Shown one piece after another: positions 1 through 32,000 of a stretch of DNA of 32,000 nt. The DNA lies in the NCBI RefSeq assembly GCF_018336915.1, contig NZ_CP064923.1, positions 4,470,001-4,502,000 on the forward strand, written 5' to 3'. The notes under the pieces were generated by a model. It saw nothing but the letters and a program-made list of their open reading frames with translations. It searched no databases and was not told where the DNA came from. How positions within the stretch are numbered: position 1 is the stretch's first letter; the number at the start of each line of letters is the position of its first letter. The translations under genes were made by a program, and so were the position numbers. The stretch is from Acaryochloris marina S15 (GTDB lineage: Bacteria; Cyanobacteriota; Cyanobacteriia; Thermosynechococcales; Thermosynechococcaceae).

Positions 1-133
1 GCTTCCTCTCCCCTTTTGGTTTTAACCCCCTGAGATTTAGGGCTAGGCTTCAGCCCACTCAACCACCCCCGGGGACAAGGGGCTGAACATCAATGTTTTA
101 GGATAGGGGTATCAACATGCCCGCGCTAACGCT

Positions 134-511
134 ATGGAAGACTCTCGCGACGTTTTAGAAAATAGAACATTAAAGCGTCTTTTTCTGTTCATTTATTTGG
201 TCCCTGTCTTTGGCGTTGTCCCAGCCCTCTGGACCCTCAGTCGACGAGATAGCGATCGCAAGCAGCGAGAAGTCAGTCGAGTGGCCACCCTGATCGGCTT
301 AGCATGGCTAATAGGAACCCTATGTCTCACTTCTGGTGTTGCCATCACTAGCGGAGAGAACGCCCAGAGTATGGGAATTTCGCAGTTATTGTTCAATAGT
401 TTATTTACATCCGGCTATTTTCTCAGCAACTTGTGGCTGATGGTCCGGGTTTGGCGACGTCAGTCCCTCGACATTCCAGGGCTGAAACGCATCACTAAGT
501 ATTTGCCCTAA
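134..511 (+). CDS. small integral membrane protein, unknown function
   Basis: ATG start. 125 aa with about 3 hydrophobic helices (LFLFIYLVPVFGVVPALW, LIGLAWLIGTLCLTSGV, YFLSNLWLMV). Its stop lies 3 nt before the next gene's ATG, which suggests an operon. Contains HIP1 at 252-259. Confidence 0.5.
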   Translation: MEDSRDVLENRTLKRLFLFIYLVPVFGVVPALWTLSRRDSDRKQREVSRVATLIGLAWLIGTLCLTSGVAITSGENAQSMGISQLLFNSLFTSGYFLSNLWLMVRVWRRQSLDIPGLKRITKYLP

Positions 512-514
512 ACC

Positions 515-2086
515 ATGGCTTGGCCCCGCCTCTTCATTCTGCTGTTAGGCCTCGCCATTATTTTGGGGCTGATGCTCTGGCTGATTAGCTCATTGCAATG
601 GCTATACACGCAAGTTGCCCTGACATCTCCCTTTTTGGCCAACTTACTGGTGTTCTGCCTGATTGCTTTGATGGCAGTCTTAATGGGAGCTTTTCTATAT
701 TACGGTTGGCAGTTTCGGAGCAAGAAAAAGCCGAAGAAGAAGCGTCCTCCCCAAGTGCCCACGGATAAAGTTGATGCTGCTGCCTCCAATCTGCGCGCCG
801 TCCATCGGCAGATTCAGCAAATCCAAGACGAAGTGACTCGCCAAGCCCTGCTGAAAGAAACTCGGCAAATGGCGAAGACCTTCACCCGCCGGGCACTCAA
901 AATCGTTGTCTTTGGCACAGGGTCTGCGGGCAAGACCTCCTTAGTCAATGCAATTGTGGGACAAATGGTGGGGGAAGTCGGGGCAACCATCGGCACTACG
1001 GCCGTGGGTCAAACCTTTCGCTGCCAGTTACGCAATGTTGATCAGGAATTGCTGATTACAGATACCCCCGGACTATCAGAACCGGGCGTTGCCGGCACCG
1101 ATCGCGAACAGGCTGCCCGTAAGTTAGCGACGGAAGCCGATTTACTGCTGTTTGTGGTCGATGGTGATTTAACCCAGTCTGAATACCAGCCTCTACGGGC
1201 GTTGGGACGGATGGGTAAACGGTCTCTGCTAGTTTTCAATAAAACCGATTGCTATACCCAAACCGATCAAGACCTGATTCAGGAACGACTGCATGAGCGT
1301 GTCCAGAACTGGATTCAGCCGGAAGACGTGGTTGCGATCGCAGCCCGTCCCCAACCCGTTCGCTTAGCCTCTGGAGAGACCTTAGAACCAGAGCCAGACC
1401 TAAAAGCACTGATACAAAGAATTTCCCGAATCCTGCGGCAAGAGGGAGAAGATTTATTCGCTGATAATATCCTGCTCCAGTCCCAGCGTTTAGGGGCAGA
1501 AGCCCGACAACAGATTGATCAAGAGCGTCGACAACAGGCCGACCAAATTGTCGATCGGTTTCAATGGATCGGCGCTGGCGTTATTTGGGTGACCCCTGTC
1601 CCAGTGATTGATTTGCTGGCAACCGCTGCCGTCAACACTCAAATGGTGATTGAAATCGCCAAGATTTATGGCTGCGATCTAACCCTAAATCGGGCTAAGG
1701 ATCTAGCCCTCTCCCTCGCTAAAACCATGGTGAGTCTCGGCATTGTTAAAGGCGCGATCGAACTCTTTGCCCGGGCCTTGCAGTTCAGTGTGGTGGGATT
1801 TGTGGTCGGTAAAACCATTCAAAGCGTGGGAGCCGCCTATTTAACCCGGATCGCGGGCAAAAGCTTTATTGAATATTTTCGCAACGATCAAGAGTGGGGA
1901 GATGGTGGCATGACAGAAGTTGTCCAGCGCCAGTTTCAGCTCCATCGCCGCGATCGATTCGTCAAAGCCTTTATTCAAGAAGCCATCACCAAACTACCGA
2001 CTGAATTTGGACGACGGGTGCAACAGCAACTGAGCCCAACCCGTTCCGATCCAAACACCCCTCCTAGCCCACCTCATTCAAATTAA
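515..2086 (+). CDS. membrane-anchored GTPase with C-terminal DUF697-like domain
   Basis: Two N-terminal TM helices, then the GTPase motifs G1 GTGSAGKTS, G3 DTPG and G4 NKTD. The C-terminal hydrophobic region (WVTPVPVIDLLATAAVNTQM...) resembles DUF697/YcjF-like proteins. Family name is from memory. Confidence 0.75.
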   Translation: MAWPRLFILLLGLAIILGLMLWLISSLQWLYTQVALTSPFLANLLVFCLIALMAVLMGAFLYYGWQFRSKKKPKKKRPPQVPTDKVDAAASNLRAVHRQIQQIQDEVTRQALLKETRQMAKTFTRRALKIVVFGTGSAGKTSLVNAIVGQMVGEVGATIGTTAVGQTFRCQLRNVDQELLITDTPGLSEPGVAGTDREQAARKLATEADLLLFVVDGDLTQSEYQPLRALGRMGKRSLLVFNKTDCYTQTDQDLIQERLHERVQNWIQPEDVVAIAARPQPVRLASGETLEPEPDLKALIQRISRILRQEGEDLFADNILLQSQRLGAEARQQIDQERRQQADQIVDRFQWIGAGVIWVTPVPVIDLLATAAVNTQMVIEIAKIYGCDLTLNRAKDLALSLAKTMVSLGIVKGAIELFARALQFSVVGFVVGKTIQSVGAAYLTRIAGKSFIEYFRNDQEWGDGGMTEVVQRQFQLHRRDRFVKAFIQEAITKLPTEFGRRVQQQLSPTRSDPNTPPSPPHSN

Positions 2087-2261
2087 CCAGGGGAAGGTTA
2101 TTCAGCTAACCCACATCCTAGATAATCCACACTAGAATGGACTTTATATTCTTTTTATATTCTCCAGTGGATCAAGAATTGGGTAATGAGTGCCTCAATT
2201 TGAAAGCATTTCAATCTAAGTCAGAGTTCCACCTCCTGTCCCGCCACAACAGTGTCCCCCT

Positions 2262-3608
2262 ATGGAAACATCTGAAACACCAAATCTACAAGAACCCGTT
2301 GAACAATCGTTCAACTCCACCATCAAACCTGTAAAACAAAGCAGCAGCCGGAATTGGTTAATTGCAGGTGTCGCCCTCATCGGGACGGGGCTAGTCGTCT
2401 GGCAGTTTTGGCCCAAAGGGGCTCAACCCACTGGTCCACAAGGTCCCCCAGCCACTTTGGTTAAAGTCCAGACTGTCCAAACCAGTCCGGTCAAACAAAC
2501 CTCCGCCTTCTTAGGCACCTTAGAAGCCAAACAGGGAGTGGTACTGCGACCCGAAATAGAAGGGCGAGTCACTCAGATTTTTGTCTCATCGGGGTCGAGA
2601 GTATCGCCTGGACAACCCATTGTTCAACTCAGTCCAGAGAAGTCTCAAGCAGACTTTGGAGCAGCAGTTGCTAATATCAACGTAGCCACAGCCGCCAGCA
2701 GTAACGCTCAAGCCCAACTTCGAGCCGTCCAAGCCGATCGAGGCAGAGCCGTCGCTGAACTGGACCTGCAAAATACAGAGTTTCAGCGCACCCAAACATT
2801 GGTCAAGCAAGGAGTCTTGGCTAAGCAAGTATTGGATCAAGTCCGCCGCGATCGCACCTCCGCCCAAGCCGCCCTCAGAGCCGTCGATGAGCAAATTCTT
2901 GCTGCTAAAGCCAACTTAACCCAATCTAGAGCCAGCCTGAATCAGGCTAAAGCCAGTGCCTTGTCGGCCCGAGAAGATGTGCAAGATACGCGCATCACGG
3001 CCCCCATTGCTGGCATGGTGGGGGATATTCCCATCAAGTTGGGTTCCTACGTACAAGCCGGTGACACCCTGACGACCGTTATTCAAAATCAAACCTTAGA
3101 GCTAAATCTCAATATTCCTATTGAGCAGCGTGATCAGCTAGAGGTAGGGCTACCGGTTGAACTCAATCAAGCTCAATCGCAACAAATGCTCGCCAAGGGA
3201 CGAATTAGTTTTGTTTCTCCTACGGTCAATAACGAGAGTCAATCTGTCTTAGCCAAGGCCAGCTTCGCCAACCCTAAAGGGAAATTACGGGATGGTCAAC
3301 GGGTCGAAGCCAACGTCGTTTGGCAAACTCGTCCTGGTGTTTTAGTGCCCACCACAGCCATCACCCGCTTGGGAGGTAAAGCCTTTGTCTTTATTGCCGA
3401 TCAACCGCAGCAGACAGAGGGCCAAGTGCCCGCCATGGTGGCCCGTCAGCAACCCGTTGAATTAGGCAGCATCCAGGGAAATGAATATCAAGTGTTGGAT
3501 GGCATCCAATCCGGTGAAACTATCGTTGTTTCCGGCCTGCAAACCGTCAGAGATGGTGCCGAGCTTCGCCTTGAGACGGACAAACCAACCGGCAAACCGC
3601 CCCAATAG
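2262..3608 (+). CDS. RND efflux periplasmic adaptor (membrane fusion protein, HlyD/AcrA family)
   Basis: N-terminal TM anchor and a long Ala/Gln-rich coiled-coil hairpin. Has the lipoyl/beta-barrel motifs typical of MFPs (ITAPIAGMVGDI, GDTLTTV, VPTTAI). Sits directly upstream of an AcrB-like permease. Confidence 0.85.
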   Translation: METSETPNLQEPVEQSFNSTIKPVKQSSSRNWLIAGVALIGTGLVVWQFWPKGAQPTGPQGPPATLVKVQTVQTSPVKQTSAFLGTLEAKQGVVLRPEIEGRVTQIFVSSGSRVSPGQPIVQLSPEKSQADFGAAVANINVATAASSNAQAQLRAVQADRGRAVAELDLQNTEFQRTQTLVKQGVLAKQVLDQVRRDRTSAQAALRAVDEQILAAKANLTQSRASLNQAKASALSAREDVQDTRITAPIAGMVGDIPIKLGSYVQAGDTLTTVIQNQTLELNLNIPIEQRDQLEVGLPVELNQAQSQQMLAKGRISFVSPTVNNESQSVLAKASFANPKGKLRDGQRVEANVVWQTRPGVLVPTTAITRLGGKAFVFIADQPQQTEGQVPAMVARQQPVELGSIQGNEYQVLDGIQSGETIVVSGLQTVRDGAELRLETDKPTGKPPQ

Positions 3609-3728
3609 GTTGCCGGTTGGTTTACACCGTGATTGATTCATTCAATATTTTCTCCAATTCATCTTTTCTCCTTGGCCGTGCCTGCTGATTCCTAGCCCCT
3701 CCCCTCGCAACCGTCCTCTCCCCCTCTT

Positions 3729-6700
3729 ATGCTTGTCAATTTTTTCATTAAGCGGCCCGTTCTAACGACCGTTTGTGCTCTGCTCATTCTGCTGATGGGT
3801 CTGGTTTGTCTCCCCACCTTACCCATTGCCCAATATCCAGATATCAGCCCGAAACAGGTCAGTATTCAAGCCAACTTTATTGGTGCCGATGCCGCCACCG
3901 TCGAAGATGGCGTCACTAGCATTCTGGAGCGGGAGATTAACGGGGTCGAAGGTCTGCGCTACATGACCTCAAGCAGCAGCAATAGCGGTTCTAGCTCCAT
4001 TACCGCTACCTTTGAAAATAATCGTGACCAAGATTTAGCTGCGGTGGATGTGCAGAATCGTGTCTCCAGCGTGGAGTCACAGCTGCCAACTGCGGTCCAA
4101 CAGACCGGTGTCCGGGTAACTAAGCAGTCCAGCAGCATTCTCATGGGCTTTGGCCTCTTCAGCGAGGATGACGAGTATGACAGTATTTTCCTCAGTAACT
4201 ATGCGGACCTGTATCTGACCAATGCCCTGAAGCGAGTCAATGGAGTCGGCAATGTCACTATTTTCGGGGAACGGAAATATGCCATGCGCCTATGGCTCGA
4301 CCCCGAGCGGCTAGCAAAGCGCAATCTGGCCGGGCAAGATGTGGTGGATGCTCTGCAAGAACAAAATATTCAAGTGGGTGCGGGACAAATTGGTCAACCG
4401 CCTGCCCCCAAAGGTCAGCAATTCCAAATTGATATCCGTGCCGAAAGTCGACTTAATAGCATCGAAGAATTTGAAGCGTTAGTCGTGGACTCAACCGACG
4501 GTAGGCTGATCAAACTCAAAGATGTCGGTCGAGTTGAATTGGGGGCTGAAAATTACGGTTCATTCTTACGGTTTCGCGGTAAAGAAGCGGTCGGCCTGGG
4601 GATTTCCCAAATTCCTGGGAGTAACGCTCTAAGTGTTGCCCGTGGCGTCAAAGAAACTATGGCAACCTTGGCTGAAGACTTTCCCCCTGGAATGACCTAT
4701 GACATTGGTTTTGACACCACAGATTATGTAGAGCAATCCCTCACCGAAGTGATCTGGACCTTAATCCAAGCCATTGGCCTAGTGGTCCTGGTGATCTTCG
4801 TCTTTTTACAAGATTGGCGCACCACCATTATTCCCGCCGTCACCATTCCCATTTCCCTGATCGGGACATTTGTGTTTGTGAAACTGTTTGGCTTTTCCAT
4901 CAATAGCCTGACCCTATTTGGCCTCACCCTAGCCACCGGCATGGTGGTGGATGATGCGATTGTGGTGGTTGAAAATGTCGCTGCCAAAATTCAGAATGAA
5001 GGTATTGAACCTCGACAGGCTGCCATTGTTGCCATGGAAGAGCTAACGGGGGCAGTTATTGCCACCTCTCTCGTCCTGATGGCGGTATTTGTGCCGGTAG
5101 CCTTTTTCCCCGGTACAACAGGTGCGTTGTATCAACAGTTTGCCTTAACGATTGCGTTTGCGATCGCACTCTCTACCTTCAACGCCCTCACCCTAACTCC
5201 CACCCTATCCGGGCTACTCCTCCGTCAAAATCCCAGCATTCCCAACTGGCTAGCACCAGGATTTAACTGGTTCAATCGTCAACAGGATCGGCTGCGTCAG
5301 AGTTATAGCAACATTTTGGACTGGATGAATCGGTTTAAATATTTCATCTTGGCTATTTTTGCCGCCCTGTTAACCTTTACCGCCTGGATTTATACCACCG
5401 TCCCTTCAGCCTTTCTACCGGAAGAAGACCAAGGGTATTTCCTCACCATTGTCGGTGCCCCCGATGGCGTATCTCTGGAATACACCAGCGACGTGATGAA
5501 AAAGATCGAAGAGGTCATGCTTCCCCTGCCAGAAGTGCGGGCGACCTTTGCAGTGGGAGGATTCAGCTTTGGGGGCAATGCGTCCAATAAAGGGATTGTA
5601 TTTACCACCCTCAAACCCTGGTCAGAACGACGCAGCTCCGAACAATCCGCTCCAGAAATTATTAACCGAGTCCGCGGCCAATTGTTCCAAATTCCCGAGG
5701 CGCGCATTTTAGCCATCAACCCCCCTGCCATTCGTGGACTCGGGAGCTATGGCGGCTTTACCTTTCAGCTACAAGACCGTTCAGAAAACTTGAGCCTGGA
5801 TGAATTTGTCAGCAGCCTAGGTCCAGTCTTGGGAGCTGCTAACAGCAATGATGCCATCGAAGGAGCATTCACCACCTACGGGGCCAATACCCCCCAGCTC
5901 AAGGTTGAAGTCAATCGTCAGCGAGCCAAAGCCTTACAAGTCGATGTTGACGAAATTTTCAATACTCTGCAAATCTATCTAGGATCTCGGTATGTCAACG
6001 ATTTCAATCTAGGTCGCCGGACCTATCGGGTCTATGTTCAAGCCGATCAGCAGTTTCGTTCCAATCCCGATGATATTGGCAAGCTATACGTACGCTCCGA
6101 CACAGACCAAATGATTCCCCTGAGTAATTTAGTCACCATTACGTCGGTAACCGGTGCCCAAACCATTAATCACTACAACCAATTCCGTTCCATTGAGATT
6201 AACGGAGCCGCAAAGGCAGGCGTGAGTTCTGGACAAGCCCTGCAAGCCATGGAAGGCATCGCCGCCAACGTCCTCCCACCAGGGCTAGGCTTTGAGTGGT
6301 CCGGTATATCCCTCGAAGAAATCGAGTCCGGTGGTCAAGCAACGATTATCTTCAGTTTGGGATTGATCCTCGTCTTTCTGGTTCTCGCAGCTCAGTACGA
6401 AAGCTATGTGGACCCAGTCATCATCATGCTCTCGGTTCCTCTTGCCGTATTAGGGGCGTTGGGGGCTCAAACATTGCGAGGCTTTTCCAACGATATTTAC
6501 TGCCAAATTGGTCTCGTGATGTTGATTGGTCTCGCGAGTAAAAACTCAATTCTGATCGTTGAGTTTGCCAACCAGCTACGGGACGAAGGACTTTCCATTC
6601 CAAAAGCTGCCCTGCAAGCAGCCCAACAACGGCTCCGCCCCATTTTAATGACCGCCATTTCCACCCTCAGCAGTATTTTCCCTCTCGTGGTGGCCTCCGG

Positions 6701-6905
6701 CGCAGGGGCTGGCAGTCGGCAATCCCTGGGAACAGCCGTCTTTGGTGGTATGTTTATTGCCACTTTCCTCAGTCTATTTGTTGTTCCTATCCTATACATC
6801 ATCATTAAGGGCTTCAGCGATCGTATCTCTCCTAAATCCGCTGAGCTAGCAACAACGACAGAGATACTAGAAACAGAAGAGAGTCTAACCGTAATTCGCA
6901 AATAA
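3729..6905 (+). CDS. RND efflux inner-membrane permease (AcrB/HAE1-like)
   Basis: 1058 aa with the typical N-terminus FFIKRPVLTTVCALLILLMG. Also has GMVVDDAIVVVENV, GLASKNSILIVEFANQ and the 12-TM, two-large-loop layout. Confidence 0.95.
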   Translation: MLVNFFIKRPVLTTVCALLILLMGLVCLPTLPIAQYPDISPKQVSIQANFIGADAATVEDGVTSILEREINGVEGLRYMTSSSSNSGSSSITATFENNRDQDLAAVDVQNRVSSVESQLPTAVQQTGVRVTKQSSSILMGFGLFSEDDEYDSIFLSNYADLYLTNALKRVNGVGNVTIFGERKYAMRLWLDPERLAKRNLAGQDVVDALQEQNIQVGAGQIGQPPAPKGQQFQIDIRAESRLNSIEEFEALVVDSTDGRLIKLKDVGRVELGAENYGSFLRFRGKEAVGLGISQIPGSNALSVARGVKETMATLAEDFPPGMTYDIGFDTTDYVEQSLTEVIWTLIQAIGLVVLVIFVFLQDWRTTIIPAVTIPISLIGTFVFVKLFGFSINSLTLFGLTLATGMVVDDAIVVVENVAAKIQNEGIEPRQAAIVAMEELTGAVIATSLVLMAVFVPVAFFPGTTGALYQQFALTIAFAIALSTFNALTLTPTLSGLLLRQNPSIPNWLAPGFNWFNRQQDRLRQSYSNILDWMNRFKYFILAIFAALLTFTAWIYTTVPSAFLPEEDQGYFLTIVGAPDGVSLEYTSDVMKKIEEVMLPLPEVRATFAVGGFSFGGNASNKGIVFTTLKPWSERRSSEQSAPEIINRVRGQLFQIPEARILAINPPAIRGLGSYGGFTFQLQDRSENLSLDEFVSSLGPVLGAANSNDAIEGAFTTYGANTPQLKVEVNRQRAKALQVDVDEIFNTLQIYLGSRYVNDFNLGRRTYRVYVQADQQFRSNPDDIGKLYVRSDTDQMIPLSNLVTITSVTGAQTINHYNQFRSIEINGAAKAGVSSGQALQAMEGIAANVLPPGLGFEWSGISLEEIESGGQATIIFSLGLILVFLVLAAQYESYVDPVIIMLSVPLAVLGALGAQTLRGFSNDIYCQIGLVMLIGLASKNSILIVEFANQLRDEGLSIPKAALQAAQQRLRPILMTAISTLSSIFPLVVASGAGAGSRQSLGTAVFGGMFIATFLSLFVVPILYIIIKGFSDRISPKSAELATTTEILETEESLTVIRK

Positions 6906-7125
6906 AACTTAAAACTGTTAGGTCAACTCTGCAAAACAGGGGGCTCACCCTAATTTCACTTCCACCCATAGGGGTAATGTCATCAAAAAAATACTTTTTT
7001 ATTTATATTTCATAACATCAGCGATTCAAGCCGCCGAGATCTACCTGACTATCATTAATTCTTTGGGGCATTCAACAGATTTCTCTCATCAAAGCCTTGA
7101 AAAATTACACAACGTATAAGCCATA

Positions 7126-7171
7126 CAAGAAAACATTGGGAATATTCAATAGTATTCCCAATGTTTTCTTG
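7126..7171. repeat. perfect hairpin with 19-bp stem and 8-nt loop
   Basis: caagaaaacattgggaata (7126-7144) is the exact reverse complement of tattcccaatgttttcttg (7153-7171). It ends 5 nt before an AAGGAG Shine-Dalgarno at 7177-7182. No flanking T-run on either strand, so it is not a canonical terminator. Confidence 0.7.
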
Positions 7172-7187
7172 ATTTCAAGGAGAAATT

Positions 7188-7352
7188 ATGCCGCAACGTT
7201 ATAGAGAGGAAGTTGAAGCATTAGCTAAAGCACTATTAAATAGCCATGAAAAAGATGGCCTTATCTATAGTGGGATTGCAACGCTACTCATGGTTGCCTT
7301 AACGATTTATTGGGTGGATGGACTAATTAGACTCAGATTGATTGGTGGATAG
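7188..7352 (+). CDS. hypothetical 54-aa tail-anchored small membrane protein (below the ORF-track size cutoff)
   Basis: ATG lies 5 nt after AAGGAG. Translation is MPQRYREEVEALAKALLNSHEKDGLIYSGIATLLMVALTIYWVDGLIRLRLIGG: a charged helix followed by one TM segment. An 8-bp stem (7382-7389 / 7404-7411) follows. No family recognised. Confidence 0.35.
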   Translation: MPQRYREEVEALAKALLNSHEKDGLIYSGIATLLMVALTIYWVDGLIRLRLIGG

Positions 7353-8058
7353 GGTTTGAGAGTGCAAGACGATCCATGAACAAGCCCTAAAAGATCTCTC
7401 TTGTAGGGCTTCTATAAACTTATTTAGATCAATTTATATACCAGAAATACAGGTCAGTAAAAATCATTATCTACACCTTATCAAGTATGATCAATCTACT
7501 ATTTTTAAGCTCAGTTTGACAGCAATACTTTCAGCATTTTTTTCTAGCAGCAGAATGAATAGAACCATAACAATCCTCCCATTAGTTCTTTGATATAGCA
7601 ATCTGAAATCAATCGTGAGATGTAGAGAGGCTGAAATCTTTACCAGTATCCATTTAGGTTGAATATAATTCTCACAACTCACGTCAGATCGCTATAGGTC
7701 CTTGATCATAGGTTTATCACTCTATTCCCAAAATATTGCGTAAGGCTGGTAGTTGATGAGCTTGTAGAAACTGAAAATTAGAATAATTCAAGCTCTTAAA
7801 CGGGACTTGCCGCCCATGTTCCACTCCTACACTAAATTCTTCTAGCTCCCTTTGACTTAAACAATAAGGACTAGGGTAAAGAAACCGAGCAACAAATTGA
7901 AATAGCACGAGATGAAACCCATGGGTATTTGGATCATTGCCCATTGCGAATCCCAGAACATAGGCCTCTCCAAAGGAGTCAAACCCTTTTTTCAACCTTA
8001 ACGAGGGACAAGGTCGCCGTAGGCTATACGTGGCAGAAGCTTGAGAAAATAGTAGGGC

Positions 8059-8087
8059 AAAAAAATAGGGAGTACGATTGTACTCCC
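8059..8087 (-). terminator. intrinsic terminator, minus strand
   Basis: Read on the minus strand: gggagtac-aatc-gtactccc (8-bp stem, 4-nt loop, 8068-8087), followed by TATTTTTTT (8059-8067). No T-run follows it on the plus strand. Confidence 0.55.
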
Positions 8088-9678
8088 ATCTCAAAAAATG
8101 TTCCCTGCATCATACCAAACTACTCTCCGTGCTCAGTCATGTGGATTGTCAACCGGAATGTCAAAATATTCTTTTTAATTCCAACAAAAACTAAACCCAA
8201 ACTCTAAATAATGACAAAGATGGGTAAATTTGATTGGAATACCTATTCTGTTCAACTTAGATATCTAGCCTTGCAATCTATGACCTCCAATAGTCTAATT
8301 TGGAAGAAAAGTTTATTGAAATGACTTCCTCGACATTCAGTCATTCGTAAGTCATAGTCGTAACTACGCTACATATTCCTCATTCGTTATAGAAAAAGGT
8401 CTGTGCCCTATACATCTGAAAGTGGTCAGTATACTGCTCACATCGCTCGGACCTGGGTCACAGTAGTGGAAAGTTGTCGATATTGTCTTTCCGTAAGTTA
8501 TTTCTTCCTGTTGAATTTTTTCTTTGTGATAGGGCTATTTAAGATATTTGCAAAGGGGTATTTGGATATCCTAATTTGTATTCCTCACCCTTTTGAAAAG
8601 TAGCCCGAATCCGTCCAATTAGTTTTCGAGCAACAGCAACAATGGCCTTCTTCTTTCCTGTCCTTGGGAAAAGTCGGTTAAAAAACTGAGCTAGAGCTTG
8701 GTCTTTCTCAATGGCTCTCCAAGCGATCTCAATGAGGATACTTCGGACTTGAACATTGCCCTGATGAGTAATATGTCCCCTACGGATCGCTTCACCACTG
8801 GAATGTTCACTGGGGGTCAGACCTGTGTATGAAAATAACTGGCGTTCGTTCTTAAACTGAGACATATCCCCCAACTCATTCGATAATACCCGAGCAGACT
8901 GTGGCCCAACACCTGGAGCAGATCGGTAGGTCTTTTCGTTAGGATCTTCTTTGGCTTGTTGTTTGAGTTCTTGCTCAATCTTTTTGATTTCTTCGTCTAG
9001 ACTTTTCCAGACATTCCAATAAGCATTAATCACAATTATCAATTCTTTGGATGTTGCATTAGCCAGAATTTCTTTGACAAGTTTATGAGTCATTTCACGA
9101 GTTTCATCGGCATCAATTAAACCAAATTGATGAAACTTCATCCTGATTTTATTCTTTATCGCAGCGCAATCTTCAACAAGCTGTTTTCTGGTCCGACTCA
9201 ATAATCGATGTGCTTCTTCTTCCTCACTGGGAATGCGAATTCCCTTTAAGCGTTTTGCTTCCAAAAGCGAAGATAGTTTAAGTGCATCACGTTTATCTGT
9301 TTTGACCCGGTTATTGATAGCAACTTCAATCCCGGCGGCATGCACTACTAGGTTCTGGATCCCATGCGCCTTAAGTTCTCGATGTAACACAAAACCTGAA
9401 AAACCAGCTTCATAAGCACTATAGATCGTGGCACCATCAAAATATTTGAGGAGTTGTTGGGCTAATGATTTTGGAGAGGCTTTCGTTGTCCATTTCTTGA
9501 CGACCTCCTCCTCGACCCTAGCAACAACTGTATAAGTCTTCTTGTGTACATCAATCCCAATGAAGACTTCTTTCCCAACGTAAGATCTTTCTTTCGTATT
9601 CTTCTTCATGATGGAACTCCTTGATATCTAATCAGAGAAGTAAATGTATCCCTAGTATTTAGGCTTGCACCTTGTTGA
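8088..9678 (-). mobile_element. IS110-family element; both ends approximate
   Basis: IS110-family elements lack classic IRs and target duplications, so the ends cannot be read from one copy. The right limit is constrained by the IS4-family reading frame, which starts by about 9679-9700. The left limit is set provisionally at the minus-strand terminator. Confidence 0.35.
8539..9609 (-). CDS. IS110-family DEDD transposase/recombinase
   Basis: N-terminal FIGIDVHKKTY, YEAGFSGF and KTDKRDA motifs. C-terminal PGVGPQSARVL...YTGLTPSEHSSGE..RRGHITHQGN..VRS is typical of IS110/IS116/IS902 transposases. AAGGAG lies 7 nt upstream of the ATG. Confidence 0.9.
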   Translation of the reverse strand: MKKNTKERSYVGKEVFIGIDVHKKTYTVVARVEEEVVKKWTTKASPKSLAQQLLKYFDGATIYSAYEAGFSGFVLHRELKAHGIQNLVVHAAGIEVAINNRVKTDKRDALKLSSLLEAKRLKGIRIPSEEEEAHRLLSRTRKQLVEDCAAIKNKIRMKFHQFGLIDADETREMTHKLVKEILANATSKELIIVINAYWNVWKSLDEEIKKIEQELKQQAKEDPNEKTYRSAPGVGPQSARVLSNELGDMSQFKNERQLFSYTGLTPSEHSSGEAIRRGHITHQGNVQVRSILIEIAWRAIEKDQALAQFFNRLFPRTGKKKAIVAVARKLIGRIRATFQKGEEYKLGYPNTPLQIS

Positions 9679-10016
9679 GTGCTTTGCAATCCATCATAGA
9701 AACATCTGAGTGAAAGTCAGTATCTAACCCTCCAACTTCTGTTGTTACTGATACAGGCTCATCGCCAGGTAAAACTCTCCATATTGGCCAGTGTCTTTCC
9801 TCAACCGATTCAATATCCCAGTCGAAAACGTAACTTGCAACGCTTTTTAGTATTGCCACAACTGAGCATCAAAGTTTTGTGGTTCCCCCTGATTAAATAT
9901 TGGATTCGACAAGAGCAAACAGGACGAGGATTAAATCGGGAGCATCGTCGTCGGCTGAAGAAATTCAAACATCGAAAATATGGCTATTGGATCATAGCGA
10001 TAGATAGAACCCAATG
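9679..10016 (+). pseudogene. IS4-family DDE transposase, N-terminal part (interrupted)
   Basis: Translation is ...KHLSESQYLTLQLLLLLIQAHRQVKLSILASVFPQPIQYPSRKRNLQRFL...YWIIAIDRTQW, which includes the first catalytic D (AIDRT). There is an in-frame TAG at 9697-9699 if the GTG at 9679 is the start. The frame is broken after 10016 by an IS insertion. Confidence 0.7.
10008..10016. repeat. 9-bp target-site duplication aacccaatg, left copy
   Basis: The identical 9-mer occurs at 12998-13006, immediately outside the two IS termini. Confidence 0.85.
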
Positions 10017-10174
10017 GGGCGTAAGCAAAGGATCGGGGATGCATGGCTCAAAGAAAAACGGGTCAAGGACAATAGATCCTGTACCCGAACCAAAAAACTA
10101 TCATGACCCTACCATCGCAATTGCTAACCGTGCTAGCCCATGACGAATTTCTAGAACAAACTGAAGCACTCAAA

Positions 10175-10183
10175 GTATCAACC
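10175..10183. repeat. 9-bp target-site duplication gtatcaacc, left copy
   Basis: Repeated at 11670-11678. The uninterrupted inner copy carries this 9-mer only once, at 10342-10350. Confidence 0.85.
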
Positions 10184-11669
10184 GGGCGTAAGCAAAGGAT
10201 CGGGGATGCATGGCTCAAAGAAAAACGGGTCAAGGACAATAGATCCTGTACCCGAACCAAAAAACTATCATGACCCTACCATCGCAATTGCTAACCGTGC
10301 TAGCCCATGACGAATTTCTAGAACAAACTGAAGCACTCAAAGTATCAACCAGCCTGAGTCAGATGGTTTATATCGTTCTGCAAATGGGCTTGTTTCTAGC
10401 TCGCTGTCTTCTGGAGGATGAACTCTCAAGGCGCGCGAAAGCAGTATTTGTATGGCCTGTATGTACTACCTGCGGAACCCGCTTACATTCGAAGGGATGG
10501 GAATCTCGTCAGATGCAGACACTGGTAGGCACTATCTCTTGAAAGCGACGGGTGGGCCGTTGTCCCAAAGGATGTCCAGGCAGTCTGTTGACTCCCCTGG
10601 ATCAAGCCATTGGGATTGCCCCCTATCAGCACAGCAGCGAAGAACTGGTGCGTCTGGGCTGCTTGTTGAGTCTGTTCATGCCCTATGAACTGGCCAGTTG
10701 GATGCTGGGTCAGTGGAGTGGTCTATCCGTGAGTCCATCCAGTTTGTGGAACTGGGTGCAATCCGTGGGTAACAAAGCTCAGCAGGAATTAGAAGCTCAA
10801 CTCAACGCTCAATCATCAGGGACTCAGGCCCCTTGTGAAGCGATTTCAGAGATGTTATCTGCTCTACCTTTGGCCATTGCCGCCGATGGTGTGATGGTCC
10901 CCTTTCGCCCCACCCCGAACTCACCCAAGGGAAAAATCCAGTGGCGAGAAGTCAAAGTCGCCATCTTAGCTCGCCTGGGAACACGGGTTACCCGAGCTAA
11001 AAAGGAGGTCCCCCAATTACTGCGTCGAAGACTGGTGGCAGTATTGGGCGATATCGACCAGTTCATCCCTTTACTTCAACTCGAAGCTCACAAACAAGAC
11101 TTTGAATCTGCTCCAAAAGTCATCTGGCTCAGTGATGGGGGACGAGGCTTCTGGCGAGTCTATCGCACCTTGTTCTCTCATTGTGCTGTGGCAGTCCTCG
11201 ACTTTTTTCATTCAGCAGGCCATCTGGCACGAGCAACTAAAGCGATGTTTGGAGATGCCCGCTCTGCTCAAGCCCAAGCCTGGTTCCGGCACTGGCGACA
11301 CCAATTGCGACACGGGCAACACCTACTTGTATTACGGTCCTTGACGATATTGATTCACTCACAACTGTTAACGGGAAAGTCTTTTTCAACGTTGCTCCAG
11401 GTGCAGGCTTATTTCCAACGCCATCATAACCACATCCGTTATCGGCACTTTGAACAGCAACAGATTCCTCTCGGGTCAGGAATGGTTGAAAGTGCATGCA
11501 AGTGGTTGATTCAGCAGCGCTTTAAGGGAGTTGGCATGCGCTGGAGTGAGGATGGTTTCAACCATTTACTGATCTTGAGAATTGCCTGGGTCAATGAACG
11601 GTTTGACTCCTTATTCCCAGAGGTGACCATTCCGAAAACTAAGGCATCCCCGATCCGCTAAATACGCCC
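10184..11669 (+). mobile_element. inner, structurally complete ISKra4-like IS copy (1486 bp)
   Basis: It has the same IR pair as the outer copy and is flanked by gtatcaacc on both sides. It is inserted after codon 27 of the outer copy's transposase. Confidence 0.85.
10270..11661 (+). pseudogene. ISKra4-like DDE transposase with one in-frame TGA (10540-10542)
   Basis: Track ORFs 10270-10542 and 10552-11661 are in the same frame: ...CTTCGTRLHSKGWESRQMQTLVGTIS*KRRVGRCPKGCPG... The Cys-rich N-terminus is followed by a DDE-type core (AADGVMVP, WLSDGGRGFW, GSGMVESACKWLIQQRFKGVGMRWS). The stop sits where a Trp (TGG) would fit. Confidence 0.7.
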
Positions 11670-11678
11670 GTATCAACC
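11670..11678. repeat. 9-bp target-site duplication gtatcaacc, right copy
   Basis: Immediately follows the inner copy's right terminus (...aatacgccc, ending at 11669). Confidence 0.85.
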
Positions 11679-12989
11679 AGCCTGAGTCAGATGGTTTATA
11701 TCGTTCTGCAAATGGGCTTGTTTCTAGCTCGCTGTCTTCTGGAGGATGAACTCTCAAGGCGCGCGAAAGCAGTATTTGTATGGCCTGTATGTACTACCTG
11801 CGGAACCCGCTTACATTCGAAGGGATGGGAATCTCGTCAGATGCAGACACTGGTAGGCACTATCTCTTGAAAGCGACGGGTGGGCCGTTGTCCCAAAGGA
11901 TGTCCAGGCAGTCTGTTGACTCCCCTGGATCAAGCCATTGGGATTGCCCCCTATCAGCACAGCAGCGAAGAACTGGTGCGTCTGGGCTGCTTGTTGAGTC
12001 TGTTCATGCCCTATGAACTGGCCAGTTGGATGCTGGGTCAGTGGAGTGGTCTATCCGTGAGTCCATCCAGTTTGTGGAACTGGGTGCAATCCGTGGGTAA
12101 CAAAGCTCAGCAGGAATTAGAAGCTCAACTCAACGCTCAATCATCAGGGACTCAGGCCCCTTGTGAAGCGATTTCAGAGATGTTATCTGCTCTACCTTTG
12201 GCCATTGCCGCCGATGGTGTGATGGTCCCCTTTCGCCCCACCCCGAACTCACCCAAGGGAAAAATCCAGTGGCGAGAAGTCAAAGTCGCCATCTTAGCTC
12301 GCCTGGGAACACGGGTTACCCGAGCTAAAAAGGAGGTCCCCCAATTACTGCGTCGAAGACTGGTGGCAGTATTGGGCGATATCGACCAGTTCATCCCTTT
12401 ACTTCAACTCGAAGCTCACAAACAAGACTTTGAATCTGCTCCAAAAGTCATCTGGCTCAGTGATGGGGGACGAGGCTTCTGGCGAGTCTATCGCACCTTG
12501 TTCTCTCATTGTGCTGTGGCAGTCCTCGACTTTTTTCATTCAGCAGGCCATCTGGCACGAGCAACTAAAGCGATGTTTGGAGATGCCCGCTCTGCTCAAG
12601 CCCAAGCCTGGTTCCGGCACTGGCGACACCAATTGCGACACGGGCAACACCTACTTGTATTACGGTCCTTGACGATATTGATTCACTCACAACTGTTAAC
12701 GGGAAAGTCTTTTTCAACGTTGCTCCAGGTGCAGGCTTATTTCCAACGCCATCATAACCACATCCGTTATCGGCACTTTGAACAGCAACAGATTCCTCTC
12801 GGGTCAGGAATGGTTGAAAGTGCATGCAAGTGGTTGATTCAGCAGCGCTTTAAGGGAGTTGGCATGCGCTGGAGTGAGGATGGTTTCAACCATTTACTGA
12901 TCTTGAGAATTGCCTGGGTCAATGAACGGTTTGACTCCTTATTCCCAGAGGTGACCATTCCGAAAACTAAGGCATCCCCGATCCGCTAA
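11679..12989 (+). pseudogene. outer-copy ISKra4-like transposase, 3' portion
   Basis: The first 27 codons lie at 10103-10183. The translated ORFs are identical to those of the inner copy at a +1328 offset. The same in-frame TGA is at 11868-11870. Confidence 0.75.
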
Positions 12990-12997
12990 ATACGCCC

Positions 12998-13006
12998 AAC
13001 CCAATG
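12998..13006. repeat. 9-bp target-site duplication aacccaatg, right copy
   Basis: Immediately follows the outer copy's right terminus (ends at 12997). Confidence 0.85.
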
Positions 13007-13856
13007 GAAAGGTCGCAATATATTCATGGTGAGTATCATTTGGGGAACCCATGCTCTTCCCCTGTATTGGGAAGTTTTAGAGCATGTGGGTAATAGTCAT
13101 CTAGCCACTCAACAACGGCTCTTAAAAACAGTGCTACATCTGTTTAAGAATTATCCGGTTCTTGTCCTGGGAGATCGAGAGTTCCATAGCCCTAAACTAG
13201 CTGACTGGCTTGAGTCTGAGGGTGTATCTTTTGCTTTAAGACAGAAGAAAGACGGTCATTTTCAAGAGGAAGTCCATCAAGAGTATCAGGTGCTCAAACA
13301 GCTGGGCTTTAAACCGGGAATGTCTAAATTCTATACAGGTGTTTTGTGCAACAAAGGAGATGGCTTAGGGCCATTTAATCTGGCTGTCTATTGGAAACGC
13401 AAATATAGAAATAAGGGGCCGAAAGAGCCTTGGTATATCTTGACCAATCTGCCGAGTCTCAAACAAGCACTGGACATTTATTCTTGTCGCTGGGGAATTG
13501 AACAACTTTTCAAGGATTGTAAGACAGGAGGTTATAACTTAGAAGATACGAAAGTGAATGACACCCGATTTCTGGCCTTAGTTTTGTTGATTGCCATGGC
13601 TTATACCTTAGCTACGCTGCATGGGCAATGGATGAAAAAATTAGGAGTGGATATTTATGCTGGACGAATTAAAGAGCATAAAGATACGACTCAACGGCAG
13701 AGTGAATTTAGTCTTGGATTATATGGGCAACGATGGATTTATGCCATGGAATTGTGGGCTGATTGGGTGCAAAGTCTGATTGCGCTTAAACCCCATAAAC
13801 GCCTCTATTTTCAGAGAGGGTTCTCTGCTCTATCCCTTATAAAACAGGCTTTGTAG
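13007..13856 (+). pseudogene. IS4-family DDE transposase, C-terminal part
   Basis: Joining 10016 to 13007 restores ...AIDRTQW|KGRNIFMVSIIWGTHALPLYWEVLEH... The second D is in VLGDREF. The IS4 signature Y-x2-R-x3-E-x6-K appears in YSCRWGIEQLFKDCK. Confidence 0.8.
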
Positions 13857-13875
13857 CTTCGTTGTCATCCGCTAA

Positions 13876-14031
13876 GGTCTCTACTCAAAGTATTATGCTG
13901 ATTTTCCCGCCTTCAAAGGGGCCATTCAACAGTGCCTTGACCAGTGCAATGGAGAGCACAAGGCGAAACTAACAAGCCTTCTATCACTCAAGTTTCAGTC
14001 CTTTAAAGAAGTTAATATCTTAGCCGTCTAG
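13876..14031 (+). pseudogene. possible C-terminal remnant of an IS630-like transposase
   Basis: The open frame reads GLYSKYYADFPAFKGAIQQCLDQCNGEHKAKLTSLLSLKFQSF... This resembles the ...N.YY..F.eF..a....l......L.sLlt.nFq tail I recall from IS630/DDE_3 transposases. It has no start codon and begins at the IS4-family element's right edge. Confidence 0.3.
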
Positions 14032-14208
14032 AGTATATTAGATTGGTTTTATTTACAAGAGAGATAATTCTCCAAGAGCATGACTAAATCACGCTCATAG
14101 TCTGAACTGAAATTTTACGTAGGAGCTATCTACTTTGGCTCATTATTAAGTACTAAAGTTGAGCTAAACAGTGTGATTTAAAGCTTTTTTTATCCAACAA
14201 TATTTCGT

Positions 14209-15252
14209 CTAATTCAAAGATCTTTTTACTAATATTGCCCCCAAAATTGCTCCAATAACGGGACCATTAAGCGCACGATTTACCAACATATATTGACTTG
14301 TAGTATTGTCAATCACTCCTATAAATAGACTCCAAAATATAATTGAAATAAAGAGAAATACAAAACAACGGCGATTTACACCAATAAGTACACCTGAAAT
14401 TGCTCCAGAAACAATACCAATATATACTCCCGCTGCTAGAGGATATATAACATCGATATTTAAATATTTTGTCACTGTTGCTCCATAAATAAAGCCTGCA
14501 AGACTGCCGACAATTGCACTATCTTGCCTTGTTCGCCAAGTTATTTTTTTAAGGTGATGATTTGAATATGGTGGATATTTTCTAGTATTTGAAAGATCAT
14601 TAGAAGGTTGTATTTTTTTGTCAATATTGTCAATTTCTTCGGCAATAACAGCACAAATATCTATTCTTTTCCTAAATTTTTCTAACAGGATATGTACATC
14701 CTTCTCAAGTTCGGGCTCATTCAAACTTCTTTTCAGATCGACAAGTATAGATTTTTGTTCATCATAACTTAGAATTGTTGCACCAATCTTTGTAGCAAGG
14801 TCTACGATGTAAGAGATTGGAACTTCTGGAGGTATAGGTAGGGGGTTAGTCAGAGGTTTAGAATCTGGAAGATTAGCAAGAGCTCTAGCTAAAGCTAAAG
14901 CAGCATTGTGATCTTTTTGTTGGTAGTCTATAGCTTGAATTTGCAATAAGGTAGTTGGCAAGAGATTAATGGAAACTCCATCAGCTGCGAGAATCGGTAA
15001 AATTGGCTTACCCAGTTGATTTGCATAGTCATACTCGCGTAAACAAGCAGTTGATTGTAGTGATTCTGGTGTTAGTACAAAAACAAATAAGTCACACGTC
15101 CTGATATTTAAGAGGATTTGATCCCACCAAACTTGGCCTCCACTCAATTCCTGATCAAACCAGATAGTGTGGCCGAGAGATTCAATAGCATCTGCTAAGT
15201 CTTTCACTATAGTCTTGCTTTTATGGTTATAGCTGATGAATGTTATTGTCAT
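14209..15252 (-). CDS. TIR-domain protein with C-terminal multi-pass glycine-zipper membrane domain
   Basis: The N-terminus ITFISYNHKS...GHTIWFDQELSGGQVWWDQI...CDLFVFVLTPESLQSTACLREYDYA...GKPILPIL shows a TIR_2-like pattern. The conserved Glu is present (E73, codon 15034-15036). A helical linker follows, then 3-4 TM segments (aa about 245-345) rich in GxxxG/A. The gene is visibly AT-rich compared with the core genes. Confidence 0.8.
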   Translation of the reverse strand: MTITFISYNHKSKTIVKDLADAIESLGHTIWFDQELSGGQVWWDQILLNIRTCDLFVFVLTPESLQSTACLREYDYANQLGKPILPILAADGVSINLLPTTLLQIQAIDYQQKDHNAALALARALANLPDSKPLTNPLPIPPEVPISYIVDLATKIGATILSYDEQKSILVDLKRSLNEPELEKDVHILLEKFRKRIDICAVIAEEIDNIDKKIQPSNDLSNTRKYPPYSNHHLKKITWRTRQDSAIVGSLAGFIYGATVTKYLNIDVIYPLAAGVYIGIVSGAISGVLIGVNRRCFVFLFISIIFWSLFIGVIDNTTSQYMLVNRALNGPVIGAILGAILVKRSLN

Positions 15253-15273
15253 AACTCTTCTAAATACTCAGTC

Positions 15274-15296
15274 TTTATAGAATTTGTTTCTATAAA
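15274..15296. promoter_or_regulatory. 9-bp inverted repeat upstream of the TIR gene
   Basis: tttatagaa (15274-15282) and ttctataaa (15288-15296) are exact reverse complements with a 5-nt spacer. They lie 22-44 nt upstream of the ATG at 15252. This could be an operator or a 5'-UTR hairpin; function is not established. Confidence 0.25.
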
Positions 15297-15498
15297 TTCT
15301 AGGTTATTCAATTATTTTCACCTATATTAGACTTCTTGAAATATTCAGTTTACGATATGCTATCGATTTAATTCATGAGCCAACTTTGCATGCTGATTGC
15401 CTGACAGAAGTAGGTCAAAGCCTTTATTTACATAGTTTATGAGAAAAGAGTGGAGAGACATGTGAGGCTAGATTTAATCACAAATCAGCGTTATTCAA

Positions 15499-16134
15499 AT
15501 GTCAGGCCCCACCCAAATTTATCGTCAACTGTTTTCCTTTTTACGTCAACACAGCCATTATCGAGATTTGCGCCATCTCATTGCCCTGGGCTGGATGGTA
15601 AGCGCCTTAATCTGTAGTGAACGCTTAAGCTTATCTGCCTGGGAATCCTATGTTCCCTGCCGAGCCAGAAAAGCCCAAAGTGTCGAGCGTCGGTGGCAAC
15701 GATTTATAGCCAATCAACGCATTGATATTAACAAGCTATATGTACCTCTAGTCCTGCTAGCCCTTAAGAACTGGCAATCTCATCGTCTATACCTGGCAAT
15801 GGATACAACGGTGTTATGGAATGAATATTGCATGATTCATCTATCCGTCGTCTGCTGTGGCAGAGCAGTACCGTTGTTGTGGAAAGTATTAGAGCACAAG
15901 AGTGCAGCTGTCGCTTTTGAGGAATATCAACCGCTATTGCGCCAGGCCCGTTGGTTATTGCGGCAGCATCCAGATGTCATGGTGTTAGCAGATCGTGGGT
16001 TTGCGAACCATCAACTGATGAGCTGGTTACAACAGAGCCATTGGCATTACTGTCTGCGTGTCCCTTGTGATGTGGCTCTTCTCTGGCAACCGAGACAGAT
16101 CACAGTGGATTCCATTACAGCAGTGTTTAGATAG
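15499..16134 (+). pseudogene. truncated IS4/IS701-like DDE transposase, N-terminal about 200 aa only
   Basis: Shows ...RDLRHLIALGWMV...SVERRWQRFIAN...RLYLAMDTTVLW...GRAVPLLWKVLEHKSA...VMVLADRGFANHQLMSWL..., so the first two catalytic Asp regions are present. The YREK/E-containing C-terminal half is missing. Confidence 0.7.
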
Positions 16135-16198
16135 AACTGAAGTCGTCATCTGAATAAACTTCGCCGATAATGAATTCAAGTGAGTAAGGGTTATCCCC

Positions 16199-17455
16199 AT
16201 GCAGCGATTTAAAGTGCTTTTGCCTGCCTTGACTGTAGGAACTGCTTTGGTAATGGTGCAACCAGCCCAAGCGCTATCTGGAACAGAGGTGAATCAAATT
16301 GCCAAAGAGTCCACCATTTTGGTGAAAGGCCAAAATCCTGGTTCAGGAGTGTTGGTGGGGAAAAAGGAAAATACTTACTATGCCCTCACGGCAGAACATG
16401 TGGTTGCCACGCCTGACGAGTACGACATCGTGGCCCCAGATGGGACAGAATATGCCTTGAATTATCAATCGGTACAGAAGCTGCCGAATGTAGATTTAGC
16501 ACTGGTGAGTTTTACGAGTAAGCAGTCTTACTCCTTGGCAAAACTCGGCAACTCTGATCAGTTAACAGAAGGTGATAAGGTCTTTATTTCAGGTTGGCCT
16601 GCATCGGGTAGTGCCTTGCCCCATATCTATCAATTCACATCTGGCGAAATTTCCGGCCTGCCGCCCCAATCCATCGGCAAGGGTTACAAGATGGTGTATA
16701 CCAACGTCACCCGAGCAGGGATGAGTGGCGGACCTGTCTTTAATGATGATGGCAAAGTGGTGGGCATTCATGGCTTAGCCGAAGGGAGAGAGGTGGTCTT
16801 GCCGGGTTATCAAGGCGACCGCAGCGTGATTAAAGCTGGGTTCAATTTGGGAATACCCATCAATACCTTTGTACGACTATCCAAGAAGATGGAGGCTAAG
16901 CCCCAGGAGACTCCACAACCCATTCCAGCACCCATTCAAGAATCAACAGCGGTAGCGCAAGTGATCGATGCACCTGCTCTCCCAGCCCTCCCCAGAGGCC
17001 CAAAGGTTACTTTTGATCGCCCCCCTCAGCTTGTCAGCACTTCTACAACAAATCGAGATGCTCGATCTCTAGGAGCCACTTACTTCTTTACGATTGATAT
17101 TCCGCCAGATGCCGCTCAACCGTTGCAAAAGGTGGAGTTTATTTTGAAGCAAGGGGTTCAATATCCCCGTTTTAAGGCAACTTCTGTGAAAGCATTTGAG
17201 GGGACAAAGCGGAATAAGGGTGAGGCATTGCCGATAAATATCGTGGTCAGTGATCCATCCATTCGGACGTTAACAGTCACGTTTGATAGACCTATTGCTC
17301 CAGGCCAGACAATTACGATGGCTGTTCGCCCAGTGCGGAATCCTTCGGTGGGAACCTATATGTTTGAAGTGCGAGGGACACCTGCTGGATCTACTGAAAG
17401 CCAGTATTTAGGTATTGGTCGTCTCGATTTTTCCCGCAGTTCACTGGGGAAATAA
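16199..17455 (+). CDS. secreted trypsin-like (S1) serine protease fused to a DUF2808-like C-terminal domain
   Basis: Signal peptide (...VMVQPAQALSG). Catalytic triad context: LTAEHVV (His), NVDLALV (Asp), TRAGMSGGPVF (Ser). A Pro-rich linker is followed by a C-terminal domain (FDRPPQLV...YFFTIDIPPDA...VTFDRPIAPGQTITMAVRPVRNPSVGTYMFEV) that matches my memory of cyanobacterial DUF2808. Confidence 0.8.
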   Translation: MQRFKVLLPALTVGTALVMVQPAQALSGTEVNQIAKESTILVKGQNPGSGVLVGKKENTYYALTAEHVVATPDEYDIVAPDGTEYALNYQSVQKLPNVDLALVSFTSKQSYSLAKLGNSDQLTEGDKVFISGWPASGSALPHIYQFTSGEISGLPPQSIGKGYKMVYTNVTRAGMSGGPVFNDDGKVVGIHGLAEGREVVLPGYQGDRSVIKAGFNLGIPINTFVRLSKKMEAKPQETPQPIPAPIQESTAVAQVIDAPALPALPRGPKVTFDRPPQLVSTSTTNRDARSLGATYFFTIDIPPDAAQPLQKVEFILKQGVQYPRFKATSVKAFEGTKRNKGEALPINIVVSDPSIRTLTVTFDRPIAPGQTITMAVRPVRNPSVGTYMFEVRGTPAGSTESQYLGIGRLDFSRSSLGK

Positions 17456-17513
17456 ATCGTGTCTAACACAAAGAGTTGCAATGTTAAGGCCATGAATAAT
17501 CGTGGCAGAATGC

Positions 17514-17557
17514 CTGAATAGTGATTAACCTTTACAAATTAGTTAATCACTATTCAG
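17514..17557. repeat. perfect 16-bp inverted repeat with 12-nt spacer
   Basis: ctgaatagtgattaac (17514-17529) is the exact reverse complement of gttaatcactattcag (17542-17557). It lies between the protease gene and the IS6-like fragment. Confidence 0.7.
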
Positions 17558-17624
17558 ACAGAAGTATGGCATCTAGTTATCAGTACATGAACCAGCGGGA
17601 GCATTTAAACAGAAAGTTACAGTT

Positions 17625-17810
17625 TTATCTGAAATTTTTTACTGGTATGACGTCCAGATCGGATTTATTGAATTCGGGGTAATTGAAGGGAGTGTCTGTA
17701 CGCCCATTGTAAGTTCGATGGCATCGCTTACAGCAGAACATGGCATAACCGAAATTGGTTGTACGCTGAAGAAATGAGACTCGATTTGAATGGCAGTGAG
17801 GATAATTCAT
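17625..17810 (-). pseudogene. IS6-family transposase, N-terminal zinc-finger fragment
   Basis: MNYPHCHSNRVSFLQRTTNFGYAMFCCKRCHRTYNGRTDTPFNY... matches the CxxC...CxxC...ERTGTPFN N-terminus I recall for cyanobacterial IS6 transposases. The DDE domain is absent, and degenerate traces may continue to about 17560. Confidence 0.55.
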
Positions 17811-18016
17811 GAAAGGAAGGCAGAGTATAGCTTAGAAAAAATAATCGGCTTGTCAGGCGAGCGATGATTCCTCAATTTTTGCTACTCAAGGCTAACGGTT
17901 TCCCATATCTAGGGCTACCACGCAAATTTCCGGAGAGCCAATTCTTTGAAGATATTGAACCTGCTATGGTCTAAGCTTTTCCCTATGACACTCAAATACC
18001 TCATGAATAATCCAAA

Positions 18017-21000
18017 CTAAGTATCCATTAGCCGCATCAAGAGATCTTTTACTCTTTGACAAGTGTCCTTGTAACTACTGAGTTCAATCAGAGAATCAAG
18101 TTGATCAAAAGCTGAATCTTTTTCTCGTTGAGTACGACCCGTCCCTTTCGTCCAAGCCAGATAATAGGCTTTTGCGATATCTTCTACAGATGCTTCTGAC
18201 TCATGGATACTTAAGTAGCGAAGCAGAGCTACTTCTGCGAGAGCAGCCTGACTCCATTCATCATCGTGGGATTTAGCACTCTTCTCGATCTCCTTCAACT
18301 CTTTATCGATATCGCGATTGGGATCGAGGCAGAGGTCTAAGGCCACTTGTTGGGAAAGTGGATAGTAGAGATTTTCAGGTTTCTGACCACAGGCAGCTGC
18401 ATAAGCATTTCGAGCCTCTTTAATACGTGGTTTACGCACATCTTTAGGGGCTGTCTTTGCTAATCGTTTTAAGATTGATCCCAATAAGCTATAGCGTTCT
18501 GATGATTCTTGAATTGCCAATAATCCATTTATCTGGTCTTGCGCACTGGCGAACCAGCTCTCTGCTTTGTCCTTTTGTTTTGGCGTTAAAGGAGGTTGAT
18601 GAGGGATAGGTTTTAATATTTGTTCGGCAGCACGAGCTTTCATATTAACGAGCCGCTCAATAGCCTCAATCGGAGCTTTCGATGTTTCGATCGCTTTTTC
18701 ATACCAAAAGACAGCCTCAGCATAATAGCCTAAGTCAGAATAGGCTTTACCAAGTCCAGACGTGATTTCACCTTTATGTTGCCATTGAGGATCTATATTT
18801 TGAGCTAATTCGTCGAGTTGGCGCTTAAGGCTCAGACGTTTAAGGTCATCCGCACCATTCGCTCGTTGGGAAAAATCTTGAAGATGTTCTTGGAGTTCAT
18901 CTGGGGAGACAAACACATGATTGTGAAACTGAGTGGGATTACGACGATCCACCCAGTAAAACGTAAATCCTGGATCTCCATAGACTTGATAAGCTCCCCA
19001 GGTTAAGTCATTGGGGCTACCAGTATTGTAGGTGGCAGCACGAGCAAGTCGTACTGCGTTCATCAGGGTATTACCTCCAATCAACTGTTCATAGAGGTTT
19101 TTTGCAAAGACTTGAGCAGACTGATCTCCCACAGCCCATCCCGCCACAACCACGACGCCAACCCCCATCTCAATCAACTTTTGAGCTAAACTCGCGGCTA
19201 AGTGACCCGGTTGGGAGTTGCGGCCCAAACTCCCTTCACCTAATTTTCCTAAATGGCAGCAATTCAAAAAGACAATGGAGGGTACTGCTTTCAGATTTTT
19301 AAACTCACCCGTCGTGAGGAAATCCTCTTGTCCAATCAAAACACCTGACTTAGAAGGGTCTTCTGCGTTGTAATCACCATGAGCGGCAATGTGAATAATG
19401 TCATATTCATCTTTATATAAAGCCTTGAAGATAGATTTAGTATCTGTGCCAATCTGACGTTCTGGTTTGATGTTAGATTTTTCTAGATAGTCAGCAATAG
19501 CTATGGCTTCTTTCTTTGCACCAGGCAGTTGTGGATTAACACCTACTGGATCACCAATGACTAAGGCTTTGCGACCTGAGGCTCTACGCGGATTTTCTCT
19601 ACATTCAGGGGTAGACAACGTTCTGAGCACACCAACTCGGACCCCTAAAGGCAATTGCCCAGAAGTTTTATCATGATCAGGGTCGAGTAATTCCCAAGGA
19701 ATTCGAGCCGTGTGACTATCTAATCCTAAGACCAAGTCTGGCGTATCTAAAGCATTATCTAAGAACTGATAGGGAAGCAAGTATTGGAATAGAGTTGCGC
19801 AAGAACAGATAGGATCTGTCATCGATTCTGATAATAGATTATCCACATACTTCCACTGGATTATGCGGATGTAGGGTTCACTGCGTGCCATATCTGTAGT
19901 GACGAAAAACTTTAACCCCTCATATTTGTCATAGTTTGTGATCTGAATTCTCCGGCTCCAACCTGCGCCATAAGGAGAAATGGGACGACTGCTGCGACCA
20001 CTAGCTCTAATATTAAGTTTTGATGTTACATCAACTTCCTGTTCATGACGGATCCGTAGCGTTTGCGCTGCATGTCCAGCATTGATCGCAATATCTCGGT
20101 AGAGTTCGACTATTTCAATGCACCGAATTTGGACACAGTTACCCAGATGTTTTTCGGTCAAAATATGATTAGTCGTTAGGGCTGCATTGAAAATCGAGGA
20201 AACTGATTCTTCCACAGTAATGCGTGATCCGCCAAAGCTGCCGATAAGGATACTGCTTAGACTGAGTTCATTGAGTGGGGCTGCGTCTTCTGGGATATGG
20301 CGTAATGCATATTCCAACATGGCAGAAACGAGATCACCTTCTAAAGAAAGCTTTTGGAGTTTCCCGACTTCACCTAACCCCGTGACAATAACACCGCCTT
20401 TAAGGTTTTCTGTTGTGTCATAGATCCGCACTGTTCCATGGGGCCCAGGATAACGCCCAATCTGGAGATCACGGGACATCGTCCCACCGATGGCTTTGTC
20501 TAATACAGATTCAACGCTGACGATGGGATCTCCGATATAATGACCGGCGATAACGGGATATTTTGCTTCACGAATATCAGCGTTTGTAACTTCTAGTTTG
20601 ATTGGCGCTGTAAAATCCGGCTGAAGTTCCCAGGCCCGACCCGCGATCGCCTCAAAGATATCGGCCTCATTCGGATACACTCGGAGTTCGAGTTCTTGCT
20701 CTTCTTCTGCTAAGGTAAATAGCTCTGTTTCAGTATCCCGCTGAATTACAGGGGGACTATTCGAAAGCTTATTGGTTCTACCGTCAGATAGTAGTTCTAG
20801 ATAGCCGTCGAAGGCGGGTGGATAATTGGGGAGTTGACCATGCTCGGCATCCACATAGTAGGTCTCCACTTTGGGAAGCCGTCCAAGTTCCCAGGGCACG
20901 GCACCATCTCCACGACCAGTATAGCGAAACGTCACTTTGTTGTCCGCTTTTTCCATCGTTGTGGGAGTGGCCTTATCATGACCTGCCACATAGACCATAT

Positions 21001-23233
21001 AGTCGGCATCAATAGCTTGATTGAGTCGTTGCCGAAACGCTTTGGCGTTCTCCAGTATTGTTGGATCGGGACGATATGCTTCGAATCCATTCCAGCTTTC
21101 TGGAGTGATCAAATCAAAGGCTTTTTCGGCACCGTCCTCCTCTAGGGTTTTATAGGGCAGCATTTCCATCAAACCAGGAAAATCCCGTACTAGCACAGTT
21201 AAATCCTTAAGCGAATTCCTTAGGTCAACTTTGGCTAGGGTTTGGAGGAGCTTATGTTTTTGCGTGACGACCTGGGCGGGCACATAAGAACCATAGTTTG
21301 GAGTTCCTAACATGACAAGTCGTCCGCCACGTTGCGTCATTTTTTCCCATACGCGTGGATATTCTGACAGGATAGACCGAGCTACAAGCCCTCCCATGGA
21401 ATGAGCAAGGATGCGAATTGGCTGTTGATGATTAGATAGTTCTGCCTTAATCTGCTCAACTAACAATGCTGCAGAGTCCCGAATAGGGATTCGCCAGTCA
21501 AAGTCAAAGGTTAGGACGTCATAATGTTTAATAAGCCTATCGTAGAGTCGCTCATAGACTAGATTAATGAGGCCATCAGGCGAAATCTGATCTTGATAAG
21601 GTTCTTCTTGATAAATCTTTCCTGTATCAATTTTTAGTTTGCTTATACCTCCAAACGCAATACGCCCTGGGTGAATCCATTGTCGATCACTATCGTGGGC
21701 TAAATGTGAGCCCATAATGCCGGGTAGGAAGAACAACACAGGTCGCTCTCCTGTGGTGGGCTTGTTATCGGGAATTGCACGTGTGCTATTTCCTCTTAAT
21801 CCGCCATAATCATCATTAGAACGAAGCGGAGAAAATCCTTCTTTTTTGTCTTCTAACCAGCCCACGATGGGGATGCGGGTAGCATCTTCCTTAAAGTAAG
21901 AGAAATGATCAGCATGGGGGCCGCGCGCATATAGGCCCCAGGCATTTTCGCGGGGGACACCGCGAAACATGGATTTGCTATCAACCACGAGGTCGTTATC
22001 TTCGCGATAATAGAGATTTGCAAAGAAGGCTTTGACTCGAGTCAATGCCCCTCCTTCAGAAAGATCTCCCGCGATAATCCCAATCTCCTGCTTTTCATCT
22101 AATGCTTTGGCAGAGTTTAGAAAGGGGATATAGCCTTTATCCATATGAGGCATCATGGCCTCAAGTCCTGGGAGTTTATCGGCTTTAGTGCGCGTTTTAA
22201 TAATCGTTAATGCGGTGGCTTTGATAAATTCATAGGCAGCTGCAGCGGCGGGGCTAGTTAGTTTACCTACTAATGTAAGGATAATGTTGAGGTAAGTATC
22301 TGCTCGCTCAGATGCCAGTAGGGTGCCCGCAGCTGGAGAGGCCACTCGAACATATCGCTCAATTTTAACGTCTTTGTTTTTTCGTTGGTCTCTAAACTGG
22401 TTGAGTTGTGCTTGAGCATCGGGATAGGTACTCTGAGGGAAGAATTGTTCGACTTCCTCATTTTCCCAATCTGGACGACAGAATAAATCTCCAATCAATC
22501 CACCTCTGGAATAGGTGAGTAAATGTAATTTAGCTCCCTGGGGAAGTTCTGAGAGAATTTGAAGCGCATTGTCAACAGGACTTTTAGTGACCGTAAAGTG
22601 CTCTAAGGCAAGGACATGCCCCTCTACATAACCTTGATAGAGTCGCTTCCATTCGACAGAAGTGAATAACTTATCAAAAGAGCCAGCAGTGGAACTGAAA
22701 GTACCATGAATTAGGACAAGATAGGGGTCTGGAGAGACTTGAAGATCGTGGGCGAAAGTTGTGCGCACTCCATCTGGGCCAAGATGGTAGAGCCCTGGCT
22801 TCTCCATGTGTCGTGGTTCAAGTGTCTGGGCAATAATTGTGGTGGCGTCTTCTGTTGCTTTCTCTATAAAGCTGCTCTTGATGCGTTTAATGATATTGAG
22901 ACCAATATCTGCTAGACCTCTGTTAGTTCCACCCATCGGTCTACGAGCGGGAACACTGATGGCGTCGTCACTGACGTCGCGGTTTATCTCACCATAGCGA
23001 GCATTGAGTTCATCGGCTCTAATCAGTTCAATAATCCCGTCTTCCCAGGTGAGTTCCAACACGTCATCAGGTTGGACATCATCAATGACAATGCTTTGAT
23101 GAGTACCTCGGCTGCGGGAAAGACTGACATTGGTTTCTTCTTCGACCTGAAAGATATCAGCATATGTCTTGAAGGTTGGAGTAATGTCGTTAGATGGACG
23201 GAGTTCTCCTGGAAGACGGATTTTAAGGGTCAT
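18017..23233 (-). CDS. 1738-aa multidomain protein: two lipase-type alpha/beta hydrolase domains, an unassigned region, a CHAT (caspase-like) protease and TPR-like repeats
   Basis: Hydrolase 1 (aa about 165-470): LVLIHGTFSS, nucleophile elbow LTYSRGG (Ser242, 22508-22510), NDLVVDS, HADHF. Hydrolase 2, LCAT-like (aa about 500-800): FDFDWR, AHSMGGLV (Ser612, 21398-21400), GTPNYGS, GDGAV, AEHG. Unassigned region aa about 830-1160. CHAT: IIHIAAHGD (His1285, 19379-19381) and FLNCCHLG (Cys1325/1326, 19256-19261). C-terminus has TPR-like helices (GKAYSDLGYYAEAVFWYEKAIE). Confidence 0.9.
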   Translation of the reverse strand: MTLKIRLPGELRPSNDITPTFKTYADIFQVEEETNVSLSRSRGTHQSIVIDDVQPDDVLELTWEDGIIELIRADELNARYGEINRDVSDDAISVPARRPMGGTNRGLADIGLNIIKRIKSSFIEKATEDATTIIAQTLEPRHMEKPGLYHLGPDGVRTTFAHDLQVSPDPYLVLIHGTFSSTAGSFDKLFTSVEWKRLYQGYVEGHVLALEHFTVTKSPVDNALQILSELPQGAKLHLLTYSRGGLIGDLFCRPDWENEEVEQFFPQSTYPDAQAQLNQFRDQRKNKDVKIERYVRVASPAAGTLLASERADTYLNIILTLVGKLTSPAAAAAYEFIKATALTIIKTRTKADKLPGLEAMMPHMDKGYIPFLNSAKALDEKQEIGIIAGDLSEGGALTRVKAFFANLYYREDNDLVVDSKSMFRGVPRENAWGLYARGPHADHFSYFKEDATRIPIVGWLEDKKEGFSPLRSNDDYGGLRGNSTRAIPDNKPTTGERPVLFFLPGIMGSHLAHDSDRQWIHPGRIAFGGISKLKIDTGKIYQEEPYQDQISPDGLINLVYERLYDRLIKHYDVLTFDFDWRIPIRDSAALLVEQIKAELSNHQQPIRILAHSMGGLVARSILSEYPRVWEKMTQRGGRLVMLGTPNYGSYVPAQVVTQKHKLLQTLAKVDLRNSLKDLTVLVRDFPGLMEMLPYKTLEEDGAEKAFDLITPESWNGFEAYRPDPTILENAKAFRQRLNQAIDADYMVYVAGHDKATPTTMEKADNKVTFRYTGRGDGAVPWELGRLPKVETYYVDAEHGQLPNYPPAFDGYLELLSDGRTNKLSNSPPVIQRDTETELFTLAEEEQELELRVYPNEADIFEAIAGRAWELQPDFTAPIKLEVTNADIREAKYPVIAGHYIGDPIVSVESVLDKAIGGTMSRDLQIGRYPGPHGTVRIYDTTENLKGGVIVTGLGEVGKLQKLSLEGDLVSAMLEYALRHIPEDAAPLNELSLSSILIGSFGGSRITVEESVSSIFNAALTTNHILTEKHLGNCVQIRCIEIVELYRDIAINAGHAAQTLRIRHEQEVDVTSKLNIRASGRSSRPISPYGAGWSRRIQITNYDKYEGLKFFVTTDMARSEPYIRIIQWKYVDNLLSESMTDPICSCATLFQYLLPYQFLDNALDTPDLVLGLDSHTARIPWELLDPDHDKTSGQLPLGVRVGVLRTLSTPECRENPRRASGRKALVIGDPVGVNPQLPGAKKEAIAIADYLEKSNIKPERQIGTDTKSIFKALYKDEYDIIHIAAHGDYNAEDPSKSGVLIGQEDFLTTGEFKNLKAVPSIVFLNCCHLGKLGEGSLGRNSQPGHLAASLAQKLIEMGVGVVVVAGWAVGDQSAQVFAKNLYEQLIGGNTLMNAVRLARAATYNTGSPNDLTWGAYQVYGDPGFTFYWVDRRNPTQFHNHVFVSPDELQEHLQDFSQRANGADDLKRLSLKRQLDELAQNIDPQWQHKGEITSGLGKAYSDLGYYAEAVFWYEKAIETSKAPIEAIERLVNMKARAAEQILKPIPHQPPLTPKQKDKAESWFASAQDQINGLLAIQESSERYSLLGSILKRLAKTAPKDVRKPRIKEARNAYAAACGQKPENLYYPLSQQVALDLCLDPNRDIDKELKEIEKSAKSHDDEWSQAALAEVALLRYLSIHESEASVEDIAKAYYLAWTKGTGRTQREKDSAFDQLDSLIELSSYKDTCQRVKDLLMRLMDT

Positions 23234-23816
23234 GTTGAGGATCCTGAAACTTGAGCAGCCATCTTGCCATCAGACCATACTTTTATCACTTCCACGCCAT
23301 AATTTTATTATTTTTCAATTACCTCAATTTGGGGTTTTTGGAGTAAACGAAATTATCAGCACTGGGTAGCCAGATTTCATAAAATTGCCATTAGCAACCC
23401 TAACCTTTATCCTTAATTACTATTCAGATAGTCTGAAATATTTCTTTCAGTTCACTAACACCGTGGATGATTTTTCCCCATCAGATAGAGATACGAGGTC
23501 TGCCATTCGACTCCGAGATCTCAAAATGACAGCTCCTGTAGCTTCTCTTCCAACGTATTTCCCATTGTCCTTACCCATCCTGCAACTGCCTTAGATGCTC
23601 ATCAAATCGCTAATAAGCCTTCTTGATCAGCTGCTTATCTGTTTCCCACTACAGCCGATAAAAAGTCAAACCCTAGCTCACAAGCATCATGAAACTCTAT
23701 CTCCCAGGTCACCATTCACGCAGAAGCTTCCTATACTCTGCTTTAGAGTACAGTAGACTCACAAGACATATTGCTCTGAATCCCATTAACCCTGAATCAT
23801 AACCAATAAGGGTTAT

Positions 23817-24407
23817 TCAGCTTAACTCAAGTGCAAACCCTGGCAATACATCTGCCCCAAACACAGTAGCCGGAAGCTGCACAAATTCAACCTCTTGCCC
23901 CACTCTATATATCTCTACCGTCTGGTCCTGAGGATTAATCAACCGCCCCAACCTCAAACCACTGTCTAAGTACTCCAACATCTTTTCCTGTAGAGGTCCT
24001 AAGCGATCGCTTTTTGAGCGTAGTTCAATCACAAAATCAGGGCAAATGGGCGGAAACTGCTCCTTTTCCTCTGGCGATAGCGCATCCCAGCGTTCTTGGC
24101 TCACCCAGGCCGCATCAGGAGAACGATGGTCCTAGACCGGCCTTCGGCCATCACCTCCACCAGGCAGCTTGAACATAGTAGACGAACTAAAGACTACTCC
24201 TAAGCCAGCCTGACGATTCCAGAGATTGAGGTCAGTAATATAGTCTGCTTCCTTGCTTCCACTTCCACCACCAACTGGGGGCATAATGATCAATTCTCCC
24301 ATTGGGCTACGCTCCATAGCCACGTCTTTATTGGCCATACACAGCTTATAAAACTGCTCATCGGTCAGTGTCACTACCGGTTCTAGATTGAGCGTAATAG
24401 CCGTCAT
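23817..24407 (-). pseudogene. Uma2 (DUF820) family endonuclease interrupted by an in-frame TAG
   Basis: Track ORFs 24132-24407 and 23817-24104 are in the same frame: ...FKLPGGGDGRRPV*DHRSPDAAWVSQERW..., where SPDAAWV is the usual Uma2 motif. A single TAG at 24132-24134 splits the gene. HIP1 at 24003-24010. Confidence 0.75.
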
Positions 24408-24452
24408 AACGTGAGTTCGCGATCTTACGGATTCATTATTTTTAGAAGCGCT

Positions 24453-24463
24453 GACTCTAAGAT
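24453..24463. repeat. 11-bp target-site duplication gactctaagat, left copy
   Basis: The identical 11-mer is at 25948-25958, directly outside the IS4 termini. Confidence 0.85.
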
Positions 24464-24496
24464 CAATGTCACTGACTTAAGAAAGCAGAAAAGGGC

Positions 24497-24531
24497 TGCA
24501 AGTCTTGATAGATATAGAATCAAGACTTGCA
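24497..24531 (+). promoter_or_regulatory. 13-bp perfect inverted repeat in the IS4 5' leader
   Basis: tgcaagtcttgat (24497-24509) and atcaagacttgca (24519-24531) are exact reverse complements with a 9-nt spacer. They lie 26 nt upstream of the transposase ATG. A role in damping read-through expression is inferred only. Confidence 0.4.
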
Positions 24532-24556
24532 ATCCATCAATAATCTGCCTTCTACT

Positions 24557-25924
24557 ATGTCTCAGTCAGCCGAAATTCTCAAGCATCAGTTTTCCCAAAG
24601 CCTGGGATTGCCCTGGACGGATATTCTTCCCGCTTCAAGGCTGACCGACATCCTAGCAGAGGAATCAATCTCCTATCGCAACCGTGTGTATACGCCCATC
24701 GTTACGTTGTGGGCCATGCTCTACCAAGCATTATCTGCAGACAAAAGCTTGCGCAACACGGTCAAATGCATCACCACCTGGCTCACTGCCGCAGGACTCC
24801 AACCCCCATCATCAGATACAGGAGCCTACAGTAAAGCCCGAGGAAGATTACCTGAGTCCCTGCTGCAAAGGTTAATTCCCGAAACTACTAATCACATAGA
24901 GCAAAGCATTCCCCAAGAACACCACTGGTGTAATCGAACAGTGAAAGTCTATGACGGCACGACAGTGCTGATGGCTGATAGTGCGGCGAACCAAGGGGAG
25001 TATCCTCAACATGGCAATCAGGCTCCTGGCTGTGGATTCCCCATTGCCCGTTTAGTGGTGTTTTTTTGCTTAATCACAGGGGCAGTGGTCTCAGCCTGCA
25101 TTGCCCCCTGGAGCATGAGTGAAATCGTCATCAGTCGGCTGCTTTATGAGGATCTGGAGGTTGATGATGTGGCCATAGCAGATCAAGCCTATGGCAGCTA
25201 TGTTGATCTAGCCCTGATTCAACAACAAGGAGCCGATGGGGTTTTACGTAAACATCATGCCCGTCATACAGACTTCCGTAAAGGACGTAAGAACGGGATA
25301 GGAGACCACCAAGTTCAATGGCAAAAGCCCACACGGTGTCCCGCCCACATGAGTGCAACGGAGTTTGCAGAGATTCCCAAAACGTTGACAGTCAGGGAGG
25401 TATCGCTACGTCTATCGCGTCGAGGCTTTCGAGACCAGTTCATTATCGTCGTCACAACCTTACTGGATGCTCAGCGCTATAGTGCTAAACAATTGACTCG
25501 CTTGTACGGATGGCGATGGCAGGCGGCTGAAGTCAATTTGAGACACCTCAAAACCACCTTAAAGATGGAAATGCTCACGGCAAAGACACCTGAAATGGTG
25601 CGCAAGGATATTTGGTCTCATTTGCTAGGCTACAACTTATTGAGAAGTCTCATGGAACAGGCTGCCCCATGGGCAGAATATGACCGCTCTCGACTCTCTT
25701 TACAAGGGGCTCGACAACACTTTAATCAGATGCTGGTTTTGTTAGCAACGGCCACACAAGCTATACGTCAACGGTTGTATGCTCATCTGCTTGAAAATAT
25801 TGCTACTGACCTTCTGCCTGTTCGACCCCATCGGCTCGAACCCAGGGTCGTTAAACGAAGACCTAAGCCCTTCCCCAGAATGCGACAACCGCGCTCTGTC
25901 CTCAAAGCCAATCTGGCTGCTTGA
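24557..25924 (+). CDS. IS4-family DDE transposase
   Basis: I prefer the ATG at 24557 over the TTG at 24527 used by the track. Motifs: VKVYDGTTVLMADS (D), AIADQAYGSY (D), LYGWRWQAAEVNLRHLK (YREK-like region). Confidence 0.9.
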   Translation: MSQSAEILKHQFSQSLGLPWTDILPASRLTDILAEESISYRNRVYTPIVTLWAMLYQALSADKSLRNTVKCITTWLTAAGLQPPSSDTGAYSKARGRLPESLLQRLIPETTNHIEQSIPQEHHWCNRTVKVYDGTTVLMADSAANQGEYPQHGNQAPGCGFPIARLVVFFCLITGAVVSACIAPWSMSEIVISRLLYEDLEVDDVAIADQAYGSYVDLALIQQQGADGVLRKHHARHTDFRKGRKNGIGDHQVQWQKPTRCPAHMSATEFAEIPKTLTVREVSLRLSRRGFRDQFIIVVTTLLDAQRYSAKQLTRLYGWRWQAAEVNLRHLKTTLKMEMLTAKTPEMVRKDIWSHLLGYNLLRSLMEQAAPWAEYDRSRLSLQGARQHFNQMLVLLATATQAIRQRLYAHLLENIATDLLPVRPHRLEPRVVKRRPKPFPRMRQPRSVLKANLAA

Positions 25925-25947
25925 TTAAGCTTATCTCAGTGCCATTG

Positions 25948-25958
25948 GACTCTAAGAT
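25948..25958. repeat. 11-bp target-site duplication gactctaagat, right copy
   Basis: See the left copy at 24453-24463. Confidence 0.85.
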
Positions 25959-26083
25959 GACACACAATATCTACGGTTTGGCATTGCGTGTAACCTCAAC
26001 CACAGATTTGGGAGCAGCACACCCCGTCTACTTGGCACAGGGTAGAAGTTTTTCACATACTGAATCGAAAATTTAACAGATCT

Positions 26084-27154
26084 CTACTCATCCGTATGCC
26101 AAGGATCCTTAGTAAAATTCTCATCCAAAATCCGCTTAGGCCGCATCACTAAAACAACCTGCCCATAAAGCTTTTGCTCAGGAGCCTCCGCAAACCACTG
26201 CACCTGCAAATGCCCATCCACCTCTATCAGAAAATAGCAGTCCTCATGCCACTGTCGCTGATCCCGATCAATAATCACCAGCACCTCCTCCGTCGGCCGA
26301 GGCAAATCCGGACCTAAATCCTGCACCTGAGCCAACAACGCCACCGGATCCTCCGCTCGTAAAATCACCTGCCACCCTGGAACTGGCACCCAAGTACAGT
26401 TACCCGAAAACTGAACCATTCCAAAAGGCTCTTCTTCTTCCACTACTGGCACTGCCTTTAAATCATCCACCGTCAACGGCAAGTGACCCACCACAGGCAT
26501 CAACCGGGGCAGCTCCTCCTCCGACTCCAACCGGAAAAACGGCAGGCGGGGAGCCTCTTTTGCTTTTACCACTGAGAAATCGCTTAACAGCATTTGCAAC
26601 TTTTCCCGGGCTGAATCGCTATGGGCAAACTTTAACCCCTGACCGATTAACCGCGATCGCTCCTGCAAATCATCCTTTTGACGGGCGAAATACCAGCATC
26701 GATAGGCCATCGCATCCCCTGGTGTATCTGTGAATCCCACCGGAGTCTCCGAGAGGCGACTGTACTCCTTCATCGCCTTTGCGATCGCACGGGCTTCATC
26801 CGCATCCAACTGCTTCTCTGCCGCCAGGGTCGCCGCTTCCGCTCGTCCATCCTGATTCAGCACTCGAAATTCATAGAGAATATCGCTACGGCGTTCCCCA
26901 AAATACTGGCAAGCCGCATCTGCCCCCTTGTCCTTCAGATTTTGATAGACCTGCCCCGCCACAACAATCTGGTTTTGTTGAATCGGTTCAATCCCAGATT
27001 CTTCAAAAATCTGCTGAGGACTATAGCCCGCTTTCTGGAGCTGCTGGCAGGCCATCCCCCAATCTACCCAGGTTTTCTGCTTACGGCGAAGCATCAGTAA
27101 AAGCTCGTCGACATCAATATCGGGGCTAGATCCAGGAGGCGTAAAAGAAGTCAT
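26084..27154 (-). CDS. raf1: Rubisco accumulation factor 1
   Basis: Matches conserved Raf1 blocks: KQKTWVDWGMACQQLQKAGYSPQQIFEESG, LYEFRVLNQ, RLIGQGLKFAHS, RLESEEELPR, WVPVPGWQVILRAEDPVALL, and the C-terminus DPWHTDE. I prefer the ATG at 27154 over the TTG at 27169. HIP1 at 26653 and 26781. Confidence 0.85.
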   Translation of the reverse strand: MTSFTPPGSSPDIDVDELLLMLRRKQKTWVDWGMACQQLQKAGYSPQQIFEESGIEPIQQNQIVVAGQVYQNLKDKGADAACQYFGERRSDILYEFRVLNQDGRAEAATLAAEKQLDADEARAIAKAMKEYSRLSETPVGFTDTPGDAMAYRCWYFARQKDDLQERSRLIGQGLKFAHSDSAREKLQMLLSDFSVVKAKEAPRLPFFRLESEEELPRLMPVVGHLPLTVDDLKAVPVVEEEEPFGMVQFSGNCTWVPVPGWQVILRAEDPVALLAQVQDLGPDLPRPTEEVLVIIDRDQRQWHEDCYFLIEVDGHLQVQWFAEAPEQKLYGQVVLVMRPKRILDENFTKDPWHTDE

Positions 27155-27178
27155 GGGCAAAGATCGCAATGAACGGAA

Positions 27179-28429
27179 TTACTGAGGACGAACAATCAAT
27201 TCTTCTAGAGTACGGGTTTGGGTACGAGTATCATACCCAATCAGCTTAATGTAACTTCGGGGATGATCTTGCAGACAGGCTTGTAACCCCGCCATGGCAT
27301 CCGTGACCGTTCGAGGTGCTTGGGGCCAAGACCAGCTGCGCCAGACATTACCCGCCTTTTCTCGAGGCGTAGCCGTCTCCAAATTAAGTTGGCTGTCCTG
27401 ACGCATAGCCTGTTGAAATAGATGCTCAATTTCATGGCTAGCAATATGGTCCGGCCAGCCTCCCTGATGTTGCTTCTCAATCTCAGCCTGAAGGTAGCTG
27501 TCGGGTTCTGGTGCAGACGTTGGAGATGACGGTACCACGGGTTCAGCCTTCGCCCCCGATACATAGACTTGGGCCAAGCGAGCGTTATGTAGGCGATCTT
27601 GTTCTCCCACCATGGCCTCACCCAAATCAATCAAATGCTCCAAAGTCAGAGCCGGGGGCTGGATCTGCACCTGCCGCTCAGGGGAATTGACCAAATAGGT
27701 GGATACTTTGCTAATACCAATAGAACGAATAAAGTCTCGGACCTGTTCATCATAGACTCGCGATCGCAACGCCCCAAAAAAGTCGATAGCCTGATCCGCA
27801 AAATGATTCACCAGCTGTTCAATCACAGAACTGGGTAACCGATCCGGCTCAAAAATCCCCTGAACAATTCCCAATCGATCCTCGGAATTGGGCTGCCAAT
27901 AGAACTTATCCATCCGCCCATCCCGCACCAGCGGCGCATAGAGGGTAGAAAAATCATTGCCCGTCACCAAAATTGGCACTCGATGGATCGGCTGAGTATC
28001 ATAGCTACCCGGCAACTGCACATCTGTAGGATTATCGGCAATATTCATCAGGGTGCCATTCACCAACTGGGTATTGACGGTATATTGAGTCGTCTGATCC
28101 ATGCGACCGGCCCCAGCATCCAGATCGTTAATCAGCAGCACACACATTTTGCCCCGCACTTTGATCAGTTCCGCCGCTTCCCGATAACGCATCCGAATTA
28201 GGCGCACCGGATCTCCCGCATCAGGACTTTCCAGCTCCCCCGCCGACATTCGCACTGGCTCAATGCCCATATGCTCAAACAGTAACTCGCACTGGAAGGA
28301 TTTTCCTTCCCCCTTGCGACCATGAATCCCCAAAATTAAAGGCACTCGCAGCCCTGGCAAGGCCATAAAGTTTTTGGTGATATGGACGGCCAGTCTATCT
28401 AAAAATCGAGGCGATAGGTAATACCCCAT
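27179..28429 (-). CDS. rca: Rubisco activase-like AAA+ protein with C-terminal RbcS-like (SSUL) domain
   Basis: N-terminus MGYYLSPRFLDRLAVHITKNF. Walker A GIHGRKGEGKSF and Walker B LLINDLDAG. The C-terminus ...ACLQDHPRSYIKLIGYDTRTQTRTLEELIVRP parallels the RbcS C-terminus in this same window ([31 protein letters not shown]). I prefer the ATG at 28429 over the TTG at 28435. Confidence 0.9.
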   Translation of the reverse strand: MGYYLSPRFLDRLAVHITKNFMALPGLRVPLILGIHGRKGEGKSFQCELLFEHMGIEPVRMSAGELESPDAGDPVRLIRMRYREAAELIKVRGKMCVLLINDLDAGAGRMDQTTQYTVNTQLVNGTLMNIADNPTDVQLPGSYDTQPIHRVPILVTGNDFSTLYAPLVRDGRMDKFYWQPNSEDRLGIVQGIFEPDRLPSSVIEQLVNHFADQAIDFFGALRSRVYDEQVRDFIRSIGISKVSTYLVNSPERQVQIQPPALTLEHLIDLGEAMVGEQDRLHNARLAQVYVSGAKAEPVVPSSPTSAPEPDSYLQAEIEKQHQGGWPDHIASHEIEHLFQQAMRQDSQLNLETATPREKAGNVWRSWSWPQAPRTVTDAMAGLQACLQDHPRSYIKLIGYDTRTQTRTLEELIVRPQ

Positions 28430-28594
28430 GGTCAAAGCTCAAATTTTGGAAAAATCAAGATGGATTAATAACAGGGATATCACACCTAAAATTTTTGAAT
28501 TAATAGGTGTAATAGAGGCTGCCCATTGCGGTTCAAAACATTTAGCCATATTTGTTTCATCATCGGAAACATCTACATCTAGCACTCCAAATCA

Positions 28595-28885
28595 TTAAGG
28601 ATGAGGTGTAATGGCTACAACTGTAATTTCTTCTGGATTTGGTCCATAAAACCAAAACACTCTGAACGCAGCTGGCGCTTTATTCTCCACATATGCTTCA
28701 AAGACCTCCTCTCCATTGGGTCCCTCCAAGGAAGAGAACTTATGGGTTTTGAGACTGGGATGCCTCAGATTTACCTCCATCAGCCCCAGCGTTTTTAGAA
28801 TTTTCTTGTGCTTTTTAGGATCATGCTTAGCCAGTCGTTCAATCACTTCTTTCGCCTCAGTGCTAAGCCGGAGTCGAAACTGCAT
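28595..28885 (-). CDS. putative type II toxin (RelE/ParE-superfamily-like)
   Basis: About 96 aa, basic, ending ...FRVFWFYGPNPEEITVVAITPHP, a pattern seen in small RelE/ParE-type toxins. Its ATG overlaps the upstream gene's TGA (tgATG). Family assignment is tentative. Confidence 0.5.
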   Translation of the reverse strand: MQFRLRLSTEAKEVIERLAKHDPKKHKKILKTLGLMEVNLRHPSLKTHKFSSLEGPNGEEVFEAYVENKAPAAFRVFWFYGPNPEEITVVAITPHP

Positions 28886-29172
28886 CAATCCTCCACTTCA
28901 AGATCTGCATACTGAGCGAATGAACCCTGATCATGCACCTCTCCTTGAACGACTTGCTGCATCCCTTTCCGGACAGAAGAAATAGCATCTGGATTATTCC
29001 ACAGCCACAGTTCCCGTTCCGGGACTGGAACGACTGGATCCAAGAGAATTTGTCCCTCATCGTTGATAAGGACACGATAGCTTTTCCCTGAAGCAGGCAT
29101 ACCCAGACTGATGCGCCCTCGACCATCTGGCTGTACGAGATCTTTTACAACCTGAAACCCTTGGTTATCCAT
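28885..29172 (-). CDS. putative antitoxin (AbrB/SpoVT-like swapped-hairpin N-terminus)
   Basis: 95 aa. The N-terminus ...DGRGRISLG...YRVLINDEGQILLDPV resembles an AbrB/MazE-type DNA-binding fold. Acidic C-terminus. Translationally coupled to the downstream small ORF. Confidence 0.5.
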   Translation of the reverse strand: MDNQGFQVVKDLVQPDGRGRISLGMPASGKSYRVLINDEGQILLDPVVPVPERELWLWNNPDAISSVRKGMQQVVQGEVHDQGSFAQYADLEVED

Positions 29173-29236
29173 ATCACCCTGTTGTCACTGACCTAACCCT
29201 ATTATGCAACAAGATTAGGGTAATACCCTAAGACCC

Positions 29237-29863
29237 TCATTCTTCAGATCGATCTTGCTTAAACCAGTCCAGCCAAGCAACCCACTTCTGAATAATCACG
29301 GCCATTTCCGTATAGCCCGTACTACCTGGATGGTAGCCATCTCTCGCCTTAATATCGTTCAACCAAATGCTGGAGCGGGAGAGAGGGGTCCAAATATCCA
29401 GGTAAGGTACGTCTAGCTCTTGGCTGAGAATGCCGAGGTTCTCGGAAAGATCTTTGACTCGCTCATTATGATCTGGATCTGCGATCGCAGGTGGACCAAT
29501 CATCAAAATTGGATATCGCAACTTTGCCGTTCTAAAAACGCGACGCGCATTCTCTAGAGACAGGGGCATATCAACTCGACAGTGATCATATTCTTGGGCG
29601 GTATCATTCACCCCGAAACTAAACACTACTCGACCATTTGTTCCCGCCGGACAACGCGCTTGAACTTCCGACAACCATCTGTCTTCAATATCTGCACTTG
29701 TACTTTGGCGGACTCCCAAGTTATAGCTGGTGAAATCATATCCTCGCCGGTACATCGTGGCGCAGATGCGGCCCGTCCATCCCAAACAGCCTAGATCACC
29801 AACCCCATTAACAAATGAATCCCCCACAAAACAAATCCGCAGATCCTTGTCGTCTTTCGGCAT
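29237..29863 (-). CDS. SGNH/GDSL-family hydrolase
   Basis: Block I ICFVGDSFVNG (GDS), block III FSFGVNDT, and block V region DGYHP. I prefer the ATG at 29863 over the TTG at 29878. HIP1 at 29481. Confidence 0.8.
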   Translation of the reverse strand: MPKDDKDLRICFVGDSFVNGVGDLGCLGWTGRICATMYRRGYDFTSYNLGVRQSTSADIEDRWLSEVQARCPAGTNGRVVFSFGVNDTAQEYDHCRVDMPLSLENARRVFRTAKLRYPILMIGPPAIADPDHNERVKDLSENLGILSQELDVPYLDIWTPLSRSSIWLNDIKARDGYHPGSTGYTEMAVIIQKWVAWLDWFKQDRSEE

Positions 29864-30004
29864 GATCCAAATACCCAATCACTATTGCTCAGTCATATAG
29901 GCTTTACAGCAATTGTCAAGGTATTGGCAGCAAACTTTTACAAGTATCCCCCTCACCTTGTGCATGAAGCCTTATCCACTCGTGCCGACCGTCCAGCACT
30001 TCTG

Positions 30005-30040
30005 ACAAAAAGGAGGAGAGGTAGGTTAACCTACCTCTCC
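30005..30040 (-). terminator. intrinsic terminator downstream of rbcS
   Basis: A 26-bp perfect palindrome ggagaggtaggtt|aacctacctctcc (30015-30040). On the minus strand it is followed by TCCTTTTTG. It lies 40 nt after the rbcS stop. Confidence 0.7.
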
Positions 30041-30079
30041 GTTCAGCTTAAAAAGCTAATACCCTATTCACACTAGAGT

Positions 30080-30427
30080 TTAGTAAGGGCGGTACCCACT
30101 ATTGTTACCAGGCTTCTGAACAATAAAGCTCATCACTTGGCACTGGCGGATATTGTCAAATCCAACCACCCGAACATATTTATCAGAATACTCAGAGCGG
30201 CACTCACCAATCTCATACAAAACATCCTGAACAGAAGGATTTTTGAAGAGAGGCAACTTCCACATGGTCCAGTAGTATTCGGTTGGCTCAGGAGAGTCAT
30301 TAAACTCAATCGCTGCAATATAGCCTTGATCCAAAATGTACTGAATTTGCCGACGAATCTGATCATCGTTCAGAGGAGGCAAGTAGGAAAAAGTCTCGAA
30401 ACGTCTTTCTATGGGTAAAGTTCTCAT
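30080..30427 (-). CDS. rbcS: Rubisco small subunit
   Basis: [19 protein letters not shown]...[11 protein letters not shown]...[20 protein letters not shown] prefer the ATG at 30427 over the upstream start used in the track. Confidence 0.95.
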
Positions 30428-30487
30428 GGTTTTATCCGTAGTATTTCCATCAAAAAGCTGCAAAAAAGTTTACGGGCAGAAGAGAGT

Positions 30488-30889
30488 TCAATCCAATTCT
30501 TCATCAGCATCCGCTTCAAACACATTGTCATTAGAAGTTGACTCTGGCGTGGACATTTGGGTCATACGCTCAAGGAGCTGTCGCCGATGTCCTACATTCG
30601 ATTCTTGAATCCCAGTTTTGACCATTTCTGGCAGGAATTCAACCACTTCTTCTGCTAAATGCTCTCTCACGGTCAACAGCCGTAACGCTAACTCTCGGTT
30701 CTCTTGCATGAGTGCTTTGAGATAAAGTTCACCGTCTTGAATTCGATCCGTGGAAGAAAATTCCGACAACCAAATTCCCAGACCGGGGTTTGTCTCATAA
30801 AGCTGAGTCACCACCAACTTGGCCGCTTGATAGGTCAAATAGCTGATCAGCACTTGGGCTGTATCTTTGGAAACTCGTTTGTGATCCAT
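30488..30889 (-). CDS. rbcX: Rubisco assembly chaperone RbcX
   Basis: MDHKRVSKDTAQVLISYLTYQAAKLV...NPGLGIWL...ENRELALRLLTVREHLAE. Lies between rbcL and rbcS. I prefer the ATG at 30889 over the GTG at 30901. Confidence 0.9.
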   Translation of the reverse strand: MDHKRVSKDTAQVLISYLTYQAAKLVVTQLYETNPGLGIWLSEFSSTDRIQDGELYLKALMQENRELALRLLTVREHLAEEVVEFLPEMVKTGIQESNVGHRRQLLERMTQMSTPESTSNDNVFEADADEELD

Positions 30890-31019
30890 GCAATCCAACA
30901 CATCCCTGTTTTAAGCAGGGAGTAGATATTGCGTTGAGTTAACTGAGAAAGAAAAGGAATATGTATCTTCCTCTGTCCGTATAAGGGCAAAGACTTTCTT
31001 TGCCCTAACTTCAAGGGAA

Positions 31020-32000
31020 TTAGACTGTATCCATTGCCTCGAATTCGAACTTGATCTCTTTCCAGACCTCTAAGGCAACAGCCAGTTCAGGACTCCACTT
31101 AGCAGCTTCACGCAGAATGTCGCCACCTTCACGGGTCAAATCACGACCTTCGTTACGAGCTTGGACACAGGCTTCAAGAGCAACCCGGTTAGCTGTTGCA
31201 CCTGGAGCACAACCCCAAGGGTGACCCAAGGTTCCACCACCAAACTGGAGAACAGAGTCATCACCAAAGATCTCAACCAGAGCAGGCATGTGCCAAACGT
31301 GAATACCACCAGAAGCCACAGCCATGACGCCGCCCATAGAAGCCCAGTCTTGGGTGAAGTAGATACCACGAGAGAGATCTTTCTCAACGTAGTTCTCACG
31401 CAAGAGATCCACAAATCCCATGGTGATGCCTTTTTCACCTTCCAACTTACCCACAACTGTACCGGTGTGGATGTGGTCACCACCCGACATGCGGAGGCAC
31501 TTCGAAAGCACGCGGAAGTGCATACCGTGGTTCTTCTGACGGTCAATCACAGCGTGCATGGCGCGGTGAATATGGAGCAGAACGCCATTATCACGACACC
31601 AGTGAGACAACGTAGTGTTAGCTGTGAAACCACCGGTGATAAAGTCATGCATGACGATGGGCATTTCGAGTTCTTTAGCGTACTCGGCCCGCTTCAGCAT
31701 TTCCTCACAGGTAGCCGCGGTGACGTTTAGGTAGTGACCTTTAATTTCACCGGTTTCCGCTTGGGCTTTATGAATGGCTTCAGCTACAAAGAGGAAGCGA
31801 TCGCGCCAGCGCATGAAAGGCTGAGAGTTAATGTTCTCGTCATCCTTGGTGAAGTCAAGACCACCACGTAGACACTCATATACGGCTCTACCGTAGTTCT
31901 TCGCGGATAGACCTAACTTAGGCTTAATGGTACAACCCAACAAAGGACGACCATACTTGTTGATCTTGTCTCGCTCAACCGTAATTCCGTGAGGAGGACC
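31020..32000 (-). CDS. rbcL: Rubisco large subunit, form IB; 5' end runs off the window
   Basis: Contains [74 protein letters not shown]. The frame stays open upstream of the track's Met through position 32000 (...[29 protein letters not shown]). Confidence 0.98.

Follow-up and report, generated by a model that had tools for sequence, protein, structure and literature searches.

A gene of Acaryochloris marina S15, located in the 32,000-nucleotide stretch of DNA that we analysed (the window), encodes a 347-amino-acid protein that combines an N-terminal TIR domain with a retained catalytic glutamate, a new helical module and a C-terminal tail of four transmembrane (TM) helices. It belongs to a family, at present annotated only as 'TIR domain-containing protein', whose members keep a highly conserved head while even close relatives freely swap C-termini. 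With less than even confidence, we tentatively favour a prediction that the protein is a self-contained, membrane-anchored TIR NAD+ hydrolase, possibly a stress or anti-phage switch, whose tail serves as anchor and input and is not a proven pore.

Table 1. Features of the TIR gene and its surroundings (window coordinates)
Feature	Coordinates	Strand	Basis
Complete gene, 347-aa TIR / helical module / 4-TM protein	14209..15252	−	ORF list; stop codon 14209-14211
TIR domain, residues 1-126	14875..15252	−	Pfam TIR_2, PDB profile matches, Foldseek, invariant residues
Family-defining module, residues 127-215: Pro-rich linker and four short helices	14608..14874	−	Conservation, profile
Variable low-complexity linker, residues 216-238	14539..14607	−	pLDDT <50 at 224-233; homologue comparison
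Four-helix TM tail, residues 239-347	14212..14538	−	Hydropathy scan, AF2 helices, conserved motifs
AT-rich island carrying only the TIR gene	~14000..15490		24-44% GC in 100-nt windows (composition profiles)
Left flank: C-terminal 276 aa of IS4_2-family transposase	13026..13856	+	NCBIfam transpos_IS4_2, positions 74-340, E=1.5e-79
Right flank: N-terminal fragment (211 aa, truncated) of second IS4_2-type transposase	15499..16134	+	transpos_IS4_2, positions 15-156, E=6e-21; Pfam DDE_Tnp_1
Perfect inverted repeat with 9-bp arms and a 5-nt spacer, ending 22 nt before the ATG	15274..15296		Sequence

The reading frame had been called correctly in the initial annotation. It begins with an ATG, which we take as the true start because the N-termini of homologues (MxxIFISYNR) align in register with the MTITFISYNH of the 347-residue protein; the NCBI record, of 332 residues, starts at V16 and so loses strand beta-A. 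The full product matches the A. marina TIR protein WP_212662786.1 (P0001) and the 347-residue record P0121 with 100% identity, and in the protein collection the gene is present in one A. marina genome record alone. Many family members align over its full length, with 98-99% coverage and 40-50% identity.

The head carries a genuine TIR fold, as had been claimed for roughly the first 125 residues. Pfam TIR_2 (PF13676) scores 73.7 bits over residues 5-117 (cut-off 28 bits; E=2.4e-20), and the AF2 model (pLDDT 83.6 overall, ~90 in this region) shows the flavodoxin-like alpha/beta fold with the order beta-alpha-beta-alpha-beta, so that the structure prediction and profile searches proposed as a check both support it. 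The top Foldseek matches in the PDB are SPARTA TIR-APAZ and the TIR domains of MyD88 and SARM1, with a target-normalised TM-score of ~0.7 for the stand-alone MyD88 and SARM1 domains. By PDB profile, the matches are TIR-APAZ (2.9e-8), Cat1 (8.4e-6) and SARM1 (2e-3); the nearest sequence relatives of solved structure are all NAD+-consuming effector TIRs. Among the PADLOC models, the best matches were to the TIR of short-Argonaute systems (3.8e-7), and ThsB models scored E=9e-4 to 3e-2; NCBIfam Thoeris type III ThcB4 gave 12.8 bits against a cut-off of 220, and Pfam CAP12-PCTIR_TIR (E=0.038) fell under its cut-off.

The glutamate that had been singled out as catalytic, E73 (codon 15034-15036), is indeed retained. 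It lies in the motif S67-x-A69-C70-x-x-E73, aligns with the glutamate of TIR-APAZ and Cat1 in the PDB profile alignment, and is invariant in 56 homologues as well as in 52 further sequences; the catalytic motif is the one common to cell-killing TIR NADases. The BB-loop motif reads W31-F-D33-x-x-L-S-G38-G39-Q40-x-W42-W43. There is also a weak similarity to Pfam Nuc_deoxyrib_tr, on which 13 of the 52 relatives scanned score as well, and it is therefore possible that the substrate is not NAD+.

The most distinctive feature of the protein, overlooked in the initial annotation, lies between the TIR domain and the tail. Here an invariant Pro-rich linker (PLxxPLPxPPEVPxSY; family consensus PLPxPLPxPPEVPxSYLG) leads into four short helices at residues 147-156, 163-176, 180-194 and 201-214, with a mean column identity over the module of 73% (42 sequences). 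A profile of the module matches 1771 clusters at E<=1e-3, 951 at E<=1e-10 and 99 at E<=1e-30, and the window protein itself at E=3.2e-29; the matches listed among the best 150 nearly all run from position 127/128 to 213/214. Residues 127-215 gave no Pfam match, and Foldseek searches of the PDB and BFVD with the helical module and TM tail returned nothing better than E=0.4-0.8. We regard it as a new and well-defined domain that lacks both Pfam and structural relatives. Its Pro-rich motif is suggestive of a fixed protein partner. The linker that follows the module varies in length and is unalignable across homologues.

The tail is a multi-TM glycine-zipper structure, as first described. AF2 places helices at residues 239-263, 269-290, 296-314 and 320-346 (pLDDT ~80-90) and packs them into a compact four-helix bundle with almost no exposed loops; the hydropathy scan picks out residues 268-293 and 296-316 as strongly hydrophobic, with the two Gly-zipper helices weaker. 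GxxxGxxxG zippers are found in TM1, TM2 and TM4, and the motifs GGAIxGAIxG and GAPxGAILGAIxG are conserved in the tails of homologues. The zipper is a motif and not a sign of membership of the Pfam glycine-zipper family (Gly-zipper_YMGG: E=0.095 and 12.9 bits, where the cut-off is 28.9). Positive charges before TM1 (KK/R/R), after TM2 (NRR) and at the end (KR) fit an N-in/C-in topology. The tail may do no more than anchor the protein, or it may form a pore. The earlier description of it as a pore-forming effector was overstated, as this is one option only, and relatives with ~74%-identical heads bear one TM helix and ligand-binding domains at this position.

The TIR-TM fusion is no isolated architecture: it is shared by a family of about 1000 or more clusters. 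We propose to define this family by a TIR domain, followed by the Pro-rich/four-helix module at ~127-215 and then by one or more TM segments; it comprises the 951 clusters matched at E<=1e-10, or roughly 1000-1800 clusters at 50% identity. The TIR head was present in all 233 full-length members examined and is 55-60% identical across the more than 12 phyla represented (50-61% between phyla in the scan of species representatives). A TM segment was found in 202 of 222 tails (91%), Gly-zipper tails made up half of them (111/222), and 34 of the 222 consist of one TM helix with more than 100 residues beyond it; lectin-like domains occur among the C-termini of relatives with one TM helix. A domain scan of 52 members with an ectodomain or no TM found FGE-sulfatase (7), Sel1 (7), SH3_3 (4) and Lcl_C (4), plus TPR and HEAT, in the extra regions. 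When each head was compared with its nearest neighbour (mean identity 74%), the two carried the same tail class in 100 of 222 cases, with 34% expected by chance. The C-terminus looks like a variable anchor or input module, because close relatives hold ligand-binding domains at the same position.

Genomes with the family are rare: a scan of species representatives (185,579 species) gave just 64 distinct loci, spread over more than 12 phyla. Family genes form tandem pairs at two loci (L019 and L040) and probably at two more (L029 and L032, with short second members), and three MAGs have two separate loci each; tails differ in the pairs compared. Beside relatives with FGE or lectin tails we looked for a diversity-generating retroelement and dismissed it, since a motif search found no reverse-transcriptase-like ORF among the neighbours; there was one PADLOC match, to RT_UG4. 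The initial annotation had not recognised the architecture as a described system, and our literature search on TIR-TM proteins, TIR with a glycine zipper and membrane or periplasmic TIR likewise found no paper describing the family. A systematic survey of TIR signalling systems removed stand-alone TIR proteins (bioRxiv 10.64898/2025.12.03.692087).

The gene looks like strain-specific, horizontally acquired cargo in an IS-rich region, as had been suggested from its AT-richness and its IS flanks. Its GC content is 35.7%, ~12 points lower than the 47.6% of the rest of the window. The transposase on the left is split by two tandem ISKra4 copies (a tandem duplication), its N-terminal part (profile positions 1-64) lying at 9742..10143, and the transposase on the right is divergent from the TIR gene. 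Of the two bracketing IS remnants named at the outset, the one at 15499..16134 is this truncated transposase, and 13876-14031 is plausibly the non-coding end of the left element; a search for the terminal repeats of the two IS4-type elements gave only weak matches. An 18-nt imperfect inverted repeat (14002-14018 / 15324-15341), considered as the ends of a mobile cassette, fell short of significance, with 18 of 300 shuffles scoring at least as high. The lack of HIP1 sites, also noted earlier, is real, but carries no weight alone. The window has 11 sites in 32 kb, none of them between 5160 and 20643, and as ~0.3 sites are expected per kb here, we rejected absence from the gene alone as a sign of foreign origin.

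It is very unlikely that the gene is functionless cargo, decaying or silent between the IS elements of A. marina S15. Such a view is in line with the flanking IS elements, of which one is truncated, with the absence of a consensus promoter upstream (the promoter and terminator scan did no better than on shuffles), and with the divergence of the protein, which is the most divergent of its subfamily (its nearest relative is 50% identical locally and 54% over the alignment) and has SYIV where the family has a near-invariant SYLG. However, the ORF is intact and full length, all four TM helices are intact, and every residue that is invariant across the 56 homologues is kept, including E73 and the BB-loop motif.

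As first stated, no sensor, NTPase, cyclase or ThsA-like partner adjoins the gene. Neither flank holds a credible small ORF, the 32-kb window contains no CD-NTase, pyrimidine cyclase or pAgo gene, and the locus, flanked by IS elements, has no adjacent Thoeris effector gene (SIR2-SLOG, Macro-TM, SLATT, caspase-like and others). No partner gene is conserved across the 64 homologue loci. A cluster of ABC ATPases at 11 loci was judged a chance recurrence of a very large superfamily, with varying distances and orientations. The only recurrent neighbour is a gene for SLATT_1, a 2-TM protein, at 4-5 of ~61 loci, in operon order at L023 and L037 and divergent at L019 and L026.

We regard as rather unlikely the proposal of a one-polypeptide, 'Thoeris-like' suicide module, in which the TIR makes a nucleotide signal or oligomerises upon infection and the fused tail is a membrane pore. 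The GxxxGxxxG zippers, on three of the four helices and conserved across the subfamily, would suit a pore, and in the literature TIR and cyclase signalling is routinely paired with TM effectors. In addition, adjacency to SLATT_1 is the type VII Thoeris arrangement (bioRxiv 10.64898/2025.12.03.692087), and therefore at least some family TIRs work with a membrane effector. The TIR proteins at those loci, however, keep their own TM segment together with TPR or Sel1-like regions, and in these cases the effector is not the tail. In the window protein, the tail has no recognisable ligand-binding domain and, in Pfam and NCBIfam, no SLATT match; its compact bundle resembles no known pore-former (best Foldseek E=0.8), and close relatives have non-toxic binding domains at the same position.

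The defence context that would be expected of a candidate anti-phage effector is weak in the neighbourhoods. Only a handful of the homologues' 144 neighbours match PADLOC models, and most are housekeeping genes; no members were found in INPHARED phages (tblastn) or IMG/VR (pattern scan), and among plasmids tblastn found one, of Mycobacterium sp. JS623, with TIR plus module. The evidence for a defence role is weak, and these observations on neighbours and carriage count against the NAD+ hydrolase switch. So does the very high conservation of the head, which is unusual for defence proteins. The same data, along with the conserved Pro-rich motif and the weak Nuc_deoxyrib_tr similarity, would suit a TIR-fold enzyme or scaffold that works at the membrane in a non-immune, regulatory or metabolic role (for example NAD(P) or nucleotide turnover, or envelope-linked signalling), with variable C-termini that position it or link it to extracytoplasmic cues. 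We consider this unlikely, given the patchy and rare distribution across phyla at high cross-phylum identity, the tandem pairs and MAGs with two loci and different tails, the free shuffling of tails, a GC content below that of the flanks in about a third of loci (22/60), the strain-specific and IS-flanked gene in the window, and the catalytic motif shared with cell-killing TIR NADases. An accessory gene is suggested by the spread of so few loci over so many phyla, the low GC and the IS flanks.

In the membrane-anchored NAD+ hydrolase that we favour, we infer that the head would be the output and the C-terminal membrane part the anchor and input. An event at the membrane, such as phage entry or lysis proteins, envelope stress or depolarisation, may shift the packing or clustering of the glycine-zipper helices, and the altered packing would gather the TIR heads into head-to-tail assemblies. 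Bacterial, plant and animal TIR enzymes need such assemblies for activity. The assembled TIRs would then cleave NAD+, leading to its depletion and possibly to a cADPR-type product, and the cell would cease to grow or die.

Several known systems share parts of this organization. TIR-APAZ carries its TIR effector at the N-terminus and becomes active on oligomerising. Together with its short pAgo (SPARTA; PDB 8qlo, 8qlp, 8oz6), it holds the closest TIR both by profile (2.9e-8) and by Foldseek, with the catalytic glutamate at the same position; the window protein, however, has neither APAZ nor an Argonaute partner, its C-terminal half being the new helical module and four TM helices, and the PADLOC Aga_TIR match spans the TIR alone (residues 5-112). 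Type VII Thoeris (TIR and SLATT ThsH, cADPR; bioRxiv 10.64898/2025.12.03.692087) and the TIR + 2TM + 1TM system of the P2-like phage AC1 (PMC9122126) likewise join a TIR enzyme to membrane-spanning helices. Both are multigene systems with a separate TM effector, whereas in the window protein TIR and TM helices form a single chain, with no SLATT and no partner. One TIR polypeptide suffices for phage defence, with its catalytic residue required, in the E. coli single-protein systems (TIR-II, V, VI and IX; PMC11350192) and in TIR-NLR/Avs. These proteins are soluble, with TIR only or with TPR/STAND, and none is reported with a Pro-rich/helical module or a multi-TM tail. The Pycsar and CBASS effectors (PycTIR, PycTM, TIR-SAVED, TIR-STING) use a TIR NADase or TM helices as abortive-infection outputs, but depend on a gene for a cyclase or CD-NTase and on a domain that senses nucleotides, both of which are absent here.

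It is possible, and we suggest it with considerable doubt, that the family as a whole consists of widespread, undescribed single-chain TM TIR receptors, with a constant TIR-NADase head and interchangeable sensor modules, which would detect events at the membrane or beyond it and respond with NAD+ cleavage without a partner. Under this same doubtful reading, the modules would be the Gly-zipper four-TM bundle here and FGE/lectin-like, Sel1, SH3 and TPR ectodomains in paralogues. The bacterial TIR immune proteins characterised in the literature surveyed are all soluble, being either signal makers with a separate effector or effectors under a cytoplasmic sensor, and the membrane-receptor features of Toll-like receptors seem to be absent from bacterial TIR systems according to a recent survey (PMC11350192). 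Sensing at the membrane and signalling through a fused TIR would be a new input route, from the envelope or cell exterior, for TIR enzymes, and the receptors, if real, would be the prokaryotic counterpart, in logic, of Toll-like receptors. They would offer a compact one-gene system to study how TM-helix packing controls TIR assembly and a testable bacterial analogue of the Toll-like receptor architecture. The likeness to animal Toll-like/IL-1 receptors concerns architecture only: at the level of the family, a TIR in the cytoplasm is joined through a TM segment to a variable binding domain on the extracytoplasmic side, with several paralogues per genome possible. The family, however, has the reverse polarity (N-terminal TIR) and keeps the catalytic glutamate, the window protein is without an ectodomain, and no evolutionary link is implied.

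An Rfam scan of positions 7000-24600 gave no matches. The 9-bp inverted repeat upstream of the gene, pointed out earlier as a potential regulatory element, is real, with arms TTTATAGAA at 15274-15282 and TTCTATAAA at 15288-15296; when the 246-nt intergenic region was shuffled 500 times, a repeat at least as long arose in 12 of the shuffles, and it is a possible candidate for an operator or a 5'-UTR hairpin.

The TIR protein of the window is no oddity but belongs to a group of membrane-anchored TIR proteins that is large and has gone without annotation. A word-indexed search with it returned 216 matches, the best 120 all at E<1e-66, and the TIR head was present in 233 of 233 full-length family members in hand. 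Its head is 50-61% identical to those from Planctomycetota, Chlorobia, Acidobacteriota, Campylobacterota, Bacteroidota, Gamma-, Beta- and Zetaproteobacteria, and others. The main interest lies at the family level, where a novel module is conserved and the ends, membrane or extracytoplasmic, are interchangeable.

We analysed the head by profile and structure comparisons. Pfam TIR_2 scored 73.7 bits (cut-off 28), and the family profile matched PDB entries of SPARTA TIR-APAZ (2.9e-8), Cat1 (8.4e-6) and SARM1 (2e-3); in these alignments E73 falls on the catalytic Glu. The AlphaFold2 model, built from 56 sequences (pLDDT 83.6), resembles the TIR structures of SPARTA, MyD88 and SARM1. All 56 homologues keep E73 and the BB-loop motif W31/D33/G38-G39-Q40/W42-W43 unchanged. 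The TIR fold with its retained Glu, as proposed in the initial annotation, is confirmed. NAD+ is assumed to be the substrate; other nucleotides are possible, because some members weakly resemble nucleoside 2-deoxyribosyltransferases. The product is 100% identical to one Acaryochloris marina protein entry. The public annotation WP_212662786.1 (332 aa) begins at GTG V16 and lacks 15208-15252, thereby dropping the first TIR beta-strand (beta-A), including conserved F5, S7 and Y8. The MTITFISYNH start is in register with homologue starts (MxxIFISYNR), so the ATG at 15252 is, judging by this alignment, the true start.

In 42 aligned sequences drawn from many phyla, the module at residues 127-215, overlooked in the initial annotation, averages 73% column identity. 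It has no match in Pfam, and searching the PDB and BFVD for structures similar to a model of the C-terminal half yielded none (best E-values 0.4-0.8). A module-only profile searched against 1.84 billion cluster representatives gave 1771 matches at E<=1e-3, of which 951 remained at a threshold of 1e-10 and 99 at 1e-30. Within the top 150, the matches listed lay nearly always at 127/128-213/214, right behind a TIR-sized head.

Tail classes were counted on the 222 members whose tail is 60 aa or longer. Of these tails, 202 (91%) have one or more TM segments and 20 have none; glycine-zipper tails like that of the window protein made up 111 (50%), and 34 had a single TM helix plus >100 further residues. 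A Pfam run on 52 of the ectodomain and TM-less members revealed extra regions that are binding-type domains (FGE-sulfatase, 7; Sel1, 7; bacterial SH3, 4; Lcl_C, 4; plus TPR and HEAT). Head and tail are uncoupled, since the nearest head (mean 74% identity) carried the same tail class in just 100/222 cases, against a chance expectation of 34%. Homologue loci L019 and L040, and probably L029 and L032 (second members short), hold tandem pairs of family genes, and three MAGs have two separate loci each (L007/L024, L030/L042, L008/L017). Tails differ within those pairs that were compared, and the pairs suggest small paralogue repertoires with different inputs. In the window protein, two of the four tail helices are strongly hydrophobic and three carry GxxxGxxxG zippers, which bears out the predicted multi-TM glycine-zipper tail; its charges are compatible with an N-in/C-in topology in which the outside loops are all very short.

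We called ORFs in 68 homologue loci and clustered all proteins. Besides the family itself, the only recurrent neighbours were ABC ATPases, whose superfamily is so large that we put their recurrence down to chance, and a ~145-aa 2-TM protein. The latter, found in L019, L023, L026 and L037, is SLATT_1/DUF4231 (Pfam and NCBIfam, 129-144 bits, cut-off 41); its gene lies directly behind the TIR gene in L023 and L037 (operonic, gaps of 4 and 15 bp) and is divergent in the other two. Family members at these four loci have a single TM helix and TPR or Sel1-like C-termini. TIR plus SLATT constitutes the recently validated type VII Thoeris, with a canonical cADPR signal, in a study that explicitly excluded stand-alone TIR proteins (bioRxiv 10.64898/2025.12.03.692087). 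The arrangement is alike, but the TIR protein of our loci is membrane-anchored. Other neighbours were mixed housekeeping genes; now and then a toxin-antitoxin pair or a second TIR gene occurred among them. Of 144 neighbours, only a handful matched PADLOC models at E<=1e-10, so homologue neighbourhoods give the proposed defence context only slight backing. The family was not found in 50,697 phage records or in IMG/VR, and was on one plasmid among 72,556 plasmid records. Compared with their flanks, family genes are lower in GC by a median of 2.2 points (>3 lower in 22/60, >3 higher in 2/60).

The family combines a catalytically equipped cytoplasmic TIR, a conserved module next to it and a membrane-embedded, freely exchanged C-terminus, with no conserved partner gene. 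TIR enzymes (SARM1, plant TIRs, SPARTA, Cat1, TIR-STING) have an active site only in ordered oligomers, and conflict systems usually have a constant effector carrying a variable sensor. By analogy, and because near-identical relatives have ligand-binding ectodomains in the same slot, the conserved head may be the output and the variable C-terminus the anchor and input, a reading we hold tentatively. The window protein's tail has no ectodomain, so an input could act only within the membrane, by altering how the glycine zippers pack or cluster. In layout the family resembles a Toll-like receptor of reversed polarity (an analogy only); a receptor-like reading of the whole family we regard as somewhat doubtful.

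The initial annotation saw the tail as a pore-forming effector. SLATT-linked relatives lend this some support, but they retain TM segments of their own and non-toxic domains otherwise occupy the tail position, and we consider a pore rather unlikely. A membrane-linked enzyme outside immunity would fit the mostly housekeeping neighbourhoods, and is in our view unlikely. That the gene is a silent remnant in this genome is improbable, as every invariant residue is intact. Of the original interpretation, the TIR, TM tail, stand-alone status and acquired cargo stand, whereas the defence role and pore function are unproven.

The window protein belongs to the TIR superfamily, with the catalytic motif present, and in its putative output most resembles effector-type TIR NADases. 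Unlike Thoeris, it has no effector gene beside it; it lacks the cyclase and sensor domain of CBASS and Pycsar, the APAZ and Argonaute of SPARTA, and the defining features of SLATT, and scores below cut-off for Pfam glycine-zipper families. Single-protein TIR defence systems are known in E. coli; as described, they are TIR only or TIR plus TPR, with no membrane tail reported (PMC11350192). In the searchable open-access literature we found no description of the module or of a glycine-zipper or multi-TM tail joined to a TIR domain. The window gene is best described as a TIR-based single-gene module.

Features of the TIR protein and its surroundings in the window
Feature	Position	Strand	Remarks
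TIR gene	14209..15252	-	intact ORF, 347 aa
TIR domain	residues 1-126	-	Pfam TIR_2, profile and structure matches
Pro-rich stretch, then four short helices	residues 127-215	-	consensus PLPxPLPxPPEVPxSYLG, Pro-rich part invariant
Variable disordered linker	residues 216-238	-	between module and tail
Four tail helices	residues 239-263, 269-290, 296-314, 320-346	-	hydropathy, AlphaFold2
Left flank, IS4_2-type element	9742..10143 and 13026..13856		transposase split, interrupted by two ISKra4 copies
Tandem ISKra4 pair	10342-11669 and 11670-12997		1328 bp each, 100% identical; 369-aa transposase ORF per copy
Right flank, second IS4_2-type transposase	15499..16134		truncated N-terminal part, divergent from TIR gene
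IS110-family (RNA-guided type) transposase	8539..9609	-	in second AT-rich stretch
Unannotated 125-aa ORF	7717..8094	-	in second AT-rich stretch
Secreted trypsin-like serine protease + cyanobacterial DUF2808	16199-17455	+	signal-peptide-like N-terminus; right after truncated IS4 fragment
1738-aa protein	18017-23233	-	alpha/beta-hydrolase (DUF7379, LCAT-like), CHAT caspase-like protease, TPR-S sensor domain

The window is cyanobacterial chromosome, with rbcL, rbcX, a Rubisco-activase-like gene and Raf1 at 26-32 kb. The TIR gene (35.7% GC, against 47.6% in the rest of the window) is the sole gene of an AT-rich island (~14000-15490) with IS elements on both sides, in agreement with the acquired-cargo proposal; no small ORF in either flank resembles a partner or immunity gene. 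The gene indeed has no HIP1 site, but this is uninformative for 1 kb because the whole of 5160-20643 is HIP1-free. The 9-bp inverted repeat (15274-15296) is confirmed; 12/500 shuffles matched or exceeded it, which makes it mildly unusual. In the protein collection the sequence occurs in one A. marina genome and two short contigs. Our one-genome-per-species scan returned no A. marina locus, though the protein has one search motif, and we infer from this that the gene is strain-variable in A. marina.

A second AT-rich stretch (7001-10000, 36-43% GC) forms with the TIR island a roughly 9-kb IS-rich zone. The ISKra4 duplication either stems from tandem insertion in the very recent past or was created by the assembly; just ahead of it lies a perfect 167-bp tandem repeat (10017-10183 and 10184-10350). 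A distance of 2.8 kb separates the CHAT protein gene from the TIR gene, but homologue loci do not conserve this neighbour; giant proteins of this CHAT/TPR-S kind have been described from multicellular bacteria, in their NTP-dependent conflict systems (PMC7159879). In the intergenic stretch between the CHAT protein gene and an IS4_1-type transposase (24527..25924), GC skew is strongly negative (-0.39 at 23501-24000).

Follow-up and report, generated by a model that had tools for sequence, protein, structure and literature searches.

Here, we report that a single gene of Acaryochloris marina S15 encodes a conserved 1738-aa polypeptide in which two apparently active lipases (predicted), a domain of the macro fold and a TPR predicted to be a sensor are combined with a CHAT protease. 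The window, i.e., the whole 32,000-nucleotide stretch that was analysed (NZ_CP064923.1:4470001-4502000), holds one intact copy of this gene, as described in the initial annotation. In our judgement the likeliest reading, at about even chances, is that the protein is a self-contained, signal-gated conflict effector acting in abortive infection or regulated cell suicide. The core composed of the macro-like domain, CHAT and TPR-S would be the switch: a trigger would be taken up by TPR-S, and perhaps also by the macro-like domain in its glycine-rich cleft, and the CHAT protease would be turned on. The two N-terminal serine hydrolases would be an added payload that breaks down ester lipids, whether of membranes or others. 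An adjacent C14 caspase is probably a further target of CHAT in some lineages. Our analysis establishes what the domains are, that the three catalytic centres are intact and conserved, how large the family is, its modular core, its mobile and patchy setting and the recurrence of immune-type neighbours; we infer the role in defence or suicide, the sequence of the steps, which lipids are cut and what the trigger is.

Domain architecture and catalytic residues

The protein is 100% identical to a database entry named 'CHAT domain-containing protein [Acaryochloris marina]', and its order of domains is N-domain, DUF7379 hydrolase, LCAT-like hydrolase, macro-fold (LAP-N-like) domain, CHAT and TPR-S (Table 1). 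Neither a signal peptide nor a membrane-like segment was found in the 1738 residues, the sole hydrophobic peak being the CHAT core, and the protein is predicted to be cytoplasmic. The 580-bp non-coding leader proposed upstream of the gene is real, since no ORF of at least 70 aa lies within 23234-23816; it matches no Rfam family, and promoter or terminator signals in it are not above the shuffled expectation.

Table 1. Features of the 1738-aa gene and its surroundings, with positions counted from the first nucleotide of the window
Feature	Position	Strand	Basis
Whole gene, intact, 1738 aa + stop codon, ATG start	18017..23233	-	ORF listing and translation
N-terminal domain, aa 1-145, family-specific, beta-rich then long helix	22799..23233	-	AF2 model
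Hydrolase 1, putative lipase-type DUF7379 alpha/beta-hydrolase, aa ~165-465	21839..22741	-	Pfam PF24096, Foldseek
Hydrolase 2, putative LCAT/LPLA2-like alpha/beta-hydrolase, aa ~495-830	20744..21751	-	Pfam PF02450, motifs
Macro-fold domain (by model), LAP-N type (PF02789), aa ~875-1065	20039..20611	-	Profile, Pfam on homologues, AF2, Foldseek
Small beta/alpha sub-domain, aa 1066-1145, between macro-like domain and CHAT	19799..20038	-	AF2, conservation
CHAT caspase-fold cysteine protease (predicted), aa 1146-1420	18974..19798	-	Pfam PF12770, dyad
TPR repeats incl. TPR-S (Tetratricopeptide Repeats-Sensor), aa ~1476-1628	18350..18808	-	Pfam PF20308
C-terminal tail, aa 1629-1738, conserved within family	18020..18349	-	Conservation profile
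Non-coding leader, 580 bp, between split Uma2 gene and start codon	23234..23816	.	ORF, Rfam, promoter scans
TIR-domain protein, hydrophobic C-terminal region	14209..15252	-	Pfam TIR_2, 2.4e-20

Hydrolase 1 matches DUF7379 (PF24096) with 113.2 bits against a cut-off of 33 (1.9e-32, beginning at aa 172), and the nucleophile elbow and triad of a DUF7379 hydrolase are present: the oxyanion H176-G177, the nucleophile S242 (YSRGG), D414 and H443 are each found in 115/115 homologues. Its best Foldseek matches are bacterial true lipases of Geobacillus, Proteus, Pseudomonas and Staphylococcus (E ~1e-6, probability 1.0), and a two-helix insertion at ~aa 311-347 of the model may be a lid. Hydrolase 2 matches LCAT (PF02450) with 27.3 bits against a cut-off of 21 over aa 573-693, covering only profile positions 87-203 of 392; the same Pfam match is precomputed for most homologues. 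A Ser-Asp-His triad accompanied by DWR and GDG motifs marks the LCAT/LPLA2 family, and hydrolase 2 contains FDWR (D579-W580-R581), AHSMGG (S612), GDGAV (D776) and H798. D579-W580-R581, D776 and H798 are conserved in all 115 homologues and S612 in 112, and among PDB sequences a putative lipase and group XV phospholipase A2 (E 0.3) are weakly matched. Both hydrolase assignments of the initial annotation are borne out, with DUF7379 and LCAT each exceeding the curated Pfam cut-off.

The two domains have the alpha/beta-hydrolase fold and the Ser-Asp-His triad in common with LCAT, lysosomal phospholipase A2 and the bacterial family I true lipases, and hydrolase 2 shares the DWR and GDG motifs with the former two. 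However, identity to LCAT and the true lipases is 11-14%, and the hydrolases described here have no secretion signal and are built into a signalling protein. Phospholipase specificity is something we infer from their similarity in fold and motifs to lipases and LCAT only.

The CHAT profile (PF12770) is matched from position 5 to 289 of 289 with 106.2 bits against a cut-off of 24 (2.9e-30). H1285-G1286 and C1325-C1326, the latter preceded by N1324, are kept in 115/115 homologues. This whole-profile match and the conserved dyad uphold the earlier CHAT assignment, and the module is predicted to be a cysteine protease; a single-sequence PDB search of the CHAT-TPR part matched only designed TPR proteins. 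Activation by autoproteolysis, which had been raised as an option, gains no support. When the catalytic sets S242/D414/H443, S612/D776/H798 and H1285/C1326 are scored together, all three are retained in 112/115 full-length homologues. Because these homologues are only 29-51% identical and still keep the sets, all three activities appear to be under selection. The residues named initially are all present and conserved in 112-115 of the 115 sequences, and no widespread degradation of catalytic residues is seen among these homologues.

C-terminal to CHAT, TPR-S (PF20308) is matched at aa 1504-1628 with 41.8 bits against a cut-off of 27.6 (1.8e-10), besides weak generic TPR matches, and consensus-TPR structures align to aa ~1487-1535 (E 1.8e-7). 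The TPR repeats noticed initially are there, but instead of a generic platform they belong specifically to the TPR-S 'sensor' family, which was presumably defined by Burroughs and Aravind in 2020; these authors reportedly predicted that a TPR domain of this kind acts in TIR signalling. The role of TPR-S as a ligand sensor is a published prediction.

The middle region was a stretch for which, from VIAGHYIGDPIVSVESVLDKAIGG, only a faint likeness to macro/LAP-N folds had been suspected, and this suspicion was correct. A profile built from 31 homologues matches the N-domain of the LAP structure 3jru (E 5e-4), and PF02789 is matched by 17 of these 31 (best E 4.3e-7), the window protein by itself having no Pfam match there. 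In the AF2 model the domain has a pLDDT of 84, and Foldseek retrieves LAP N-domains and macro domains (PARP9, YmdB, macroH2A, MacroD1/2) with probability 1.0 and E of 1e-6 to 1e-5 over ~188 aligned columns. The modeling places the middle region in the macro fold, as a domain like the N-terminal one of leucine aminopeptidase. It differs from leucine aminopeptidase in having no M17 catalytic domain, and from LAP N-domains and macro domains in the H, E and D residues that are invariant in this family and in its glycine-rich loops. Conserved positions are H898, D902, E908, D912, Y928-P929-G930, G952-L953-G954, G957, G998, N1022 and E1043; H898 is invariant across homologues, and E908 and E1043 are nearly so. 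The conserved glycine-rich loops come after three strands and are suggestive, only, of binding or hydrolysis of ADP-ribose or a derivative. We know of no nucleotide ligand for the LAP-N branch of the macro fold, and for this reason the domain could be a mere oligomerisation module.

Three further segments are family features. The small sub-domain that follows the macro-like domain consists of three strands and two helices (AF2 secondary structure), has a conserved A1116-R1117, and accompanies the macro-like domain without exception in the exhaustive HMM search described below. The C-terminal tail has no Pfam match past TPR-S. The N-terminal domain was modeled with modest confidence (AF2 pLDDT 50-83 over aa 1-145), carries conserved R42, R85 and R105-G106, and has no PDB sequence match. 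It was also considered as a shared adaptor (effector-associated domain), and was rejected as such: it is absent from neighbouring proteins across 80 related loci.

Lipase and phospholipase domains are frequent in secreted bacterial toxins, and the 145 N-terminal residues could in principle be a delivery domain. The protein might be read as a polymorphic toxin or virulence factor that is secreted or delivered by contact and damages the membranes of other cells with its lipases. We consider this very improbable: the protein lacks a signal peptide and membrane segment, signalling inside the cell is where CHAT, TPR-S and macro-like domains are typically found, the N-domain does not occur in neighbouring proteins, and no secretion-system, Rhs/PAAR or immunity-like gene recurs across the 80 loci.

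A large and patchy family with a constant core

The architecture is not singular but belongs to a large conserved family. An exhaustive HMM search with the middle-domain profile returned 2,111 clusters (50% identity) at E<=1e-3 and 1,226 at E<=1e-30; it replaced a word-indexed search with the middle-domain alignment, which had given 5 matches without architectures. With the N-terminal alignment as query, relatives were found in at least 562 species genomes, i.e., at least ~0.3% of species representatives, and the family extends over hundreds of species of many phyla. The members are already auto-named 'CHAT domain-containing protein' by NCBI, but with no function assigned. A literature search on DUF7379 found nothing, and neither did searches on TPR-S with CHAT and 'conflict systems' or on TPR-S with TIR.

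Comparison of architectures indicates that the macro-like domain, CHAT and TPR-S are the constant core and that the putative lipases are N-terminal add-ons. Core-only and single-hydrolase variants occur, and genuine ones are confirmed only for homologues P0225 and P0161 and for a 936-aa Rhizobium protein. Please note that most of the 'short' members are N-terminally truncated metagenomic fragments and were rejected as new architectures.

The 90%-identity cluster of the window protein has one member, and the next relative is 51% identical; exact-protein look-ups of the genes flanking the island in which the gene lies returned the same strain or no match. The gene seemingly is patchy and strain-specific, for Acaryochloris on the basis of this single-member 90% cluster. 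Some copies of the family are plasmid-borne.

The family is frequent in lineages with complex morphology or filamentous growth (e.g., Cyanobacteria, Chloroflexota, Myxococcota, Thiothrix, Chitinophagaceae, Nitrospirales), many of the loci have metabolic surroundings, and domains are shared between conflict and developmental death systems (PMC7159879, PMC8195603). These points favor a housekeeping or developmental enzyme for regulated lipid remodelling and protein processing, e.g., in membrane turnover or programmed cell death of differentiating multicellular or filamentous bacteria, and not against invaders. This is rather improbable in view of the patchy spread, the isolated Acaryochloris member with its nearest relative at 51%, the plasmid-borne copies, the IS-rich low-GC island around the window gene, and the lack of any conserved metabolic neighbour among the 80 loci.

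Genomic neighbourhood and the TIR connection

Around the gene the GC content is 0.43-0.47, compared with 0.51 in the flanking core genes, and IS110 and DDE transposases, a TIR gene and the split Uma2 gene surround it; the gene sits in a low-GC, IS-rich island. The TIR protein has hydrophobic segments at aa 268-320, and its gene lies 2.8 kb downstream of the 1738-aa gene in the same island; between the two genes lie a trypsin-DUF2808 gene in convergent orientation and a fragment of a transposase. It is possible that this TIR-membrane protein is a functional partner of the 1738-aa protein. As an ortholog of the TIR genes found beside homologues it was rejected, because it is not orthologous to them.

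Related loci were found with the N-terminal alignment, and the context counts cover the 80 loci listed. In raw counts, a C14 caspase, TIR, TPR-S or STAND gene adjoins the family gene in 28 of these 80. The other 52, together with several inspected by hand, have ordinary metabolic surroundings without an immune neighbour; the initial view that the gene stands alone is true of the window copy and of roughly two thirds of the related loci. A C14 caspase is present in 11/80 loci, in most of them 25-192 bp upstream on the same strand; L036 and L041 are loci with such a pair. TPR-S proteins are present in 8/80 (adjacent in most), nSTAND1 in 6/80, and TIR ORFs in the flanks of 14/80, half of these within 1.5 kb (raw count). 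A recurrent 314-aa 'unknown' neighbour cluster turned out to be the antisense shadow of the caspase genes.

Homologue P0047 has a TIR_2 domain fused at its C-terminus, and the defence island around it also encodes patatin, C11 peptidase, SIR2-nSTAND1 and PLD. A Flavobacterium homologue has four TIR genes and a patatin alongside, and a homologue on a mobilizable plasmid has a type I R-M system, Fic, a PD-(D/E)XK nuclease and IS elements nearby. In Aquimarina agarilytica ZC1, a ThsB-like TIR gene (PADLOC ThsB, 3.8e-22) follows the family gene by 4 bp on the same strand; on the Rhizobium plasmid pRL31b3, the 936-aa core-only homologue sits between two TIR-nSTAND1-WD40 proteins; and at locus L041 a TIR-nSTAND1-GAF protein is encoded 538 bp downstream.

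Context of this kind fits a conflict or defence role, with the patchiness, the IS-rich low-GC island, the plasmid homologue beside R-M genes and the TIR, caspase, STAND and patatin neighbours all pointing the same way; PADLOC, however, recognised no known defence system in the window, its only match being a partial one of CHAT to BovA.

The TIR genes at P0047, Aquimarina, Rhizobium, L041 and Flavobacterium, the 14/80 flanks and the TIR-membrane gene 2.8 kb away in the window would also suit a narrower reading, a Thoeris-like pathway with the protein as its receptor-effector. Infection would be detected by a TIR protein, in many cases an NLR-like TIR-STAND, whose gene may be close by or elsewhere in the genome and which would make an NAD-derived nucleotide; TPR-S and/or the macro-like domain would bind it, CHAT would be turned on and the lipases licensed. 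Types II, IV and VIII Thoeris offer precedents: in type II His-ADPR is sensed by a macro domain, type IV has a caspase-like protease for its effector, and for type VIII the proposed cADPR sensor is a TPR domain, which may be of the TPR-S kind, a proposal credited to an earlier Aravind prediction (10.64898/2025.12.03.692087). The type IV pair (TIR ThsB and caspase-like ThsE) resembles our proposal in using a caspase-fold protease as immune effector in a TIR context, and types II and VIII in that the nucleotide made by TIR is perceived by a domain of the macro fold (II) or, as proposed, by a TPR domain (VIII). The differences are that the protease here is CHAT, whereas that of type IV is a small caspase with its own C-terminal domain; that two serine hydrolases are fused on and the macro-like domain is of LAP-N type; and that an operonic TIR is missing at the window and at most loci, Aquimarina having one.

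We regard this narrower reading as unlikely. No TIR gene occurs in the covered flanks of 66/80 loci, the TIR gene of the window lies outside the operon of the 1738-aa gene, and the family does not appear in the parts of the supplementary tables of the Thoeris-survey preprint that the analysis covered (10.64898/2025.12.03.692087). The LAP-N type of the macro-like domain also counts against it. The adjacent TIR proteins are mutually non-orthologous, which is what would be expected under mere co-residence in defence islands. We are somewhat more doubtful still of a further-reaching version, with the family as receptor-effector of an undescribed branch of Thoeris-like or NLR-like TIR signalling in which an NAD-derived nucleotide from TIR or TIR-STAND proteins would be read by the LAP-N macro domain and/or TPR-S and would act through CHAT on the two lipases and, in some lineages, on the C14 caspase.

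Relation to other conflict systems and meaning of the finding

A signal-gated conflict effector, the reading we prefer, has parallels beyond Thoeris. In type III-E CRISPR, TPR-CHAT/Csx29 is a CHAT protease that stays silent until a signal arrives, with TPR repeats in the same protein. The protein described here likewise holds CHAT and TPR repeats in one chain; it differs from the CRISPR-linked CHAT proteases in having no SAVED and in having its TPR at the C-terminus and of the TPR-S family, and the CRISPR-linked systems have no lipase or macro-like modules. CHAT and caspase-like proteases work as triggered immune effectors, and in type III-B CRISPR SAVED-CHAT acts on PCaspase in a CHAT-to-caspase cascade (10.1101/2024.10.24.620036), an arrangement mirrored by the C14 caspase directly upstream in most of the 11 loci that have one. 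No Cas or SAVED domain was found among the window proteins and no repeat array (CRISPR) between positions 7 and 26 kb of the window, and neither cas genes nor SAVED nor a gRAMP partner recurs in the 80 loci.

Borvo (BovA) is a single-gene CHAT defence system, and is comparable in that one gene carries a CHAT protease. It is the sole PADLOC match, but the match is limited to profile positions 508-662 of 711, i.e., the catalytic CHAT core (E 2.1e-8), and the remaining architecture is unrelated. The vWA-MoxR (VMAP) ternary conflict systems have a recurrent and obligatory pair of an alpha/beta-hydrolase and a peptidase of the caspase superfamily, which are predicted joint effectors (Kaur et al. 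2020, PMC7159879). In contrast, peptidase and hydrolases are fused here with a macro-like domain and TPR-S, and vWA, MoxR and VMAP genes are neither present in the window nor recurrent across the 80 loci.

Should the protein serve in defence or suicide, one gene with three enzymatic activities would make up a new system; it would be a tractable model of a protease that gates other effectors in cis, and nucleotides might be sensed by it in a new way. If the TIR-branch version were true, a bacterial pathway would link TIR signalling to a cascade of caspase-like proteases and to lipase-like proteins in one polypeptide, an echo of caspase cascades in animals and of the plant route from TIR to the lipase-like EDS1/PAD4, and the LAP-N macro branch would gain its first ligand. 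A developmental or lipid-remodelling role, on the other hand, would tell what DUF7379 does and give a function to many proteins that are only auto-named so far. The two-gene operon of Aquimarina and the core-only locus of Rhizobium are directly testable entry points.

Catalytic centers and N-terminal region of the CHAT protein

The protein encoded by the CHAT gene is identical to the database entry "CHAT domain-containing protein [Acaryochloris marina]". Both the existence of the ORF and the full list of catalytic motifs in the initial annotation were confirmed, and its domain reading was accurate: DUF7379, LCAT, CHAT, and TPR-S all exceed their curated Pfam cut-offs. By profile and motif tests the protein belongs to each of these domain families, the second module being LCAT-like. 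An NCBIfam search of the protein gave no meaningful match, and the sole PADLOC match, to BovA, is partial and confined to the CHAT core.

To judge conservation, 115 full-length homologues (29-51% identity) were aligned with MAFFT. H176-G177, S242, D414, and H443 of hydrolase 1 are invariant, as are D579-W580-R581, D776, and H798 of hydrolase 2 and H1285-G1286 and C1325-C1326 of CHAT; S612 is conserved in 112 homologues. We looked for degraded catalytic residues in the aligned homologues and found that 112 of the 115 retain the full set. The three catalytic centers are intact and conserved, their activities being predicted. Neither a signal peptide nor a membrane-like segment was found in the protein, which is predicted to be cytoplasmic.

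The model of aa 1-480 (pLDDT 80) places a beta-rich N-domain (aa 1-120, model confidence 50-83) before a long helix and an alpha/beta-hydrolase. This hydrolase 1 is closest to bacterial true lipases (Geobacillus, Proteus, Pseudomonas, and Staphylococcus). The N-domain has no PDB match by profile and is absent from the neighboring proteins of 80 related loci. The non-coding leader upstream of the gene, also noticed initially, is real: it holds no ORF of 70 aa or more, matches no Rfam family, and gives no promoter signal above shuffled expectation. Directly upstream of it lies a Uma2-family gene (PF05685), probably a pseudogene, broken into two ORFs matching profile positions 2-72 and 79-171.

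Features of the window and domains of the CHAT protein
Feature	Position	Strand	Description
RND efflux operon	2262-6905		HlyD-like and AcrB-like genes
Lower-GC segment	roughly 7000-25000		~18 kb, GC 0.34-0.49
167-bp unit	10012-10345		two repeats
1,328-bp units	10342-11669, 11670-12997		perfect tandem duplication
TIR-membrane gene	14209-15252	-	347 aa, N-terminal TIR_2
Trypsin-like peptidase-DUF2808 fusion	16199-17455	+	convergent with CHAT gene
CHAT gene	18017-23233	-	ORF of 5,217 nt, ATG start, 1738 aa
DUF7379	from aa 172		113 bits (Pfam)
LCAT	aa 573-693		27.3 bits (Pfam)
CHAT	aa 1146-1420		106 bits (Pfam)
TPR-S	aa 1504-1628		41.8 bits (Pfam)
Leader	23234-23816		580 bp, non-coding
Split Uma2-family gene	23817-24407	-	two ORFs
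Rubisco cluster	26084-31943		Raf1, activase-like gene, GDSL lipase, rbcS, rbcX, rbcL

A macro-like domain and the constant core of the family

A faint resemblance of the middle region to macro/LAP-N folds, suspected from the sequence, proved right. The profile of a 31-sequence alignment of aa 835-1150 matches the N-terminal domain of the leucine aminopeptidase structure 3jru (E 5e-4), and 17 of the 31 members individually match Pfam Peptidase_M17_N (best E 4.3e-7); the Acaryochloris sequence is not one of the 17. The AlphaFold2 model of the region (mean pLDDT 84) is matched best in Foldseek by LAP N-domains and genuine macro domains (PARP9 macro 2, YmdB, macroH2A, MacroD1/2, and PARP14), all with probability 1.0 and E ~1e-6 to 1e-5 over ~188 columns. 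Taken together, these results assign aa ~875-1065 to a macro fold of the LAP-N branch, at fold level for the Acaryochloris protein and at the level of predicted sequence membership for the family but not for this protein alone. H898 is found in all 115 homologues and E908 and E1043 in 114; D902, D912, Y928-P-G, G952-L-G954, G957, G998, and N1022 are also strongly conserved. In the model, these residues sit in loops after three consecutive strands, which share the general location of the macro-domain ligand cleft and may form a candidate site. The following aa 1066-1145 are modeled as a small unit of three strands and two helices.

The architecture is not singular. Among the matches listed, the same Pfam set occurs in more than 120 full-length proteins (1,700-1,900 aa) from Cyanobacteria, Chloroflexota, Myxococcota, Pseudomonadota, Bacteroidota, and Acidobacteriota. 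When the middle-domain profile was used for an exhaustive HMM search, 2,111 clusters (50% identity) passed E<=1e-3 and 1,226 passed E<=1e-30; the domain lies nearly always at ~830-1200 of a ~1,800-aa protein. Relatives occur in at least 562 species-representative genomes, and eight near-full-length copies (>=80% of the query covered) are plasmid-borne. Many shorter matches, considered as new architectures, were rejected as truncated metagenomic genes. Genuine variants lack the LCAT module (P0225) or DUF7379 (P0161), and a complete 936-aa variant on Rhizobium leguminosarum plasmid pRL31b3 has macro-like, CHAT, and TPR-S domains only. Because such variants lose hydrolase modules yet keep macro-like-CHAT-TPR-S, we take the latter as the constant core, the two hydrolases and the N-domain being N-terminal additions. 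On a Qingshengfaniella alkalisoli plasmid (NZ_CP042263.1, 164524-165510), a protein annotated as a trypsin-like peptidase contains a stretch that resembles the LCAT-like hydrolase 2 (query aa 476-823), a further pairing of peptidase and alpha/beta-hydrolase.

The window island and the neighborhoods of homologues

The CHAT gene (GC 0.43-0.47) lies in the lower-GC segment, which is bounded by the RND efflux operon on one side and the Rubisco cluster on the other, each with GC ~0.51. Neighbors typical of a cyanobacterial chromosome (rbcL-rbcX-rbcS, Raf1, the Rubisco-activase-like gene, and DUF2808) accompany a segment that carries an IS110 transposase, several complete or fragmentary DDE transposase genes, a TIR gene, and the split Uma2 gene, and that has the look of a variable island. 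At 90% identity the protein forms a cluster by itself, and its next relative shares 51% identity, which points to strain-specific, horizontal acquisition.

Each 1,328-bp unit has one 369-aa GTG-start ORF with no Pfam match, and the 167-bp repeats precede the pair. The repeats may represent a tandem IS-like element or reflect an assembly error. The TIR-membrane gene, flanked by DDE transposase genes, lies in the lowest-GC stretch of the window (0.34); its product has C-terminal hydrophobic, membrane-like segments (aa 268-320), and its TIR-type matches in PADLOC are no more than weak. The protease part of the trypsin-like-DUF2808 fusion weakly resembles Lamassu LmuA and RT-protease defence protease domains (PADLOC), and this gene was not found beside homologues elsewhere.

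Loci inspected by hand are mixed in context. Homologues of Sedimentitalea, Bryobacteraceae, Polyangiaceae, and Paracoccus have ordinary metabolic neighbors; a WYL regulator lies upstream in Algoriphagus and a second CHAT protein in Lyngbya. One homologue with a C-terminal TIR domain sits in a defence island (patatin, C11 peptidase, SIR2 and nSTAND1, PLD), four TIR genes and a patatin adjoin the Flavobacterium copy, and a type I R-M system, Fic, a PD-(D/E)XK nuclease, and IS elements lie near the copy on a mobilizable Azotobacter plasmid.

Flanking ORFs of 80 genome loci (0.93 Mb of flank) were clustered all against all, with enrichment judged against general expectation only. In 11 loci a free-standing C14 caspase (Pfam 1.2e-31; PADLOC "caspase" 3.2e-23) is encoded, mostly 25-192 bp upstream of the CHAT gene in the same orientation; this placement holds for L036, L041, L057, L071, L080, L085, and L015, mostly Pseudomonadota, where the caspase has 270-380 aa and the CHAT protein is longer (1,817-2,019 aa). 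TPR-S proteins of 460-750 aa occur in eight loci (adjacent in most), nSTAND1-WD40 proteins in six, and TIR-domain ORFs in 14 (n=18 by iterated HMM, half <=1.5 kb away). At least one such partner is present in 28 loci and none in 52. The distribution is patchy and mobile, with recurrent immune-type neighbors. Near a Falsiroseomonas sp. homologue, which also has TIR genes nearby, a DUF4062 protein is encoded upstream (L025, 7777-9120, minus strand); a 2026 preprint describes DUF4062 as a family of TIR-like NADases.

A proposed signal-gated effector and its relation to known systems

The protein is intact and belongs to a widespread family to which no function has been assigned. Its function is wholly inferred, and what we infer is a signal-gated conflict effector. 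The core would act as the switch: TPR-S, named a sensor repeat by Pfam, and perhaps also the macro-like cleft would receive a trigger, CHAT would then be activated, and the two hydrolases would be the payload. In a subset of loci a C14 caspase gene lies in an operon with the CHAT gene, which suggests that a second protease can be processed by CHAT as well, in the way that SAVED-CHAT acts on PCaspase in type III-B CRISPR (cited in 10.1101/2024.10.24.620036). Since two thirds of the loci are solitary, the family has to be capable of acting alone, and the trigger may then be sensed directly or the signal may come from genes elsewhere. The autoproteolytic activation initially proposed is possible, and the present results lend it no support.

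A more specific, Thoeris-like version of this reading would have TPR-S, the macro-like domain, or both recognize a nucleotide made by a TIR protein. In the cultured strain Aquimarina agarilytica ZC1 (L053, 9896-16021), a full-length homologue and a ThsB-like TIR gene (244 aa, PADLOC 3.8e-22) that follows it by 4 bp on the same strand form a two-gene arrangement resembling Thoeris. The core-only gene of pRL31b3 (L093, 975-14601) lies between two TIR-nSTAND1-WD40 (NLR-like) genes, and the TIR fusion agrees with this reading as well. Precedents are found in 10.64898/2025.12.03.692087: a Macro domain senses His-ADPR in type II Thoeris, the type IV effector is a caspase-like protease, and for type VIII a TPR domain has been put forward as the sensor of cADPR. 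The TIR neighbors compared are orthologous neither to each other nor to the TIR-membrane protein of the window. We consider nucleotide reading unlikely, since the TIR partners vary and most loci lack one, no nucleotide ligand is known to us for LAP-N domains, and the type VIII TPR is not established as TPR-S. Just downstream of the pRL31b3 locus is a GH108 lysozyme-like gene.

The proposed signal-gated effector can be likened to type IV Thoeris, SAVED-CHAT, Craspase, and Borvo, all triggered caspase-fold protease effectors, and resembles the caspase and alpha/beta-hydrolase effector pairs of vWA-MoxR ternary systems (Kaur et al., PMC7159879). However, it is not a member of Borvo, because the BovA match is partial; of the CRISPR CHAT or vWA-MoxR systems, because cas, SAVED, vWA, and MoxR genes are found neither in the window nor among recurrent neighbors of the 80 loci; or of Thoeris, because the window has no operonic TIR gene for it. 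The family is absent from the defence-system models searched (PADLOC), and the protein is best filed as a variant among caspase-like or CHAT-based conflict effectors.

Similar domain pairings have already been noted in computational surveys. What is notable here is that three conserved predicted enzymatic activities and two candidate sensor domains are joined in one chain, with a newly recognized macro-like module and a core that is clearly modular. Specific loci of two and three genes, such as L041 with the order caspase, CHAT gene, TIR-nSTAND1-GAF, render the TIR and caspase-cascade hypotheses testable.
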